Assembly (NCBI GenBank): GCA_023440825.1
Contig: JAEXRL010000030.1
Coordinates: 167,408 to 231,407, forward strand
DNA length: 64,000 nt
Direction of reading: 5' to 3'
DNA from: Pseudomonadota bacterium
GTDB lineage: Bacteria; Pseudomonadota; Gammaproteobacteria; Burkholderiales; Burkholderiaceae_B
Part shown: in pieces, positions 1-64,000 of the stretch
Layout: each line of letters starts with the position of its first letter
Position numbering within the stretch: position 1 is the first letter of the stretch
The notes under the pieces: generated by a model
What the model was told of the DNA's origin: nothing
Database searches by the model: none
Seen by the model: only the letters and a program-made list of their open reading frames with translations
Program-made: the position numbers and the translations under genes

Positions 1-176
1 AATTTTTACAGTACATCTCCTTTCCTGATGATTTAAAAGGTCGTTATCAAAGCCACACTCAGGCAGATCTGGCTCAGCTTAGACAAGCGGGCTATGCCGA
101 GGAGTTCGTAGATGTGCAGACAGGGGTAGCCGACTACACACGTCGTCTGCTCAAATCAGGGCAGCTACACCTGTAA
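1..176 (+). CDS. hldD: 3' end of ADP-L-glycero-D-manno-heptose 6-epimerase (partial; start lies outside the window)
   Basis: Frame 3 reads ...[46 protein letters not shown]...HL and ends at TAA 174-176. This matches the conserved RfaD/HldD C-terminus (FPxxLKGRYQxFTQAD) as I recall it. Confidence 0.6.
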
Positions 177-297
177 GCAGCAAGCAGTTCGCGCTTTCGC
201 ACAGCGAGTAGTTACCGAGATGGACAAAGTGCTGGGCGGAGCGGGTGTGATGGTTCGTTTTTAAGCATGATGGTGTTTTTTCTTTTGGAGCACCGTC

Positions 298-660
298 ATG
301 CTAGAAAAAGCACGTTTATGGGGCATGCACACTGGTCACAGCTTGTTGTTCAGTGTATTGATGTACCTAAGTTGTGCGTCACTTGGCCATGCGCACGATG
401 TTAACCAGGCCACACACGAGCAATTACTGCAAATTAAGGGTATAGGCCCTAAAACAGCACAGTTGATCATAGCCGAACGAGAGCGCGCTGGCCCCTATTC
501 GTCTTACGATGATTTAGCCTTACGCGTAAAAGGAATAGGGCCCAAAAAACTGCTGCAAATGCAAGAATCAGGCTTAAGGTTGGGGGCTGCAGCGGGCAAT
601 AAAGTCGCTCAGCCAGTTCGTCCGGCGGCAACGGTCACAACGCCTCGTAAAAAACCGTAG
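298..660 (+). CDS. ComEA-like helix-hairpin-helix DNA-binding protein with signal peptide
   Basis: The N-terminus is hydrophobic. Two HhH motifs are present (LLQIKGIGPKTAQLII and LRVKGIGPKKLLQM), typical of the ComEA family. An alternative start at Met10 (325) is possible. Confidence 0.7.
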   Translation: MLEKARLWGMHTGHSLLFSVLMYLSCASLGHAHDVNQATHEQLLQIKGIGPKTAQLIIAERERAGPYSSYDDLALRVKGIGPKKLLQMQESGLRLGAAAGNKVAQPVRPAATVTTPRKKP

Positions 661-766
661 CGCCTTATTTAAAACCATTCTAAGCTTATTCGCTTAGCAA
701 GCGGGCACTGCCGCCAGGTGTGCTTTTGCATGCACAGCTCTACTTTGTAAGGTGTATCATTTCCTG

Positions 767-1672
767 ATGAAAAATTATCCTACTATTGAAGATACCGTCG
801 GTCACACGCCCTTGGTGAAGTTGCAACGCATACCTGGGGAGTACGGACAAGGTCGTGGTAATGTCATTTTGGCCAAACTCGAAGGGAATAACCCAGCAGG
901 TTCAGTCAAAGACAGAGCAGCGAGCTCCATGATTCGACAAGCCGAATTACGTGGCCTGATTAAACCGGGCGATACCCTGATTGAAGCAACTAGTGGTAAT
1001 ACGGGCATCGCCTTGGCCATGATTGCAGCCGTGCGCGGTTATAAAATGATCTTGATCATGCCCGATAATCTGTCGACAGAGCGGCGTGCTTCCATGACTG
1101 CGTATGGGGCCGAATTGATTCTGACCCCGGCAAATGAAGGCGGTATGGAGTATGCGCGCGACCTGGCCATGCGTATGCAAGCGCAGGGCCGAGGCCTAGT
1201 GCTGGATCAGTTCGCCAATGGCGATAATCCCTTAGCGCACATTAGTGGTACCGGCCCTGAGATTTGGCAGCAAACTGAGGGCCAGGTCACGCACTTTGTG
1301 AGCGCCATGGGCACAACCGGTACCATCATGGGGGTGGGTTCGTACTTGCGTACACAAAACGCCGATATTGTCGTGGTCGGTGCGCAGCCTGCAGAGGGTT
1401 CTCAAATCGCGGGCATCCGCAAGTGGCCAGAAGCGTATTTGCCTAAAATTTATGATGCCTCTAAAGTTAACGAGTTCGAGCTTATTGAGCAAACTCAGGC
1501 CGAGCAGATGACTCGTCGCCTAGCCTGCGAGGAAGGGATTAGTGCTGGGGTATCTTCTGGAGGGGCCTTGGTTGCCGCCATGAGAGTTGCCCAGCGAGTT
1601 GAAAACGCCACTATCGTATTTATAGTATGCGATCGTGGCGATCGTTATTTATCTACAGGTATTTTTAATTAG
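767..1672 (+). CDS. cysM: Cysteine synthase B (O-acetylserine sulfhydrylase, PLP-dependent)
   Basis: Motifs TIEDTVGHTPLVKLQR, KLEGNNPAGSVKDRAA (PLP lysine) and SGNTGIALA are present. The ORF track starts at GTG 752; ATG 767 (MKNYPT...) is the more likely start. Confidence 0.9.
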   Translation: MKNYPTIEDTVGHTPLVKLQRIPGEYGQGRGNVILAKLEGNNPAGSVKDRAASSMIRQAELRGLIKPGDTLIEATSGNTGIALAMIAAVRGYKMILIMPDNLSTERRASMTAYGAELILTPANEGGMEYARDLAMRMQAQGRGLVLDQFANGDNPLAHISGTGPEIWQQTEGQVTHFVSAMGTTGTIMGVGSYLRTQNADIVVVGAQPAEGSQIAGIRKWPEAYLPKIYDASKVNEFELIEQTQAEQMTRRLACEEGISAGVSSGGALVAAMRVAQRVENATIVFIVCDRGDRYLSTGIFN

Positions 1673-2876
1673 GACCACCGTAGCCCATCTGGCTGGCTAG
1701 TTCGCTAGCCAGGTCGGCCACTGCGGCAGCGTAAAAATAGCTGCGGTTATAGTGGGTAATAGCAAAAAAGTTTGTCGTGCCTAGGCGCCAGTCTACGGTG
1801 CCTCGTGGTTCGTCCACTAAATTGACGACCCCCATTTTATATTGGGTCCAGTCACCGGGGTTATAGGCTTGCCCGGAAATCTGTGCCCCAGTATTGATGA
1901 GTTCTTCCCAGTTGCGCTTAGGATCTATGCCGCCATCGAGCAGTGCTTGGCTTTGAGCACTTAAACGAACCGGCGCAAAGACCGGCAATTGAGGCTGCCA
2001 GCCATGTGCCCGCAAGAAATTAGCAATGGATGCGATAACGTCACTGGGGTTATTGCGTAGGTCTATCTGCCCATCGCCATCGCCGTCCACCGCATAACGT
2101 ATCAGGCTGCCGGGCATAAATTGAGGCATGCCCATTGCCCCTGCAAAAGAGCCTTGTACTTGCCGTGCGTCCAGTTCGCCCTGATGGTGCAAAGCGATCA
2201 GGTCTGCCAACTGATCTCGAAAGAGCTGCCCACGCTCTGGGCGTGAGTCGTCAGGATAAGCAAAGCCCAGAGTGAATAAGGCATCAAGCACTTTAAAGTC
2301 GCCCATGTAGTGCCCGTACACGGTCTCTATACCCAGTATGGCCACAATAATGGAGGGGGGAACGCCATAGCGTGTGCTGACCGTATCCAAAGTGCTCTGG
2401 TGAGCTTGCCAAAACTCGATTCCCCGCTTGATACGTATAGGGTCTACGTTACGTTGTTTATACGTGACCCAGCTTTTACGGATACGCCCTTGGCTTGGGC
2501 GCATCAGTTTGGCGGCGGTGGCATTGTAGTTGGCTTGTTGTAGCAGGTCCTCTACCAAATTTAGGGGCACTTGGCGGGTTTGAGCTACTTGCTGTGCGTA
2601 AGCGCGCAGGTCCGCGTCTAGCTCACCGTTTGCTGCCTTAAAACTGCGACGATCAGATTGTGAACGACCGCCTGTAATGGATGGCGATTCGTCCAGGTTT
2701 TTAATGGGTGTAGCAGCAGGGCTAAGCGGAGCAGCGGCGTTGGCCACTATTTGATTAGGGAAAACACTAGTAGTGTCCCCAGAGTTAGATAATTTGGGTG
2801 CGCTGGGTCTTGCAGCGCACCCGGCTGCTGCTATAGTAATGAGTGCTGCTTGTAAAATACGTTGGGGTTTGAACAT
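1665..2876 (-). CDS. mltB: Lytic murein transglycosylase B family lipoprotein
   Basis: It has a lipobox-like N-terminus (ITIAAAGC) and MltB-type motifs (GIETVYG, GAMGMPQFMPGS, DGDGDGQIDL). Its 3' end overlaps the cysM 3' end by 8 nt (convergent). Confidence 0.85.
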   Translation of the reverse strand: MFKPQRILQAALITIAAAGCAARPSAPKLSNSGDTTSVFPNQIVANAAAPLSPAATPIKNLDESPSITGGRSQSDRRSFKAANGELDADLRAYAQQVAQTRQVPLNLVEDLLQQANYNATAAKLMRPSQGRIRKSWVTYKQRNVDPIRIKRGIEFWQAHQSTLDTVSTRYGVPPSIIVAILGIETVYGHYMGDFKVLDALFTLGFAYPDDSRPERGQLFRDQLADLIALHHQGELDARQVQGSFAGAMGMPQFMPGSLIRYAVDGDGDGQIDLRNNPSDVIASIANFLRAHGWQPQLPVFAPVRLSAQSQALLDGGIDPKRNWEELINTGAQISGQAYNPGDWTQYKMGVVNLVDEPRGTVDWRLGTTNFFAITHYNRSYFYAAAVADLASELASQMGYGGPN

Positions 2877-2887
2877 AATCCATCCTT

Positions 2888-3808
2888 ATGGAGACACTAT
2901 ATATTACTCATCCTGCGTGTCATTTGCATGAGATGGGCGTTTGGCATCCCGAAAGTCCCAATCGGCTCGACGCAGTGAGCAAACAGTTGTTGGCTAGCGA
3001 CCTGGCTAGCCATCTGCACTCCCATCAGGCTAGAGCCGCGAGTCGGGAAGATATCTTGCGCGTACATACGTCACAGCATCTCGAGTACTTGCATGAAAAA
3101 GCACCTACGCAAGGCTACTTCTCTATCGATGCGGATACGATTATGAATGCCCATACGCTGGAGGCTGCGTATCATGCAGCGGGCGCAGGCCTGGACGCTG
3201 TGGATGCCCTCATGGCGGGGCAAATGCGCCAAGCCTTCTGTTCGGTGCGCCCACCTGGGCATCATGCCAGTAGCGATCGTGCCATGGGTTTTTGTTTTTT
3301 TAATAATGTGGCAATCGCTGTGGCGTATGCGCTGGAAAAATATCCCCTGCAACGTGTTCTGATTGTGGACTTTGATGTGCATCATGGTAACGGAACGGAA
3401 GATATCTTTGCGCACGACGAGCGTGTTTTGATGTGCGGTTTTTTTCAGCATCCATATTTTCCTGGATCATTTCACCAGCCGCAGGCCAAAAACATGTTAA
3501 ATATACCGATTGAGGCGCACACCCAAGCTGATCGCATACTGGAGCGCTTTGAAAAGCTGTGCTTACCGCGTATCGTTGCTTTTGAGCCTGAACTTGTGTT
3601 TTTTTCAGCTGGTTTTGATGCGCATAGCGACGATGAAATGGGACAGCTAGGCTTAGTAGAGGCTGATTTTTCTGCCTTGACCCGTATGGTCATGCAGGCT
3701 ACGGCTAAAAGTGCGCAGGGTCGCGTTATTAGCCTGCTAGAGGGCGGCTATGAGCTGCTTTCGCTGGGGCGTAGCGTAGAGGCGCATATTCGGGCTATGA
3801 GTGCCTGA
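2888..3808 (+). CDS. Histone deacetylase-family (HDAC/acetoin utilisation-type) amidohydrolase
   Basis: Motifs HPESPNRL, RPPGHHA, DFDVHHGNGT and EGGY are characteristic of the arginase/deacetylase fold. Confidence 0.85.
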   Translation: METLYITHPACHLHEMGVWHPESPNRLDAVSKQLLASDLASHLHSHQARAASREDILRVHTSQHLEYLHEKAPTQGYFSIDADTIMNAHTLEAAYHAAGAGLDAVDALMAGQMRQAFCSVRPPGHHASSDRAMGFCFFNNVAIAVAYALEKYPLQRVLIVDFDVHHGNGTEDIFAHDERVLMCGFFQHPYFPGSFHQPQAKNMLNIPIEAHTQADRILERFEKLCLPRIVAFEPELVFFSAGFDAHSDDEMGQLGLVEADFSALTRMVMQATAKSAQGRVISLLEGGYELLSLGRSVEAHIRAMSA

Positions 3809-3862
3809 TAATTAAAGATTGATGAATAAAATATCTGCTTGTGAAACTTTGGAGAACATAGG

Positions 3863-4612
3863 ATGAAGGTGTTAGTACCTGTTAAACGCGTCGTTGATTA
3901 CAACGTGAAAGTACGCGTTAAGTCTGACCAGACCGGCGTTGACATTGCCAACGTAAAAATGTCGATGAACCCGTTTGACGAGATTGCCGTTGAGGAAGCC
4001 ACACGCTTGAAAGAAAGCGGTGCAGTCAGCGAGGTTATTGCTGTCTCCTGCGGCGTTGCGCAAAGCCAGGAAACCTTGCGTACGGCTCTGGCCATTGGTG
4101 CCGACCGTGCTGCCCTGGTGCAAACGGATGAGGACCTGCAGCCATTGGCGGTGGCCAAGCTGCTCAAAGCAGTGGTCGACAAAGAGCAGCCACAACTGGT
4201 TATTTTGGGTAAACAGGCAATTGATGGCGATGCCAATCAAACCGGCCAGATGCTGGCAGCATTGCTGGATTGGCCTCAGGCCACCTTTGCCAGCAAGGTT
4301 GAGCTGAGCGCTGATAGCGTAACCGTTACACGCGAAGTGGATGGTGGTTTGGAAACCCTCAAGCTGACTTTGCCTGCGGTGATCACCACAGACTTGCGCT
4401 TGAATGAGCCACGTTATGTGACCCTTCCCAACATCATGAAAGCTAAAAAGAAAACGCTGGATACATACACACCAGACGATTTGGGCGTTGATGTGAAACC
4501 ACGCCTGACGGTACTGAAAGTGACTGAGCCCGCAGCGCGCTCAGCCGGCGTCATCGTACCTGACGTCGCCACACTCGTAGATAAACTGAAGAATGAAGCA
4601 AAGGTGATTTAA
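3863..4612 (+). CDS. etfB: Electron transfer flavoprotein beta subunit
   Basis: The N-terminus [20 protein letters not shown] and the segment [15 protein letters not shown] are typical. Length is 249 aa and etfA follows immediately. Confidence 0.93.
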
Positions 4613-5542
4613 ATGTCGATTCTGGTAATTGCTGAACACGATAATACCCAATTGAACGCGGCGACACTGAATACAGTTGCTGCGGCTAGTCGCCTTGGCG
4701 ATGATATTCACGTATTGGTAGCGGGCTCCGGTGCACGCGCTGTGGCCGATGCAGCCGCCAAAATTGCTGGCGTACAAAAAGTTATTTTGGCCGACGCGCC
4801 CAGTCTGGCCGATGCCTTGGCTGAGAACGTAGCAGCTCAGGTACTAAGTCTTGCTTCGTCCTACACACACATACTGTTTCCAGCCACATCCTCAGGTAAA
4901 AACGTGGCCCCACGTGTGGCGGCCAAGCTAGATGTTGCGCAAATCTCCGACATACTCTCCGTAGAGTCTGCCGATACATTCACGCGCCCCATTTACGCGG
5001 GTAACGCGATCGCTACCGTGCAATCGGCCGATGCTATCAAAGTGATCACTGTGCGCACGACAGCATTTGATGCCGCGGCAGCCGAGGGAGGCAATGCAAC
5101 GGTTCAAGAGCAAACGGGTGTTGCTGATTCGGGTAGCTCGAGCTTTGTTGGCCGTGAGCTGGCAAAAAGCGATCGTCCAGATTTGGCCGGCGCTCAGGCA
5201 GTGGTATCGGGTGGACGTGGCTTGGGTAGCGCTGAGAACTTCAAATTGCTTGATGGTCTGGCCGATAAACTGGGCGCAGCCCTAGGCGCCTCTCGTGCTG
5301 CGGTTGACGCTGGCTACGCGCCTAACGATTGGCAAGTAGGCCAGACCGGTAAGATCGTGGCCCCACAATTGTATGTGGCCGTGGGTATTTCCGGTGCGAT
5401 TCAGCATTTGGCGGGTATGAAAGACTCTAAAGTCATCGTAGCCATTAATAAGGACCCCGAAGCACCTATTTTCAGTGTCGCCGATTATGGTCTGGTTGCT
5501 GATCTGTTTCAGGTGCTGCCCGAGTTAGAGCAGGCGCTTTAA
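4613..5542 (+). CDS. etfA: Electron transfer flavoprotein alpha subunit
   Basis: [10 protein letters not shown] at the N-terminus and the C-terminal FAD-binding motif [31 protein letters not shown] are present. Its start abuts the etfB stop. Confidence 0.93.
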
Positions 5543-5573
5543 TTACAGCCTGACTTCTAAGCCTCGCTAACCT

Positions 5574-5611
5574 GGCTTCTGCGCTGGTCTGTGCAGACCA
5601 ACGCAGAAGCC
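5574..5611. repeat. Long GC-rich inverted repeat (about 18-bp stem, one mismatch) between etfA and the acyl-CoA dehydrogenase gene
   Basis: GGCTTCTGCGCTGGTCTG (5574-5591) pairs with CAGACCAACGCAGAAGCC (5594-5611). There is no downstream T-tract, so it is not a canonical intrinsic terminator. Confidence 0.5.
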
Positions 5612-5633
5612 TAGCCCGCATACTGGAGACCTC

Positions 5634-7457
5634 ATGACTTATCGTGTTCCCTTAAAAGATATACGTTTTGCGTTGACGCATCTGGCCGATCTGGATGGTG
5701 TGCTGGCCTTGCCGGGATTTGAAGATTTCGCTCCCGATGTGGTCAGTGCTGTACTAGAAGAAAATGCGCGTTTTGTCGAGCAAGAAATTGCACCGCTTAA
5801 TCGTGTGGGCGATACGCAGGCACCTGTTTGGAACGACGGACAGGTAAAGACTAGTCCTGGGTTTAAGGCGGCATTTGATGCCTTTGCTGCAGCAGGCTGG
5901 CAGGGGCTACAGCACGATCCGGAATTGGGAGGGCAAGGCTTGCCCAAGCTGGTGGGGGCGGTTAGCAGCGAGAATATTAATGCCGCCAGTCTGGCTTTTT
6001 CGCTTTGTCCCTTGTTGACGGATGGGGTCATTGAGGCCTTGTCGCTGGTGGGCACAGACGAACAAAAAGAGCAGTACTTGCCTGCCTTACTGGAAGGGCG
6101 CTGGACGGGCACGATGAATTTGACCGAGCCACAAGCGGGGTCAGATCTAGCCCAGGTTAAAACACGTGCAGTTCCTCAAGGTGATGGCTCTTTCCGTTTA
6201 CACGGTCAAAAAATATTTATTACCTATGGCGAGCACGATATGGCGGAAAATATCGTGCATTTGGTGCTGGCTCGCACGCCCGATGCGCCAGAGGGGGTGA
6301 AAGGCATTTCGCTTTTTATTGTTCCCAAGTTTGTGCTGAAGGATGACGGTTCGCTGGGGGCGCGCAATGATGTCTGGTGTGCCTCGTTGGAGCATAAGCT
6401 GGGCATACATGGTAGTCCAACTGCGGTGCTGCTCTATGGTGCCGACAAAGGAGAGGTTGGGGAAGGGGCGATAGGATATCTAGTCGGCGAAGAAAACCGC
6501 GGGCTGGAGTACATGTTTATTATGATGAATGCTGCCCGCTATGCGGTCGGTGTGCAAGGTGTGGCGGTGGCTGAGCGTGCTTTGCAGCAAGCCACAGCGT
6601 ATGCCCACGATCGAGTGCAGGGGGCTGCCCTAGATAGCCAGTCGCGAGCAGCAGTCAGCATTGCTCACCACCCCGATGTGCAGCGCATGTTACTGCACAT
6701 GCGCGGCCTGACCGAGGGCGCGCGTGCATTAGCGTATTTTGCAGCCTCAGCGGGCGATAAGGCTCGTCATCACCCAGACCAGCAAGAGCGCAAGAAACAG
6801 CAGCAACTGTTCGAGTTTTTGGTCCCTGTCGTGAAAGGGTTTTGCACCGAAATTTCTCAAGAGGTAACTACGCTGGGTGTGCAGGTACATGGTGGCATGG
6901 GGTTTATTGAAGAAACCGGTGCTGCTCAGCATTTTCGCGATGCGCGCATTCTGACCATTTATGAAGGCACAACGGCGATTCAAGCCAATGACTTTATTGG
7001 CCGCAAGATCCTTCGGGATGGGGGGCAGCAAGCCTTGGCGCTGGCCGAACTGCTGCAAGATACCTTAGATCAGTTGCGGGCCTATGCAGGCAAGGGTGGG
7101 GCGCATGCACAGGCGCTCGAGCTCATGGCGCAACGTCTGGAGGCGGGTGTGGATGCAGTCAAATTAGCCGCCACCTTTACCTTGACGCATGCTCAGCAAG
7201 GTTTGCGTCCCGTGTTTTTGGGCAGTGTTCCGTTCCTGCTGTTAACCGGTACAGTGTTGGCGGGCTGGCAATTGGCTCGCTCTGCCTTAGTAGCGGCTCA
7301 GGAGCTGGAGCAAGAGTCTGATGACTTCCTAAACAGAAAGCTGGCAACGGCTGTGTTTTACGCTAGCCATATTTTGCCTCGTGCAGAGGCCTTGGCTTTA
7401 GCCGTTTCAGATGGCGAACTACTTAACACCTATGCGACAGTAGAAAATACGAAATAA
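5634..7457 (+). CDS. Large (about 600 aa) acyl-CoA dehydrogenase
   Basis: An acyl-CoA dehydrogenase core is present (TEPQAGSDL, FITYGEHD, GGMGFIEETG, ARILTIYEGTTAIQ) with an extended C-terminal domain. It lies directly downstream of etfBA. Confidence 0.85.
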   Translation: MTYRVPLKDIRFALTHLADLDGVLALPGFEDFAPDVVSAVLEENARFVEQEIAPLNRVGDTQAPVWNDGQVKTSPGFKAAFDAFAAAGWQGLQHDPELGGQGLPKLVGAVSSENINAASLAFSLCPLLTDGVIEALSLVGTDEQKEQYLPALLEGRWTGTMNLTEPQAGSDLAQVKTRAVPQGDGSFRLHGQKIFITYGEHDMAENIVHLVLARTPDAPEGVKGISLFIVPKFVLKDDGSLGARNDVWCASLEHKLGIHGSPTAVLLYGADKGEVGEGAIGYLVGEENRGLEYMFIMMNAARYAVGVQGVAVAERALQQATAYAHDRVQGAALDSQSRAAVSIAHHPDVQRMLLHMRGLTEGARALAYFAASAGDKARHHPDQQERKKQQQLFEFLVPVVKGFCTEISQEVTTLGVQVHGGMGFIEETGAAQHFRDARILTIYEGTTAIQANDFIGRKILRDGGQQALALAELLQDTLDQLRAYAGKGGAHAQALELMAQRLEAGVDAVKLAATFTLTHAQQGLRPVFLGSVPFLLLTGTVLAGWQLARSALVAAQELEQESDDFLNRKLATAVFYASHILPRAEALALAVSDGELLNTYATVENTK

Positions 7458-7578
7458 ATATATTTCTAAAAGTTATTTGATGTGGTTTTCTTATACTGCC
7501 AGAATATATAGTATGCTTTACAGCAAGCCCAAAATGTTGGGCTTGTATCCATCCTGATATCACAGCAAGGGAGTCCGC

Positions 7579-8220
7579 ATGGCCACATTACGATTGGGCG
7601 ACAACGCCCCCGACTTTGAGCAAAAGTCTTCTACTGGCACGATTAAATTTCATGAGTATCTAGGCGATAGCTGGGGTATCTTGTTTTCGCATCCTGCCGA
7701 CTTCACCCCTGTTTGCACTACCGAGCTGGGCTATACAGCCAAGCTGGCTGATGAATTCGCCAAGCGCAACACCAAAGTTATTGCGGTTTCTGTGGATGAC
7801 AATGACTCGCACCAAAAATGGATTGCGGACATCAACGATACCCAAAATACACAAGTTAATTTTCCCATTCTGGCCGATGATGATCGCAAGGTTTCCGACC
7901 TTTATGACATGATCCATCCTAACGCCAGCACAACGGTAACCGTACGCTCTGTATTTATTATTGATCCGGCAAAAAAAGTACGATTAATCATTACCTATCC
8001 TGCCAGCACAGGTCGTAATTTCAACGAAATTTTGCGCGTACTGGATTCTTTGCAACTGACCGATGGCTATAGTGTTGCCACGCCAGTGAACTGGGAAGAC
8101 GGCCAGGATGTGATCATCGTACCGAGCTTGAAAGACCCTGAGGTACTGAAAAGCAAATTTCCCAAAGGTTACACAGAGATTCGCCCATATTTGCGTGTAA
8201 CACCGCAGCCCAATAAGTAA
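7579..8220 (+). CDS. 1-Cys peroxiredoxin (Prx6-type)
   Basis: The peroxidatic motif FTPVCTTE, the segments WGILFSHPADFTPV and DSHQKW, and a 213-aa length are typical of 1-Cys Prx. Confidence 0.88.
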   Translation: MATLRLGDNAPDFEQKSSTGTIKFHEYLGDSWGILFSHPADFTPVCTTELGYTAKLADEFAKRNTKVIAVSVDDNDSHQKWIADINDTQNTQVNFPILADDDRKVSDLYDMIHPNASTTVTVRSVFIIDPAKKVRLIITYPASTGRNFNEILRVLDSLQLTDGYSVATPVNWEDGQDVIIVPSLKDPEVLKSKFPKGYTEIRPYLRVTPQPNK

Positions 8221-8261
8221 GCATTGCAAGCAGGCTATGTGCCTGCAGATGCTCGTACGTG

Positions 8262-8301
8262 AACCCGGCCCAAGGTAAATGCTACCAGGGTCGGGTTTTT
8301 T
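8262..8301 (+). terminator. Rho-independent terminator after the peroxiredoxin gene
   Basis: AACCCGGCCC ... GGGTCGGGTT forms the stem (one G-U/mismatch) and is followed by TTTTTT. Confidence 0.65.
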
Positions 8302-8439
8302 ATTGTGTGCGCTTTGCCCTACTCAAGGCTTAGAGAAAATACTGGATGGGCTGTCTTAGCATGTAATGGGTAGACTATGCAGCCTAAACCCCACAGGCAT
8401 AAAAAACCGTCTTGCTTTTTATGCTGTGTTTCTGTACAG

Positions 8440-8459
8440 TACTGTATAAGAAAACAGTA
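8440..8459. promoter_or_regulatory. LexA (SOS) box of the CTGT-N8-ACAG type
   Basis: TACTGTATAAGAAAACAGTA fits the beta/gamma-proteobacterial consensus TACTGT-N8-ACAGTA. It overlaps a plausible promoter (TTGCTT 8412-8417, 17-nt spacer, TACAGT 8435-8440). It sits immediately 5' of the SD GGAGAG (8461-8466) and GTG 8471. Confidence 0.7.
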
Positions 8460-8470
8460 AGGAGAGGGTT

Positions 8471-8686
8471 GTGCATAAAACGTCCGCTTTTCATCAACAC
8501 ACTCATACCGTAGCCGTTTCACAGAATCAGGCGTGTATTAAGCGCGGTAACCGGCCTATGGTCGAACTACGCACTAATCAGGCGCCTCTGCCTTGGAAAA
8601 GCAAAGTGCTGGATGTCTGCCTAGTAGCCGTCTGGGGTTTAAGTATTCCCGGGCTAATGTGGTTAGCCGCAGCAGGCGGCTTCTAA
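8471..8686 (+). CDS. Hypothetical 71-aa protein with C-terminal transmembrane segment (candidate SOS-induced small membrane protein)
   Basis: It has a GTG start with a strong SD 4-5 nt upstream and a LexA box directly 5'. The C-terminus VLDVCLVAVWGLSIPGLMWLAAAGGF is hydrophobic. I recognise no family. Confidence 0.4.
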   Translation: MHKTSAFHQHTHTVAVSQNQACIKRGNRPMVELRTNQAPLPWKSKVLDVCLVAVWGLSIPGLMWLAAAGGF

Positions 8687-8788
8687 GCCGGATCCAAGCA
8701 CTGTATAGGCGGTTTCCCGGTATCAATGTATGTGGCTCATTAATACAAACAAAAAAGCACTGAAGCTGTTTTTGTTTTATGGGCGCGC

Positions 8789-9556
8789 TCACGGCACAAT
8801 GTGTAACCACTCGGGGTTATCAAAACGTGTGCTGGCCAACTCTTGAGCCTGCTCTAAGGTGGCTTGGTCAAGTTGAACAGGGTGTAGTGGGGCAGTGGCT
8901 GAAAAACTGCGTATCATCCCCTGAATCACCTCTTCACGCGACAAGCCGGTTTGGCTGCGTATTGGGTCTACCCGTTTTTTAGCGCTAGTTGTTCCCTTGT
9001 CGGAAAGCTTTTCTTTACCTATGCGTAAAACGTCCAGCATTTTGTCGGCGTCAATATCGTAGGCCATGGTTACGTGATGCAGTACAGCCTTGCCTTTGCG
9101 GGCTTGTGCTGCACCTCCAATTTTTCCACCAGCGCTAGTAATATCGTTCAAGGGCTGATACCACGCATCCACACCCAATGACTTAAGCGCTTGAATGAGC
9201 CAAGAGTCTAAAAATTCGTACGACTCTTGAAAACTCATATCGGCGACCAAAGCTTGTGGCACGCTAATCGAGTAGGTGATCGTGTTTCCCGGCTCAATAA
9301 ACATGGCACCACCACCACTGATTCGTCGCACCACCTGTATGCCATGGCGCTCGGCGCCAAGCGGATCAATTTCGTTGCGATAAGACTGAAAACGTCCTAT
9401 GACCACGGCGGCTTTTTGCCATTCCCATATACGCAGGGTGGGCGCGCGTACACCAGCACTGACTTGTGCGGTAATCACTTCATCTAAGGCCATATGTAAC
9501 GTAGGGGCTTGCGGGGTGGTATGGATTAACTCCCAGGGCAATTCAGACCATTTCAT
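8789..9556 (-). CDS. Lipoate-protein ligase catalytic-domain protein (BPL/LplA/LipB family, lacks the LplA C-terminal domain)
   Basis: Motifs PTLRIWEW, VVRRISGGGAMF and KIGGAAQ (lysine motif of LplA-type ligases) are present. At 255 aa it covers the catalytic domain only. Confidence 0.8.
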   Translation of the reverse strand: MKWSELPWELIHTTPQAPTLHMALDEVITAQVSAGVRAPTLRIWEWQKAAVVIGRFQSYRNEIDPLGAERHGIQVVRRISGGGAMFIEPGNTITYSISVPQALVADMSFQESYEFLDSWLIQALKSLGVDAWYQPLNDITSAGGKIGGAAQARKGKAVLHHVTMAYDIDADKMLDVLRIGKEKLSDKGTTSAKKRVDPIRSQTGLSREEVIQGMIRSFSATAPLHPVQLDQATLEQAQELASTRFDNPEWLHIVP

Positions 9557-9828
9557 GCAAGTGCTCTCCGTACTACTGTGGCTATAGCGTCAGGGTTAAT
9601 GCCGTACATCTCTACCTTGCCGTCGGTGGCCTGTTGTACCCGTGCGCTAATTTCGGCTTCAGAACTATCAACAGGCAGGCCTTCCAGTACTTGGTTAATC
9701 ATGTCCAGTGCTTCTGGGGGCTCAAGGAAAAAATCGCCACTTAAACGTACTTGGTGCAAGCGGCCGGCTTGAGTACTGAGGTGTAGCACTAGCAGTTTTC
9801 CGCCAGGCATTTTGTATTCGGCGTGCAT
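9553..9828 (-). CDS. Stand-alone lipoate-protein-ligase C-terminal (accessory) domain protein, LplB-like
   Basis: EYKMPGGKLLVLHLSTQAGRLHQVRLSGDFFLEPPEAL matches the LplA C-terminal domain pattern. Its stop overlaps the start of the catalytic-domain gene by 4 nt (9553-9556). Confidence 0.7.
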   Translation of the reverse strand: MHAEYKMPGGKLLVLHLSTQAGRLHQVRLSGDFFLEPPEALDMINQVLEGLPVDSSEAEISARVQQATDGKVEMYGINPDAIATVVRRALA

Positions 9829-9992
9829 TGTTACTCCCTAGCTGGGTAAAGGTGTTCATTGTCTGTAGCATAATAGGGCAAAATGTAGGGTATGCCCAAA
9901 ACGTGCTGGTTATTTTCTGCCTGTCTAGCTAGAAGTACGTTTACAAAACACCACGTAAAACAGCTATGCCAGCGTTCGCGGTAGGGAACAGC

Positions 9993-10022
9993 TTGTAGCG
10001 CATAAATATTCAGTGCTATACT
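9993..10022 (+). promoter_or_regulatory. Candidate sigma70 promoter for rplS
   Basis: TTGTAG (9993-9998), an 18-nt spacer and TATACT (10017-10022) lie about 80 nt upstream of the rplS ATG. Confidence 0.3.
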
Positions 10023-10101
10023 TTTAGTCTTTAGTAAACCATCCTCTATCTGGCATTAACAGAAAAAATGTTGCGCAGATACGATGCTTTTGGAGTCCAT
10101 C

Positions 10102-10476
10102 ATGGATTTAATCGCTACTCTTGAACAAGAAGAGATCGCTCGTCTTACCGACGGTAAGGCTGTACCTGTATTTGCTCCAGGCGATACAGTAGTTGTAAAC
10201 GTTAACGTAGTTGAAGGTACACGTAAGCGTGTACAGGCCTATGAAGGCGTTGTGATTGCGCGCCGCAATCGTGGTCTGAATTCTTCTTTTATCGTACGTA
10301 AAATCTCTTCCGGTGAATCCGTAGAGCGTACGTTTCAGTTGTATTCCCCCCAGATTGCCAGCATTGAAGTGAAACGCCGTGGTGCTGTTCGCCGTGCTAA
10401 ACTGTACTATCTGCGTGAACGCTCGGGTAAAGCCGCTCGCATCAAAGAAAAATTGGTTCGTCGTTCCGGCAATTAA
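10102..10476 (+). CDS. rplS: 50S ribosomal protein L19
   Basis: [12 protein letters not shown]...[50 protein letters not shown] is canonical L19. The ORF track starts at 10084; ATG 10102 fits the family N-terminus. Confidence 0.95.
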
Positions 10477-10500
10477 TTATTGCTCGCGAACGTCGGCACA

Positions 10501-10532
10501 CAAAGGCACCCCAGGCGGGTGCCTTTGTTTTT
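10501..10532 (+). terminator. Rho-independent terminator after rplS
   Basis: CAAAGGCACCC-loop-GGGTGCCTTTG is followed by TTTTT. Confidence 0.75.
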
Positions 10533-11342
10533 ATGGAATCCATGACAGGACAAACAATAAATCAAGCGCGTAAAAGTCTGAGTGTGGCGGGCTTTGATCC
10601 CAGTCAAGCACCTTTGATTTCGCTGCCGCCATTGCCGGCCTTGCCTCTACAAGCTTTGCAAACGCAGTTTTTACAGCAGGCTTTTAGTCAGCCTGTGGCA
10701 TGGCATGTAGACGCTATTTTTAAAGACGATTTTTACCCTGAGTTCTTACCGGGCTCTTCAAATGTGCGCTCTGCTGTGTGCATCGCCTTTACGCCACCTG
10801 CTGATACACCGGGCGTTCTTTTTACCCGACGGGCCATACATCTGCACAACCACGCTGGGCAAATTAGTTTTCCTGGCGGACGCATTGAGCGCAGCGATGC
10901 CTCAGCAATTGCCGCCGCCTTGCGAGAAACTCAAGAGGAAGTCGGAATTGCACCTGAGTACATGCAGTATTTAGGGCAGCATCCTATCTTTGTGACCAGC
11001 ACTCGCTTTGCCATGCGTCCCGTATTGGTGCAATTACAGGCAGGCTTTCAGTTGCAGGCAGACACGTCTGAGGTGGCTGAAATTTTCGAGGTGCCTTTAC
11101 AGGTGCTCATGGACCCGCAACAGCATCAATTGCACCAGCTTGTACTGCCCGATGGCAGTAGTAGACTGTACTTTGCCATCTCTTGGGGGCCATATTTTAT
11201 CTGGGGTGCTACGGCGGTGTTAATACGTAATGTGTACCATTACTTGGCAGCCGCCTGGAGGCACTTGGCTGCGCCTGATTTTCAGACGCAGGGTAACGAT
11301 ATGCTGGCACTTAATAATGTGTTTTCTGCTCGTGCTCGCTAA
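10533..11342 (+). CDS. Nudix hydrolase, CoA pyrophosphatase-like
   Basis: The Nudix box GQISFPGGRIERSDASAIAAALRETQEEVGI is present and the context resembles NudL-type enzymes. The start is uncertain (10533 or 10542). Confidence 0.75.
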   Translation: MESMTGQTINQARKSLSVAGFDPSQAPLISLPPLPALPLQALQTQFLQQAFSQPVAWHVDAIFKDDFYPEFLPGSSNVRSAVCIAFTPPADTPGVLFTRRAIHLHNHAGQISFPGGRIERSDASAIAAALRETQEEVGIAPEYMQYLGQHPIFVTSTRFAMRPVLVQLQAGFQLQADTSEVAEIFEVPLQVLMDPQQHQLHQLVLPDGSSRLYFAISWGPYFIWGATAVLIRNVYHYLAAAWRHLAAPDFQTQGNDMLALNNVFSARAR

Positions 11343-12210
11343 GCAGGCGTTCATATAGGCTAAAGCGCTGTGCATCAATAGCGCCAGTTTGTAAGGCGTG
11401 TTGAACGCCACAGCCGGGCTCATGTCGGTGTGTGCAATTATAAAAACGACAGCTTTTTATTGGCTCATGAAACTCAGGAAAGCCGCGTATGATGTCCTCC
11501 AGTTCAAGGTGGCTCAGTCCAAAAGCTTGAAATCCAGGGGAGTCAATCAAGGTGCCATCCTGACTTGGCAAGTGGTAAAGACGGGTGCTGGTGGTAGTGT
11601 GGCGTCCTGCTCGTAGAGCTTGAGAGTATTCCTGGGTATGGGCTTGCGCTTCTGGTACGAGCGCATTGAGCAAGGTGGACTTCCCCATACCGCTTTGCCC
11701 AAGCAGCAAAGTCGTGTTGCCGGCCAACTTGGGTTGCAATAGGCTAACACTGTGCGCAATATCCAGCGCACTGAGTTCCAAAATGTCTACGTTCAGCTTC
11801 ACAAAGGGCTGGAGCTTTTGTCGGGCACGTTCTAAGTGTGCAGTCAGGTCAATTTTATTGAGCACAATAAAGGGGCGTATGTCGCTGGCCCATGCAGCGG
11901 TTAAGGCGCGACCAAGCAAATCGTCAGAGAACTCGGGCTCAGGCGCGACGACGATGAGTAATTGGTCGATATTGGCCGCAAATTGCTTGCTACGGAAATC
12001 GTCAGACCGAAAAAGCAGATTGCGACGAGGTTCAATTTTTTCTATAGACCCTTCGTCCTGACCTTGTGCTTGCACCGTTACTCGGTCTCCTACGGCGACG
12101 TCACTGCGCTTGCCACGGGGAAAGCACTTGATAGTGCGTCCATCTTCAAGCTCGACAAAGCAGTGGCGGCCGTGCGTCGCGATAACTCGGCCTTGTAATA
12201 AGGTCTTCAT
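11311..12210 (-). CDS. rsgA: Ribosome small-subunit-dependent GTPase A
   Basis: It has an OB-fold N-terminus, circularly permuted GTPase motifs (LNKIDL, GQSGMGKSTLLNAL, DSPGF) and a C-terminal zinc motif (CRFYNCTHRHEPGC). Confidence 0.92.
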   Translation of the reverse strand: MKTLLQGRVIATHGRHCFVELEDGRTIKCFPRGKRSDVAVGDRVTVQAQGQDEGSIEKIEPRRNLLFRSDDFRSKQFAANIDQLLIVVAPEPEFSDDLLGRALTAAWASDIRPFIVLNKIDLTAHLERARQKLQPFVKLNVDILELSALDIAHSVSLLQPKLAGNTTLLLGQSGMGKSTLLNALVPEAQAHTQEYSQALRAGRHTTTSTRLYHLPSQDGTLIDSPGFQAFGLSHLELEDIIRGFPEFHEPIKSCRFYNCTHRHEPGCGVQHALQTGAIDAQRFSLYERLLSEHEQKTHY

Positions 12211-13454
12211 AGTAGATTCCGAATAAATTGCATGCGGTTTACAGCGCTGGGATGACTGTCATAGTAGGCAGAGTGCACGGGGTCGGGGGTAAGTGTAGCG
12301 GCATTATCGTTATACAGTTTGACCAGAGCAGAGCAGAGCTCTTCGCCCGAGCTGTACTGCACGGCAAAGGCATCGGCTTGATACTCGGCGCGACGCGATA
12401 AGTAGCTACTAAGAGGCGTTAGCCAGAAAGTAAACGTGGGTACGACTAAAAAGAATAGGATCAGGGCCAGTGCATCGTTGGGGCGGCCCAGTTGAGGGAT
12501 CACGCCCAAGCTGGTGTAAAACTCAATATGCTGAGCAGCCCAGCCCAATACCCCAAAAAGCACTAAAGAGTAGAGCAAGCTAAAAATCAGACGCATCAGG
12601 ATATGCTTGTGTTTGAAATGGCCGAGCTCATGCGCCAGTACGGCTTCAATTTCGCTGTTTTGCAGTTTGGAAAGTAAGGTGTCAAAAAATACAATACGTT
12701 TACTGCGGCCAAAGCCGGTAAAGTAGGCATTGCCATGGGCCGAGCGCTTAGAGCCGTCCATGACAAACAAATCGCGGGTATCAAACCCACAGCGTTGCGA
12801 TAGGGCTGTGATGCGTTCCCGTAAGCTGTCGTCTTGCAAGGGCTCAAATTTATTGAAAATAGGAGCAATAACACTGGGAAACAGCCAAAGCACTAGTAAA
12901 TTGAACAGTGCCCAGCATAGCCACGCATACACAGGCCATTGATTACCTAGGCTCCCCATAGCCCAAAGAATAAAGGCGCAAATAGGTGTTCCCAGTGCCA
13001 TACTGATAAGAATTATTTTTAACAAGTCCGTTAAAAAAAGTTTGAGCGTCATCCGGTTAAAGCCAAAACGTGCTTCTAGGACAAATTTTCTATATAGGCT
13101 AAAAGGCAGGCCGGCCAGTCCCATGATTGCCAAGACAGCGCCTATCAGGCTAAGCTGGCGCCACATTTCGTTCTCTATTAGGCGGCTGAGTTGAAAATCC
13201 AGCAGTTGCAGGCCACCTGTCAGTGTTAGTAGTAGCAGCAGCACGGTTTCTGCTGCACGCTCACAGATGCCCAAGCGAGTACGCGCGATCGTGTAGCGAG
13301 CCGCACGTTGGTGGCTGGCAAGAGTGATGCGATGCGCGAACTCTTCTGGGACCTGATCTTTGTGTTGGTATACATATCGAGTCTGGCGCCAGGCGAGCCA
13401 GCAGCGTAAGCTAATATCAGTCAGCAAAAAAAGTAGGAACAAGAATGTCAGCAT
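12207..13454 (-). CDS. M48-family (Ste24/HtpX-like) integral-membrane zinc metallopeptidase
   Basis: The HELGHFKH zinc motif and multiple TM segments are present. The stop overlaps the rsgA ATG (ATGA). The ORF track begins at TTG 13481; ATG 13454 (MLTFLF...) is more likely. Confidence 0.85.
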
Positions 13455-13500
13455 GTCATCCTGGGCATGTGTAAAAATCAATGTTTTAAGGAATAATTAT

Positions 13501-14046
13501 ATGGCGGTTCATACCCAACGTCTGGTTTGGCTTGATATGGAAATGACGGGGCTGGATCCGGACAAGGAACGTATTATCGAAGTGGCGGTTGTAGTGACCG
13601 AGGCCGACCTTAGCTTTGTTGCCGAGGGGCCGGTATTAGTTATACACCAAAGTGACAAGCTACTGGACAGCATGGACGCTTGGAACAAGGGCACACATGG
13701 TCGCAGTGGCTTGATCGACAAGGTCAAGGCCTCTAGTTTGAGCGAAGCCCAGGCTGAAGATATCTTGCTGGAATTTTTGAAAGAACATCTGCCGGCTGGA
13801 AAATCGCCTTTATGCGGTAATACTATCAGTCAGGACAGGCGTTTTATGTATCGTTATATGCCACGCTTGGAGGCTTTTTTCCATTATCGCAATCTAGACG
13901 TTAGTACACTGAAAGAGCTGGCCTTACGCTGGAAGCCAGAAGTGGTGAAAAGCTTTGTGAAGCATAGCAAGCATGAAGCCTTGGCTGATATTTATGAGTC
14001 TATTGACGAGCTCAAGCACTACCGCGAGCACTTTATTCAGGTTTAA
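13501..14046 (+). CDS. orn: Oligoribonuclease
   Basis: [22 protein letters not shown] (DEDDh exonuclease motif I) and a C-terminal [15 protein letters not shown] are present. The ORF-track extension back to 13360 overlaps the divergent peptidase gene and is not credible. Confidence 0.92.
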
Positions 14047-14135
14047 GGCCCGATCTGGGAGTCTGTTGTATCCAGGGTGTGACGCGTGGTGTAGTAAACC
14101 GTCCTGATTTAACATTTCAAAGCGCGAGTGGCAGC

Positions 14136-14558
14136 ATGTTTGAAGCATTACCGACAGGGATCGCCGGCATTGGTACCGATTTGATTCGTATTGAGCGTAT
14201 CGAAAAAGCCTTGCAACGACATGGCGAACGCTTTGTGCAACGTATCTTGGGCGAGCAAGAGCAAGAAGTATATCGGCGGCGTAGTGCGCGCGACCCGAAT
14301 CGGGGAGTGCGTTACGTTGCGATGCGTTTTGCTGCCAAAGAGGCATTTTCTAAAGCCATTGGCCTAGGCATGCGTATGCCTATGGCTTGGTCACGCATGC
14401 AAACCCTTAATGCTCCGGGTGGTCGCCCTATCGTGGTGCTATCTGGCGAGCTCAAAGAGTGGTATGAGGCACGCTACGGCGAAGCATTCGTATCCTTGAC
14501 TGATGAAAGCGATATGGCCATGGCCTTTGTGCTGGTGCAGAATCGTCCCACTTCTTAA
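14136..14558 (+). CDS. acpS: Holo-[acyl-carrier-protein] synthase
   Basis: [27 protein letters not shown] and a roughly 140-aa length are present. Start taken at ATG 14136. Confidence 0.85.
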
Positions 14559-14584
14559 TACTGCTTTTATTTAATGAGAACCAC

Positions 14585-15640
14585 ATGATAGAAAACACGA
14601 CGTCAGCTACCTTGTCGCCAGGGCCGGTGATTGTGGATATCCAAGGCTATAGCCTAAGCGACGCGGAGCGTGAGCGTTTGTTACACCCCTTAACGGGCGG
14701 TTTGATTTTATTCGCCCGCAACTTTGAGAGCCGTCAACAACTGACCGAACTTTGTGCACAAGTACGTGCTTTACGACCTGGGCTCCTTATTTGCGTGGAT
14801 CATGAGGGCGGACGAGTACAGCGTTTTCGCACCGATGGGTTCACGCCTTTGCCAGCCATGCGTAAACTGGGTGAGCTGTGGGAGCTTGATGCTCAAAAAG
14901 CCGTACAAGTGGCAGCGGAAACGGGCTATGTGCTGGCAGCCGAGTTACGTGCCTGCGGGGTGGATTTAAGTTTCACGCCTGTGCTGGACCTGGACTATGG
15001 CGTCAGCGAAGTGATTGGTGATCGTTCCTTTCATACGCAGCCCAGGGCCGTAGCGCAATTGGCAGAAGGCTTGATTCGTGGTTTGCAAAAAGCCGGTATG
15101 GCTGCGTGTGGCAAGCACTTTCCCGGGCATGGTGCGGTAGTGGCTGATTCGCATCATGAGATTCCGATTGATGAGCGCGACTTAAGCACCATCGTGGATG
15201 CAGATGCAGCACCCTATGGCTGGCTGGGCACCGTGCTGCTGCCTTCGGTGATGCCGGCACACGTGATTTATCCGCAAGTTGATGATAAGCCTGCTGGTTT
15301 TTCAACATTCTGGTTGCAACGCGTTTTGCGTAAAGCCTTGGCATATGATGGCCTTATCTTTTCTGACGATTTGACGATGGAAGGTGCTTCGGTGGCTGGC
15401 GATATTTTGCAGCGCGCCCAGGCCGCCTTGCAGGCGGGTTGTGACATGGTCTTGGTCTGTAACCGTCCTGATTTGGCTGATCAGTTGCTAGCTAGCTTGC
15501 AGTATGAGCAGCCCGCGCAGTTTGCCGAGCGATTCTATCGTCTGTTACCCGAGCAGCCCGCTATGGACTGGGATTCCTTACAAAATGACGAGCACTATCA
15601 GTATGCCCGAGGACTTCAATCTCAAATCATTTCTCGCTGA
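14585..15640 (+). CDS. nagZ: Beta-N-acetylhexosaminidase (peptidoglycan recycling)
   Basis: GH3 motifs are present: [18 protein letters not shown] and SDDLTMEGA. Confidence 0.9.
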
Positions 15641-17426
15641 GTTACCGTCTTTACCTGGGGTATACCGTCATCTGGATGAACAGGGGACGGTGCTGTATGT
15701 GGGTAAAGCACGTGATTTAAAGCGTAGGGTCAGTTCGTATTTTCAAAAAAATCTAAGCAGTCCGCGTATTGCTTTGATGGTAGCGAAAGTGGCGAAAATA
15801 GAAGTCACCGTGACGCGTAGCGAAGCGGAAGCCTTGTTGTTGGAAAACAACCTGATTAAACGCTTAAAGCCACGCTACAACATTTTATTTCGTGACGATA
15901 AATCCTACCCCTATCTGAAAATCAGCGCGCACGAGGCTCCAAGAATTGCCTATTACCGGGGCAGCACTAGCGGCCCCGGGAGCTTTTTCGGGCCTTATCC
16001 GAACGCCTGGGCAGTACGCGAAACCATACAGATATTGCAACGGGTTTTTTTACTGCGCACCTGTGAAGATAGCGTGTATGCCAATCGCAGTCGCCCTTGT
16101 TTGCTGCATCAAATAGGGCGCTGTTCGGCGCCCTGTGTGCAGGCCATAGAACCTGCGGCCTATCACGCTGATGTGCAGCGCGCCATCCGTTTTCTAGAAG
16201 GGCACACTAGCGAAATCCTGGATGATTTGCAGGCTCGTATGATGCAGGCGTCCGAAGAGCTGGCCTTTGAGCAGGCAGCGGCCTTGCGTGATCAGATGAA
16301 AGCCTTATCGGCTGTACTGCAACAGCAAAGCATGGAGCAAACAGGTAGCGATGATGTAGACATTATTGCTTTAAGTCATGCGGGGGGGCGCTACTGCATT
16401 AATCTGGCCATGGTTAGGGGAGGACGACATTTGGGCGATAGGGCTTTTTTCCCCACCCAAGCACAGGGTGACGAAGGCCCCGATGTGCTGGCGGCCTTTG
16501 TGGCGCAGCACTATGTCGAACGTCCTTTACCTGCTGTACTCATTTGTAGTCAGGCCTTGCCCGACCCCAGCTTGCTCAAACTGCTGGCCGAGCAACGTGG
16601 TACTAAAACTCGCGCCTTGGTGCGACCACAGGGCATGCGTAAAGTCTGGCTGGAGCAAGCTCAGCGTAATGCCGACTTAGCCCTAGCACGTATGCTGAGC
16701 GAGTCGAGCGCCCGCGCTGATCGTACTCAGGCGCTGGCCGATGTGCTGCAACTGGAGCTGGACGAGCAGGCATTAAGCGCCTTACACATTGAGTGCTTTG
16801 ATATTAGCCATACGGCGGGCGAAGCGACCCAGGCGGCTTGTGTGGTGTATAAAAATCATGCCATGCAAAATACCTTATACCGGCGCTATAACATTAGTGG
16901 CATTACGCCAGGTGATGATTACGCCGCGATGCGTCAGGTACTAAATCGTCGCTACACCCGGGTGGCAGAGGGCTTAAGCGAGATGCCGGATCTGGTGCTC
17001 ATTGATGGCGGCAAAGGGCAGGTCGAGGTGGCACGTCAAGTCTTTGTGGAACTGGGTTTGGATGTGCATACGCTGCTTGGGGTTGCAAAAGGAGATCAGC
17101 GTAAAGTGGGGCTGGAAACCTTGATCTTTGCTGATGGCAGGCCCTCACAGGCCTTGGGCATAGAGTCGGCAGCGCTGATGCTGATTGCTCAAATTCGCGA
17201 TGAGGCACATCGTTTTGCGATTACCGGCATGCGCGCTCAGCGTGCTAAAACAAGGAATGTGTCGCGTCTGGAAGACATTGCAGGCGTGGGCGTAAAGCGT
17301 AGACAAAGGCTATTAGCCCGTTTTGGAGGCTTCAGCGGAATTGCCGATGCCAGCATTGATGATTTGAGCACCGTAGAGGGTATCTCTCAAGAATTAGCAG
17401 AGCGTATATATTTTGCGTTACGCTAG
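15603..17426 (+). CDS. uvrC: Excinuclease ABC subunit C
   Basis: It has a GIY-YIG N-terminus ([34 protein letters not shown]), a UVR domain and a C-terminal (HhH)2. [11 protein letters not shown] aligns with the start of E. coli UvrC, so the start is set at 15603 (alternative 15585). It overlaps the nagZ 3' end. Confidence 0.92.
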
Positions 17427-17455
17427 GCGTTTAGTTGCTTGTTTTTTAGGTTAGT

Positions 17456-18034
17456 ATGTCGCTTATGCCTTTTAATCTACCCATCGCCCTGACATGGCTA
17501 CGTATAGTCATGATCCCTTTAATAGTGGTGCTGTACTATGTGCCTGAAACGTGGTTAACGCCTCTAGAGCGAGACTCGTGGGCAGCAGGGGTTTTCATCG
17601 TGGCAGCACTGACCGATTGGTTTGATGGCTGGTTGGCACGTCGCTGGAATCAAACCTCCTCTTTTGGCGCATTTCTTGACCCTGTGGCCGACAAACTAAT
17701 GGTTGGCGCTGCCTTATTGGTGTTGCTGGATTTAAATCGCGTAGACACCTTTATAGCCTTCGTCATTATTGGCCGCGAAATCACCATTTCAGCCTTGCGG
17801 GAATGGATGGCGAAAATCGGAGCCAGTGCTAGCGTAGCAGTACATAGGCTAGGTAAATTCAAAACGGCAGCACAAATGGTTGCTATCCCTTGCTTGTTGT
17901 ACTGGCATAGCTGGAACGGGGTGCCAGTGCGTTTAATTGGGCAAATTCTGATTGTGGTGGCAGCGATCTTGACTGTCTGGTCCATGTGCTACTACTTACA
18001 AAAAGCATGGCCAGAAATTAAAAAGAAACAGTAA
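17456..18034 (+). CDS. pgsA: CDP-diacylglycerol--glycerol-3-phosphate 3-phosphatidyltransferase
   Basis: The CDP-alcohol phosphatidyltransferase motif DWFDGWLARRWNQTSSFGAFLDPVADK is present. It is 192 aa and polytopic. Confidence 0.92.
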   Translation: MSLMPFNLPIALTWLRIVMIPLIVVLYYVPETWLTPLERDSWAAGVFIVAALTDWFDGWLARRWNQTSSFGAFLDPVADKLMVGAALLVLLDLNRVDTFIAFVIIGREITISALREWMAKIGASASVAVHRLGKFKTAAQMVAIPCLLYWHSWNGVPVRLIGQILIVVAAILTVWSMCYYLQKAWPEIKKKQ

Positions 18035-18044
18035 TAGGTAGACA

Positions 18045-19316
18045 ATGCTAGAAACTTCTATGGAATATCGATCAGGGGGCAATGAGCGGCAAAAAGATTG
18101 GCGCATAATTTTGGTAGTAGGTATTGCCCATGCCAGTTCGCATTTTTTTCAGTTATTGCTGCCCACCTTGTACGTGGCGCTTAACCGTGAATTTGGCTAC
18201 GACTTTGTCGCTCTGGGTGCCTTGGTGACGATATTTTATGTGGTTTCTTGTGTTGGTCAGGCGTCTTCAGGTTTTTTGGTCGATCGCATTGGTGCGGTGC
18301 CGGTTTTAAAATTTGGCCTGGGTTGCTTTATTTTGGCCGCCTTGCTGATTGCAACGGCTAATTCATACTGGGTGTTAGTGTTGGCTGCCTTAATAGGTGG
18401 GGTAGGGAATGCTATTTTTCATCCGGTGGACTATTACATACTCAATCATCGGGTCAGTCCCCCGCGCTTAGGGCACGCGTTTAGTGCACATGGTTTTACC
18501 GGTTATCTGGGCTGGGCGCTAACGCCTGTTTTCATCACCGGGCTAAGCAGTTTATTTGGCTGGCGTATTGCTGTGCTGGGTGCTGCGGCACTGATTGCAG
18601 CAATCCTGACGCTGGTGTGGTTAAATTCCGTGTATTTGCGCGGACCCTCACACCTTGAAACCAGCAGCAATACAGAAAAAAATCTAGCCTCCGGGTCTGT
18701 GTTGGATACCTTGCGGGTGTTGCTGAATCAATCCACGCTGTGGGGAGCCTTTCTCTTTTTTGCGTTTTCCACCGCAGCGGTGGCCGTGGTGCAAAACTAC
18801 ACCATTCCCATGCTCAGCCATACCTATGGCATAGAGGAGCTTAGGGCGGGCACAGCCTTGTCCTCGTACATGCTTACCGCGGCAGCAGGAATGATTCTGG
18901 GTGGATTTGTGGCGGCTCATAATGCCAGGGCTGAGCTTGTTGTTTTTGCCTCCCTGATATTGGCCGGCCTTATTCTGGCTATATTGGGTACAGGCTGGTT
19001 GTCGCCCGCGTTGGCCTTAGTAATGGTAGCTGCTGCCGGCTTATGTTCGGGAGTTTCCGCTCCTTCGCGCGATATGCTCATTCGTCGTGCTACCCCAAAG
19101 GGCGCTACTGGTACTGTGTATGGCCTCGTGTACTCTGGCATGGATGTAGGTTCATCTATGTCACCCTTACTATTTGGCCTGTTTATTGACGCCGGATTGC
19201 GTCAGGTTCCTTGGTATGGTGCAGGCTTGGCATACTGGGTAGCAGCCGGTTTGGCTTTGTATGTGGCGATAGTATTAAGCCGGCGCACAGCCGCCCAGGC
19301 TGCTGCCGCTGAATAA
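18045..19316 (+). CDS. MFS-family transporter
   Basis: It has about 12 predicted TM segments and an MFS-like loop motif (GFLVDRIG). The substrate is unknown. Confidence 0.7.
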   Translation: MLETSMEYRSGGNERQKDWRIILVVGIAHASSHFFQLLLPTLYVALNREFGYDFVALGALVTIFYVVSCVGQASSGFLVDRIGAVPVLKFGLGCFILAALLIATANSYWVLVLAALIGGVGNAIFHPVDYYILNHRVSPPRLGHAFSAHGFTGYLGWALTPVFITGLSSLFGWRIAVLGAAALIAAILTLVWLNSVYLRGPSHLETSSNTEKNLASGSVLDTLRVLLNQSTLWGAFLFFAFSTAAVAVVQNYTIPMLSHTYGIEELRAGTALSSYMLTAAAGMILGGFVAAHNARAELVVFASLILAGLILAILGTGWLSPALALVMVAAAGLCSGVSAPSRDMLIRRATPKGATGTVYGLVYSGMDVGSSMSPLLFGLFIDAGLRQVPWYGAGLAYWVAAGLALYVAIVLSRRTAAQAAAAE

Positions 19317-19564
19317 TGATATAGCAGTACTACGGCATAGATCAGGGCTAGTCTTGGAGTAACGCCGCGGACGCGTTAACATAGGGCAGCTTAGTGGTCT
19401 GTGCTTAGGTGGGTTCCTCATGGGCAGTCCATGACACAGCCGGCAGTATGATGTGTCTGTAGGTCAGGTATATCTGTTGTAAAAGCGATTATCCTTATGC
19501 CAAATAGCGATCCTGCCGGGTGTGCGGGATGCTCTGGCGCGTCATCTATTTCAAGGAGAAAGAC

Positions 19565-19990
19565 ATGAGCGGCTTGGATAAGCTCAAGCGGGCTGGTTTG
19601 AAGGCAACGCTGCCTCGCTTGCGGGTGTTAACTCTGTTTCAAGAAAGCGAGCGCAGGCACATGGGTGCCGAAGAAGTGTATCGTGAGCTCATCGCCAAAG
19701 ACATTGATATAGGCTTGGCGACTGTCTATCGCGTCTTGACTCAGCTCGAAGAGGCTGGTTTGTTGAAACAGGCTCACTTACAGTCGGGCAGGGCATTTTA
19801 CGAGCTCGACGATGGGCATCACCATGATCACCTAGTGTGTCTGGATTGCGGTCATATACGTGAATTCTTTAACGATGATGTGGAACAGCGTAAAGAGCAG
19901 ATTGCCGAGTCTTTAGGCTTTGAGCTGTCTGACCACACTATGGTGTTATACGGCTCCTGTAGCCAGGTAGACTGCGAAGCGCGTAGTTAA
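19565..19990 (+). CDS. fur: Ferric uptake regulator
   Basis: LKRAGLKATLPRLRVL, GLATVYRVLTQLEEAGL (wHTH), HHHDHLVCLDCG and a 141-aa length from ATG 19565 are present. Confidence 0.92.
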   Translation: MSGLDKLKRAGLKATLPRLRVLTLFQESERRHMGAEEVYRELIAKDIDIGLATVYRVLTQLEEAGLLKQAHLQSGRAFYELDDGHHHDHLVCLDCGHIREFFNDDVEQRKEQIAESLGFELSDHTMVLYGSCSQVDCEARS

Positions 19991-20070
19991 TACTATCGCA
20001 GTGCTTAGGTGGCAAACAGGCTACGCTGTTTCGTCGCACTAAGACCTACCGGAATGCTCATGGCGCATAG

Positions 20071-20124
20071 CCTGAATCTATAGCTTTTATCTGCACAGAA
20101 TAAGCTATAGGTTCAGGTTTTTTT
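20071..20124 (+). terminator. Rho-independent terminator after fur
   Basis: A 16-bp stem forms between CCTGAATCTATAGCTT (20071-20086) and AAGCTATAGGTTCAGG (20102-20117) with one mismatch, followed by TTTTTTT. Confidence 0.8.
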
Positions 20125-20128
20125 ATGC

Positions 20129-20162
20129 GTGTCACTTTTGCGTCATATAGCTTTGCTAGTAT
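20129..20162 (+). promoter_or_regulatory. Candidate Pho box plus -10 element upstream of the STN-domain gene
   Basis: Two 7-nt direct repeats are separated by TTTT: GTGTCAC (20129-20135) and GCGTCAT (20140-20146). Each matches CTGTCAT at 5/7 positions. TAGTAT (20157-20162) lies 10 nt downstream, the classical Pho-box/-10 geometry. The motif match is weak. Confidence 0.3.
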
Positions 20163-20232
20163 TTTGGCATCACGAAATGAGATGCTTAGAAGCGTGGTTT
20201 TGGCATGGCTATTAAAGGCGTGAAGTGTTTCT

Positions 20233-20943
20233 ATGAGGTTGATACATAATCAAAAAAATCAGCTTGGTGTGGGTGTTTTCGCTTACCTGCTGTGGCCTCT
20301 AGCCGTGTTGTTTATACATAGTCTGGTGTACGCAGCACCTTTACATAGGGTGTATAACTTCGACCTGCCCCCAGACTCGCTCAGTCACACCCTAGAGCGT
20401 TACTCACAGCAAACCGGGGTGTCGGTCGCGGTCGACGTAGCACATATGCATGCAAGCACCTCACTGCTTAAAGCTCGCCTAAACGCACTGGAAGCATTGC
20501 AACATGTATTGCGGGGAACAGGTTTGGTGGTGCGTCAACTTAGCGCTGATTCTTTAGTGGTTGTGCGTGGGTGGACGACAATGAACTCTTCTGAGTTACA
20601 GCGTTACGAACTGGCTGGTCTGAACCCTCGTAATGTACTTCACAAGCGCTATGCAGCGCAGTTACAAACCAATCTTATCGCTGGTCTCTGTAACACAGCT
20701 ATTACCAGACCTGGTTCTTATCGCCTGGCTTTGCAGTTACGTATCGATTCCCATGGGAAGGTTATCCAGCATAAACGACTGGATACCAGTGGGAACCCGG
20801 AACGCGATCGTTATATCGATGAGATCGTTGCCAGCACCTATGTTGGGGCAGCTCCTCCGAGTGATCTAGCGCAGCCAGTGCTCATCCTGATTTTACCAGT
20901 AGCATCGAACGCGTACACCCTGTGTAATAAGGTAAACCGCTAA
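20233..20943 (+). CDS. Secreted STN (secretin/TonB N-terminal signalling) domain protein with TonB-C-like C-terminal region and no beta-barrel (VreA-like)
   Basis: A signal peptide is followed by an STN-like segment (FDLPPDSLSHTLERYSQQTGVSVAVD...LEALQHVLRGTGLVVRQLSADSLVVV). The C-terminus (YRLALQLRIDSHGKVIQHKRLDTSGNPERDRYIDEIV...PPSDLAQPVLILILP) fits the TonB C-domain pattern. At 236 aa it is far too short for a TonB-dependent transducer. Confidence 0.65.
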   Translation: MRLIHNQKNQLGVGVFAYLLWPLAVLFIHSLVYAAPLHRVYNFDLPPDSLSHTLERYSQQTGVSVAVDVAHMHASTSLLKARLNALEALQHVLRGTGLVVRQLSADSLVVVRGWTTMNSSELQRYELAGLNPRNVLHKRYAAQLQTNLIAGLCNTAITRPGSYRLALQLRIDSHGKVIQHKRLDTSGNPERDRYIDEIVASTYVGAAPPSDLAQPVLILILPVASNAYTLCNKVNR

Positions 20944-20945
20944 TC

Positions 20946-21479
20946 ATGCAAACGGCCAGTCAGCGCTTACGACTCAGGCTTAAACTGCGTTATCGCCACT
21001 TGCGTTTACGCCTAGTTGGACTATTAGGGTCTAGCGATAGCGCAACGGCCGCTTTGCATGAAACTTGGTTGCAGCTTGATCGTGTTCCCGACACCACTAC
21101 TCCTACAGATGCTGATGCGTATTTGCTGCGTATGGCCTCCCATATAGCGTTTAAGCATTTTCGTCAGGATACTCCCTATTTATCTGCTCAGGCACTTGAT
21201 GAGCTTTACGAACTTCCTGATCAATATTCCGATATTGAGCAGCAACACGAGACGCGTCAACGTCATCAGCAATTGTTGCTAGCCATAGGGCAATTACCCC
21301 CTCGAAGGCGGGCCATTTTGTTAGCTGCACGGGTGTACGGTGAAAGCAATCAGCAGATTGCAATTGATTTTGGGGTCTCGGTGAGTACCGTAGAGCGTGA
21401 AATCCGCTTAGCGGTAAGGGGATGCCAGCAGCAGATGGAAGAGGTTCTGACTGATGCATCCCCACAGCTAGGACGCTAA
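20946..21479 (+). CDS. ECF (FecI-type) RNA polymerase sigma-70 factor
   Basis: Region 2 (ALHETWLQL) and region 4 HTH (LPPRRRAILLAARVYGESNQQIAIDFGVSVSTVEREIRLA) are present. The start is 2 nt after the upstream stop. Confidence 0.88.
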   Translation: MQTASQRLRLRLKLRYRHLRLRLVGLLGSSDSATAALHETWLQLDRVPDTTTPTDADAYLLRMASHIAFKHFRQDTPYLSAQALDELYELPDQYSDIEQQHETRQRHQQLLLAIGQLPPRRRAILLAARVYGESNQQIAIDFGVSVSTVEREIRLAVRGCQQQMEEVLTDASPQLGR

Positions 21480-21495
21480 GTGCTAGAGTTGCCTT

Positions 21496-22467
21496 ATGAA
21501 TCACCCTAGACCACCTCCAGATGCGGTTTACGAGCAAGCTCGTCAATGGCTAGCGTCTCTTAATTCCGGACGTGTGACGCCAGCACAAGCCAAAGCATTA
21601 AGTCAGTGGCGTGCTCAAAGCCCCGCGCATGAACAAGCCTGGTGCGATACCCTTGCTACGTGGAAAACCTTACAACCTGCCTTAAAAACCATGCTCAATA
21701 GCGAGGATGGGGTACAGACTATTGCGTGGGCAGCAAGCGAATCTAGAAAACTACAACGTCACAGGCGTCAGCTTATAAGCGGTACTGGTGTAACGATTTT
21801 GGGCGGTTTGGCCTTAGCTTTATTCCCGCCGCTAGGGCTTTGGCCTTCACTAATCGAGTACCAGGCTGATTTTCGCACAGCTAAAGGCGAACAGCGCACT
21901 ATACAACCTGTTCAAGGCTTAACGGTACAAATGAATACAGCGACGCGTCTTAGCTGGAAAGATCAGACCACGCTAAGTGTGGAGCTGTTGGCTGGTGAGG
22001 CCGAGGTTCATACTGTTGTGGCGATGCAAATACAGGCAGGTCAAGCGTCTATACAGCTTAATCAGGCAAAGATAAATATACGATGGTTAAACGATCAAGC
22101 CGTTTGCGTCAGTTGCTTACAAGGGTACAGTCATGTGCAGTTAGGGCAAGGGTACGAACTTCAGGCTGGACAGCAACTTATCTATGACCAGTATGGTTTA
22201 CGCAGTCAGCAAGCTGTCGATATACAACAAGTAAGCGCTTGGCGGCAGGGCATGCTGTCATTTAACGATGTACCGTTAAGTACCGTAGTAGCAGAAATAA
22301 ACCGCTATCGACCCGGAAGGTTGGTCTTACGTAATCAGCAATTGGCGAACATCCCTGTGCGTATGTTGGTATCGGCGCATAAGCCAGATCTGGCTGTACA
22401 TATGCTGACAGAGCTCTACCAGCTTGAGCTGATAAATTTACCCGGGGGTATAGTTTTACTCAGCTAG
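21496..22467 (+). CDS. FecR-family transmembrane anti-sigma factor / sigma regulator
   Basis: It has an N-terminal anti-sigma domain (A..WL..L.SG..T......L..W), a single TM (GVTILGGLALALFPPLGLW) and a periplasmic FecR domain with a C-terminal LSF..VPL..VV.E..RY motif. Confidence 0.88.
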   Translation: MNHPRPPPDAVYEQARQWLASLNSGRVTPAQAKALSQWRAQSPAHEQAWCDTLATWKTLQPALKTMLNSEDGVQTIAWAASESRKLQRHRRQLISGTGVTILGGLALALFPPLGLWPSLIEYQADFRTAKGEQRTIQPVQGLTVQMNTATRLSWKDQTTLSVELLAGEAEVHTVVAMQIQAGQASIQLNQAKINIRWLNDQAVCVSCLQGYSHVQLGQGYELQAGQQLIYDQYGLRSQQAVDIQQVSAWRQGMLSFNDVPLSTVVAEINRYRPGRLVLRNQQLANIPVRMLVSAHKPDLAVHMLTELYQLELINLPGGIVLLS

Positions 22468-22677
22468 TGGTTACATTTTGTTTCTATTTGGTAGTGAAAA
22501 AAGTAAAGGCTAACCGCAAAAAAAAGACTTCTATAAACAGGGGTGTCTATTTGTGAGCCAAAGCGTGTGCGCGACAGTCTCGTCATCCAATTAGACATCT
22601 GCTTTCTGATTCCTTTTAGCGCTTGTTCGATGCGATCCTTTATGAGGGCATCGACGGCATGATTTCAGGGTGGCTTC

Positions 22678-25600
22678 ATGTTGCAGAGTCTTGTCTCCAC
22701 GTCCGCGTGTTTATTGTCTAAGTTTGAGAAACGTTCTAAGCCCAGAGCAGGGGCACCGAACTGGACGATTACACCACTTGCGTTGGCCTTAGGTATGGTG
22801 CTTGCTTCAGCTTGGCATAACGGCGCTCGTGCCCAGCTACGTGGCGATTTTTTCACCCAGCAAAACGCGGCCCTGCAACAGCAGCAACGCGCCGCGCATC
22901 AGGCAGCCCGTGCCGTCCAACAATCTTTAAGCACACAGCAGCAGCAAGCCGCCGCCCGGGCACATTTGTCGCACTCCTTAGATAACCTGAATCGTACCGC
23001 CAATGCTATTGCCGCCCAGCAAGCTGCCCAAAACGCCGCTCGTCTAGCCGCTCGGCAGCAAGCCAGCAGCGTGGCCGATGGCTTGGCACAAGGGGGACTA
23101 GAAGTAGCCACCGGGGATAAAGCCACTTGGTTAGGTGCCCAAGCCCCCGTAACAAGCAGCAAAGACGGTCAACATCATGTGGGCATTAAACAAACCGAAT
23201 CTAAGGCCATACTTCACTGGAACCGCTTTGATGTGGGACGCAACACCACCGTAGAATTTCAGCAAAAAAGCACCGATGCCGTCCTGAACCGTGTGGTGGG
23301 TGTGGATGCTAAGCCTAGCCAAATACAAGGAAAAATTAAAGGCGATGGCACGGTCATGGTGGTCAATCAGAACGGCATTATATTTAGTGGTAGCAGCCAG
23401 GTAAATGTGCGTAATTTGGTGGCTGCTGCAGCAAGTTTGAGCGATCAGCAATTTTTCGAGCATGGCATATTGGGTGCAGAACAAGGTAAAAACGCCGTAT
23501 TTAACGATGCTAAGGGTGATGTGCGTGTTGAGGCGGGTGCGCTCTTAGCTCCCTTGGCGCCACACAGCAGCACTCGCGAGGGAGGCTATGTGCTGTTATT
23601 GGGGCAGCATGTACATCATGCAGGAGAAATACAGCTTAATCAGGGACAAGCGGTATTGGCGGCAGGTGATACCTTCTATATTCGGCAGGGTCGTGGTTCC
23701 GAAGCCAATCGGCGCTCCTCAATTGAAGGCCTAGAGGTGGCAGCACATGCTGCCGCGGATCAGTCCCATACATTGACGCATACCGGTGTGATTCAAGGTA
23801 ATAGCAGCGCTATTACTTTACATGCTAGACAGGTTCAGGTGGGAGGAGACAAGCTGCAAGCGCCAGCCCTTACCCTGAGTACGAGTACGACACAAAAGCG
23901 CGGCACTATTCATGTTTTGGGGACTCAAGATACCGACAGCCAGGTCGAACTGCTTAACAATAGCGTAACGGCTATAGTGATAGATCAGCAAGAGCTCACT
24001 GCCTTGGACAGCCAGCGTGACAGTTTACGTCAACATGAGGCGCAATATACCGATAACACCAATGAGGACCGTTTACGAGACCCCGGAGCAGTCTTTGGAG
24101 CCTATGGTAGCAGTGGTCGTTTAAACGTCGAGTCTAGGGTGAATCCCAGTCCTGATCGTCTGGATCAATCACGTATAGAGATCATTTCGGGTGGAAATAT
24201 TCACGCTAGAGGCGGAGCACTAGTACTGGCCACAGGAGGGCAACTGGTTTTCCGTACTGCACCTAGCACGACAAATGCTCAGGTAGGGGGAGTAGCACAT
24301 ATTCATAGCGGTGCTGCGCTTGATGTATCAGGCGCAATCGGTGTGGCCTTATCAATGAGTGACAATAACCTGCTCATTAATGTGCAAGGTAATGAGTTAC
24401 GCGACGCACCTGTTAACCGTGATAGCAATGCGCGAGAGTCAAAAAGCTGGCTATCTAATAGCGATCTCTGGCTAGATGAGCGTTTATTGGTACCGGTCTT
24501 GGGACTTGATGGTGAGTACCGCTTGTACAGTCACGGTGGCTTACTGGAAGTGTCTGGTTGGGTGGGTTTGCGCCGCCGTGGCATGGGTGAATGGGCTTCT
24601 TCCGGGGGGAATATTTCCGCGTACGGTGCACGCTTTACGAGCGATACCGGTGCCTTGTTGAATTTATCAGGGGGCACTTTAGATGTGGCCAGTGGTTCTA
24701 TTCGACAGTCTTGGCTGTTAGATGGGCGTGGTCGCCTACATTTGGCTGATAGGGCATTGGCAACGATACCTTATACCCGTGTGTTTACCGGCTATGTGAG
24801 TGAACATCATCGCTGGGGTGCCTCATCGCAGCGAGAGTTTCATTCTCCTTTATTAGCCCCCTATTATCGCTATGAGCAAGGCTACACGGTTGGCCGTGAT
24901 GCGGGCGAGTTAATTGTCGCCACCCAGCACTTTGAGCTACAGGGACAACTTATTGCGGATACCTACCAGTCACCGTTGCAGCAGTTAGGGCGAGTTAACA
25001 CACAAGGAAATAGTCACCATCAACTGGCGCAGCGTGCTGGTTTGATTATTGGTCATGTAGTGCCTATGCTGCAAGACGGTGCCTTAGTGTCTTATGTGCG
25101 CGCCGTCAGTGATCAAGTACATATACATGGTGGCGATACAGCACAGCCTGTAAATTTTGACATAGACGACTGGGTGTTTGATGCCAATAGCAGTAATAAG
25201 CTGTCAGCGGATCTGCTGAACGATTGGAATTTAGGCAAGTTATTGGTTGCGGCTAACGAAGCCATTGTGCTGGATGGTGACTTACGGTTAGCGCCCAGTG
25301 CCATGGGAGGGGAATCAACTACGCTGGGCTTACATGCGCCACAAATAGTGGTTAATGCGGCGATTTATACACCTGCTGGCGGCATTGTAATGAATAACCG
25401 TTTAACAGGTCGTGATCAACAAGGAAAGGTTGTGAGCGACGAACGTCGCTTACCGCTGGCGAGCCACAACATTAAGCCTCACTTTATCCATGTGGGTGCG
25501 CAGGGTGATCTGAACACATCAGGAGTAATAAACCTCAGTGGTGATTCAGTCGCTAAACCATACCTGGAGGGTGGCGATATCCATATTTTATCCTCTGGTT

Positions 25601-28600
25601 ATTTACGCATACAGAAAGGCGCTAAATTAGTAGTTAATTCGGGTGCGATGTTGGATGAGAAAGGCCAATTGCAGGGTGGTTATGGGGGGGATGTGCATCT
25701 GGCTAGTGGTTACCGCAACTCGGAAGCAACCTTCCCTAGTTACCTAGAAGGACACATTGAAGGCTATGGGGTAAAAGGCGGCGGAAGCTTACGCGTTGAT
25801 GCGAGTACGGCAGTAAGTATAGGTGGGCGATTACTACAGGAAAACGGAGTATTAAAAGCAGGGGAGGTCGCGCCCACCATGCTAACCATAGAGGAAACGA
25901 TAGAGCAAGGTGAGGGTGAAATTCTACTTGCAGATATTACATATAAGTCGAATGTGTTAATGCCAGGGCAATACTATGATTATGCCCTGATGGGGGGATT
26001 CAATACTGCATGGGTGAATGGGTGGCCGAGCGACATGTACGTTACAGAGGATTTTTATTTTTTTGAACCTCTGAAGACTGTCCAGGGCGTACCAATAACA
26101 ATTGCTGCTCGGGTACCTGGGGATGATAGCCTACACAGAGTAACTCGTGGCTGGCTCAGGAAAGGCACACAGATATTGGGCCTTTCAGCTAGACCTGCTA
26201 ACCAAGTGCTCCCCCCAGAGGTATTTAGTGTACCGATTCCTGTTACTAACAATTATGACAAGGTGTTGTCTGCAGGAATATTGTTAACCGCCGAAGTGCT
26301 TAATAATACCTTGCAGGGCAAACCCGTTGTGATTACGCCAGGTAATGTGATTGCTGCTGGGCAAGTGTTAGGGGTGGATGTAAAGGTTACCCCTTTGTTT
26401 GAGTTTTCTACAGCCAGGTTCAATAGTGGCTTTGCCCACTACGATATACGAGGGGCACAAGGCTTACGTGTTGCCGCTTCACATAAGGACGGGGAAACGC
26501 TGCAGCCAACACAGCCGCTGTGGCAGCTTGAGCACAGCTCAGGCACTATCAGTTTACAGGCAAAGCAAAGGGCGCAGCTTTTGCAAGCTCCAAAGAACGC
26601 ATACGATGCAGCCACCTTCCGTCCCGGCGTACAGCTAAGTTTTAGTGCTGGTTTAAATGGTGGTGATACTCAAAACCGTGCTGGCTTAGGTATTACTATT
26701 GATGAAAATGTAACGCTGCAATTAGACCCGCTGCAAACGCTTAGTTTACATTCCGCTGGTTTTACGCGTATAGACGGAAAAATAGTGATACCAGGTGGCG
26801 TGGTCGAATTTAGTGATTCGGTAAACAATACGCTACTGCAACGTCCCGCACAGATAAGTCCTGCTGCTGGCTTAGGGGTGCAGTTAGGCAAACAAGCACA
26901 TATAGATGTGGCAGGTCGAGCATTTAAGGTGCATAATGCAGCGCAAAATAAAGCCTATGGTTTGGTGCTAGATGGCGGTCAGGTGCTGTTTGGCCAAGCG
27001 ATTGAGCGCGAAACAGGGCGAGGTTATCACGAATATACACCCAGTTCTTTGCACGGTTTTGTAGCAATAGCTGAAGGTGCCCTCGTAGATGCATCTGGTG
27101 CTGCCTTATACGATAGCCAAGGTGCTTTAGTGCAGTCCTCACGTGGGGGCCGTATTGTTTTAAATAGTACCTATGGTTGGCAAGTTGATGGTGAACTATT
27201 AGCACACGGGGGCAAAGCAACGCAAGGTGGCAGTTTAGAACTAGCTTTAGAAAGCCCCAGCTACCGACGAGACAACGCGTATTTAAATCAGTGGTTACAT
27301 CAGCGCGAGTTAAATCTCGTACAGAAGATATCGGATATTACTCTAAGTAATTATACAGTAGGCCGTGCTTCATATTCGGTACAGCAACTAGCGGAGGGTG
27401 GTTTTTCCAGTGTGGCGCTGTTGGTGAACGGCGCCCTTAGCCTACAGGATGGTTTACACCTTGACTTAGGGGATCAGCTGTCTGATCTTTCCCTTTACAC
27501 CCGCGCTATGCATTGGACTGACGATGTAGGTTCCCAAGCTACAGCCAGCATTAAAGCACCCTACTTATTGTTGGCGGGTACCACCTACCGAAGCTCAAAC
27601 CCCGATGGCACCTCGCAAGCCCCTGTTGGTGGTATTTCCGTACCTGGGCGCAGTGAATGGGCACAGGGTTCAATTAGTTTCTATGGGCAGCATATAGACC
27701 TGCGTGACCACATTTATATGGGTAGGCACGAAGTGGGGTCAAACCTAACAAAGTTTGGCTTTAAGCAAATCAACTTGTTATCTGATACAGATGTGCGTAT
27801 CAGTTCGAGTGGTCTTATTGGTGGCGGCAGCGTTAATGCGGGGTTAACGGTACCGTACGAACTTAATATTTACGCACAACGTACCTACGTTAGCAGTGGC
27901 ACTATTGCCATCTTACACACGCCTGAAATTTCATGGATTAGAGAAAAAGAGGGCTATATTGATGGTACAAGTAGCCCATCCGAAGTAGGCAGTAGCATTA
28001 ATTTTTACGCAAGCCCTAAGGGTAAGGTGTCATCAGCCACACCCAATACTTACGGAGGTCGTTTAGCCATAGGTGCTGAGCAAGTGCGCGTAGCCAGTGC
28101 TATCTATGCCCCAGAAGGGCAGTTGTTGATTGGGCTGAATAAAGAATATGGTGCAGGCGATACAGAACGGGTGCACTTGGAGGCAGGCGCAATAGTGTCT
28201 GTCAGTACTGCAGGTTTAGTCATCCCGAACGGCGGCACTACCGATGGCCTGACGTGGGAATGGGCTTCGGGTGAAACGTTTACCGCTCATAAAGACGATA
28301 CACGTCGCCGAATAACTAAAAATCTACGCTTAGCGGGATCCTATATTAAGGTGGATGATGGTGTAACGCTAGATGTAAGTGGTGGGGGCGAATTACTAGG
28401 CTATGGTTTTATTGCTGGGCGTGGCGGCAGCAGAGATATTCGTTATCATGCTTTAGACCCCTTCCAGCGTGTACTACAGCGCCAGAACTACAAGGATTAT
28501 TCTGGTATTTATGCTGTGCTGCCTGCGAATGATTTACTGGCACCAGCAACTCATAGCGCAATGGGGGCCGATTTCACGTCGCTGCAGTTCGACCACGCTT

Positions 28601-31600
28601 TACTTGGCCTGTCTACAACGCAATCGTATACCTTAATGCCAGCAGAATACGCTTTATTGCCTGGTGCTATACGGGTAGAGCTTGTTCAGCAGCCCCACCC
28701 ATGGGTGGTGACCGATGCGCCTGACGTAAGCTTGGCTCGGCACGATGGATTGTATTCAAACGCAGGCAGTTACCGTAGTGGTGCAACGTTACTTGGGGGG
28801 ATCAATGGGCATGTACTAAACAGCCATATACAGGTTCTCTTAACGCCTGCAGCAGTAGCGCATAAACATGCCAATTATAATCAAACTACCTTCACGCAAT
28901 ATCTGGAAGCAGCAGCTTTATTACATGGAGTGATGCCAGAAAGAGGAATAGCCGACGCTGGTGTGCTGCAATTCACCTTGAACAACTACCATCATTATAT
29001 AAATGGGCAGTGGTTGCCTGTTCGCAGGGATAAGGCTAGCTTGCAGTTTGAAGGACAAATAAACGCCCAAAGCCAAGGGGGCTATTTGGCTGAGGCGGCT
29101 GTAAATACGCACCGCAAGACGATGAGCCTTACAGTAGTGTCCTCAGAGCTGCCGTTAATGCCCCCGTCGTCAAACACTGCTTTTTTGCTTACAGATGCAG
29201 CACTTAACCAGATAGCAAGCAGTGTTTATCATCTGCGTGTTGGTGTGGCGGATCGGGCAAATGATGCAGCACATACGCTATCGTTGGCGACAGGTGTGCA
29301 GTTGCATGCCCAAGAGCTTTTGCTAGGGGCAGATCAAAGCCTTCAACTTGCCGACGGTGTCACCATTACGGCACGCCATCAAGGCACCTTAGTTCCAGAA
29401 AACTATCAGGCGCGGGCTATTCATGGCGATGTAACGGCATTGCTAATCTCGGAGCGTCAGCAAATCGGGGCAAGTTTCGGTACGGGCGGGGGGCAGATTC
29501 GAGTAGGTGAGGCTGTGTTGCAGGCAGACGGTGTGGTGGCGTTCATGACCGACGGTGAAGTAACGCTAAACCCGCGTGCCCAAATTGGAGCAAAAGAGCT
29601 ACAACTGAAGGCAAGCGCCATCACTTTATACGGTAGCGAACAAAATGCCGATAATAACCGCTACGGCCTACAGTTGGATAGCCATTTTATACATCACTTG
29701 CTTCATAATCCTTTGATAAAAATACAAAAATTACATTTAGCAGCCAGTGATTTTGTAGGTTTTCATGGCAACGTACAGCTTAACCTGCAGCAAGAGGGTG
29801 GTTTAGGGCAGTTTTTACTGAGTACGCCTACCTTGAAAAGTGTAGGACATAATCAGGCTAACGTAGAAATTCATGCAGATGAGTTCCAGTGGGCGTCACC
29901 GTCTTACCAAGAATCTGCGAGCATTGTTAGTGCTACTGATTCTTCGGGGCAGTTTATTGTTAACGCACAAACAGTTTTACTTGGGCAGGACAAGCAACAA
30001 TTTGGCGTTTCAAAAACACCTGTGCTGCGCGCAGTAGGTTTTGATAACTACCAGTTACAGGCCGAGCATGCCATACAGCTTGCTGGTGACATTGACGTGC
30101 AGTTTTATCAACGACAAAAAGAGCTTAGCAACGGGAAGCTTAGTTATCAGGATGGTAGCTTAACTTTAGTTACCCCACAGCTTAGTGTGGCTGCTGGGGT
30201 GGCAGGTACTGTGGCTGCACATACCATACATATACAAGGAAACCACGCTGCTAACCCTAGTAAGGCAAACGACCTGGTAGGGCTAGGGGGAAGTTTGGCG
30301 CTACATGCCGATGCGCAGTTACATACACAGAATGTGTACATCACCTTACCAACGGGGAAAGTGTTGTTACAGGCTGGCACAGGGCTTAATGTAGGAGAAA
30401 ATACTCTTATTGATGTTGCCGCGGTGCCTCAAACCATAGGAGCACAAGATGTTCATCTATGGGGTGGTGAGGTTGAGTTACGCAGTCAGAGAGGCTATAT
30501 CCATACGCACGAAACTAGCAGTATTGATGTGTCTGCAATGAATAACCATGCAGGCCAGTTACGCGTCATACTTGAGGAAAGCGAAGGCACGAAACCTAGC
30601 ATTCGTTTAAATGGTGCTTGGGCGGGGCAAGCTGTTGGTAATTACGCTAGCACAGGGCAAGAGTTTGCGTATGCTGGCGGACGATTTAGTTTGCAAGCGC
30701 CAAACACCGAAGCCTCTGGTGGCTCAGCCAGTGCATGGTTTACAGAATTAAACCGTAAGTTAGATGAAGCAGGCTTTTTCGGTGCTCGCCTTTTTGCGTA
30801 TGAGCGTGGTGACTTGGTAGTTAGCGATACTGTCACGGCAAATATCATCGATCTACAATTGCGACACGGTCAACTAACAATAAATGGGACGCTGGACGCT
30901 AGCGGTGATCGCGTAGGGCGTGTGACGCTACAAGCACAGCATGGCTTAAGCTTAGGTGACACTGCAACGATTGATGTAAGTAGCCATCAACTGCGTGTTG
31001 ATGCATACGGTGATCCTATTCATGCTGCAAACCGTGGCCGAATTACCCTGGGGAGTGAAAGTGGCACCGTGCGAATAGGAAATAGCCATTTTAATTTCCA
31101 AGTGGGTGGAGATAGCAATTACCGACAAGGCGCTTTGCATATTTATGCGCCACGGTTACAGAAAGATGGTGCTGGTGTACGGTTACGCATGTCTGCAGGG
31201 GCTACACAGCAAGGGGCGGCAGAGGCAGTGGTATATGGTGTTGCACGTTACACAGATGCACCACTTGCAAGCGAGCCTCTTAGCGATGGTAAATGGTATC
31301 AGCAGATTGATCAGTCTTATATGGATCGTCTGCATCAAGATTCAAATTTATTTATAGAACGCAGCTTAGCGGATACCGGTTGGCGGATGGATGCTTTAGC
31401 AGTGCAAAATCAAGCTATATGGCAGGATATTATGCACTTACGTCCTGCCGTCCAAATTGAAAGCCTAACTGCAGAAACGCCTTTAGTGGTAATAGGTGAT
31501 ATCGATTTAGCGCGTTATCGTTATGCATCATTGAACCCTGAAGTAGCGAGTGCTTATCAAACAGGAGTCGATTCTTCACACGCTGCATATGGTTCAGGTG

Positions 31601-34600
31601 AGCCTGGGTTGTTAATGTTAAAAGGCAAAAGCGATGTATATATATTTGGCAGCATTAACGATGGTTTCGCCATGCCGGTTGACCCCGCCACGGGGAGTCT
31701 GATTCAGACGCCTGACGATGACAATTGGTTGCTAGTGACAGGTACTCAACCTTTAGAAAGTGATGTGTGGTTGCCTATTAATGGTGTCACTCTAGAGGCT
31801 GGGACTGTATTTCCTAAAGGGGTGCAGCTTAATTACACGCTTGGTGCAGTCGCTCCAGTGAGTGTAGCGCAGGGGGTAGTGCTACCTATCGCAGGTGTTA
31901 CCATTGCAGCATATACGTTCTCAACCACCGTTGCGTTCAACCATAATGTAGAGGTACAGGATACCCAAGGGGTAGTGCATACAATTTTGGCGGGGCAGCG
32001 CGTGCCTGCAGGTAGCATATTGCCCGCAGGTTCAGAGTTAAAGGCGGGCAGTCGCCTCCCTATACCGTTAACCTTGCAGTTTGCTTCATGGCCTGCTAAT
32101 ACTCCTTTAATTAGTGACTTAACCCTTGATGCTGCTCAGCAGCTTTCTGTGGGCGCATTTATACCTGGTACAGCAAAGTTGGTTCTGCCAAGCACACTGC
32201 TTGATGGTACGTATAATTTACGTCCAAGCACAAATGGCGAACAACGAATAAATTGGGCTGCAGCCCCTATGTTAGGTGAGGGCAAGAAGTCGTGGTCTAT
32301 ACATATCGGGGCAGGGGAAAACGCCTTAGCGGGGAAATTAGTGCTCAGTGACCCCCATTATTCCGCAATAAGTCGTGTGGTGGTTGAAGGGGCTTACTAC
32401 ACAGTACAGCTGTGGGATGATGAACTAGGTGGATACTATTACACCGCATACATGGCCAAGCGTGCACATCCTGGGCAAGGTATGGAAATAGGCAAGCCGA
32501 TGACGCGTGCGCAGGTTTCACGGTATTGTGGTACTCCGGCTAGTGCGGCAGTGTGGTGCGACAGGTTAAAACATCCTGATAGTCATAAGGTGGTTGCTGG
32601 TTCACCTTTAGTAAGTGTATTGCGTACCGGCACGGGAGATATACAGCTTAACGCAACCAGCGACATCAACATTAACTCGGCATATGGGGTGTACACCGCT
32701 GGTGCGGAAGTAGACCTTAAGCGTGTAGCAAGTGTTGATAATGCCTACGCTTTACGCGCTTTTAACAGAGAAAACTACAGAGATGTTGGTAGAAGCGTTT
32801 TAGGTGCGGGTGGCGTTGAGTATGAACATTTGGTAAACGAAGGTAGCACGTCAGCTCTACGCACAGGTTGGTACAGCGACGGTGGCGGCGATGTTAGCAT
32901 TCATGCGGGGAAAGACTTGTTAGGTTGGAGCACCGCTAATACCCTAAGCTACAACACACGCGCGACGCGGGCAGCGCTTGAGCCTGATGTGTGGTTATGG
33001 ACGCAAGGCCTGATCAATGATGAAAGGTGGGAAAATACGTCTACAGGCTGGAAGCTCAACTTTGGTACCTATGTGGGTCCGGGGAATGATGCTATACATG
33101 ACGAAGCACTAAAGCGTTTGCCCTATTTTCGAGGGTTTACTGGTGTTGGTACACTGGGTGGCGGCAATGTGGCGATTAATGTAGGCCGACATTTTGGTGC
33201 TATACAAATGGCAAACGATAGTGCGCGTACCACAGGCCGGGGGGTAACTGCTGCCGCTGCCTCTACGGGTATTGTGCATAACGATGGGCGTGTGCAACAG
33301 ATGGGTGGGGGCGATGTCTCTATTATTGTTGGTGGTCGCGTAAACCCAGTAGAAAAAACAGAGTACATGCGGCACGTTAACTTTAACCATTATGGCGCGG
33401 TTATTGCGATGCGTGGGCAAGCTCAGCTACAGGCGTTTTCGGTGGGTGCGGCACAGCCTTTTTTCCACGGTAGCTATAACCTCGATTCGCGTCCTGTTAG
33501 CGATGATTTGGTCTACACCTTACAAAGTGCTGCTGGGTTGAATGTGTTCCTGGCTGATGCTGCACTAAATATAAACAGTTACGACGGGCTAACCGTTAGT
33601 GGTATAGCCGATATAGGTAGGCGTGCCCAGGGTATGTTCGCTTTACGTAGTAGAACAAAGGGCGAACGCATCGCTGAAATTGATGCGCAAAGTGTTTTCA
33701 GTTTATGGACAGACTATACCAGTGTGCGGTTTAGCAGTGCTGGGGGCGACCTAATTCCTTTTAATATGCAAGTGACTGCACCTAATTGGAGCTCACACCG
33801 TGGCAGTGTATTTTATGCTGCCTCCAATGAGACGGGTTTCATTTTACCGTCACAAATGGCAGTCTTAGCGGCAAGTGGGTCTGTGTATTTGGGGTCGACG
33901 GGGTTTTCACATTCAAATAGTAATTCAAGCAAAATTTTTGTTAGTGCTCCTAATGCCTCACAAGGTGGAAGCTTCATGGTGCAGGCTAAAAATATGGTGT
34001 CTGCACGGGATTTCATTTTGGTGCCGTCCAATGCAGCGCACACTGTCACCAGCGGCCCCAAACGCGCACCCGTGTGGGTGGATGGTCCAGTTAGGGGGCT
34101 ATTGCTCAGCACAATGAGTAATAACACCTTAGGAAGAGCGATAAGTGAATATTTTGCTTTTGGGCCTTTGGTGGATCACAACAGTGGCACAACTGCAGCC
34201 AGCGTAGAAGTTTATGCCGAGCAAGGCGATATTATCGGTTTGGACCTTGGGGCTACCTTTACAGCACGAGGTGGGGAGCAATGGTTAGCAGGGCCTAGTA
34301 GAGCAAGCATTTCTGCTGGGCGTGACCTAGTAAGTTTTGGGCGTGGTGCAGATACTGTATTTAATACGCCGATGGGCGCCATTGAGGTGAAGGCAGGCTT
34401 GCTTGTACACGATAATGCACAAACGGTTTCTACCCTGTATGCAGGCCGTGATCTGTTACACAGCCAGGTGCAAATAGCCGGACCAGGTACCTTAGCACTT
34501 ACCGCAGGGCGTAGCATTCGTATGGAGGATAGGGTATCCGTTACCAGCCTAGGCGGGGTTGTTCCCGCCGACGAACGCCCCGGCGCCGACATTGTGATGC

Positions 34601-35868
34601 TTGCTGGTGTGGGGCAAAATGGCCCAGCCTACCAGCAGTTGTTGCAGCAATATACCCAGTCCAGCAATCGTATCGACACAAGCCTACCCCTAGCTGACCA
34701 GCCTGGTGGCGTTGTGCAAGACTACGAGGCCGAATTAATCGATTGGTTAGCCGAGCGCTTCGATTACCAGGCAGAGGATGCTGAGGCAGCACGCGAGTAC
34801 TTGGCGGCATTGCCTACTGCGCAACAAGGTGTTTTTGCACGCCAAATTTACTTTAACGAATTACGCGCTGGTGGGCGTGAATACAATGACCGCAATGGTC
34901 CACGTTTTGGAAGCTACCTACGTGGACGTAATGTGATAGAGGCCTTATTCCCCACCTTAGACAGCCATAATAACCCCATTGTTTACGAGGGTGGGGTAAC
35001 GATATACGGCAACCAGGGTGTTCATACCTTGCGGGGCGGCAATATCCAAATACTTAGCCCTGGCGGTGCACAGGTGTTTGGGGTCGAGGGTATTTACCCA
35101 AGTGGTGCCGCAGGGGTCATAACTCAAGGGCAAGGCGACATTCAACTGTTTGCACGCGATAGTATTTTGCTAGGCCAAAGCCGTATTATGACCACCTTTG
35201 GTGGCGACATTCTGGCTTGGTCAGCCCAAGGCGACATTAACGCTGGCCGCGGTTCTAAAACCACCGTGGTCTACGCCCCACCGCGTCGGGTGTACGACGA
35301 AATGGGTAATGTCAGCATCAATCCCGATGTGCCCAGCACGGGTGCGGGTATTGCCACGCTGGCTCCTATTCCTGAAGTCCCGGCGGGTGATGTGGACTTG
35401 ATTGCTCCCTTGGGTACGATCGACGCAGGCGAAGCGGGTATACGCGTATCCGGTAACGTGAACGTGGCGGCTTTGCACGTCGTGAACGCTGACAACATTC
35501 AAGTGCAGGGCGAAAGCAAGGGCATGCCTATAGCCGTTAGCGTCAACGTAGGCGCCCTGACCAGCGCCAGCAGTGCCGCCAACTCGGCCGCCACGGCGGC
35601 TCAGGAAACCTTGAGCCGTGCACGCGATGCGGCGCGCAGTAATCAGCCTTCGCAGATTCAGGTGCAAATACTGGGCTTTGGGGCAGGGGACAGTACGTCC
35701 AGCCTTACACCAGCTCGCGTGTTGCCGTCTACTCAGCTTGTTACTGAGGTAGAGAAAGTCGTAGATTATGATCCTGAGCATGCTGTGCGTATTCTTAGCT
35801 TTGGCGCGCCAGATAACTTGCGCAGGCTTGTACTGAGTGAGCACGAGCGTCGTAATCTAGGTTTGTGA
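22678..35868 (+). CDS. Giant (4396 aa) two-partner-secretion exoprotein, filamentous-haemagglutinin family (TpsA; PdtA/FhaL-like)
   Basis: It has a long signal peptide (predicted cleavage ARA/QL) and a TPS/haemagglutination-activity domain (ILHWNRFDVGRNTTVEFQQ..DAVLNRVVG...SQIQGKI.GDGTVMVVNQNGIIFSG). A G/N/S/T-rich beta-helix-like sequence runs for thousands of residues. The conserved C-terminal block is GDINAGRGSKTTVVYAPP...IDAGEAGIRVSGNVNVAALHVVNADNIQV. Confidence 0.9.
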   Translation: MLQSLVSTSACLLSKFEKRSKPRAGAPNWTITPLALALGMVLASAWHNGARAQLRGDFFTQQNAALQQQQRAAHQAARAVQQSLSTQQQQAAARAHLSHSLDNLNRTANAIAAQQAAQNAARLAARQQASSVADGLAQGGLEVATGDKATWLGAQAPVTSSKDGQHHVGIKQTESKAILHWNRFDVGRNTTVEFQQKSTDAVLNRVVGVDAKPSQIQGKIKGDGTVMVVNQNGIIFSGSSQVNVRNLVAAAASLSDQQFFEHGILGAEQGKNAVFNDAKGDVRVEAGALLAPLAPHSSTREGGYVLLLGQHVHHAGEIQLNQGQAVLAAGDTFYIRQGRGSEANRRSSIEGLEVAAHAAADQSHTLTHTGVIQGNSSAITLHARQVQVGGDKLQAPALTLSTSTTQKRGTIHVLGTQDTDSQVELLNNSVTAIVIDQQELTALDSQRDSLRQHEAQYTDNTNEDRLRDPGAVFGAYGSSGRLNVESRVNPSPDRLDQSRIEIISGGNIHARGGALVLATGGQLVFRTAPSTTNAQVGGVAHIHSGAALDVSGAIGVALSMSDNNLLINVQGNELRDAPVNRDSNARESKSWLSNSDLWLDERLLVPVLGLDGEYRLYSHGGLLEVSGWVGLRRRGMGEWASSGGNISAYGARFTSDTGALLNLSGGTLDVASGSIRQSWLLDGRGRLHLADRALATIPYTRVFTGYVSEHHRWGASSQREFHSPLLAPYYRYEQGYTVGRDAGELIVATQHFELQGQLIADTYQSPLQQLGRVNTQGNSHHQLAQRAGLIIGHVVPMLQDGALVSYVRAVSDQVHIHGGDTAQPVNFDIDDWVFDANSSNKLSADLLNDWNLGKLLVAANEAIVLDGDLRLAPSAMGGESTTLGLHAPQIVVNAAIYTPAGGIVMNNRLTGRDQQGKVVSDERRLPLASHNIKPHFIHVGAQGDLNTSGVINLSGDSVAKPYLEGGDIHILSSGYLRIQKGAKLVVNSGAMLDEKGQLQGGYGGDVHLASGYRNSEATFPSYLEGHIEGYGVKGGGSLRVDASTAVSIGGRLLQENGVLKAGEVAPTMLTIEETIEQGEGEILLADITYKSNVLMPGQYYDYALMGGFNTAWVNGWPSDMYVTEDFYFFEPLKTVQGVPITIAARVPGDDSLHRVTRGWLRKGTQILGLSARPANQVLPPEVFSVPIPVTNNYDKVLSAGILLTAEVLNNTLQGKPVVITPGNVIAAGQVLGVDVKVTPLFEFSTARFNSGFAHYDIRGAQGLRVAASHKDGETLQPTQPLWQLEHSSGTISLQAKQRAQLLQAPKNAYDAATFRPGVQLSFSAGLNGGDTQNRAGLGITIDENVTLQLDPLQTLSLHSAGFTRIDGKIVIPGGVVEFSDSVNNTLLQRPAQISPAAGLGVQLGKQAHIDVAGRAFKVHNAAQNKAYGLVLDGGQVLFGQAIERETGRGYHEYTPSSLHGFVAIAEGALVDASGAALYDSQGALVQSSRGGRIVLNSTYGWQVDGELLAHGGKATQGGSLELALESPSYRRDNAYLNQWLHQRELNLVQKISDITLSNYTVGRASYSVQQLAEGGFSSVALLVNGALSLQDGLHLDLGDQLSDLSLYTRAMHWTDDVGSQATASIKAPYLLLAGTTYRSSNPDGTSQAPVGGISVPGRSEWAQGSISFYGQHIDLRDHIYMGRHEVGSNLTKFGFKQINLLSDTDVRISSSGLIGGGSVNAGLTVPYELNIYAQRTYVSSGTIAILHTPEISWIREKEGYIDGTSSPSEVGSSINFYASPKGKVSSATPNTYGGRLAIGAEQVRVASAIYAPEGQLLIGLNKEYGAGDTERVHLEAGAIVSVSTAGLVIPNGGTTDGLTWEWASGETFTAHKDDTRRRITKNLRLAGSYIKVDDGVTLDVSGGGELLGYGFIAGRGGSRDIRYHALDPFQRVLQRQNYKDYSGIYAVLPANDLLAPATHSAMGADFTSLQFDHALLGLSTTQSYTLMPAEYALLPGAIRVELVQQPHPWVVTDAPDVSLARHDGLYSNAGSYRSGATLLGGINGHVLNSHIQVLLTPAAVAHKHANYNQTTFTQYLEAAALLHGVMPERGIADAGVLQFTLNNYHHYINGQWLPVRRDKASLQFEGQINAQSQGGYLAEAAVNTHRKTMSLTVVSSELPLMPPSSNTAFLLTDAALNQIASSVYHLRVGVADRANDAAHTLSLATGVQLHAQELLLGADQSLQLADGVTITARHQGTLVPENYQARAIHGDVTALLISERQQIGASFGTGGGQIRVGEAVLQADGVVAFMTDGEVTLNPRAQIGAKELQLKASAITLYGSEQNADNNRYGLQLDSHFIHHLLHNPLIKIQKLHLAASDFVGFHGNVQLNLQQEGGLGQFLLSTPTLKSVGHNQANVEIHADEFQWASPSYQESASIVSATDSSGQFIVNAQTVLLGQDKQQFGVSKTPVLRAVGFDNYQLQAEHAIQLAGDIDVQFYQRQKELSNGKLSYQDGSLTLVTPQLSVAAGVAGTVAAHTIHIQGNHAANPSKANDLVGLGGSLALHADAQLHTQNVYITLPTGKVLLQAGTGLNVGENTLIDVAAVPQTIGAQDVHLWGGEVELRSQRGYIHTHETSSIDVSAMNNHAGQLRVILEESEGTKPSIRLNGAWAGQAVGNYASTGQEFAYAGGRFSLQAPNTEASGGSASAWFTELNRKLDEAGFFGARLFAYERGDLVVSDTVTANIIDLQLRHGQLTINGTLDASGDRVGRVTLQAQHGLSLGDTATIDVSSHQLRVDAYGDPIHAANRGRITLGSESGTVRIGNSHFNFQVGGDSNYRQGALHIYAPRLQKDGAGVRLRMSAGATQQGAAEAVVYGVARYTDAPLASEPLSDGKWYQQIDQSYMDRLHQDSNLFIERSLADTGWRMDALAVQNQAIWQDIMHLRPAVQIESLTAETPLVVIGDIDLARYRYASLNPEVASAYQTGVDSSHAAYGSGEPGLLMLKGKSDVYIFGSINDGFAMPVDPATGSLIQTPDDDNWLLVTGTQPLESDVWLPINGVTLEAGTVFPKGVQLNYTLGAVAPVSVAQGVVLPIAGVTIAAYTFSTTVAFNHNVEVQDTQGVVHTILAGQRVPAGSILPAGSELKAGSRLPIPLTLQFASWPANTPLISDLTLDAAQQLSVGAFIPGTAKLVLPSTLLDGTYNLRPSTNGEQRINWAAAPMLGEGKKSWSIHIGAGENALAGKLVLSDPHYSAISRVVVEGAYYTVQLWDDELGGYYYTAYMAKRAHPGQGMEIGKPMTRAQVSRYCGTPASAAVWCDRLKHPDSHKVVAGSPLVSVLRTGTGDIQLNATSDININSAYGVYTAGAEVDLKRVASVDNAYALRAFNRENYRDVGRSVLGAGGVEYEHLVNEGSTSALRTGWYSDGGGDVSIHAGKDLLGWSTANTLSYNTRATRAALEPDVWLWTQGLINDERWENTSTGWKLNFGTYVGPGNDAIHDEALKRLPYFRGFTGVGTLGGGNVAINVGRHFGAIQMANDSARTTGRGVTAAAASTGIVHNDGRVQQMGGGDVSIIVGGRVNPVEKTEYMRHVNFNHYGAVIAMRGQAQLQAFSVGAAQPFFHGSYNLDSRPVSDDLVYTLQSAAGLNVFLADAALNINSYDGLTVSGIADIGRRAQGMFALRSRTKGERIAEIDAQSVFSLWTDYTSVRFSSAGGDLIPFNMQVTAPNWSSHRGSVFYAASNETGFILPSQMAVLAASGSVYLGSTGFSHSNSNSSKIFVSAPNASQGGSFMVQAKNMVSARDFILVPSNAAHTVTSGPKRAPVWVDGPVRGLLLSTMSNNTLGRAISEYFAFGPLVDHNSGTTAASVEVYAEQGDIIGLDLGATFTARGGEQWLAGPSRASISAGRDLVSFGRGADTVFNTPMGAIEVKAGLLVHDNAQTVSTLYAGRDLLHSQVQIAGPGTLALTAGRSIRMEDRVSVTSLGGVVPADERPGADIVMLAGVGQNGPAYQQLLQQYTQSSNRIDTSLPLADQPGGVVQDYEAELIDWLAERFDYQAEDAEAAREYLAALPTAQQGVFARQIYFNELRAGGREYNDRNGPRFGSYLRGRNVIEALFPTLDSHNNPIVYEGGVTIYGNQGVHTLRGGNIQILSPGGAQVFGVEGIYPSGAAGVITQGQGDIQLFARDSILLGQSRIMTTFGGDILAWSAQGDINAGRGSKTTVVYAPPRRVYDEMGNVSINPDVPSTGAGIATLAPIPEVPAGDVDLIAPLGTIDAGEAGIRVSGNVNVAALHVVNADNIQVQGESKGMPIAVSVNVGALTSASSAANSAATAAQETLSRARDAARSNQPSQIQVQILGFGAGDSTSSLTPARVLPSTQLVTEVEKVVDYDPEHAVRILSFGAPDNLRRLVLSEHERRNLGL
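23077..23940 (+). other. TPS (haemagglutination activity) secretion domain of the giant exoprotein
   Basis: Residues about 134-420 carry the NRV/NQNGIIF equivalents of the NPNL/NPNGI TPS motifs. Confidence 0.75.
35200..35530 (+). other. Conserved C-terminal domain typical of the giant FHA-family subgroup (DUF3739-like, from memory)
   Basis: The segment reads GGDILAWSAQGDINAGRGSKTTVVYAPPRRVYDEMGNVSINPDVPSTGAGIATL...DLIAPLGTIDAGEAGIRVSGNVNV. Confidence 0.45.
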
Positions 35869-35935
35869 GTGGAGTCGGGGACTTTTAAGCAGGGGGGGCT
35901 TGTAGGCTACCCCTGCGTAGTTGGCTAAGCGTATA

Positions 35936-36769
35936 TTATTGTCGAGCTAGGCGTGGCTCATCCACTCTAGCGGCATAGCTGGCGCGCCAAGGGTTGATGT
36001 CCAGTCCGCCGCGTCGTGTATAGCGTGCATACACAAAAAGTTTTTCGGGTTTGCACAGTGTCCAGATATCGTGATAGAGGCGCTCCACGCAATGCTCATG
36101 AAACTCATTGTGCTGACGTAAGGACACTATATAGGCCAGCAACGAGGCGTGGTCAATTTGAGGGCCGGTATATTGCACTTGTACGCTGCCCCAGTCGGGC
36201 TGATTGGTGACCAGGCAGTTTGACTTTAGTAAGTCAGAGCGTAGTGTCTCGGTGACCCGTTGCGCTTTATCCGCCAGTTTTAGTAAATTTGCTTGCGGTG
36301 TGTAATGCGTAATCTCAATATCTAACTCATCTAGCAAAATCCCGGGCAGCACACCGATGAGCTGCCCATTCAATTCCTCTAGGGAATGCAAGGTGACTTT
36401 AACCGGTGCGCCCGCGACGGCGGATAGATCTTCCTGAATACGAGCTCGCAGACTTGGGACATCACTCACTCTTTCCTCGTTAAACGAATTGAGGTAGAGC
36501 TTCAGTGATTTGGACTCGATAAGATGGGGACTTTGCCAGGGAATTTCAAAACGGCCCACCGCAACTACAGGCTTGCCCTTGCTATTTAGCCAAGACATCT
36601 CATAGGCATTCCAGATGTCGGCACCAAACCAGTTGTCCGGAATGCTCAGATGCCCGCGGTTATCTGCTCGAGGTATGCCAAATAAAAGCTCAGGCTGATA
36701 GCGCTGTGGATACTGAGTGGTTTGTCCCAAGGGTGAGTCTTGCAGGGAGCTGTGTGCAACGTCTGTCAT
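35936..36769 (-). CDS. queF: NADPH-dependent 7-cyano-7-deazaguanine (preQ0) reductase, bimodular type
   Basis: It is 277 aa with ESKSLKLYLNSF, the catalytic segment LKSNCLVTNQPDWGSV and the HEFHEH motif. Confidence 0.9.
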   Translation of the reverse strand: MTDVAHSSLQDSPLGQTTQYPQRYQPELLFGIPRADNRGHLSIPDNWFGADIWNAYEMSWLNSKGKPVVAVGRFEIPWQSPHLIESKSLKLYLNSFNEERVSDVPSLRARIQEDLSAVAGAPVKVTLHSLEELNGQLIGVLPGILLDELDIEITHYTPQANLLKLADKAQRVTETLRSDLLKSNCLVTNQPDWGSVQVQYTGPQIDHASLLAYIVSLRQHNEFHEHCVERLYHDIWTLCKPEKLFVYARYTRRGGLDINPWRASYAARVDEPRLARQ

Positions 36770-37053
36770 AAATAGTGATGATAATCATAAAAGAGAAATT
36801 TCCTTATTATCCCACATTGTGAAAGTGTCGTTTTAGTATGCAAAAAATGCCTGTTGCATTGCTCTAAAAAATTTTTCACAAAGAAGATTTGTATTTCATA
36901 TCTCGAAATAGTGTTTCTATGTTGTTGATTTAAAACAAAAACATTTTTTGTCTTGTATAAGACATAAGTGTTCTTTGCGCTGCAGCATTTAGATAGACTG
37001 TAGTCATCTTATTTGCAGTTCTAACCATAGCTAGTTTTAACTTGGAGTTAACA

Positions 37054-38361
37054 ATGAGCACACGAGAAAACGAAATCCGTTCCTTGCAAAAGCGCTGGGC
37101 TGAGGACCCTCGCTGGCAGGGTATCAAGCGTGGTTACACCGCCGAGGAGGTGATTAACCTGCGCGGCTCGGTCACTGAAGAGCACACGCTGGCACGTCGC
37201 GGTGCAGAGCGCTTGTGGAAGTTGTTGCACGAGGAGCCCTTTGTGAACTCACTGGGTGCCTTAACCGGTAACCAGGCTATGCAACAGGTTAAAGCGGGTC
37301 TGAAAGCGATTTATCTTTCAGGTTGGCAGGTGGCCGGTGATGCCAACCTGGCCGGTGAAATGTATCCCGACCAAAGTTTGTACCCCATTAACTCTGTGCC
37401 TCAGGTAGTACGTCGTATCAATAATGCCTTGGCGCGTTGCGATCAGATCCAGTGGATGGAAGGGGTAAATCCTGGCGACGAAAACCATATAGAGTACTTT
37501 GCGCCTATTGTGGCTGATGCGGAAGCAGGTTTTGGCGGTGTGCTCAATGCCTTCGAGCTGATGAAGGCCATGATTGTAGCGGGTGCATCGGGCGTGCACT
37601 TTGAGGATCAGTTGGCCTCGGTGAAAAAGTGTGGTCACCTGGGTGGCAAGGTGTTGGTACCAACTCGTGACGCTGTTTCCAAGTTGGTGGCTGCCCGTTT
37701 GGCTGCGGACGTTCTGGATGTTCCCACGCTCTTGTTGGCTCGTACTGATGCGGATGCTGCCGATCTGATCACCAGTGATGTAGACGAAAATGACCGTCCG
37801 TTTATTACTGGCGAACGTACGGTAGAGGGTTTTTTCCGTACCCGTGCTGGTATTGAACAAGCGATTTCCCGAGGTTTGGCCTATGCCCCTTATGCTGACC
37901 TGATCTGGTGTGAAACAGCCACCCCAGATCTGGAGTATGCGCGTAAGTTTGCTGAAGCGATCCATCGCCAGTTCCCCGGAAAAATGTTGTCTTATAACTG
38001 CTCACCCTCGTTTAACTGGAAGCGTAATCTTGATGATTCAACTATTGCCAAGTTCCAGCGTGAGCTGGGTGCGATGGGGTATAAGTACCAGTTCATTACG
38101 CTTGCCGGTTTCCATGCACTGAATTATGGTATGTTTGATTTAGCTCATGGTTATGCACGAAACCAGATGAGTGCTTTTGTAGAGTTGCAGGAAAAAGAAT
38201 TCGCAGCAGCGGATCGCGGCTTTACCGCTGTTAAGCATCAGCGTGAGGTGGGTACTGGCTACTTTGACGCTGTTACGCAAGCGATTGAAGGTGGGCAATC
38301 CTCAACGACCGCTTTGGCGGGCTCTACCGAAGCCGAGCAGTTTGGAGCAAGCGCTGCTTAA
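37054..38361 (+). CDS. aceA: Isocitrate lyase
   Basis: The N-terminus W...PRW.GI.R.Y.AEEV..LRGS and the signature KKCGHLGGK are present. Start set at ATG 37054 (the ORF track uses TTG 37042). Confidence 0.95.
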
Positions 38362-38403
38362 GTAAACGTGTGGATGTTGTAAAAATGCGCCAGCGGTAAA
38401 AAA

Positions 38404-38423
38404 GGGGCTGCTAAGGCAGCCCC
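38404..38423 (+). terminator. GC-rich hairpin after aceA (possible terminator)
   Basis: GGGGCTGC-TAAG-GCAGCCCC is preceded by an A-run, and the downstream T-tract is weak. Confidence 0.45.
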
Positions 38424-38515
38424 ATAAAGCATTTGTCAGTTACGCCGTATTTGGGGGGATTACGACCTGAGCAATATGCATAAACAATACAATATAGTAA
38501 CCATACAAATTGGTA

Positions 38516-38529
38516 TTGATTTAGATCAA
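38516..38529. promoter_or_regulatory. FNR/Anr box upstream of the ccoI-like gene
   Basis: TTGAT-TTAG-ATCAA is a perfect match to TTGAT-N4-ATCAA. Its centre lies about 41.5 nt upstream of ATG 38564. Confidence 0.7.
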
Positions 38530-38563
38530 GCAAGCAGACATATGGCTCGACTATAGTCTCTCT

Positions 38564-39538
38564 ATGCGCGCATATTCTATTTTCTCTACTCCTAAGGCAC
38601 TCACTCCCTGTGAGCAGCGTCATCGCCGGCATACATTAGCCCGATTAGGCTTGGCTTGGTTAGCGGCCATGCAGGTCATGATGTTCGCATTTCCAGGTTA
38701 TATGCGCTCGTTCAGCACCTCGCCCGACAATCAGCAGTCCTTGCTGGAGGCTATCTATCTGATGAACTGGGCTGGTTTGGTGCTGACAGTTCCCGTCATT
38801 ACATACTGTGCCTGGCCCATGTTGTTTGCCGCCTATCGCGAACTCAAACAATTACATATAGGTATGGATGTGCCCGTGTCTTTAGGGATTGTGGGCGCTT
38901 TCATCCCCAGCGCCCTAAATACCTGGTCGGGGCAGGGGGAAGTGTATTTCGATTCAGTCACCATGTTTGTGGCTTTCTTGCTGACCGCTCGCTACCTAGA
39001 GCTGGCCGCCCGTCAATCGGTAGAAGCTGGACAAACCCATCACCTTATCGAACAGTTTCAGATCAATGTAAGCCAGCGCGCGAATCGACTGGCTTTTTGG
39101 TTCGTCCTTATTCAGCTATGCCTGGCCCTGGCCTTCGGTGTGGTGTGGTATGTGCTTGATCCATCGCAAACCGTGCCCGTGGTCGTGGCAATGCTGGTCA
39201 TGAGCTGTCCCTGTGCTATGTCGATGTCTGTACCAAGTGCGGTAGCATCGGCGCACGCCAGCCTGTCTATCCGACCAGCTCAAAATGATTACGAAGTGCT
39301 TCAGCTCACACAGCGAACTGGAAAAATAGCACGACAAAATTTATTTGGCTCTATTGTTTGGCATTTACTGATGACGCCGCTGGCAGCGGTGGGTATTGTG
39401 GCGCCTTGGCTAGCAGCGATCAGCATGCTGGTGTCGTCCTTAGCGGTGGCATTTAACTCCATGCGTATTTATCGTGAACGTGTTCGGGCAGGCCACACTA
39501 GCTACGTGTCCAAGTCGGCTCCCCAACAGGTGTCCTAA
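38564..39538 (+). CDS. CcoI/FixI-like P1B-ATPase membrane core without cytoplasmic domains (324 aa)
   Basis: Eight TM-like segments are collinear with the P1B Cu-ATPase core: MQVMMFAFPGY; MDVPVSLGIV; YFDSVTMFVAFLLTARYLE; QRANRLAFWFV; VMSCPCAMSMSVP (CPC); IARQNLFGSIVWHLLMTPLAA; ISMLVSSLAVAFNSMRIY (MxxSS). No TGES, DKTGT or GDGxND motifs are present and there is no metal-binding domain. It is followed by ccoS with a TAATG overlap. Confidence 0.7.
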   Translation: MRAYSIFSTPKALTPCEQRHRRHTLARLGLAWLAAMQVMMFAFPGYMRSFSTSPDNQQSLLEAIYLMNWAGLVLTVPVITYCAWPMLFAAYRELKQLHIGMDVPVSLGIVGAFIPSALNTWSGQGEVYFDSVTMFVAFLLTARYLELAARQSVEAGQTHHLIEQFQINVSQRANRLAFWFVLIQLCLALAFGVVWYVLDPSQTVPVVVAMLVMSCPCAMSMSVPSAVASAHASLSIRPAQNDYEVLQLTQRTGKIARQNLFGSIVWHLLMTPLAAVGIVAPWLAAISMLVSSLAVAFNSMRIYRERVRAGHTSYVSKSAPQQVS

Positions 39539-39702
39539 TGCTTGAGTCCTTATTTATTCTGCTGCCTATTTCTGTTCTGTTTGTGATTGTGATCGGGGCA
39601 GCATTTTGGTGGGCGATATTTGCAGGACAGTTCGAAGATAGCCAAGAGGCTGCCGAGGCTATATTGGCGGATGACGATACCGAGTCTGAGTCCTGCAAGT
39701 AA
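39538..39702 (+). CDS. ccoS: cbb3-type cytochrome oxidase maturation protein CcoS/FixS (54 aa; not in the ORF track)
   Basis: Manual translation gives MLESLFILLPISVLFVIVIGAAFWWAIFAGQFEDSQEAAEAILADDDTESESCK. It has a single TM followed by the G-QF-D motif typical of FixS/CcoS, and its ATG overlaps the upstream stop. Confidence 0.8.
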   Translation: MLESLFILLPISVLFVIVIGAAFWWAIFAGQFEDSQEAAEAILADDDTESESCK

Positions 39703-39804
39703 AAAAATTTATCGATTAAGTAAGTGTTTTTTGCATTCTTTCAGTTTGTGTAAGGCGACGGAGCAAGTTGAAACAAGGATGCGGATTTCACAACTGCTGA
39801 GTGT

Positions 39805-39818
39805 TTGATTCATATCAA
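39805..39818. promoter_or_regulatory. FNR/Anr box upstream of ccoN
   Basis: TTGAT-TCAT-ATCAA is a perfect consensus match, about 80 nt upstream of the ccoN ATG. Confidence 0.75.
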
Positions 39819-39893
39819 GGGCGTGGTTCGGCAGTTGCGAGATCATGTGGTCTGTAGTCGCATGTATTAATAATGTAAGTTTAGGGGAAGCTC

Positions 39894-41378
39894 ATGGGCA
39901 CTTCCGAGACCGTCGGAAAGCAGGCTGAAGTCTTCAACTACGGGGTGGTAAGGCAATTTGCCATCATGACTGTAGTGTGGGGCGTAGTAGGCATGGCAGT
40001 CGGCGTATTGATCGCCTTGCAATTGATCTGGCCAGCGCTGAATTTTGATATTCCTTGGTTAAGTTATGGACGACTGCGTCCCTTGCATACCAACGGAGTC
40101 ATTTTTGCGTTTGGTGGTAGCGCGCTTTTTGCCACGTCGTATTACGTGGTGCAACGAACCTGTCAGGCGCGTCTGTTTTGCGATAAGTTAGCCGCTTTTA
40201 CCTTTTGGGGTTGGCAGGCTGTTATCGTGGGGGCAGTGATAACTTTGCCTTTGGGTTACACCAGCAGTAAAGAGTACGCGGAGCTTGAGTGGCCCATCGA
40301 TATCCTTATTACCTTGGTATGGGTGTCGTATGCAGTGGTGTTCTTTGGCACCATTGTGAAACGTCGAGTGCGTCATATCTATGTGGCTAACTGGTTTTTT
40401 GGCTCATTTATCCTGACCATAGCCATGCTGCACATTTTTAATAATCTGGAAGCGCCAGTTAGCTTATGGAAGTCTTATTCCATTTATGCTGGTGTGCAGG
40501 ATGCCATGGTGCAGTGGTGGTATGGGCATAATGCGGTGGGCTTTTTCCTGACCACCAGCTTTTTGGGCATGATGTACTACTTTGTGCCCAAGCAAGCTAA
40601 TCGACCCATTTATTCTTATCGTTTATCCATTGTCCACTTCTGGGCATTGGCGTTCACGTATATGTGGGCTGGCCCGCACCACTTGCTGTATACCTCCTTA
40701 CCTGACTGGACCCAGTCTTTAGGTATGGCTTTCTCGCTTATCCTGCTGGCTCCTTCTTGGGGTGGAATGATCAACGGCATCATGACCTTGTCGGGTGCGT
40801 GGTATAAGCTGCGTACCGACGCTATCCTGAAATTCCTGGTGGTGTCCTTGTCGTTCTACGGCATGTCGACCTTTGAAGGCTCGATGATGTCTATCCGTAC
40901 GGTCAACGCCTTGTCGCACTACACCGACTGGACAGTCGGACACGTACACTCGGGAGCGCTGGGTTGGGTAGCCATGATTACTTTCGGTTCCCTCTATTAC
41001 ATGATTCCTCGTCTGTACGGGCGTGTCACCATGGCTAAGCCTGGCCTGATCGAATTGCACTTCTGGCTGGCGACATTAGGCGTGGTGCTGTATATCGCTG
41101 CTATGTGGATTGCTGGCGTCATGCAGGGCTTAATGTGGCGTGCAACCGGTGCAGATGGGGTTCTGACCTACAGCTTCGTAGAAAGCGTGAAGGCAACCTA
41201 TCCCTTCTACATGATTCGAGCTTTGGGTGGCTTGATGTTCCTGGTCGGTGTGTTTGTCATGGGCTGGAATACTTGGCTTACCGTTAAAGGGCAACCTCGT
41301 GTGAACCCTGTAGTGCCATTGAAAAACCCTGATGCGCGCGACCCTGCGTTGGTCGGTCCTACAGAAGTAATCGCTTAA
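39894..41378 (+). CDS. ccoN: Cytochrome c oxidase cbb3-type subunit I
   Basis: It is a 494-aa polytopic haem-copper oxidase. Motifs [24 protein letters not shown] and [17 protein letters not shown] are present. Confidence 0.95.
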
Positions 41379-41389
41379 GGATTATTGAC

Positions 41390-42046
41390 ATGGCTAATGA
41401 AAATAAGCGTTTTTCCCACGCTACACTGGAAAAAAACATTGGTTTGCTCATTGTTTGCAGTATTTTGGTCGTGGCTTTTGCTGGTTTGGTGCAGATCGTG
41501 CCCTTGTTTTTCCAGCATTCCACCACTGAGCCTGCACCGGGCGTTAAACCCTACGAGGCGCTTAACCTGATTGGGCGCGATATTTATATACGTGAAGGCT
41601 GTGTGGGATGCCACTCGCAGCAAGTGCGTATGCTGCAGTCTGAGGTGCAGCGCTATGGTCCTTACTCTTTGGCGGGCGAGTCTGTTTACGATCATCCGTT
41701 TTTGTGGGGTTCCAAGCGCACCGGGCCGGATCTGGCTCGTGTAGGTGGTCGTTACTCTGATGAGTGGCATCGTTTGCACTTACGTAATCCACGTGATTTG
41801 GTGCCTGACTCTAATATGCCGTCCTACCCCTGGTTGCAGCACAAGTCGGTCGAAGGTGAGAACGTACAGCGTCGTATGACGGTCTTGCGTTATATCGGTG
41901 TGCCTTATACCGACGAGCAAATTGCTAAGGCCCCCGAGGCGCTGGTTGGGAAAACCGAAGAGGATGCCCTGATTGCGTATTTGCAGGGTCTGGGTATACA
42001 AGGGCGTGATGCGGCGGCTGATGCCGTACAGCGAGGAGGTTACTAA
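41390..42046 (+). CDS. ccoO: Cytochrome c oxidase cbb3-type subunit II (monohaem)
   Basis: It has an N-terminal TM, the haem motif CVGCHSQ, and the segments [16 protein letters not shown] and HLRNPR. Confidence 0.95.
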
Positions 42047-42048
42047 TC

Positions 42049-42225
42049 ATGCTAGGCATTATGAATGCCATTGTGACCGCCTTGGCAATGGCTACTTTTT
42101 TCGGCATTTGTTGGTGGGCTTTTTCCCGCGGTCGTAAACAGGCCAATGAAGAAGCTTCGCGCCTACCTTTCGACTTGCCCGACGAGGGCAGCCCAGAGAC
42201 TCAATTAGGGGGTTCCAATGAATGA
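42049..42225 (+). CDS. ccoQ: cbb3 oxidase small subunit CcoQ (58 aa; not in the ORF track)
   Basis: Manual translation gives MLGIMNAIVTALAMATFFGICWWAFSRGRKQANEEASRLPFDLPDEG.... It has a single TM followed by the W.F...RK motif, lies between ccoO and ccoP, and overlaps the ccoP start by 8 nt. Confidence 0.8.
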   Translation: MLGIMNAIVTALAMATFFGICWWAFSRGRKQANEEASRLPFDLPDEGSPETQLGGSNE

Positions 42226-43123
42226 TTTCGTGAGTAGCGGTTGGGGCATCTGGATTGCCTCGATCGCGATAGCTGGTATTGTTTTCTGCCTATGGCTGCT
42301 TTACACACAGCGAGCATGGCTTAAAAAGGACGTAGAGCTTAGCGAAGATACTGGCCACGTATGGGACGGTGATTTAACCGAGCTGAACAATCCCGTACCA
42401 CGCTGGTGGACGGTGATGTACCTGCTGCTCTGTGTGTTTGCTGTGGGGTATCTCGTGCTGTATCCGGGCTTGGGGAACTGGAAGGGGACCTTGGGCTTTA
42501 CGGCTGCACAACAAGTTCAGCAGCAACAGGAAGTGATTAACGAACGCTTGGCCCCGGTCTATGCTCGCTATGCAGACATGCCTATCGAGGATATTGCGGC
42601 CGACGCCCAAGCTCGCGATATAGGTCAGCGCTTGTTCCTGAATAACTGTGCTCAGTGTCACGGGTCTGATGCCCAAGGTGCACCCGGCTTTCCTAACCTG
42701 GCCAATAAAGCTTGGTCTTGGGGAGGTGAGCCAGATCAAATCCTGACCACTATTACCAAAGGTCGTCAGGGCATGATGCCTGCACAGCAGCAGTTCAGTG
42801 CGGCAGAGGCGGCAGATGTGGCTGAGTACGTGCGTTCTATTGCTGGTTTGGCACACGATCCTTTACGTGTGGTACCCGGTAAGCGAGTCTTTGACAGCGC
42901 GTGTTTTGCTTGTCATGGTGCAGAAGGTAAGGGCAACCCCTTGCTAGGAGCTCCGGATTTAACGGATGACTACTGGATTCACGGCAGTTCCAGAGCAGCT
43001 ATTATTCATGCTGTTATGCAAGGCCGCCAAGGACATATGCCTGCCCAGGAAAAAGTGCTCACACCCGAACAAATTCGTTTGTTGGCCGGTTGGGTATGGG
43101 GCTTGTCCAATAATCCCCAGTAA
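42218..43123 (+). CDS. ccoP: Cytochrome c oxidase cbb3-type subunit III (dihaem)
   Basis: It has an N-terminal TM, the segment WDGDL.ELNNP.PRWW, and two CxxCH motifs (CAQCHG, CFACHG). Confidence 0.95.
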   Translation: MNDFVSSGWGIWIASIAIAGIVFCLWLLYTQRAWLKKDVELSEDTGHVWDGDLTELNNPVPRWWTVMYLLLCVFAVGYLVLYPGLGNWKGTLGFTAAQQVQQQQEVINERLAPVYARYADMPIEDIAADAQARDIGQRLFLNNCAQCHGSDAQGAPGFPNLANKAWSWGGEPDQILTTITKGRQGMMPAQQQFSAAEAADVAEYVRSIAGLAHDPLRVVPGKRVFDSACFACHGAEGKGNPLLGAPDLTDDYWIHGSSRAAIIHAVMQGRQGHMPAQEKVLTPEQIRLLAGWVWGLSNNPQ

Positions 43124-43153
43124 TTTGTTTTAGTTCGTTTATGCAGGAAATCT

Positions 43154-44653
43154 ATGAGTAGCTCGACCCCTCCTAACAGTGAAACCTCTGCCCAGCAGCA
43201 GGTACCTGCCTGGCAGCCGCCACGTAGGAAAAGTGGGCAAGGGGGAACATCACCTCAGGTCGAGAAGGCCTTGGTGGATGTGCGCCGGAAAATATACCCA
43301 CGCTCAGTGACGGGCGTGTTTGCACGGTGGCGTGTGTGGCTGGTGTTGGCTACTCAACTGATTTTCTATGGTTTACCCTGGATAGAATGGCACGGTCGTC
43401 AGGCCGTGCTGTTCGACCTGGGCGCACGTAAGTTTTACCTGTTTGGCATGATTTTATGGCCACAGGATGTGATTTATTTAACGGTTTTATTATTGCTGTC
43501 TGCCTTTTCCTTGTTTTTATTTACGGCGATGGCAGGGCGGTTATTTTGTGGTTACGCCTGTCCGCAAACCGTTTACACCGAGATATTTATGTGGGTAGAG
43601 CGCAAGGTCGAGGGTGACCGTTTGGCTCGTATCCGCCTGGATGAACAAGCCTGGACACTTAAAAAATTAAGACTAAAAACCTGTAAGCATGTGATCTGGG
43701 TGCTGATTGCCTTTTGGACAGGCTATACATTTATTGGTTATTTTGCCCCAATACGCGACATAGGCAGCGACCTACTGGCCTTTACTTTAGGGCCTTGGCA
43801 ATGGTTTTGGCTGGTGTTTTATGCCTTTGCGACCTGGGGTAATGCAGGCTTTATGCGTGAAGCCGTGTGCAAGTACATGTGCCCTTATGCACGCTTTCAA
43901 AGCGTGATGGTCGATAACGATACCTTTGTGGTTACCTATGATCACGTGCGTGGTGATCCCCGTGGAGGACGATCACGCAAAATCGATCATAAAAGCGCAG
44001 GTATGGGTGACTGTGTAGACTGTAGTTTATGTGTGCAAGTGTGTCCGACCGGCATTGATATTCGTGATGGTCTGCAATACATGTGTATAGGCTGTGGTGC
44101 CTGTGTAGACGCCTGTGATCAGGTTATGGATAAGATGTCGTATGACCGTGGCCTGATACGTTATACGTCCGGGCGTGCTATTACCGAACGCTTGACTCAG
44201 TCTGAGGTGCGTAGGCGCATGTTGCGGCCGCGTGTGGTCTCGTATATTTTGATCTTATTAGTCATCTTTACTGCGTTTCTGTATGCCCTGAGCACGCGAG
44301 TGCCGGTAAGAGTAGATGTGATCCGTGATCGTGGTGCACTGGGACGTGAAGTGCCAGGCGGCTTTTATGAAAATGTATACCAGCTACAAATTATCAATAC
44401 CTCTGAGTCGGGCTTGAATCTGACCTTGGCCGCTACGGGCTTGCCTGGCTTACGTTTGCAAACTGCCGAAGGAGGCAGTGATCACGTATATGTAGAGCCA
44501 GCATCCAACCGCTTGGTCGCTGTAGTGGCTAGACTGCCTTTAGACTCAGCAGAACCAGGTTTGTACGATATTGTCATTGAGGCATTTAGTCGCCACGAAA
44601 ATGGCCGTGAAACAATGGTACGTGAATCCAGTAGTTTTTATGTACCGCAATAA
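43154..44653 (+). CDS. ccoG: Cytochrome c oxidase accessory protein CcoG/FixG (polyferredoxin membrane protein)
   Basis: Motifs GYACPQTVYTE, CKYMCPYARFQ, CVDCSLCVQVCPTGIDIR and CIGCGACVDACD are present. Confidence 0.92.
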   Translation: MSSSTPPNSETSAQQQVPAWQPPRRKSGQGGTSPQVEKALVDVRRKIYPRSVTGVFARWRVWLVLATQLIFYGLPWIEWHGRQAVLFDLGARKFYLFGMILWPQDVIYLTVLLLLSAFSLFLFTAMAGRLFCGYACPQTVYTEIFMWVERKVEGDRLARIRLDEQAWTLKKLRLKTCKHVIWVLIAFWTGYTFIGYFAPIRDIGSDLLAFTLGPWQWFWLVFYAFATWGNAGFMREAVCKYMCPYARFQSVMVDNDTFVVTYDHVRGDPRGGRSRKIDHKSAGMGDCVDCSLCVQVCPTGIDIRDGLQYMCIGCGACVDACDQVMDKMSYDRGLIRYTSGRAITERLTQSEVRRRMLRPRVVSYILILLVIFTAFLYALSTRVPVRVDVIRDRGALGREVPGGFYENVYQLQIINTSESGLNLTLAATGLPGLRLQTAEGGSDHVYVEPASNRLVAVVARLPLDSAEPGLYDIVIEAFSRHENGRETMVRESSSFYVPQ

Positions 44654-44672
44654 CACAGAAAAGGATAGCACT

Positions 44673-44882
44673 ATGAGCACAGCAGCTGATGTTAAACCGT
44701 GGTGGCGTGAGCCGTGGCCGTGGATACTGATGGCCGGCCCAGCCGCCGCTATGATCGCTTGTGCCATCACTATTTATATAGCTTTTGCTAACTTTAGTGA
44801 CCAGGCCATGAATGATGGTGGTACGAAGCAGGGGCTGGTTGTGAGTAAATCAGCGCTCAGTAATCCGGAAAAGTCTCAATAA
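44673..44882 (+). CDS. Short FixH/CcoH-like membrane protein (69 aa)
   Basis: From ATG 44673 (SD AAAAGGA upstream) it reads MSTAADVKPWWREPWPWILMAGPAAAMIACAITIYIAF. The PWW.EPWPW plus TM pattern is typical of the FixH N-terminus. The usual periplasmic domain is largely absent. Confidence 0.55.
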   Translation: MSTAADVKPWWREPWPWILMAGPAAAMIACAITIYIAFANFSDQAMNDGGTKQGLVVSKSALSNPEKSQ

Positions 44883-44905
44883 GCAGCCGTCCAACGACTC
44901 AGGGA

Positions 44906-45163
44906 GTGCGTATGAAATCACGCATCTTGATGTGGATCTTGTGGCCTTCGTTTTTAGCCGCGTTAGCATGTAGTGGCGTGGTGTTTGCCTTGGTCGACCC
45001 GTTGGATATGGTCATACTGGGGCATATACGGGCTGAGCGCAACACGGTGTACACATTGGTGTTTTTTTTGTTGTGGCTGATGGCTGCCGTGTCCAGTGCA
45101 CTTAGCCTATTTATGTATCCAGGACAGCAGGCACTCAAAGAGCCTGCTGATGATCTGGATTAA
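44906..45163 (+). CDS. Small hypothetical membrane protein (2 TM, 85 aa)
   Basis: Two hydrophobic segments are present (ILMWILWPSFLAALACSGVVFAL and VYTLVFFLLWLMAAVSSALSLF). It lies in the same orientation at the end of the cco accessory cluster. I recognise no family. Confidence 0.4.
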   Translation: MRMKSRILMWILWPSFLAALACSGVVFALVDPLDMVILGHIRAERNTVYTLVFFLLWLMAAVSSALSLFMYPGQQALKEPADDLD

Positions 45164-45228
45164 GGCTGGCTGTTGCGCGGTTCAGTAGGTGGCTTGTGTG
45201 TGGCCACATTCGTTAGGCTTGCAAGCGA

Positions 45229-45960
45229 TTAGGCGTCACATTCGCCACCTGACAGTATTTGCAGGCCTGCCAGATCGAGCAGGTGTACTTCTCGCTGGGA
45301 AATTTTTAGTAAACCTTCTCGGGCAAAACGTGAAAATAATCGGCTAATGGTTTCTAGGGTTAAGCCTAGAAAGTTGCCGATTTCTTCGCGGCTCATGCGC
45401 AGTATGAATTCGTAAGGCGAATAGCCCAGTAACGATAGGCGTTGCGATAAATTCAATAAAAAGGCAGCTAAGCGCTGTTCAGAGCGCAAGCCCGCTAAGG
45501 TAAGCATGAGCTGGTGTGCTCGATTAATTTCCTTGCTCATCAAACGGCGGAACTGCTGTTGCAAAATAGGCAAGTGCTTGGCCAGCCTGTCCATGTCTTC
45601 TAAGCGTATAACGCACACCTCGCTATCTTCCAGCGCAATGGCATGGGAGCGATGGGAGTCTTCGTGCAGGCTGTCCATGCCTAAAATTTCACCAGGCAAT
45701 AAAAAGCCGGTTATTTGTATATTGCCTTTGGCGTCTTCGAGCTGAGTCTTAATAGAACCGGATCGTAAGCCGTAAATACCTTCCACGGGATCAGCCAGTT
45801 GGTAAAGCGCTGAGCCTTTAGGTATACGGATACGTTCTTTGACCAGTTCGTCCAGACGCTCCATCTCGTAGCGGGGCATGCCTAAGGGCAGGCAGACCTC
45901 GTTCAACATACAACTGGAGCAACGAATGGAGTCAGCGGTGACGGAAATACGCTTTTGCAT
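45229..45960 (-). CDS. fnr: FNR/Anr-type oxygen-sensing Crp-family transcription regulator
   Basis: An N-terminal Cys cluster (CSSCMLNEVC) plus an internal Cys (SEVCVI) is present, with a cNMP-binding fold. The C-terminal HTH carries E..SR (LTLETISRLFSRF), which reads TTGAT half-sites. Confidence 0.9.
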   Translation of the reverse strand: MQKRISVTADSIRCSSCMLNEVCLPLGMPRYEMERLDELVKERIRIPKGSALYQLADPVEGIYGLRSGSIKTQLEDAKGNIQITGFLLPGEILGMDSLHEDSHRSHAIALEDSEVCVIRLEDMDRLAKHLPILQQQFRRLMSKEINRAHQLMLTLAGLRSEQRLAAFLLNLSQRLSLLGYSPYEFILRMSREEIGNFLGLTLETISRLFSRFAREGLLKISQREVHLLDLAGLQILSGGECDA

Positions 45961-45989
45961 AGAGCTTTTTCAGCTAAAAAGAGAAAAAC

Positions 45990-46003
45990 TTGAGATAAAT
46001 CAA
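45990..46003. promoter_or_regulatory. FNR-box-like site in the fnr promoter region (possible autoregulation)
   Basis: TTGAG-ATAA-ATCAA matches 9/10 positions and lies 30-43 nt upstream of the fnr start codon. Confidence 0.5.
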
Positions 46004-46293
46004 CTTCAATTGTAGCTGTTATTTGGATACTGTTAGCTTAGGTGTGGTGAATCAGCAGTTTAGATGTCTTATGTTTTTGCTTGATGACAGTGTTTTTTGA
46101 GCCCATAAGCGTTGAAGTGCGCGCCTAGTACCTAGTAACTAATGCCTAACTGCTCTCAACGGTAAGCAGACTTAACACCTGCTCAAGCTGCCCTATGCAA
46201 GGGGCAAGCAGGGGGCTCAGGTTTTTTTATTCTGGCTCAGAAACAGTCTGGCTAAGCAAAAAAGCGATTAATATAAAAAGTCAAGATAATTTA

Positions 46294-46321
46294 CTTGATA
46301 TATAAGGCTTTACCCTCATAT
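46294..46321 (+). promoter_or_regulatory. Candidate sigma32 (RpoH) heat-shock promoter of clpB
   Basis: CTTGAT (46294-46299), a 13-nt spacer and CCCTCATAT (46313-46321) compare with the consensus CTTGAA-N13-17-CCCCATNT. The site is about 90 nt upstream of the clpB ATG. Confidence 0.55.
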
Positions 46322-46411
46322 TTAGTTTATCCAATAATTTCGCGACTGTAGTCTTGATAAGTGTCAGGCAGTATTGAGCCTTAGGTCGCCATACTGATTA
46401 GTGAATGATCT

Positions 46412-49003
46412 ATGCGTATTGATAAATTGACCACCAAGTTCCAGCAAGCTCTGGCTGATGCGCAGAGTTTAGCGGTACGAGAAGATAATCCTTATATTGA
46501 ACCTGTCCACGTGTTAGTGGCTTTGCTCGCTGATGAAAACTCGGGTACGGGTAGTTTGTTGGCACGGGCAGGAGTGGCCACAGCTAGGCTGGACACAGAG
46601 TTAACCCGATTAATTCAAAATCTGCCCAAAGTGCAGCAAGCGACCGGTCAGCAACAGATTGGTCGTGATTTACAACGAGCTCTTGCCCAGACCGACAAAG
46701 AGGCAGCCGCGCGTGGCGACACGTATATTGCTAGCGAGTTGTTTCTATTAGCCCTGGCCGACGATAAGGGCGAGTTGGGTCGTGCCTTGCGTTCTGTTGG
46801 CTTAGAGCGTAAAGCGTTAGAGGCTGCGATTGACGCGGTGCGTGGCGGTGCTAGTGTGCAAGATGCCGACGGCGAGTCGAATCGTGAAGCCCTAAGCAAG
46901 TACACGACTGATCTGACCGAGCGAGCACGTCAGGGTAAGTTAGACCCGGTGATTGGGCGCGACGATGAGATTCGTCGGACCATACAGATACTACAGCGCC
47001 GTACAAAAAATAATCCTGTGCTGATTGGCGAGCCAGGTGTAGGTAAAACAGCCATTGTTGAAGGTTTGGCGCAGCGCATTATTAATAACGAAGTGCCTGA
47101 AACGCTGAAAGGAAAGCGGGTACTGGTGCTGGATTTGGCTGCCTTGTTAGCCGGTGCTAAATATCGGGGTGAGTTCGAGGAACGCTTAAAAGCGGTTCTG
47201 AAAGAGCTGTCTCAGGACGATGGTAAAACCATAGTCTTTATAGACGAGCTACACACTATGGTCGGCGCGGGTAAGGCAGAGGGGGCAATGGACGCGGGCA
47301 ATATGCTTAAGCCAGCCTTGTCCCGTGGTGAGCTCCATTGTATTGGTGCCACTACCTTGAATGAGTACAGGCAGTATATTGAAAAAGATGCTGCCTTAGA
47401 GCGTCGCTTTCAAAAAGTGCAGGTTAACGAGCCCGATATTGAGTCCACCATTGCGATTTTGCGTGGTTTGCAAGAACGCTATGAGTTACACCATGGAGTG
47501 GCGATTACCGACCCTGCCATTGTGGCGGCCGCGGAGCTGTCGCAACGCTATATCACTGATAGGTTTTTACCGGACAAGGCGATTGACCTGATTGATGAGG
47601 CGGCGGCACGTATCCGTATGGAAATCGATTCCAAGCCTGAAGTGATGGATCGTTTGGATCGGCGCATCATACAGTTGAAAATCGAACGTGAGGCGGTCAA
47701 CAAAGACACAGACGAAGCGTCTCAGCGCCGTTTGAAAGCGATTGAGGATGAGCTGGAAAGCTTGCAGCGTGAGTACAACGATTACGAGGAAGTGTGGAAG
47801 GCCGAAAAGGCGGCTGTGCATGGTTCGCAAACGATCAAAGAGGAAATTGATCAGGTGCGTGCAGAAATGGCCGAGTTGCAGCGTAAAGGTCAATTCGATA
47901 AATTGGCCGAATTGCAGTACGGAAAATTGCCCGAGTTGGAAGAACGCTTGGCTACGGCGGAAAAGTCTTTGCAAGAGGCCGATACCGATCAACCTCGTTT
48001 ATTACGTACAGAGGTAGGGACCGAAGAAATTGCCGAGGTCGTATCACGTGCCACGGGTATCCCCGTGTCCAAAATGATGCAGGGTGAGCGCGAAAAGCTG
48101 CTCAATATGGAAGATTATCTGCATCAGCGTGTGGTGGGGCAAGCGGAAGCAGTTTCCTTGGTGGCAGATGCTATTCGTCGCTCCAGAGCGGGCCTTTCCG
48201 ATCCGTCCCGACCCTATGGTTCGTTTCTGTTTTTAGGGCCGACGGGTGTGGGTAAAACCGAGCTGACTAAAGCGCTAGCGAACTTTTTGTTTGATTCCGA
48301 CGACCATTTGATTCGCATTGATATGAGCGAGTTCATGGAGAAACACTCGGTAGCGCGTCTGATTGGTGCGCCTCCTGGCTACGTGGGCTACGAAGAAGGT
48401 GGCTATCTGACAGAAGCTGTACGCCGTAAGCCGTATAGTGTGATTTTGCTGGATGAGGTGGAAAAAGCGCACCCCGACGTTTTTAATGTGCTGTTACAGG
48501 TGCTGGACGATGGGCGTTTAACGGATGGCCAAGGCAGAACGGTTGATTTCCGTAATACGGTCATCATCATGACTTCCAACCTTGGATCGCAACAGATACA
48601 AAGCTTGGCCGGTGAGCCCTATGAGGTGGTTAAGGATGTGGTCTGGGAAGAGGTGAAACAGCACTTCCGTCCCGAGTTCTTAAACCGTATCGACGAGGTA
48701 GTGGTATTCCATGGTCTGGAGGCCGAGCATATTGCGTCTATTGCCCGTATTCAGCTTGAGCGTTTGAACCAGCGTTTGGCTCAGCGTGAGATGCATTTGG
48801 ATATTAGCGAAACTGCATTAATGCAATTGGCTAAGGCTGGCTTTGACCCTGTGTTTGGCGCGCGTCCCTTAAAGCGTGCTATACAGCAGGAGATTGAGAA
48901 CCCGATTGCCAAGCTGATTTTGGAGGGCCGTTTTGGTCCTAAAGATGTCGTACCGGTAGACTGGCAGGACGGAGCCTTTACTTTTGAGCGTAGTGTGCAG
49001 TAA
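46412..49003 (+). CDS. clpB: ATP-dependent disaggregase chaperone ClpB
   Basis: It is 863 aa with a Clp N-domain, two AAA+ modules ([15 protein letters not shown] and [15 protein letters not shown]) and a long coiled-coil M-domain between them. Confidence 0.97.
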
Positions 49004-49035
49004 TGCATGCTTGAGTGCTGGTGTATAAAGCAGTA

Positions 49036-49059
49036 AAAAGCGGCCCTTGGGCCGCTTTT
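49036..49059. terminator. Bidirectional rho-independent terminator between clpB and queH
   Basis: AAAAGCGGCCC-TTG-GGCCGCTTTT is flanked by an A-run and a T-run. Confidence 0.8.
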
Positions 49060-49077
49060 ATTATTTATGGTGTGGGT

Positions 49078-49764
49078 TTAGTCTTCGGGAATGGGGCTGG
49101 GCGTAAGTTCGCCCTTGCCATAGAATTTGACGCCGATTTGAATACGATCGCGCCCACGTGAGCGACGCCAGCGATTGGTGTCGCGCAATGAGTAAACACA
49201 ACCACAATACTCTTGCTGGTAAAAGTTTTCGCGCTTGCTGATTTCCAGCATGCGTTGTGAGCCACCACCTTTGCGCCAGTTGTAGGTCCAGTACATCAGG
49301 TCTGGGTAGCGATCGGCGGCACGCTCTCCACAGTCGTTGATCTGATCCATGTCTTTCCAGCGAGAAATACCTAGTACGCTGGAAATAATGTCGTAACCGT
49401 GCTCGTGGGCATACAGGGCCATGCGTTCAAAGCGCATATCAAAGCATACGGTGCAGCGTTCACCACGCTCGGGCTCATTTTCCAGCCCCTTTACGCGTTC
49501 GAACCAGTTGTCCACATCGTAATCGGCGTCAATGAATTCAATATTATTTTTTTCGGCAAAGCGGATATTTTCCTGCTTGCGGATTTCGTACTCTCTGACG
49601 GGATGAATGTTCGGGTTGTAGAAGAAGATGGTGTATTCAATACCCGAGGCAGCCAAGGCTTCCATGACTTCGCCGGAACAGGGCGCGCAGCATGAGTGCA
49701 ACAGCATTTTCTGGCGTTTTTCGGGCAGTGTGAGAGTCTGGCGTTGTACAGAGGTCTGGGACAT
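49078..49764 (-). CDS. queH: Epoxyqueuosine reductase QueH (DUF208 family)
   Basis: [24 protein letters not shown] and QEYCGCVYS give the Cys pattern typical of QueH. Confidence 0.8.
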
Positions 49765-50001
49765 AAGCGAGCGATAAAAGACAAAAGCTGCCGCCTGAGT
49801 CAGGAACGGAGCACAGTGTTAATCGAAATATAGGCTCTATTCTAAACGTCAAACACGGTATCCCAAAGTTGGAGTACAGATAGCAAGGGTATCGTGCTTT
49901 TTTTGCATCGTTATAGAGCTATGGAGCTTGGCTTGCTCACGGGGAGTGAACAGGCCAAGCTTTGCGCATGGGGAGGCGCTAAACTCGTTTTAATACTATG
50001 T

Positions 50002-50967
50002 CTATTGTGCTTCTATGCCGCCCTGTTGAGCGACTTTAGTCCATTTTTGTTTTTCCTTATTTAGGTAGTCTTGGAACTGGGCAGGAGTATCGAGTACTAC
50101 CGTGGCTCCCTGATCAGCCAGTTGCTTGGCAATAGTTGGGTCTTGAGTTGCGGTTAGCAAACTAGTATTAATTTGTGCAACTACGTCCTCAGGCATGCCT
50201 TTTGGGCCAAACAGACCATACCAACTTAGGGATTCGACAGCATCGAAACCTGCCTCGGTAAAGGTTTTGGCGTCGGGAAATACACTCAGGCGATTTTTAT
50301 CGGCAATTCCGATTACTTTGAGTTTGCCGGACTGCACATGAGGCAAGGAGGTGAGTACGCTTGTCACTCCCGAAGCCACATGACCGCCTATGATATCGAC
50401 CATTAAAGGAGAGCCGCCACGATAGGGAATGGAACTGATTTTTGCACCGGTAGCTTGTCGTATCAGCTCGACGGTGAGTTGAGTTTGCCCTTCCGAGTAA
50501 CCGATGGCTGTCGTGTCATCCTTGGCGAGCTTAAGAAAAGTATCCAAGTCCTTGAACTTGCCTTCCGCTGGTACAACCAGTACCAGCGGTGAGACTGCGA
50601 GACGAGTGATGGGGGTAAAGTCCTCGTCTGTATTGAAGGGCATACTCTTGGTGAGTACCGGGTTGATAATATGAGAGCCCACAACTAGCATAATTTTGTA
50701 GCCATCGGGACGCGAGCGAGCAATATCGTTAGAGCCGATGATGCCATTTGCGCCCGATTTATTTTCGACAATTACGTTTTGCCCCCAGATCTCCGACAGT
50801 TTGGCACCTATCAAGCGGGCAATAATGTCTGTGCCCCCTCCGGGGGCGTAAGGTACGACTAGCGTGACGGGTTTTTGCGGCCATACGTCTTTGGCCATGG
50901 CGCTTGTACTAGCACTGCTTGCCAAGAGGGCGGCAGCCATCAATTTAATAAAAAAAGATAATCGCAT
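50002..50967 (-). CDS. Bug-family (TctC-like) tripartite tricarboxylate transporter periplasmic binding protein
   Basis: It has a signal peptide, WPQKPVTLVVPYAPGGGTDIIARL and a 321-aa length. This is the hallmark Bug/TctC N-terminal motif. Confidence 0.88.
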   Translation of the reverse strand: MRLSFFIKLMAAALLASSASTSAMAKDVWPQKPVTLVVPYAPGGGTDIIARLIGAKLSEIWGQNVIVENKSGANGIIGSNDIARSRPDGYKIMLVVGSHIINPVLTKSMPFNTDEDFTPITRLAVSPLVLVVPAEGKFKDLDTFLKLAKDDTTAIGYSEGQTQLTVELIRQATGAKISSIPYRGGSPLMVDIIGGHVASGVTSVLTSLPHVQSGKLKVIGIADKNRLSVFPDAKTFTEAGFDAVESLSWYGLFGPKGMPEDVVAQINTSLLTATQDPTIAKQLADQGATVVLDTPAQFQDYLNKEKQKWTKVAQQGGIEAQ

Positions 50968-51019
50968 CTGAGTTTGTCTCCTTATTGGTATGGATGCTTA
51001 ATTAACTGTGTTGGCGCGC

Positions 51020-51895
51020 TTAGGAGTTGTCCAGCTCCTGGTATTTGTTATCAAAGTCCCATACTTTTTGGAACCCAAGTAGCTCGGTGAAGTGTTGGAA
51101 GTCACTGAGCTCTGTGTAGCGTGTAGAGTCACCGTGCTCTTTCAGATGTTCAAAGGATTGTCTGAGTGCGTGGCCTGCTGCCAGAAAGCCTAGGCCGGGA
51201 TGTATCGCCAGGGCGTAACCCATTTCTTGTAGTTCTTGGTAAGTGGGTTGTGGAGTACGGCCACCTTCCACAATATTGGCGATCAGGGGCACGTCAAAGG
51301 TCTGGCCTATGATGGCGAGTTCCTCTTTGCTTTCTGGCGATTCTACAAACAGGACATCGGCCCCCGCTTTCAGGTATTGCTCGGCACGGCGTAAGGCTTC
51401 ATCCAGTCCATGCTCAGTGCGGGCGTCCGTGCGCGCAATGATGAGAAAGTCCTTATCCAGTGAGTCGCGGGTGTCGGCGGCAACTTTGACTTTACTAACC
51501 ATCTCCTGTGTGGGGATGACTTTACGTCCTTTTGTGTGCCCGCATTTTTTTGGGAAGGTTTGGTCCTCTAGCTGAATCCCCGCTGCTCCGGCTTTGATAT
51601 ACCCACTGACTGAGTGCGCAACGTTGAGTAGACCACCGTAGCCGGTGTCGCCGTCGCAGATGATGGGTAAAGACGTGGCTGAGCAAAAGGCGCTGACGCG
51701 GTTGAGCATGTCGGTGTAGGTAGCCAAGCCTGCGTCGGGTAAGCCCAGATACGAGGCGACCGTACCGTAGCCAGTCATGTACAAGCACTCAAAGCCAGTT
51801 TGTTCGGCTGTTTTGAGTGAGATTAAATCAAAAATACCGGGGGCAACGAGGAGTTGTCCACTGTTAAGGCGAGTCCGTAACAGTTTTTTTGACAT
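51020..51895 (-). CDS. Isocitrate lyase/PEP mutase superfamily enzyme (2-methylisocitrate lyase / oxaloacetate decarboxylase-like)
   Basis: APGIFD..S, DGDTGYGG, QLEDQ.FPKKCGH and IIARTDA are present. The specific activity cannot be assigned from sequence alone. Confidence 0.8.
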   Translation of the reverse strand: MSKKLLRTRLNSGQLLVAPGIFDLISLKTAEQTGFECLYMTGYGTVASYLGLPDAGLATYTDMLNRVSAFCSATSLPIICDGDTGYGGLLNVAHSVSGYIKAGAAGIQLEDQTFPKKCGHTKGRKVIPTQEMVSKVKVAADTRDSLDKDFLIIARTDARTEHGLDEALRRAEQYLKAGADVLFVESPESKEELAIIGQTFDVPLIANIVEGGRTPQPTYQELQEMGYALAIHPGLGFLAAGHALRQSFEHLKEHGDSTRYTELSDFQHFTELLGFQKVWDFDNKYQELDNS

Positions 51896-51913
51896 GATGG
51901 ATGTCCTTCAAAG

Positions 51914-52579
51914 TTATGTAAGAGGGGGGGAGGTATGACTTTCCAGTCGTTGTAGAGCGGCATGGCGTGCCGCCAAAATATGTGCGCGCATGACAGCGTC
52001 GGCCCACTCAGGGTCACGCGCCTGAATGGCTTGCACGATTTCAAAGTGATGAGCGATGCTGCGCTGCGCCTCTTCGGTGGAAAAGGCGCGAAACGTCCAG
52101 GAGACTAGCGGCAGTTCGACCAAACTATTCAGTATGTTGGCCAGGCGCGGATTATCGGCCGCACTGAGCAACATAGTGTGAAAATTGTTATTGGCTTGGA
52201 CGCGCAGGCTAACCGCTTCGTCACTTTGATCAAAAGTGTAGGTGCGCACATCCACTGCATAGCCGTACAAGCGCTCAATGTGCTCTTCGTCCAGTCGCAG
52301 GGCAGCGCATCGGGTAGCGTAAGGCTCGAGCTGCAAACGTATCGCAAAAATGTCCTGCACATCTTTGAGGCTCCAAGTGGTGACGCGTACGCCCTGGTTG
52401 GGTATGTGCTCTACCCAGCCTTCGGAAGCCAGTCGGTTAAATGCCTCGCGTAGTGGTGTTCTGCTAACGCCAAACTCTTTAGCAAGCGCCATCTCCCGCA
52501 GGTGCTCACCGGGTGCGAACTCATTATTTAAAATGGCTTGTTTGATGCTTTGGTAAGCGATATCAGTGGAAGAGATCAT
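51914..52579 (-). CDS. GntR-family transcription regulator with FCD ligand-binding domain
   Basis: An N-terminal wHTH (AYQSIKQAILNNEFAPGEHLREMALAKEFGVSRTPLREAFNRL) is followed by a helical FCD-type C-domain. Confidence 0.85.
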   Translation of the reverse strand: MISSTDIAYQSIKQAILNNEFAPGEHLREMALAKEFGVSRTPLREAFNRLASEGWVEHIPNQGVRVTTWSLKDVQDIFAIRLQLEPYATRCAALRLDEEHIERLYGYAVDVRTYTFDQSDEAVSLRVQANNNFHTMLLSAADNPRLANILNSLVELPLVSWTFRAFSTEEAQRSIAHHFEIVQAIQARDPEWADAVMRAHILAARHAALQRLESHTSPPLT

Positions 52580-52849
52580 GGTGTTATTCCAGTTGTTGTA
52601 TGCAATTTATGTGAAATTTAGGTTTAAATCAAGGTTTAAGTAGGTTTTTTCCCATCTTTGTATGCAAAGTGATTTGTAAAGTGACTTGCCTATAAGCGAA
52701 GTAGGGCTGAGCGGCACTTATAAAAGAGGCTGTTTGGTATGGACGTGTGAATGCCTGCGTCAGTGCGCCGGAGGGTGGGCTATGCTTTTTTGGAAAAGGG
52801 TAGCGGCAGGCGCAGAGTAAGCCTGTCACTACCTCATTGTTCAGTCACG

Positions 52850-55594
52850 TCATGTGCTGGGTGTAAATACCCTATCCCAAAGTTTTTGGACGGATACGCG
52901 TTCGCTCATCAGTCGCTTGGGATCAATGCGTGCTTTTTCTGCGCCTTCTAGGCGCAAAGCATGCTGTTCACGTCGAAATAGTCGATAAGCCTGGACGGTT
53001 TCATGTGCGAGGTCTGTAGGAATAAGCTGTGCCTGCGCGGCAATGCCTAATAAGGCGATATTGCCTAAATTACCCAGTAAAGAGGGGTGCTCGCGGCTGT
53101 AGTTTAAGACCAGGTACTGAGTGATGAACTCAACATCGACCATACCGCCTTTGTCGTGCTTAATATCGAATAAGTCACTGCGATTGGGGTGCCCTTGTGT
53201 GATTTTTGCACGCATGGAGCAAATGTCATCGCGTAATTGCTGACTATCACGGGGCAGTAATAAAATCTTTGCACGCAGGCTTTCAAAACGCTGGCGCATG
53301 TATTCAGGGCCACATACGACGCGCGCACGGCTGATGGCCTGATGCTCCCAAGCCCATGCTTTGTTGGTCTGATAGTGCTCAAAAGCATCGATACTTACTG
53401 CTAGTAGGCCAGCATCTCCATCGGGGCGTAAACGTAAGTCAATCTCGTACAGACGACCAGAAGACGTTAGCGTGGATAGCCAACTGGTCATGCGTCGAGC
53501 CAGCTTTATATAGCGTTCGGCATGATGTTGCTCAGGGTCATCGTATAAAAAGACCAGATCCAGATCAGAAGCATAGCCGATCTCTTTACCGCCTAATTTA
53601 CCGTAGGCGAGCACGGCAAAGTTGGGGACAGCTAAGGTTTCGATTTCGTCGCGAGCCAGTGTCAAGGGCCAAGTGCGATACAGTGTTTCGTTCAAGAGCA
53701 TATCAGCCAAAGCGGATAACTGATCGGCCAGGGTTTCTACGGTAAGTTTGCCTTCCAGGTCTTGAGCCAGTAATTGAAAAGTGACCTGGTGTTGCAGGTC
53801 ACGCATCCAGTTCATTTGCTGTTCTACGTCTGGTTTGCCATTGGGAAGCACGCAGGCATCTAGCTCTTGACGCATCTGTTCAGCCAGCCCGTCAAAATCG
53901 GGGTCTTCCATCAAGGCGTGCCATTCGATCAGACTGTCCAGCAATATGGGATATTGGCACAGGTATTGAGCCGCCCAGGAGCTGGCCGAAACGATGCGTG
54001 TCACTCGTGCCAAGGTTTCAGGAAACTCGGCCATAAGCGCCAGATACGCACTACGTTGAGCGACGCTGTCGACGAGGTTTAACAAGCGACGGGCAGTATT
54101 GATGGGCTCTGGGCTTTGGCAGGCCTGTTCACGCAATAAAGGCAGTAGGCGTTTTAAGCGCTCATGACTTGTGCTGGGCAGACTACGTATTTTGTGGGTT
54201 TGCAGCAAGCCTTGAATCAATTCGTCCAGCTGCTGTGCTAAGTCCGGATCAATAGGTTGGGCCTCAGGTGTGGGCTGGCTAGGGGGGGCGCTGGTTTCTT
54301 CGCCCATGCCTGCGAGTCTGAAGGCGTCTTTGAAGATTTCAGCGACACGAGCGCGATGCTCGCTTAACTGTTGTTCAAATTGTGTCGGCTCCATCCCCAT
54401 GCTATGGGCCAGCTTTACGCGTAGGGCAGGGTCTTGCGGGAGCATGTGGGTTTGTTCGTCTTCGCGGTATTGCAGCCTGTGCTCTAGCTGACGTAAAAAG
54501 TAATACGCTTGACGCAGATCATTACATACTTGGCTGTCCAGCACACCTGCGTTTTCCTGGCGCTGTAATGCCACCAGCAGGTTTTCCGCTTGCAAGGAAG
54601 GTTGACGGCCACCCCGTATCAATTGGTTGAGCTGAACGACAAACTCGATTTCGCGTATACCGCCATCACCCAGTTTGATGTTTGCCCGTGCCTCGGTACC
54701 GTTACGGTGCAAGGCTTTGCGCTGCCAATCCTGACGTATTCGTTCGCGTAGCTCGCGCAGCGCTGCCAAGGCGTCAAAATCAAAGTATTTCCGGTAGACA
54801 AATGGGGTGCGCAAGGATTCGAAGTACTGCAAAACACGGGTGTTATCGCTATTGTCATACGCCTTGATCGGTATGGGACGTGCTTTGATCCAGGCGTAGC
54901 GCTCCCATTCACGACCTTGTTTTAGCAAATATTTTTCCAGTGCCGTCATGCTCCAGGCTAAAGGGCCGGATTCGCCATCCGGCCTTAAGCGTAAATCGGT
55001 ACGAAAAACTTGTCCGTAGGCGTTCAGTTCAGACAGCACAGGCATCATGCGCTGGGTGAGTCGTCCGTAAAATTCATGATAGCTAATGGGGCGTCGGCCT
55101 GTGGTTTCACCATCGTGTTCGTAGAGCATGATCAGATCAATGTCTGATGATACGTTCAACTCCCTACCACCCAGTTTTCCCATGCCCAGGATCAGCATTT
55201 CTTGGGCTTGATCAGTGCCGGGCGTAGTGGGCTGACCATGTATAGCGGCCAGTTGCTCGCTGGTGTCTTGGTAAGCGTATTGCAATGCAAGGTCTGCCAG
55301 ACTGGACATGGCTAGAGTAACTTCTTCTAACGAGGCAGAACCAGCTAAATCGCGACACATCAAACAATAAAATACTCGACTGCGTAATTCGCGTAGTATT
55401 TGGCTTAGCGCTGGTTTGTGACCCTCTGCGTGCTGGGCTTGGAGCTCATGTAACCACTGTTCAATACGTGTAGCAGTGACGGCCTGCCCGCTGGCGTGGC
55501 CTAACCACTGAGCAAACTGGGGATGGCCTTGTACTTTCCGTTGCAAGGAACCTGACCATTGCAGAGCGGGCTTCAATATAATGGCAGAGGACAT
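52850..55594 (-). CDS. glnE: Bifunctional glutamine synthetase adenylyltransferase/adenylyl-removing enzyme
   Basis: Two nucleotidyltransferase modules are present ([20 protein letters not shown] and [20 protein letters not shown]) with GlnE linker domains. Start set at ATG 55594 (MSSAIILKP...); the ORF-track extension to 55723 is unsupported. Confidence 0.93.
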
Positions 55595-55723
55595 AGTGAT
55601 AGGCGTGAACGTTAAAATGTGGGTGCAAATGACTACTTGTGCTGAGCAAATCACCTTACACGAAAAAACGGTGCGAGTGGAAGCAATGGGCGACACAAGT
55701 TGGGTGGGTGTAGGTACGAGCAT

Positions 55724-58700
55724 ATGAGTGTATGGCGGGTATTGCGTTACGCACTGTTATTGCTTGTGCTGGCTGTGGCGGCAGTGGTGCTGTCTTTGCG
55801 GTACTACTTTTTGCCGCGCATAGATGATTTCCGGTCGCAAATACTGACTCACCTAGAGCAGCAGCTTGATCTACGGCTGGATCTGGATTACATAGCGGCT
55901 GACTGGAAAGGCTTAAATCCTAGTCTGGAGCTCTCCGGGCTACTGGTTCGTGATGCTAGCCGACAGCATGTGCTGTTACGTCTGCCTACATTAAGCGCCA
56001 AACTAAGCTGGCGTAGCCTGCTGCGCGGCCAGCCTGTATTTCGCTATGTGCACACAGAAGGCTTGCAATTGGATGTCCGGCGTGACGAGCTGGGGCAATG
56101 GTGGATAGTAAATCAGGCTTTGGAAGGCGATTCAAACGCGGATTCTACGGGTGTTGAGCCATTTTTGATGTGGCTGGGGCAGCAGCGCCATATTCGTATA
56201 GCAAATAGTCAACTTCGTTGGCTTGATGAAACTACGCAGGCTGCGCCGCTGGTCTTGCAGCAGGTGCACCTTGAGATTCTGAATCGTGGCAATCGACATC
56301 AGGTGCAGTTCAATGCCTTACCGCCTCCAGATCTAGGCCAGGCTATGGCGCTGCAGTTAACCGCGCGCTCGGCAGGCCATGCAGGATCTGCGCCCTTATT
56401 GGATTTACGTAATTTGCAGGGTCGCTTGCATCTGGACCTTAGCAATATCGATCTGATGGCGCTTGAGCAGTGGCTAGAGTTACCTACTGCCTTACGCTCA
56501 GCCCGTGCACACGGGCAAGCCAGCCTTGAGTTTTCTCAGGGGCGTTGGGGTGAGTTGCGCACCGAGGTCTTGCTCAATGACGTGCGCTGGCACGATGAGC
56601 AGCGCGATGGTGTGCTGGTAGAGCGTTTGCGAGTCTACACCGAGGCAGCATGGGACGATTATTTAGGGTTACTGGAACCCGCGCTTCATGAGTCTAGCCA
56701 GGTTCAGGTGCGGCTACAGGCTCATAATGTATATGGACGACTGGCTTGGTTTTTTCAGGATGAGCTCAGTCTGCAAGATTTGGCTTGGGAGGGAGAGCTA
56801 AGCCATAGTACGAATACGGGCTGGCAGGTGCTGGCACGACGCTTACGCTTGAAAAATGCGGATCTGGAGGCAGATTTACAAGGACATTGGCAGCAGCAGG
56901 AAAGCGGCACGGCAGGTTATATGCTGCTAAGTGGGCAAGTTCCTGATCTAAGCCTGGTCAATCTGGTGAACTACTTGCCCCGTACTTTATCAGCCGATGC
57001 GCTCGATTGGATGCGTAGCAGCTTACTGGCAGGGCGAGTGCGTGATGCCCAGCTACATCTAGAGGGGGCCTTGGATGACTTTCCGTTTGGAGAGCGCCCC
57101 GAGCAAGGGCAATTTACCTTGGCTGGAGATTTCGATCAGGTGCTGATGGATTATCTACCCGCGAGTAAAACTGAAAAAGGCTGGCCACGTCTTGAGTTAC
57201 CCACGGGCAAGGTCAGTTTGCAGAATGCGCAGTTAAGTGTGCGAGCTGAGCGTGGGCTGATGCCAATACGCGGAGCGCAGAGTATTGTCTTAACAGACTT
57301 ACAGGCTGATATTGCTAATTTGGAGCGGCAGTCTGTGCTTGAACTCAGTGGGCAAAGTCAGGCGCCTGCTAGCAGTTATTTGGGCTTGATGCCCCAAACG
57401 CCTTTGGGGGGGCTATTAGGAAATGTGTTTGATCAAGCGCAGGGGCAAGGCAATTGGACGGTACCCTTAAGCTTGAGCGTGCCCTTACTGAACAGCCTAG
57501 ATACGCAAGTTAAGGGCTCTATACAGTTCTCGGGAGCAGAGCTGAGGCTAATGCCAGAGGCGCCGTGGTTACGTGGCTTACAGGGAGAGCTGCACTTTAC
57601 AGAACGTGGTGTTACTGCACAGCGCTTACAAGGCAATATGCTAGGAGGGCCAGTTAGCATACGTGGGCGTATGGAGCCTGGAGCTGAGGGCTTGCGTTTG
57701 CAGGGCAGCCTATCGGCGCCGCGTTTGGGTGCGTATGTGGATAGCCAGGCATTGCGTCGCTTGCAGGGTGAGCTGAGTTATGTAAGTGTCCTGAGACTGG
57801 ACAAGCAGGCGCATTTTGGAATGGATATTTCGTCCACTCTAGTGGGGCTAGAGGCAAGTTTTCCGGCACCCATGAGTAAATCAGCGGCTACGCCCATGCC
57901 CTTACAGGCGAGCTGGTATGCGGATGCGGATGGTGCACACTCGTGGCTGGACATTCGTCTTGATACAGAGCCGGTTACAGAGGTGCGTTTACAGCGGCGC
58001 AGTGGCCAAGACACAGGCCCATTTTTTCGTGCCGTTTCTGTGCTGGCAGGTCAGCAAGGTGCTTTCCCTGAGTCAGGCATAGTCGTAGATGGTCAATATA
58101 AACGTTTGGATTTGGATGCCTGGAACCGGGTGCTGGATGAGTTTTCTGTGCCCTGGGAAGCTTCAGAGGCCAGTCAGCATGCAGAGCAAACATCTAGGCC
58201 CGTGTTGCCAGCCATGCAGCGCAGTCGCGTGCAAGTGCAGCGTGGCCGATTGCTAGGTATGGGGCTGGATCAACTCACCTTTACCAGCCAAGAGTCGGTA
58301 GACGGTACATTCAGGGTGGACATTAGTTCAGCCCAGACGGCTGGAACAATACGTGGAAAAACAGAGCGACGTAAGCCGGTAGGACGTTGGGATATTCACT
58401 TTAATCGGCTTAGTTTGGGGCGTAAGGAGGTGGAGCTAAACCCTCAAGACAGGCTTGAGCGCGAACGTTTTTTAGATATCAGCGAAGATATCATTTTGCC
58501 GGATATCGATGTGAGGGTGGATCGCTTGACGCTTTATGAGCGTGAAGTGGGAGCCTTGAAGATGGTGGGTAAGGCGCTTAATCAAGGCCGGCAGTGGGAG
58601 CTGGAGCAATTGCAACTGTCTGGGCAAGGACTGCAGTTAGAAGGTAAAGGGTATTGGCAGTTGCGTGGCCCTCAGCGCGGCTTGCATCTGGAGACCGAGG

Positions 58701-59359
58701 CTCAGATTCAGGATTTGGGCGCATACCTGGAGCAGTTAGGGGCGAAAGATGTATTAAGTGGCGGTCGTGGGCAGGCCGATATGAATGTGTTCTGGCATGA
58801 CTTCCCCTGGAGCATGGAGCGTAGCGCCTTGGGTGGCAAGCTGAGCATGAATCTGCAAAAAGGTCGCTTTAGTCAAGTAGGATCGCGTTCTGCAAGATTG
58901 CTTGAACTGTTGAGCTTGCAGTCCTTATCGCGAATAATGAGCTTTAACTTTAATCCAGCAGGCCTATTCGAGGACGGCTTTCCCTTTGATGAGTGGAAAG
59001 GTAGCCTGGACTTGCAAGAAGGCGTGCTGAGTGCTCGTGATTACAAGGTGGCGGGGCCAGTTGGGCTGATTGAGCTGGAGGGATATATGCAGGTGCAAGA
59101 TGAAACCTTGCACGCCACAGCAAGCGTGTACCCGCGTGTAGACGTGAGTGGGGCAGCGGTGGCGGCAGGAGTCATGGTGAATCCTTTCCTAGGGCTTGGC
59201 ACATTTTTAGCGCAGTGGCTGCTGCGTGAGCCATTGTCTCAAGGCATGGCCGTGCGTTACCGCATCAGTGGCTCTTTAGATGAGCCGCATATTCTCGAGC
59301 TTGATTCTCCCAAGTCTAGCAAGCGCGAGCAGGCCACACCACTCCATACCCCGTATTGA
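55724..59359 (+). CDS. yhdP: YhdP-family (AsmA-like) large envelope protein
   Basis: An N-terminal TM anchor ([26 protein letters not shown]) is followed by about 1200 aa of beta-rich sequence. The C-terminal AsmA-like block is [13 protein letters not shown]...[12 protein letters not shown]...D....GP. Start taken at ATG 55724. Confidence 0.8.
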
Positions 59360-59468
59360 CGGTCCACTGTTGTGGCTAGACAGGCAGCACTTGGCGCTGT
59401 CATACGCGGAAGGTAGACTCAAGACAAGGTCTGCAATGCTTGTGGATGTTTTGTTACGGAGTCTGACG

Positions 59469-60233
59469 ATGCGTATGCTGGAAGGAAAAAAAGGTTTAAT
59501 TCTGGGTATAGCTAATGAACACAGCATAGCTTGGGCCTGTGCTCAGGCTATGCATCAGGCTGGAGCCCAATTAGGTGCTACGTGGCAAACCGACAAATCG
59601 CGTTCTTATGTCGAGCCTTTACTTGATTCTTTGCCTATGCAGATCAAGCAGGCTTTAGATGTGTCCGATGATGCTCAGTGGCAGTCCTTGTTCGAGACAG
59701 TGGCTGAGCGTTGGGGACAACTGGATTTTCTTATTCACTCTATCGCGTTTGCACCTCAAAAAGATCTTCATGGTCGCGTGCTGGACTGCTCGCGTGAGGG
59801 CTTTTCGCAAGCGATGGATATCTCGTGTCATTCCTTTATTCGGGCAGCTCAGTGGGCCGCACCCCTAATGAAGCAAGGGGGGAGCTTAATGGCCATGTCG
59901 TATCTAGGCAGTGAGCGAGTTGTACCCAACTATGGCTTGATGGGGCCTGTAAAGGCCGCTTTGGAAGCCACAGTGCGGTATTTGGCGGCCGAACTGGGTC
60001 CTGCAGGCATACGTGTTAATTCAGTGTCTCCGGGGGCTATTGCCACCCGTGCTGCATCGGGTTTGCAAGATTTTGATGCCCTCGTGCAAGACTATGCGCA
60101 ACGTGCTCCTATACCTGGTGTGCTCAGCAGTCAGGATATCGCCCCATTATGTGTTTTTTTGGCCAGCGACGGGGCACGTGCTATGAGTGGCACTACACTG
60201 TATGTAGACGGTGGCTACCATATACTCAGTTAA
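59469..60233 (+). CDS. fabI: Enoyl-[acyl-carrier-protein] reductase (NADH)
   Basis: LEGKKGLILGIANEHSIAW and the SDR Y-x6-K motif (PNYGLMGPVKAALE) are present, with a C-terminal G.T.YVDGGYHI. GGAG lies 8 nt upstream of ATG 59469. The ORF-track 5' extension overlaps yhdP. Confidence 0.92.
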   Translation: MRMLEGKKGLILGIANEHSIAWACAQAMHQAGAQLGATWQTDKSRSYVEPLLDSLPMQIKQALDVSDDAQWQSLFETVAERWGQLDFLIHSIAFAPQKDLHGRVLDCSREGFSQAMDISCHSFIRAAQWAAPLMKQGGSLMAMSYLGSERVVPNYGLMGPVKAALEATVRYLAAELGPAGIRVNSVSPGAIATRAASGLQDFDALVQDYAQRAPIPGVLSSQDIAPLCVFLASDGARAMSGTTLYVDGGYHILS

Positions 60234-60585
60234 TAACTAGATGCTTCTTTCACTCCGATCCTCTCAGCGTGACAGAAAAAAGTGTGGGTATATGCCCGAA
60301 TGACTATCGTTTGGTGTTGTGTAAGCGTCTGTCTCCTAGGCAACATTACACACAGGACATGCGTGATCAGGCATGCGTCAAGCACTGCTTGCGCGTTGCA
60401 GCCTAGGGAGGCGAGCGGGATTATGTGCGCTTGTCCGTATAAGGAGATGCTTAAAAAACGCCATGCATGACGAATCGGATAGGGAAAGGTAACTTGACCC
60501 TATAAGGGGGCTAACGAAAAATCTAGGCCTGAGCTTGGCCCTTTAGGCCAGAGCTGTATTCGTTAATCAACTAGGAGACAACTGC

Positions 60586-61035
60586 ATGCGTAGAGTCGAC
60601 TACCGAGATGTAATCGGTGGCGGGTTAGTCACGCTTGCCGGGGGAGCAGCGATGTATCATTCCATGACTACATTTTCTCTAGGCACGGCTGACCGGATGG
60701 GGCCAGGGTATTTTCCAGCATTGGTGGGAGGTCTTTTGATGCTGTGTGGCATCTTGATACTCATTCCTGCCTTTATGCGAGCGGGCCCTATGCCCGTTTT
60801 TGAGTTTAGGCCTTTGTTTTGGATTAGTGTCTCCGTTTTGGCATTTGCCTTACTGGTTCTGCCCTTCGGTCTGGCGCCCGCCATCTTGATACAAACCGTT
60901 TTGTCAGGACTTTCTGACTGTAAATTATCCTTAAAGCGCTCACTGCTGTTGGGCGTAGCGCTCTCTGTTGGTGCAGTCCTGATCTTTAAAGTGGGGCTGG
61001 GTGTCATCCTGCCAATTTTTGCCTGGCCATGGTAG
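60586..61035 (+). CDS. tctB: Tripartite tricarboxylate transporter small membrane subunit TctB
   Basis: It is a 149-aa, 4-TM protein with the GPGYFP motif and lies immediately upstream of tctA. Confidence 0.8.
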   Translation: MRRVDYRDVIGGGLVTLAGGAAMYHSMTTFSLGTADRMGPGYFPALVGGLLMLCGILILIPAFMRAGPMPVFEFRPLFWISVSVLAFALLVLPFGLAPAILIQTVLSGLSDCKLSLKRSLLLGVALSVGAVLIFKVGLGVILPIFAWPW

Positions 61036-61047
61036 GAGCAGAGGAAA

Positions 61048-62553
61048 ATGGAATTATTTAACAATATGGCCTTGGGCCTGACGACTGCGCTGGCCTGGAA
61101 TAATCTGCTGTGGTGCATCATAGGTGTCAGTTTAGGTACCTTGATCGGTGTTATTCCTGGGGTGGGAACATTGGCTACGATGTCGCTGCTGTTTCCCATT
61201 ACGTATGTGCTCGAGCCTACGGCTGCCGTTATTATGTTGGCGGGCATTTGGTATGGCAGTACATATGGGGGGTCTACCGCGTCAATTTTGCTGAATTTGC
61301 CCGGTACACCGGCCAATGCCGTCACGTGTTTGGATGGCTTTCCCATGGCGCAGCAGGGGCGCGCAGGGGTTGCTTTGCTGATGACTACGGTAGCCTCGTT
61401 TGTGGGGGCGAGTGTTGGCATTATTCTGATGATGCTGTTCGCGCCTATGGTGACTCAGCTAGCTTTTCAGTTTGGCCCTGCTGAGTATTTTTCTATCATG
61501 GTATTGGGGCTGGTGTCAGCATCCGTAGTCTCGTCTGGATCGGCGATTAAAGGCATTGCCATGGTGGTAGGCGGAGTCATGCTGGGCTTAGTGGGCACGG
61601 ACGTGAACTCGGGTGTTGCGCGCTTTGATTTTGGGTTTCCAGAGCTACAGGACGGTGTGCAGATTGTTGCATTAGCCATGGGCTTGTTTGGTGTCACCGA
61701 AATTGTCGCCAGTATTAATCACATTAAAGCGAGTGGCAAGATCGATGTGTCGATGAAGTCCATGCTGCCCACGCGCGACGAGATGAGGCGCTCCTGGGGA
61801 CCTATGGCCAGAGGGTCAGGCCTGGGCTCGTTCTTTGGCATTTTGCCAGGGGTGGGGCCTACGGTGGCAGCCTTTATGTCTTATGCGCTGGAAAAACGCG
61901 GCTCTAAGCATCCGGAGCGATTTGGTCATGGTGCTATCGAAGGCATCATGGGACCGGAGACGGCGAATAGTGCTACCGATATGGCATCGTTTATTCCGAC
62001 TATGACATTGGGCATACCCGGTAGCGTAACGATGGCCTTGATTATTGGGGCTCTGATGATTCATGGCCTTCAGCCTGGTCCAACAATGTTGGCAGAGCAG
62101 CCCGAGATATTTTGGGGCTTGGTGATGAGCTTCTGGATTGGAAATATCGCCTTGGTAGTGCTGAATGTGCCCATGATTGGTTTATGGGTGCGAGTATTGA
62201 CGATTCCCTATCCAGTTTTGTATCCGGCCATCATTATGTTTATTTGCATTGGCACGTATGCGGTAAACAATAGCGTTTTCGATGTGTATGCGGTGTTATT
62301 ATTTGGCGTGGCTGGCTATATCTTAAGGGTTCTGGATTTTGAGCCGGCTCCTTTGTTGCTTGGCTATGTTTTAGGGCCTATGCTGGAGGAGTATTTCCGA
62401 CGTGCCATGCTGTTATCGCGAGGTAGCCTGGAGACATTTATTGACCGCCCAATTAGCATGTGGGTACTCATACTGACAGCCAGCTTGTTACTCTGGAGTA
62501 TGTGGAGTAGTTTTCGACGGCGCTCGAATATACCCAAGGTTCAAGCCGCTTGA
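61048..62553 (+). CDS. tctA: Tripartite tricarboxylate transporter large permease TctA
   Basis: It is a 501-aa polytopic protein with GVIPGVG, YGGSTASILLN.PG and GILPGVGPTVA.F.SY..E motifs. Confidence 0.9.
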   Translation: MELFNNMALGLTTALAWNNLLWCIIGVSLGTLIGVIPGVGTLATMSLLFPITYVLEPTAAVIMLAGIWYGSTYGGSTASILLNLPGTPANAVTCLDGFPMAQQGRAGVALLMTTVASFVGASVGIILMMLFAPMVTQLAFQFGPAEYFSIMVLGLVSASVVSSGSAIKGIAMVVGGVMLGLVGTDVNSGVARFDFGFPELQDGVQIVALAMGLFGVTEIVASINHIKASGKIDVSMKSMLPTRDEMRRSWGPMARGSGLGSFFGILPGVGPTVAAFMSYALEKRGSKHPERFGHGAIEGIMGPETANSATDMASFIPTMTLGIPGSVTMALIIGALMIHGLQPGPTMLAEQPEIFWGLVMSFWIGNIALVVLNVPMIGLWVRVLTIPYPVLYPAIIMFICIGTYAVNNSVFDVYAVLLFGVAGYILRVLDFEPAPLLLGYVLGPMLEEYFRRAMLLSRGSLETFIDRPISMWVLILTASLLLWSMWSSFRRRSNIPKVQAA

Positions 62554-62573
62554 CAATGTGAGCACAGAGTATA

Positions 62574-62599
62574 AAAAAGACCGCCTAGGCGGTCTTTTT
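62574..62599. terminator. Bidirectional rho-independent terminator between tctA and gdhA
   Basis: AAAAAGACCGCC-TA-GGCGGTCTTTTT forms a perfect stem with flanking A/T runs. Confidence 0.85.
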
Positions 62600-62622
62600 C
62601 TTGGCTGATTAGTGCACAGTGT

Positions 62623-63963
62623 TTAATAAACACCTTGATGTTGCATGGCCGTAGCCACTTTAACAAACCCGGCGATATTAGCGCCATGCATATAGTTGAT
62701 GTAGTCACCATCTTCACCATAGTTCACGCAGTTTTCGTGGATGTCGCACATGATGGCATGTAGCTTTTGGTCTACTTGATCACGTGTCCAAGCCAGACGC
62801 TGACTACCTTGGCTCATTTCTAGACCGGATACCGCGACGCCACCTGCATTGCTGGCCTTACCTGGAGCGTAGAGAACGCGTGCTTGTGTAAAGGCATGTA
62901 TCGCATCCAGAGTGCTAGGCATGTTTGCACCTTCCGCCACGCAAAGTACCCCATTACCAATCAGAGTGGCAGCGTCCTGACCGTCTAACTCGTTCTGGGT
63001 AGCGCAGGGTAAGGCCACGTCTACGGGTACGTGCCAAGGCCGTTTACCGGCGTCGTATTGCAAGCCCAATTTTTCAGCGTAGTCTTTGACTCGGCTACGA
63101 TCTTGATTTTTGATGTGCATCAAGATAGCGAGTTTTTCATGGTTAAAGCCATCCGGATCGATAACAGTGCCATGCGAGTCGGAAATGGTGAGTACTTTTG
63201 CGCCCAAGTGCAGGCATTTTTCGATCGCATACTGAGCGACGTTGCCGGAGCCGGAGACAGATACCTTCAGGCCGCTCATGGATAAGCCACGGCGCTTGAG
63301 CATTTCCTCAGCAAAGTAGACAGTGCCATAACCTGTTGCTTCAGGTCGTATCAGGCTGCCACCATAGCTTAGGTCTTTGCCTGTAAACACACAGCCGGCC
63401 TGATTAGATAGCTTTTTCATCATGCCAGCCATAAAGCCAACTTCTCGAGCCCCTACGCCTATATCGCCAGCAGGCACATCTGTGTCAGGGCCCAGGTGAC
63501 GATAGAGTTCTAGCATCAGTGCCTGACAAAAACGCATGACTTCACCATCAGACTTCGCTTTTGGGTCAAAGTCTGAGCCACCTTTAGCGCCGCCCATGGG
63601 CAAGGTGGTGAGGGCATTTTTGAAGGTCTGCTCGAAAGCGAGAAATTTAAGGATGGACAGATTAACAGAAGGGTGAAAACGCATCCCGCCTTTGAAGGGG
63701 CCAATAGCATTGCTGTGCTGTATACGAAAGCCACGGTTCACTTGAGTTTTACCTTGGTCATCGACCCAGGAAATTCGGAACTGTATAGCGCGTTCGGGTT
63801 CGACCAGACGCTCTAGTAAAGCGTGATTGGCATATTCAGGATGTTTTTCGATAAACGGCCAAAGGCTCGTCATTACTTCGCGTACAGCTTGCATAAACTC
63901 AGGCTGATGCGGATCACGGGCTTGGACTTTACCGAGGAATTGTTCTAATGAAAGTAGTTTCAT
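62623..63963 (-). CDS. gdhA: NADP-specific glutamate dehydrogenase
   Basis: It is 446 aa with GPFKGGMRFHP, the catalytic-lysine region LPMGGAKGGSDFDPK, the Rossmann segment VSGSGNVA and GANMP. Confidence 0.95.
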   Translation of the reverse strand: MKLLSLEQFLGKVQARDPHQPEFMQAVREVMTSLWPFIEKHPEYANHALLERLVEPERAIQFRISWVDDQGKTQVNRGFRIQHSNAIGPFKGGMRFHPSVNLSILKFLAFEQTFKNALTTLPMGGAKGGSDFDPKAKSDGEVMRFCQALMLELYRHLGPDTDVPAGDIGVGAREVGFMAGMMKKLSNQAGCVFTGKDLSYGGSLIRPEATGYGTVYFAEEMLKRRGLSMSGLKVSVSGSGNVAQYAIEKCLHLGAKVLTISDSHGTVIDPDGFNHEKLAILMHIKNQDRSRVKDYAEKLGLQYDAGKRPWHVPVDVALPCATQNELDGQDAATLIGNGVLCVAEGANMPSTLDAIHAFTQARVLYAPGKASNAGGVAVSGLEMSQGSQRLAWTRDQVDQKLHAIMCDIHENCVNYGEDGDYINYMHGANIAGFVKVATAMQHQGVY

Positions 63964-64000
63964 TGTATTGCTCTGTCAGTGAAGACTGAGGAGGCGAACC

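Follow-up and report, generated by a model that had tools for sequence, protein, structure and literature searches.

A probable Vre/PUMA3-type signalling module with a barrel-less receptor-like protein and an adjacent giant tpsA gene in an Alcaligenes-like betaproteobacterium

The stretch of DNA that we analysed (64 kb, hereafter the window) carries, on one strand, three closely packed genes encoding a 236-aa VreA-like protein, a FecI-type ECF sigma factor and a FecR-type anti-sigma factor (Table 1). From the ORF coordinates, the gaps between these genes are 2 nt and 16 nt, as described in the initial annotation, which overlooked the adjacent tpsA gene, for a 4396-aa two-partner-secretion exoprotein, that starts 210 nt downstream of the triad and is its expected output gene. 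All four ORFs are intact, including the 13.2-kb tpsA, which runs uninterrupted. The fur gene, likewise not reported in that annotation, lies directly upstream of the triad, and its terminator hairpin insulates the module from fur and sets the upstream boundary of the module; the RNA fold of the 20062-20128 region reached −29.2 kcal/mol (z = −6.3; 0 of 200 shuffled sequences were as stable). Rfam and tRNA scans of the 64-kb window gave no match.

Table 1. Genes, protein domains and DNA or RNA features of the module (coordinates are positions in the window).
Feature	Position	Strand	Evidence
fur terminator, long hairpin followed by a run of 7 U	20071..20124	+	RNA fold
Pho-box-like direct repeat TGTCAC-N6-GTCAT, candidate PhoB site	20130..20146	+	pattern search, conservation
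vreA-like gene, 236 aa	20233-20943	+	ORF list, Pfam/NCBIfam, family profiles, AlphaFold2
predicted signal peptide of the VreA-like protein, aa 1-34	20233-20334	+	sequence prediction
STN signalling domain of the VreA-like protein, ~aa 38-112	20344-20568	+	family profiles, AlphaFold2/Foldseek
TolA/TonB-C-like domain of the VreA-like protein, ~aa 135-222	20635-20898	+	family profiles, AlphaFold2/Foldseek
FecI-type ECF sigma factor gene (VreI-like), 177 aa	20946-21479	+	Pfam/TIGR02937, PDB ECF matches
FecR-type anti-sigma factor gene (VreR-like), 323 aa, single-pass	21496-22467	+	Pfam/NCBIfam, PupR alignment
candidate ECF-type tpsA promoter AGGCT-N16-CTTCTA	22507..22533	+	conserved geometry
tpsA, 4396-aa two-partner-secretion exoprotein	22678-35868	+	TPS + DUF3739 domains
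conserved pre-TPS helix of TpsA, aa 100-128	22975-23061	+	aligned N-termini of module TpsAs

The 236-aa protein was initially annotated as a secreted protein made of a signalling (STN) domain and a TonB-C-like module with no barrel. A signal peptide is indeed predicted, and both folds were recovered by profile and structure searches. Scanned as a single sequence against Pfam, the protein gave sub-threshold matches only (STN, E = 0.076; TonB_2, E = 0.037), and it matched the N-terminus of FecA with E = 2e-5. Family profiles matched the signalling domains of FpvA, FemA, FecA, PupB and HasR with E-values of 1e-17 to 1e-9, as well as HasB (E = 0.004) and TonB (E = 0.06), and among 68 relatives Pfam detected STN in 63 and TonB_2 in 46. 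[quoted passage not shown] The protein has neither plug nor barrel, so that a signalling domain of the TonB-dependent-transducer type is carried here by a soluble protein. Two of its cysteines stand out, C153, which is invariant in the family, and C231, which is nearly so. The signalling role given to such a protein is a presumed one, even in the Pseudomonas aeruginosa model.

The identities proposed for the two regulators agreed with the Pfam and NCBIfam matches. The sigma factor matched Sigma70_r4_2 (E = 3e-14), the ECF model TIGR02937 over aa 30-164 (E = 2e-14), FecI models (E = 3e-6) and ECF sigma factors of the PDB. The anti-sigma factor matched DUF4880 (E = 2e-11), the Pfam FecR model (E = 7e-8) and the NCBIfam FecR model (E = 2e-17). 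Its anti-sigma domain is N-terminal and matches that of PupR (5CAM, E = 0.009), a single hydrophobic span follows (aa 93-120), and the periplasmic region beyond it (aa 121-312) could be aligned to the C-terminal signalling domain of PupR (6OVK_R, E = 3e-11).

The absence from the window of a TonB-dependent receptor and of exbBD and tonB, also claimed initially, was borne out by a Pfam scan of all ORFs of at least 150 aa and of eight of the ORFs of at least 55 aa that lie mostly in the gaps between these. No Plug or TonB_dep_Rec match occurred on any scanned ORF of the 64 kb, and none of these ORFs codes for a TonB-dependent receptor, ExbB, ExbD, TonB or TpsB. Neither Hxc type II secretion genes nor an alkaline phosphatase gene occur near the triad.

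The TpsA protein has a probable signal peptide cleaved after aa 52, a TPS domain (aa 148-400, E = 5e-25) and a DUF3739 domain (aa 4175-4285, E = 5e-41). Its last 500 residues are 33-50% identical to those of the TpsAs of other, distant modules. We rejected the reading of TpsA as a CdiA-type toxin, because its C-terminus is conserved across modules and TPS and DUF3739 are the only domains found; moreover, the tpsA stop codon is followed by just 67 nt before the convergent queF gene, which leaves no room for an immunity gene. The tpsA gene is likely the output gene of the module.

The module is not rare, contrary to what had been supposed. An exhaustive profile search returned ~900 clusters at 50% identity with the two-domain, ~240-aa architecture (E ≤ 1e-10), and the 150 best of them, for which size and coverage were described, are almost all 200-320 aa long and nearly all matched over both domains. 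Such a search was needed to reveal the family, as a word-indexed search gave just three relatives when the 236-aa protein alone was the query, and at least 12 with the family alignment; a scan of GTDB representative genomes with one alignment (A1) found none. Furthermore, vreAIR-tpsA clusters had already been listed in betaproteobacteria, namely Burkholderia vietnamiensis and Janthinobacterium (Llamas 2009, PMC2729926). The papers examined on periplasmic force transducers and on ECF classification make no mention of the two-domain architecture.

We fetched nine related loci (L001-L009) for their vreA-like gene. The order vreA-like gene, sigma factor gene, fecR-type gene and tpsA was found in all seven intact ones. 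The triad is followed by a TpsA of 4000-4500 aa with TPS and DUF3739 domains in L004, in L005 (Variovorax), in L006/L007 and in L008/L009, and L001 and L003 show the same arrangement at the ends of their contigs. The L006-L009 loci correspond to tandem or multiple copies, and L002 is decayed, its truncated sigma factor gene being fused to a membrane-protein fragment and its fecR-type and tpsA genes missing. In Alcaligenes endophyticus, the closest named genome (UvrC 88% identical), fur is directly followed by queF and aceA, and the whole block of four genes is missing from the fur-queF interval. No module occupied the fur-queF site in any of 16 Alcaligenaceae loci. The four genes behave as a single presence/absence unit. 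An alignment of the A. endophyticus fur-queF spacer to the flanks of the module revealed no target-site duplication and no recognisable insertion scars.

Two DNA motifs, both defined partly after inspection of these loci, bear on the regulation of the module. The first is the Pho-box-like repeat, located 87 nt before the start codon of the vreA-like gene. [quoted passage not shown] The repeat is similar to the vreA box bound by PhoB, ACCGTCACACCACAGTCACACAGT (Quesada 2016, Table S2); compared with the strict E. coli consensus, it shows 4/14 mismatches and is unremarkable on its own. No Fur box with up to three mismatches exists in the entire window, and the best match in the two module promoters has 9/19 mismatches. 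This lack of a Fur box, together with the conserved Pho-box-like repeat, favours phosphate starvation over iron as the module's first input. As the position of the repeat is conserved both in the Variovorax genome and in Alcaligenes relatives, phosphate starvation may well be, as these sequences suggest, the ancestral first input.

The second motif is the candidate tpsA promoter, which lies in a 75-nt non-coding block aligning closely with L001. The same geometry of a 5-mer, a 16-nt spacer and a 6-mer occurs upstream of tpsA in L001 (AGGCT/CTTCTA) and L003 (GGGAA/CATCTA), and the more distant L005, L006 and L008 have GGCGG-N16-CGTCTA. In P. aeruginosa, the σVreI-dependent promoters are TTCGG-N16-CGTCTA (pdtA) and TTCGG-N16-CGTCAA (phdA). 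The search pattern was set after viewing the sequences, and about two loose matches are expected by chance per 64 kb.

[quoted passage not shown] This analogy was supported, on the following grounds. First, of the P. aeruginosa signalling domains, the one that the window protein matched best was VreA, through the published N-terminal 99 residues of the mature protein (36% identity, E = 3e-13, 49.7 bits; FpvA, FemA, FiuA and FoxA, ≤37 bits), and the family HMM scored this fragment at 97.5 bits and receptor signalling domains at 67.6 bits at most. Second, both systems have a receptor-like protein of ~240 aa with no barrel, VreA having been described as two-lobed, with an FpvA-like and a TolA-like part (PMC2729926). 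Third, the operon order (receptor-like protein, sigma factor, anti-sigma factor) is that of PUMA3 and of seven related loci. Fourth, a Pho-box-like repeat stands at the first promoter; the PhoB dependence of PUMA3 was demonstrated in P. aeruginosa (Quesada 2016, PMC4971064), and its counterpart here lies at the sequence level, in the conserved position of the repeat in all nine related loci. Fifth, a giant TpsA is the neighbour or target, and the candidate target promoter has the spacing of the σVreI promoters. Since only the 99 VreA residues could be compared, and PdtA was represented by a 10-residue peptide deduced from published primers, the case for membership in the Vre group is built on architecture, context and a single domain.

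The window also departs from PUMA3 in several respects. It lacks nearby Hxc, alkaline phosphatase, TpsB, ExbBD and TonB genes, and tpsA comes immediately after the triad to form a four-gene unit. The candidate −10 element is CTTCTA instead of CGTCTA, and no Pho box was seen beside the candidate tpsA promoter, unlike in P. aeruginosa, where the σVreI promoters require an adjacent Pho box (PMC4971064). The N-terminal domain is just 36% identical to that of VreA, and the host is an Alcaligenes-like betaproteobacterium. In its tpsA directly after the triad, the window resembles the PUMA3-like clusters of Janthinobacterium sp., Rhodopseudomonas palustris and B. vietnamiensis (Llamas 2009, Discussion and Fig. 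S5), in which the TpsB and exbBD genes stand apart from the cluster, at another locus. We therefore regard the TpsB, ExbBD, TonB or Hxc neighbourhood as accessory, and not as defining, since these genes lie at separate loci in other bacteria. Tandem or multiple copies occur among the clusters of Llamas 2009, as in L006-L009, whereas the window genome has one copy in 64 kb, at fur-queF. These published PUMA3-like clusters were noted by gene neighbourhood only and were never characterised. Taken together, the triad is a further example of a known and widespread barrel-less signalling system, and we estimate at roughly 80% the probability that it is a Vre/PUMA3-type sigma module forming one four-gene cassette with its downstream output gene, tpsA.

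The module shares with the canonical FecA-FecR-FecI, FpvA-FpvR-FpvI/PvdS and PupB-PupR-PupI systems a FecI-type sigma factor, a FecR-type anti-sigma factor whose periplasmic domain is PupR-like and, as the presumed contact, a signalling domain of the transducer type. It differs from them by its soluble 236-aa protein free of plug and barrel, its lack of a Fur box and its exoprotein output. We propose that phosphate starvation would lead PhoB to bind the Pho-box-like repeat and switch on the triad operon from its own promoter. [quoted passage not shown] A second signal, from the envelope, would lift this inhibition, probably through regulated proteolysis, the way taken by other systems of the FecR type. 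The freed sigma factor would transcribe tpsA from the candidate promoter, as the conserved geometry and the pdtA precedent in P. aeruginosa suggest, and TpsA would be exported by a TpsB that we place elsewhere in the genome, as none is encoded in the window. In the least certain step, the VreA-like protein would use its TolA/TonB-like domain to engage a partner in the outer membrane or in secretion.

The 236-aa protein could instead be a periplasmic accessory of TpsA export and not a receptor, for example an adaptor or chaperone whose TolA/TonB-like domain would link TpsA or TpsB to a partner in the envelope; the sigma/anti-sigma pair would then answer other cues. VreA is dispensable for σVreI activation in P. 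aeruginosa, the vreA-like gene always travels with a TpsA bearing the conserved pre-TPS helix, and conservation is higher in the C-terminal domain than in the signalling domain, as the former holds the invariant Q145, C153 and R164 of the family and most of its nearly invariant positions. However, the transducer-type signalling domain at the N-terminus is well preserved, and the known partners of such domains are solely FecR-type C-terminal domains; moreover, the vreA-like gene appears, from the gene arrangement, to be co-transcribed with the regulators and not with tpsA. We consider this export role improbable.

Within the Vre/PUMA3-type cassette, the VreA-type protein might serve as a sensor of secretion status for an exoprotein induced by phosphate starvation, its C-terminal domain binding either the conserved pre-TPS helix of periplasmic TpsA or the TpsB transporter and its signalling domain tuning the cleavage of the anti-sigma factor. 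This idea is a long shot; if true, it would couple tpsA transcription to export and would explain the apparent dispensability of VreA under the conditions used so far in P. aeruginosa.

It is very unlikely that the regulators form a conventional iron-type FecIR pair whose true receptor is a full-length transducer encoded elsewhere, the 236-aa protein being a truncated remnant or a decoy. The matches of both regulators to FecI and FecR models and the fur gene directly upstream fit such a pair, for which the 64 kb covered here leave room elsewhere in the genome, but neither module promoter has a Fur box, a conserved Pho-like box lies upstream of the vreA-like gene, and the neighbour is tpsA and not an uptake receptor. 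We dropped fur adjacency as a sign of iron control, since, besides the missing Fur box, fur belongs to the conserved backbone and, in genomes lacking the module at this site, has queF as its neighbour. We likewise dropped truncation, since, of the ~900 clusters (E ≤ 1e-10), the best 150 almost all fall in the 200-320 aa range and nearly all cover both domains of the 236-aa protein, whose TolA-like C-terminal domain is foreign to receptors. It is scarcely credible that an inserted island is decaying here and has left the four genes without function, for although the related L002 locus has clearly decayed and no TpsB lies near the window module, the four ORFs, the 13.2-kb tpsA among them, are unbroken, the family-conserved residues are retained and the promoter-region motifs are conserved.

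Returning to the Vre/PUMA3-type cassette, this locus and its relatives represent a minimal form of the system, in which four genes are gained or lost together. Their joint gain and loss tie the barrel-less protein to a DUF3739-type TpsA, rather than to Hxc or phosphatases. Our findings do not define a new kind of system; they provide useful comparative support for a known one and, possibly, a simpler experimental model of it.

For this locus, direct observation covers the proteins' domain architectures, the order of the genes, the recurrence of the four-gene arrangement, its presence or absence as a block and the conserved motifs; with a probability of about 0.8 we read the locus as a Vre/PUMA3-type module having the adjacent TpsA as its output. 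The first three genes are co-directional, with 2-nt and 16-nt gaps and ORF coordinates exactly as in the initial annotation, which had overlooked the tpsA gene directly downstream (starting 210 nt after the FecR-type gene).

Features of the vreA-like module and of its two upstream regions (positions in the window)
Feature	Position	Strand	Basis or remark
Hairpin terminator (strong) separating fur from the module	20071-20124	+	z = -6.3
Pho-box-like repeat	20130-20146	+	87 nt before the vreA-like start codon
vreA-like gene, 236 aa	20233-20943	+	ORF
ECF sigma gene, 177 aa	20946-21479	+	ORF, Sigma70_r4_2, TIGR02937
FecR-type anti-sigma gene, 323 aa	21496-22467	+	ORF, DUF4880, FecR
Candidate tpsA promoter, AGGCT-N16-CTTCTA	22507-22533	+	inside the 75-nt block
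tpsA, 4396-aa two-partner-secretion exoprotein	22678-35868	+	TPS E=5e-25, DUF3739 E=5e-41

The 177-aa protein is, by its matches to Sigma70_r4_2 (E=3e-14) and TIGR02937 (E=2e-14), an ECF sigma factor, which the FecI models match less strongly. Likewise, its domain matches (DUF4880, E=2e-11; FecR, E=7e-8; NCBIfam FecR, E=2e-17) make the 323-aa protein a FecR-type anti-sigma factor. It has a single hydrophobic span (residues 93-120), followed by a periplasmic part (residues 121-312) matched by the PupR C-terminal cell-surface-signalling domain (6OVK_R, E=3e-11), and the PupR anti-sigma domain (5CAM) matches its N-terminus with E=0.009.

The 236-aa protein had been described as an STN domain plus a TonB-C-like module without a barrel, a claim that needed stronger tests because the Pfam matches of the lone sequence are sub-threshold (STN, E=0.076; TonB_2, E=0.037), the same sequence matching the FecA N-terminus with E=2e-5. 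The following lines of evidence lead us to retain this description. First, a profile of the protein and two relatives matched the signalling domains of FemA, FpvA, FecA, HasR and PupB (best E=1e-9), and a profile of 68 relatives did so with E=2e-17 to 1e-11, along with weak matches to HasB (E=0.004) and TonB (E=0.06) in their C-terminal domains. Second, Pfam finds STN in 63 and TonB_2 in 46 of these 68 relatives. [quoted passage not shown] The N-terminus, a basic stretch followed by a hydrophobic one and VYA-AP, reads as a signal peptide, and the conservation of C153 (invariant in the family) and C231 (nearly so) would fit a periplasmic disulfide. In an exhaustive profile search, 4100 cluster representatives passed E<=0.001, of which 900 also passed E<=1e-10; among the best 150 matches listed almost all are 200-320 aa long and nearly all cover both domains. 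We therefore see here a large family of full-length proteins and not a truncated receptor. One Variovorax member is named "STN domain-containing protein" by NCBI.

The analogy with the P. aeruginosa VreA-VreI-VreR system (PUMA3) is supported by the domain reading, the gene order and, as far as an N-terminal fragment of VreA goes, the best match. VreA is a mostly soluble, periplasmic protein with an FpvA-like N-terminal and a TolA-like C-terminal domain, vreA is the first gene of vreA-vreI-vreR, and the sigma-VreI targets include the TpsA gene PA0690 (pdtA) (Llamas 2009, PMC2729926). The fragment of VreA used for comparison, its first 99 mature residues, shows 36% identity to the window protein (E=3e-13) and 50-59% to other members of the family; of the P. 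aeruginosa signalling domains it matches the window protein best, and the family HMM gives it 97.5 bits, as against at most 67.6 bits for FpvA, FemA, FoxA and FiuA. As to what the 236-aa protein does, the chief alternative, that it is an export accessory instead of a receptor, appears rather improbable to us. Betaproteobacterial versions had been noted before: homologues in Burkholderia vietnamiensis and Janthinobacterium, as well as in Rhodopseudomonas palustris, were listed in 2009 (PMC2729926), and the kind is known and widespread.

In all intact related loci that we fetched, the genes come in one order: vreA-like, ECF sigma, FecR-type, TpsA. The contigs of three loci (L001, L003 and L004) break within tpsA, the fragments in L001 and L004 resembling the N-terminus of the window TpsA, while L005 (Variovorax sp., GCA_024701975.1), L006/L007 and L008/L009 encode complete-looking TpsAs (~4000-4500 aa) that have a TPS and a DUF3739 domain. 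In L006/L007 (1-20717) and L008/L009 (1-20750), a 3500-4500-aa TpsA lies immediately 5' of another vreA-sigma-FecR-TpsA unit, tandem arrays reminiscent of Janthinobacterium and R. palustris, for which repeated PUMA3 clusters have been reported. The three broken loci all come from run SRR25400123 and carry distinct modules (vreA-like proteins 33-48% identical to that of the window), which suggests that a single genome or community holds several paralogues. A decayed copy does occur in L002 (417-2110), where the vreA-like gene, together with its Pho-like box, is still intact and the sigma gene, truncated after ~145 aa, runs on in frame into a membrane-protein fragment, with no FecR or tpsA gene after it; decay is an unlikely explanation of the window module.

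The TpsA is not of the CdiA toxin type, since its C-terminal 500 aa are conserved in distant module TpsAs (33-50% identity) and only 67 nt follow the gene. In these 67 nt, where tpsA and queF converge, lies a GC-rich hairpin lacking a U-run (35889-35916, z = -2.5), which might perhaps act as a shared terminator. All module-linked TpsAs (window and L004-L008 N-termini) have ~100 aa between signal peptide and TPS domain, with a strongly conserved helix motif, NLNxxAxxIAAQQAAQxAAR (window 22975-23061, TpsA aa 100-128). This segment, unusual among TpsA proteins, could be a periplasmic recognition element. The pdtA 5'-end primers translate to QQRVNQQLQR, and the L008 TpsA has the similar QQKANEQLQR in its conserved pre-TPS region, a weak hint that PdtA may belong to the same subfamily.

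The direct repeat TGTCAY-N6-GTMAY emerged from an alignment of the DNA preceding the vreA-like genes. It has a single match in the 64 kb (0.16 expected) and a single one in L001, L002, L003 and L004 alike, each time in front of the vreA-like gene, the pattern being partly derived from these loci (L002 was left out of the derivation). The looser TGWCAY-N6-GWMAY matches at this place alone, in the window and in all nine related loci retrieved for their vreA-like gene (L001-L009). The Pho box to which PhoB binds in the P. aeruginosa vreA promoter, ACCGTCACACCACAGTCACACAGT (Quesada 2016, PMC4971064, Table S2), has a GTCAC-N6-GTCAC core of the same kind. The pattern is partly self-derived, and the fit of the window site to the strict E. 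coli Pho consensus is ordinary (4 of 14 mismatches, alone not unusual); what carries weight is the conserved position together with the precedent in P. aeruginosa.

Just past the FecR stop, a ~75-nt non-coding block (22468-22545) aligns closely with L001, a syntenic metagenomic relative (12279-12360), whereas the module proteins beside it are only 43-64% identical, which implies that the block is a constrained regulatory element. The candidate tpsA promoter at 22507-22533 has equivalents upstream of tpsA in L001 (same elements), L003 (GGGAA-N16-CATCTA) and L005, L006 and L008 (GGCGG-N16-CGTCTA), about two loose matches being expected by chance per 64 kb. It agrees in geometry with the sigma-VreI promoters of P. 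aeruginosa, TTCGG-N16-CGTCTA (pdtA) and TTCGG-N16-CGTCAA (phdA), and is close in the -10 element; unlike the sigma-VreI promoter with its adjacent Pho box, it has none visible beside it.

The UvrC identities (88% with Alcaligenes endophyticus DSM 100498, the closest named genome; 72-78% with other Alcaligenaceae) bear out the initial placement in this family. The A. endophyticus backbone runs uvrC, pgsA, MFS, fur, queF and aceA, and the 15.6-kb four-gene module (20233-35868) is absent from its uninterrupted fur-queF junction (L010, 14398-14578), as from this site in all 16 Alcaligenaceae loci (A. endophyticus and 15 others). Since the four genes are missing together, they form one presence/absence unit. 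No insertion scars, mobility genes or target duplications were recognised at the module junctions. Between the window and L001, backbone identities are 87% (UvrC), 77% (Fur) and 73% (MFS), against 43-48% (VreA-like), 64-67% (sigma) and 53-55% (FecR-type) in the module, which, judging from these values, evolves much faster than the surrounding genes. That fur lies directly upstream of the module is a backbone coincidence, and neither module promoter has a Fur box (best match, 9 of 19 mismatches); an iron-type explanation of the module is unlikely.

A Pfam scan of all window ORFs >=150 aa, and of eight ORFs >=55 aa lying mostly in the gaps between them, detected no TonB-dependent receptor, ExbB, ExbD, TonB or TpsB, in keeping with the reported lack of a receptor, exbBD and tonB. 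The other ORFs include housekeeping genes (etfAB, acyl-CoA dehydrogenase, lipB, rplS, uvrC, pgsA, fur, queF, aceA, ccoNOQP/ccoG, an fnr-like regulator, clpB, glnE, yhdP, tctA and gdhA). The mechanical uvrC start (15504-15605) is probably too early, because relatives align from MPEDFNL (15603-15606) and the longer ORF overlaps the preceding glycosyl hydrolase gene by ~135 nt. A 324-aa ORF just upstream of ccoN (38564-39538) is matched by E1-E2 ATPase over residues 165-234 only, in part of that domain; far below normal P-type ATPase length, it could be either a truncated gene or a small protein in its own right.

The comparative value of this locus is that it presents a minimal four-gene form of the Vre/PUMA3 system, associates the barrel-less protein with DUF3739-type TpsAs in particular, and suggests that the related loci examined have kept a first input of the Pho type.

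Follow-up and report, generated by a model that had tools for sequence, protein, structure and literature searches.

The locus described here raises two questions: what turns on a giant exoprotein gene that lies directly behind a set of sigma and anti-sigma genes, and how its product leaves the cell when no TpsB transporter gene is found nearby. We analyzed a 64-kb stretch of DNA (the window) from a betaproteobacterium of the genus Alcaligenes. Judging by its sequence, we consider it fairly probable that the locus is a PUMA3-type cell-surface-signalling cassette joined directly to its PdtA-family target gene, with the TpsB supplied in trans. The locus is a further member of the known PdtA/VreAIR-type systems and not a new kind.

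The first-pass annotation of this DNA had reported a 4396-aa ORF with a bona fide TPS domain, lying 210 nt after fecR on the same strand and followed by a convergent queF. The ORF list, Pfam and NCBIfam bear out the giant protein and its domain, the spacing is that between the FecR stop at 22467 and the ATG at 22678, and queF indeed comes next (35936-36769, minus strand), 67 nt beyond the giant gene with no ORF between. The same annotation had described an ECF/anti-sigma pair; both genes are present, but the regulators form a trio, with a vreA-like gene that had been overlooked (Table 1). The three genes share one strand and are separated by gaps of 2 nt (vreA-like to sigma) and 16 nt (sigma to anti-sigma). 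Residues 35-108 of the VreA-like protein match the FecA N-terminal region in NCBIfam, and a phmmer search against PDB aligns residues 39-123 with the FemA, FpvA, FecA and PupA signalling domains; TonB_2 and STN are matched only weakly (E=0.037 and E=0.076, respectively), and both are significant in the orthologues at related loci L002 and L053. Rfam and tRNA scans of the window gave no match. The fur gene adjoins the cassette, a placement that looks incidental.

Table 1. Features of the cassette, with positions counted from the first nucleotide of the window.
Feature	Position	Strand	Description
pho-box-like site	20129..20146	+	GTGTCAC-TTTT-GCGTCAT, 87 nt upstream of vreA-like start
vreA-like gene	20233..20943	+	236 aa; signal peptide, STN, TonB-C-like domain, no beta-barrel
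ECF sigma factor gene (vreI-like)	20946..21479	+	177 aa; Pfam Sigma70_r4_2, Sigma70_ECF; NCBIfam TIGR02937
FecR-type transmembrane anti-sigma gene (vreR-like)	21496..22467	+	323 aa; Pfam DUF4880 and FecR; NCBIfam FecR 2e-17
210-nt spacer with candidate ECF-type promoter	22468..22677	+	two-block motif
Candidate ECF-type promoter blocks	22519-22526 and 22541-22547	+	AAAAAAAG, 14 nt, GGGTGTC
Second GTC-rich block in spacer	~22575-22590		
pdtA-like gene	22678..35868	+	TpsA-type giant exoprotein, 4396 aa, ATG start
Gln/Ala-rich helix, aa 84-127	22927..23058	+	between signal peptide and TPS; alignment, AlphaFold
TPS secretion domain, aa 148-400	23119..23877	+	PF05860, TIGR01901, LNRV and VNQNGIIF motifs
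Conserved C-terminal module, ~aa 3960-4396	34555..35865	+	identity, alignment, model

Based on gene content and order, we assign the locus as a compact PUMA3-like vreA-vreI-vreR-pdtA cassette. It resembles P. aeruginosa PUMA3 (PA0674-PA0676) in its barrel-less VreA-like STN protein, its ECF sigma, its FecR-type anti-sigma and its tight operon, and also in the pho-box-like site upstream of that operon. The site has 4 mismatches to CTGTCAT-N4-CTGTCAT and is followed after 10 nt by a -10-like TAGTAT (20157-20162). No pho box with 3 or fewer mismatches was found near the cassette, and it is from conservation across loci alone that the 4-mismatch site gains significance: of 43 related loci, 32 have a site with at most 4 mismatches ahead of the vreA-like gene, compared to 7.7% of control windows. 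In P. aeruginosa, the vreA promoter contains a PhoB-bound pho box (PMC4971064). Because the cassette holds a VreA-like gene preceded by this conserved site, we predict that it is phosphate-induced, with phosphate starvation the probable inducer rather than iron as the 'fecR' label suggests. The cassette does share an STN domain, a DUF4880 FecR-type anti-sigma and a FecI-like ECF sigma with FecA-FecR-FecI and other iron-starvation signalling. Unlike in FecA-type systems, the STN protein has neither a barrel nor a plug of the TonB-dependent type and carries a TonB-C-like domain at its C-terminal end, the apparent target is a giant exoprotein and not a siderophore receptor, and the upstream motif is of the pho-box type. 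For annotation, this means that 'FecR/FecI next to Fur' in such cassettes should not be taken as an iron system.

The giant protein itself carries a TPS domain (PF05860, E=5e-25; TIGR01901 in NCBIfam, 3e-20) and, close to its C-terminus, DUF3739 (PF12545, aa 4175-4285, E=5e-41), and a 13.2-kb open frame of this kind cannot have arisen by chance. A predicted signal peptide spans roughly aa 25-52, including a hydrophobic stretch and an ARA cleavage-like site at aa 33-52. AlphaFold models the TPS domain as a beta-helix with pLDDT above 90 and the segment in front of it (aa 84-127) as a single long helix whose pLDDT climbs to ~90. Alignment of 20 homologues revealed invariant positions throughout this helix (Q90, S100, L104, A112-Q115, Q118, R122 and A125), and from this conservation we regard it as a hallmark of the PdtA family, one defined in the present analysis and not taken from the literature. 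The C-terminal module consists of beta-helix turns, a ~105-aa helical insert, DUF3739 and a disordered tail in a model with a pLDDT of 75. It is 60-73% identical to relatives, whereas the central shaft is 20-43% identical, and all of the ~90 invariant columns in the C-terminal alignment are kept. Profile searches with the module found no PDB match, and a fold search returned generic beta-helices only (E>0.03). Homologues were collected with a 600-aa N-terminal and a 500-aa C-terminal piece of the giant protein as queries; the matches were proteins of ~1000 aa or less (fragments), with full-length context taken from related loci.

With a TPS domain and a C-terminal DUF3739 module, the giant protein is assigned to the PdtA family by sequence. 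Over its last 500 aa, it shares 60% identity with the DUF3739 TpsA of P. aeruginosa (PdtA), whose gene neighbours encode POTRA_2/ShlB (PdtB), ExbB (ExbB2), ExbD (ExbD2), TonB (TonB4) and Porin_5; the published locus reads pdtA-phdA-pdtB-exbB2D2-tonB4 (PMC4971064, PMC7035377). A regulatory trio lies directly upstream of the giant gene at L001, at L002 and at 37 of 80 related metagenomic loci. Together with the VreA-like protein, which has STN only, these results turn the analogy to PdtA and sigma-VreI drawn in the first-pass annotation into homology. The likeness to P. aeruginosa PdtA (PdtA/PdtB: PA0690-PA0692) extends to giant TpsA size and to the combination of TPS and DUF3739 modules, but not to the weakly conserved shaft. 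Also unlike in P. aeruginosa, the trio lies immediately next to the giant gene, the host belongs to Alcaligenes, and the 64 kb contain no hxc type II secretion genes, no lapA, no phdA and no pdtB-exbB2-exbD2-tonB4-PA0696-0701 operon. Of the 37 trio-less loci, 32 follow the Hxc/LapA layout of P. aeruginosa, with DING/LapA-like and T2SS genes upstream.

A two-block motif in the spacer behind the FecR gene may mark where transcription of the giant gene starts. In a Gibbs search run on non-coding spacer sequence only, the motif shared by 33 spacers reached an information content of 11.7, compared to 9.0-9.7 in shuffles (~2 bits above). With a leave-one-out matrix, the candidate ranks 34th of 127,936 window positions (p about 0.05), which makes an ECF promoter within the spacer a marginal prediction of ambiguous position. 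A single-block 32-nt motif was chiefly an A-rich run of low information, and the three closest cassettes have diverged too far in sequence for phylogenetic footprinting of the spacer to be informative. A consensus scan of the 210 nt identified neither a sigma-70-like promoter nor a terminator, and no convincing pho box was found there, the closest match having 5 mismatches. At the pdtA promoter of P. aeruginosa, sigma-VreI depends on PhoB (PMC4971064). The 3' coding end of the FecR gene is conserved (LPGGIVLLS*).

Export poses the second question. The first-pass annotation had found no TpsB within 22 kb upstream or 28 kb downstream, as the Pfam scan and a PdtB HMM also show: no window ORF of at least 250 aa matches POTRA_2, ShlB or Omp85 in Pfam, these ORFs being housekeeping genes, and the HMM, built from 33 TpsBs and run over stop-to-stop segments of at least 80 aa in six frames, gave no PdtB even at E<=10. 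A missing nearby TpsB is not exceptional for the PdtA family. A PdtB operon lies within 10 kb downstream at 32 of 75 related loci, and because the other 43 have none, an adjacent pdtB operon does not define the family. Where PdtB is present downstream (32 loci), it is always accompanied by ExbB, ExbD, TonB4, a porin, YbjN and a PPIase. Several genomes carry more cassettes than transporters, with 5 loci and 1 PdtB operon in Variovorax LT1R16, 2 loci and 1 operon in A. marplatensis B2, and two cassettes with one operon on a Klebsiella IncFIB plasmid; in Orrella JC864, Achromobacter sp. Bel and B. ansorpii, TpsB-less loci are accompanied by a PdtB on a separate contig. These observations suggest that one PdtB-ExbBD-TonB operon probably serves several giant proteins. 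The annotation had left a choice between a distal TpsB and a different route, which was right as stated, and the multi-copy genomes with one PdtB operon favor the former. It is established that a single TpsB can serve two or more TpsAs (PMC5422565). We propose, as the best explanation of the sequence data, that the giant protein is exported by a TpsB whose gene lies at another site in the genome. The pattern resembles that of Bordetella FhaS, which uses FhaC, and of Neisseria meningitidis TpsA2/TpsA3, which use TpsB1/TpsB2, all with the TpsB encoded elsewhere. Unlike the giant protein, FhaS and TpsA2/TpsA3 are FHA/HrpA-type and have no DUF3739, pre-TPS helix or dedicated ECF/anti-sigma cassette.

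Three other explanations would account for parts of these data. The giant gene could be simply the fourth gene of a PhoB/sigma-70-driven vreA operon, transcribed by read-through, while the ECF sigma controls genes elsewhere. The four genes all point the same way, nothing resembling a terminator separates the FecR gene from the giant gene, the ECF motif in the spacer is weak and the spacer is short (67-130 nt) in many relatives. However, a non-coding spacer of 67-405 nt is kept in every cassette examined, its motif exceeds shuffled controls, a pho-box-like site lies inside it at 11 of 33 loci, and each duplicated giant gene retains its own trio. In P. aeruginosa, 5'-RACE and mutagenesis mapped a separate promoter for pdtA that depends on both sigma-VreI and PhoB (PMC4971064). 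We consider exclusive control by read-through rather unlikely.

The protein could instead be a true orphan of an Alcaligenes lineage that has no compatible TpsB, in which case it would be periplasmic, degraded, a decaying relic or exported by an unknown route. Beyond the absence of a TpsB from the window, all three Alcaligenes loci have none nearby, including the A. endophyticus and Alcaligenes sp. WGS1538 copies, which sit among core genes; in Paenalcaligenes niemegkensis, the copies are split into 6 or more ORFs; and no PdtB from Alcaligenes or Paenalcaligenes occurs among the best 120 PdtB homologues, the full extent of that survey. Look-ups of clusters lacking names among these homologues gave Bordetella, Pusillimonas, Orrella, Achromobacter and Pseudomonas only. 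Decay is hard to reconcile with a stop-free 13.2-kb frame in which the family-invariant TPS and C-terminal residues are all kept, with TpsB-less giant genes that are open across at least 10 kb at 47 of 48 loci, or with an identical cassette beside fur in at least 8 independent assemblies. From the open frame, the invariant residues and the 47 intact TpsB-less loci, we argue for ongoing selection on the giant gene and judge an orphan unlikely. A CdiA-type contact-dependent inhibition toxin, with cdiB and immunity genes missing or elsewhere, would share the TPS domain, the giant TpsA size and the long beta-helical shaft, but the C-terminus here is the most conserved part across genera and not polymorphic, Pfam finds no VENN/pretoxin or toxin domain, and no small immunity-like ORF precedes queF. 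We rejected this identity as extremely improbable.

Returning to the PUMA3-type cassette with its TpsB in trans, we can outline how it may work, with the regulatory steps drawn from sequence and from one model organism. Under phosphate limitation, PhoB would turn on the three regulator genes through the pho-box promoter. The ECF sigma, once freed from its anti-sigma, would transcribe the giant gene from the spacer promoter, and read-through could also contribute. The giant protein would cross the inner membrane by Sec, and a PdtB-type TpsB would recognize its intact TPS domain. The gene for this TpsB would lie at another place in the genome, in the usual case inside a pdtB-exbB-exbD-tonB-porin operon that several cassettes share. 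Once at the surface, the giant protein may serve as an adhesin or contact factor in the form of a long beta-helical fibre, whose shaft would be variable and whose tip or tail would be conserved. Counting against this model, the spacer motif is weak and the spacer has no convincing pho box, no PdtB from Alcaligenes or Paenalcaligenes is among the best 120 homologues, and sigma-VreI activity in P. aeruginosa does not require VreA (PMC4971064, PMC7035377).

A more speculative extension, which we hold to be quite improbable, is that the cassette senses contact as a self-contained unit, the giant protein and its TpsB together standing in for the missing receptor. The TonB-C-like domain of the VreA-like protein would bind a periplasm-facing part of the giant protein, either the pre-TPS helix or the C-terminal module, or else the transporter, and the STN domain would then signal to the FecR-type anti-sigma, so that the secretion state or surface contact of the fibre could feed back on its own ECF sigma. 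If true, this would account for the private trio of every duplicated giant gene and for the conservation of both termini next to a diverging shaft, and it would also identify the signal that induces sigma-VreI.

In P. aeruginosa, PdtA and sigma-VreI are linked to virulence, and it is still unknown what PdtA does, what part VreA plays and which signal activates sigma-VreI (PMC7035377). The locus and its relatives represent the smallest form of the system, with four genes, often duplicated, that stand apart from the Hxc/LapA genes and in many cases from PdtB too. The core co-inherited set is now defined as the trio and the giant gene, and the pre-TPS helix and C-terminal module are the conserved regions where function should be sought. 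Another giant protein from the same bacterial family as the host is Bordetella FhaL (BP2907), an FHA-like protein of ~4200 aa that may belong to the same class as the PdtA-like protein. FhaL is activated by Bvg, has no BvgA site and is controlled by a regulator that is still unknown (PMC7253368).

The four-gene unit recurs in many beta- and gammaproteobacteria, in tandem and in multiple copies, with giant-trio-giant arrays at L029, L045 and L053. In a neighbor-joining tree, several long top branches were set aside as probable products of crude frame extraction. Synteny with A. endophyticus was considered and rejected, as the copy there adjoins minCD, glnS and cydAB. Within Bordetella, PdtA family members are present in B. 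ansorpii and B. hinzii.

The giant gene is a single open frame of 13.2 kb in a mechanical ORF list, and the TPS secretion domain assigned to its product in the first-pass annotation was recovered with Pfam (aa 148-400, E=5e-25), along with the TIGR01901 haemagglutinin N-terminal domain (NCBIfam) and a C-terminal DUF3739 (aa 4175-4285, E=5e-41; Pfam). The proposed likeness to PdtA also held: over its last 500 residues the product shares 60% identity with a P. aeruginosa 'filamentous haemagglutinin family protein' whose gene is followed by genes for a POTRA_2/ShlB protein, ExbB, ExbD, a TonB-like protein and a porin. This neighbourhood is the published pdtA-pdtB arrangement (pdtA-phdA-pdtB-exbB2-exbD2-tonB4-PA0696; PMC7035377). 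The N-terminal 600 residues share 41-58% identity with homologues from Achromobacter, Bordetella, Paenalcaligenes, Janthinobacterium, Variovorax, Pseudomonas and Klebsiella. Two regions are hallmarks of the family: a stretch rich in Gln and Ala that separates the signal peptide from the TPS domain, has invariant residues across the family alignment and is predicted by a structure model to form one long helix (aa 84-127), and a C-terminal module of ~400 residues, 60-73% identical to relatives compared to 20-43% for the central shaft. In a structure model the module consists of beta-helix turns and a helical insert (~105 residues), and it had no match in the PDB. The conserved C-terminus and the lack of an immunity-like gene downstream rule out a CdiA-type toxin.

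Upstream, the ECF sigma and anti-sigma genes of the first-pass annotation are both present, but a third, vreA-like gene had been overlooked. Residues 39-123 of its product align with the N-terminal signalling (STN) domains of four TonB-dependent transducers (FemA, FpvA, FecA and PupA), the C-terminal half resembles a TonB C-terminal domain (a weak match here, significant in orthologues), and there is no barrel. P. aeruginosa VreA fits the same description of a barrel-less STN and TonB-C-like protein (PMC4971064, PMC7035377), and the regulators are therefore a vreA-vreI-vreR-like operon, not a fecIR pair. As originally described, the giant gene starts 210 nt after the fecR stop in the same orientation and is followed by a convergent queF.

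Features in and around the cassette (vreA-like, ECF sigma, FecR-type and giant genes), window coordinates
Feature	Position	Strand	Details
fur	19520-19990		later start by gene callers gives 141 aa
pho-box-like direct repeat	20129-20146		GTGTCAC-TTTT-GCGTCAT; 87 nt 5' of vreA-like gene; 4 mismatches to pho-box consensus
-10-like hexamer	20157-20162		TAGTAT; 10 nt after pho-box-like site
32-nt imperfect direct repeat	20224-20255 and 36910-36941		78% identity
vreA-like gene	20233-20943		236 aa; stop 2 nt ahead of sigma gene
ECF sigma gene	20946-21479	+	upstream of giant gene
FecR-type gene	21496-22467	+	DUF4880 and FecR domains
best two-block motif site	22519-22547		in 210-nt spacer
giant gene	22678..35868	+	4396 codons
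ORF upstream of ccoN	38564-39538		324 aa

Among 43 related loci, 32 have a pho-box-like site (at most 4 mismatches) ahead of the vreA-like gene, compared to 7.7% of random windows taken from those loci. The count overstates independence since some loci are close relatives, yet clearly different sequences carry the motif. As the P. aeruginosa vreA promoter is PhoB-dependent via a pho box (PMC4971064), the site here points to phosphate limitation, rather than iron, as the likely input to the cassette. The fur gene (NCBIfam Fur equivalog, 165 bits, above cut-off) lies directly upstream in every assembly with the cassette, an adjacency that on the same grounds looks incidental. The 32-nt repeat brackets the cassette and queF and may be due to chance or mark an old insertion; neither an integrase nor a tRNA gene lies nearby.

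Although the first-pass annotation treated the lack of a nearby TpsB, the outer-membrane exporter of a TpsA, as an anomaly, only the absence itself was borne out. Pfam scans of all window ORFs of at least 250 aa, which encode core metabolism and housekeeping functions (uvrC, fur, clpB, glnE, yhdP, ccoNOP, tct genes and others), found no POTRA, ShlB or Omp85 domain, and an HMM built from 33 PdtB-type transporters found nothing in six frames of the window even at E<=10. We scanned one genome per species with a C-terminal alignment and kept the best 80 of at least 496 loci, 75 of which extend at least 9.4 kb downstream. A PdtB-type TpsB lies within 10 kb downstream in 32 of these 75, in every case alongside ExbB2, ExbD2, TonB4, a porin, a PA0697-like protein, YbjN and a PPIase, while the other 43 have none of these operon genes within 10 kb; the pdtB-exbB2-exbD2-tonB4-porin set is thus an all-or-none operon downstream of the giant gene. 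Because TpsB-less loci are common in the family, the window locus is no anomaly. It is a further member of the PdtA-type system already known.

A metagenome scan with an N-terminal alignment added 80 loci with up to 6 kb upstream each, none with a TpsB in that region. The linkage is conserved, with the VreA-like/ECF/FecR trio directly upstream of the giant gene in 37 of the 80 (2 of these 37 trios are cut by a contig end). The P. aeruginosa layout, LapA-like (DING/PstS-like) and type II secretion genes upstream, recurs in 32 of 37 trio-less loci with enough upstream sequence, and four loci carry the tail of a pdtB operon there. The cassettes are modular, and tandems of the form giant-trio-giant are found in Variovorax, Achromobacter ruhlandii and others. 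A further layout is found in ten loci (L022, L038, L061, L064, L067, L072, L075, L081, L084 and L089), in which the stop of the giant gene is directly followed by an ECF sigma gene for which no VreA-like partner was detected.

Precedents come from genomes in which several giant genes accompany a single PdtB operon. Variovorax LT1R16 has five giant-gene loci and A. marplatensis B2 two, each with one PdtB operon, and in Orrella JC864, Achromobacter sp. Bel and B. ansorpii TpsB-less loci coexist with PdtB on another contig. On a conjugative IncFIB plasmid of Klebsiella quasipneumoniae (L172/L173, NZ_CP084804.1, 116548-185000), two complete STN-sigma-FecR-giant cassettes are followed by ShlB-ExbB-ExbD-TonB-porin-YbjN-PPIase-LysR, with IS elements flanking; the system is therefore horizontally mobile. 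Metagenome samples with the window cassette also hold two paralogous cassettes (L001 5106-12355, L170, L171), with N-termini 52-58% identical and sharing the LRGDFFTQQNAALQQQQRAAHQA motif. The giant gene of each is predicted as two ORFs with the break near residue 800, and one of the cassettes adjoins a phage-type integrase and kfrA.

The first-pass interpretation was essentially right. The window locus is homologous to the P. aeruginosa VreA-VreI-VreR (PUMA3)/PdtAB system and would work like it, although it is cut down to four contiguous genes without Hxc, LapA, PhdA, PdtB or ExbBD-TonB4. In the best-supported account, PhoB-dependent expression of the trio would be followed by ECF-driven transcription of the giant gene; its product would be exported by Sec and then translocated, in a TPS-domain-dependent step, by a PdtB-type transporter encoded elsewhere. 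We infer that a TpsB is present somewhere in this genome. It is established for FhaS/FhaC and meningococcal TpsAs that the exporting transporter can be encoded elsewhere (PMC5422565). For the transcription step, a simple scan of the 210-nt spacer found no sigma-70-like promoter or terminator. A motif of two blocks, the first A-rich and -35-like and the second, 12-17 nt further on, ending in GTC, had an information content of 11.7 across 33 spacers compared to 9.0-9.7 in shuffles, and the best site in the window's spacer ranked 34 of 127,936 positions with a leave-one-out matrix (~p=0.05 for a region this size). This candidate ECF-type promoter is suggestive only, and the giant gene may instead be transcribed by read-through from the vreA-like promoter.

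Alternatively, the Alcaligenes lineage may have lost PdtB, with intact giant genes relying on a different TpsB or none. Weakly keeping this alive, no Alcaligenes or Paenalcaligenes member was seen among the best 120 PdtB homologues, for which twenty clusters were looked up and many rows give no organism. However, TpsB-less giant genes are not decaying, since 47 of 48 stay open over all of the >=10 kb examined, as do all 32 TpsB-linked copies. The sole broken copy among the best 80 genome loci, in Paenalcaligenes niemegkensis (L009/L011), consists of six or more consecutive ORFs and may be the product of decay or of assembly errors. PdtB homologues are labelled 'associated with VreARI signalling system' by one annotation source. 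That the giant protein or its transporter is a 'receptor' coupled by the VreA-like STN/TonB-C protein to the anti-sigma factor seems improbable to us; if true, each cassette would be a self-sensing unit.

In the C-terminal tree, TpsB-less and TpsB-linked copies are interspersed in an order that follows taxonomy, and the window protein clusters with the copies of Alcaligenes sp. WGS1538 and A. endophyticus, both TpsB-less. The window itself comes from an Alcaligenes, its ClpB sharing a 90% cluster with that of A. endophyticus. The giant protein of A. endophyticus is only 64% identical to the window protein at the C-terminus and 21-49% across the shaft, and its gene occupies a different chromosomal site. 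The two are therefore old paralogues or independently placed cassettes. In one P. aeruginosa strain (L008, 8773-11643), pdtA appears to be disrupted by an insertion sequence: a 546-aa C-terminal remnant of it is immediately preceded by an IS-type transposase gene (rve, HTH_Tnp_1). Elsewhere in the window, the ORF upstream of ccoN matches the E1-E2 ATPase profile only in part (positions 107-178 of 181) and may be a truncated or mis-started ccoI/fixI-like gene.
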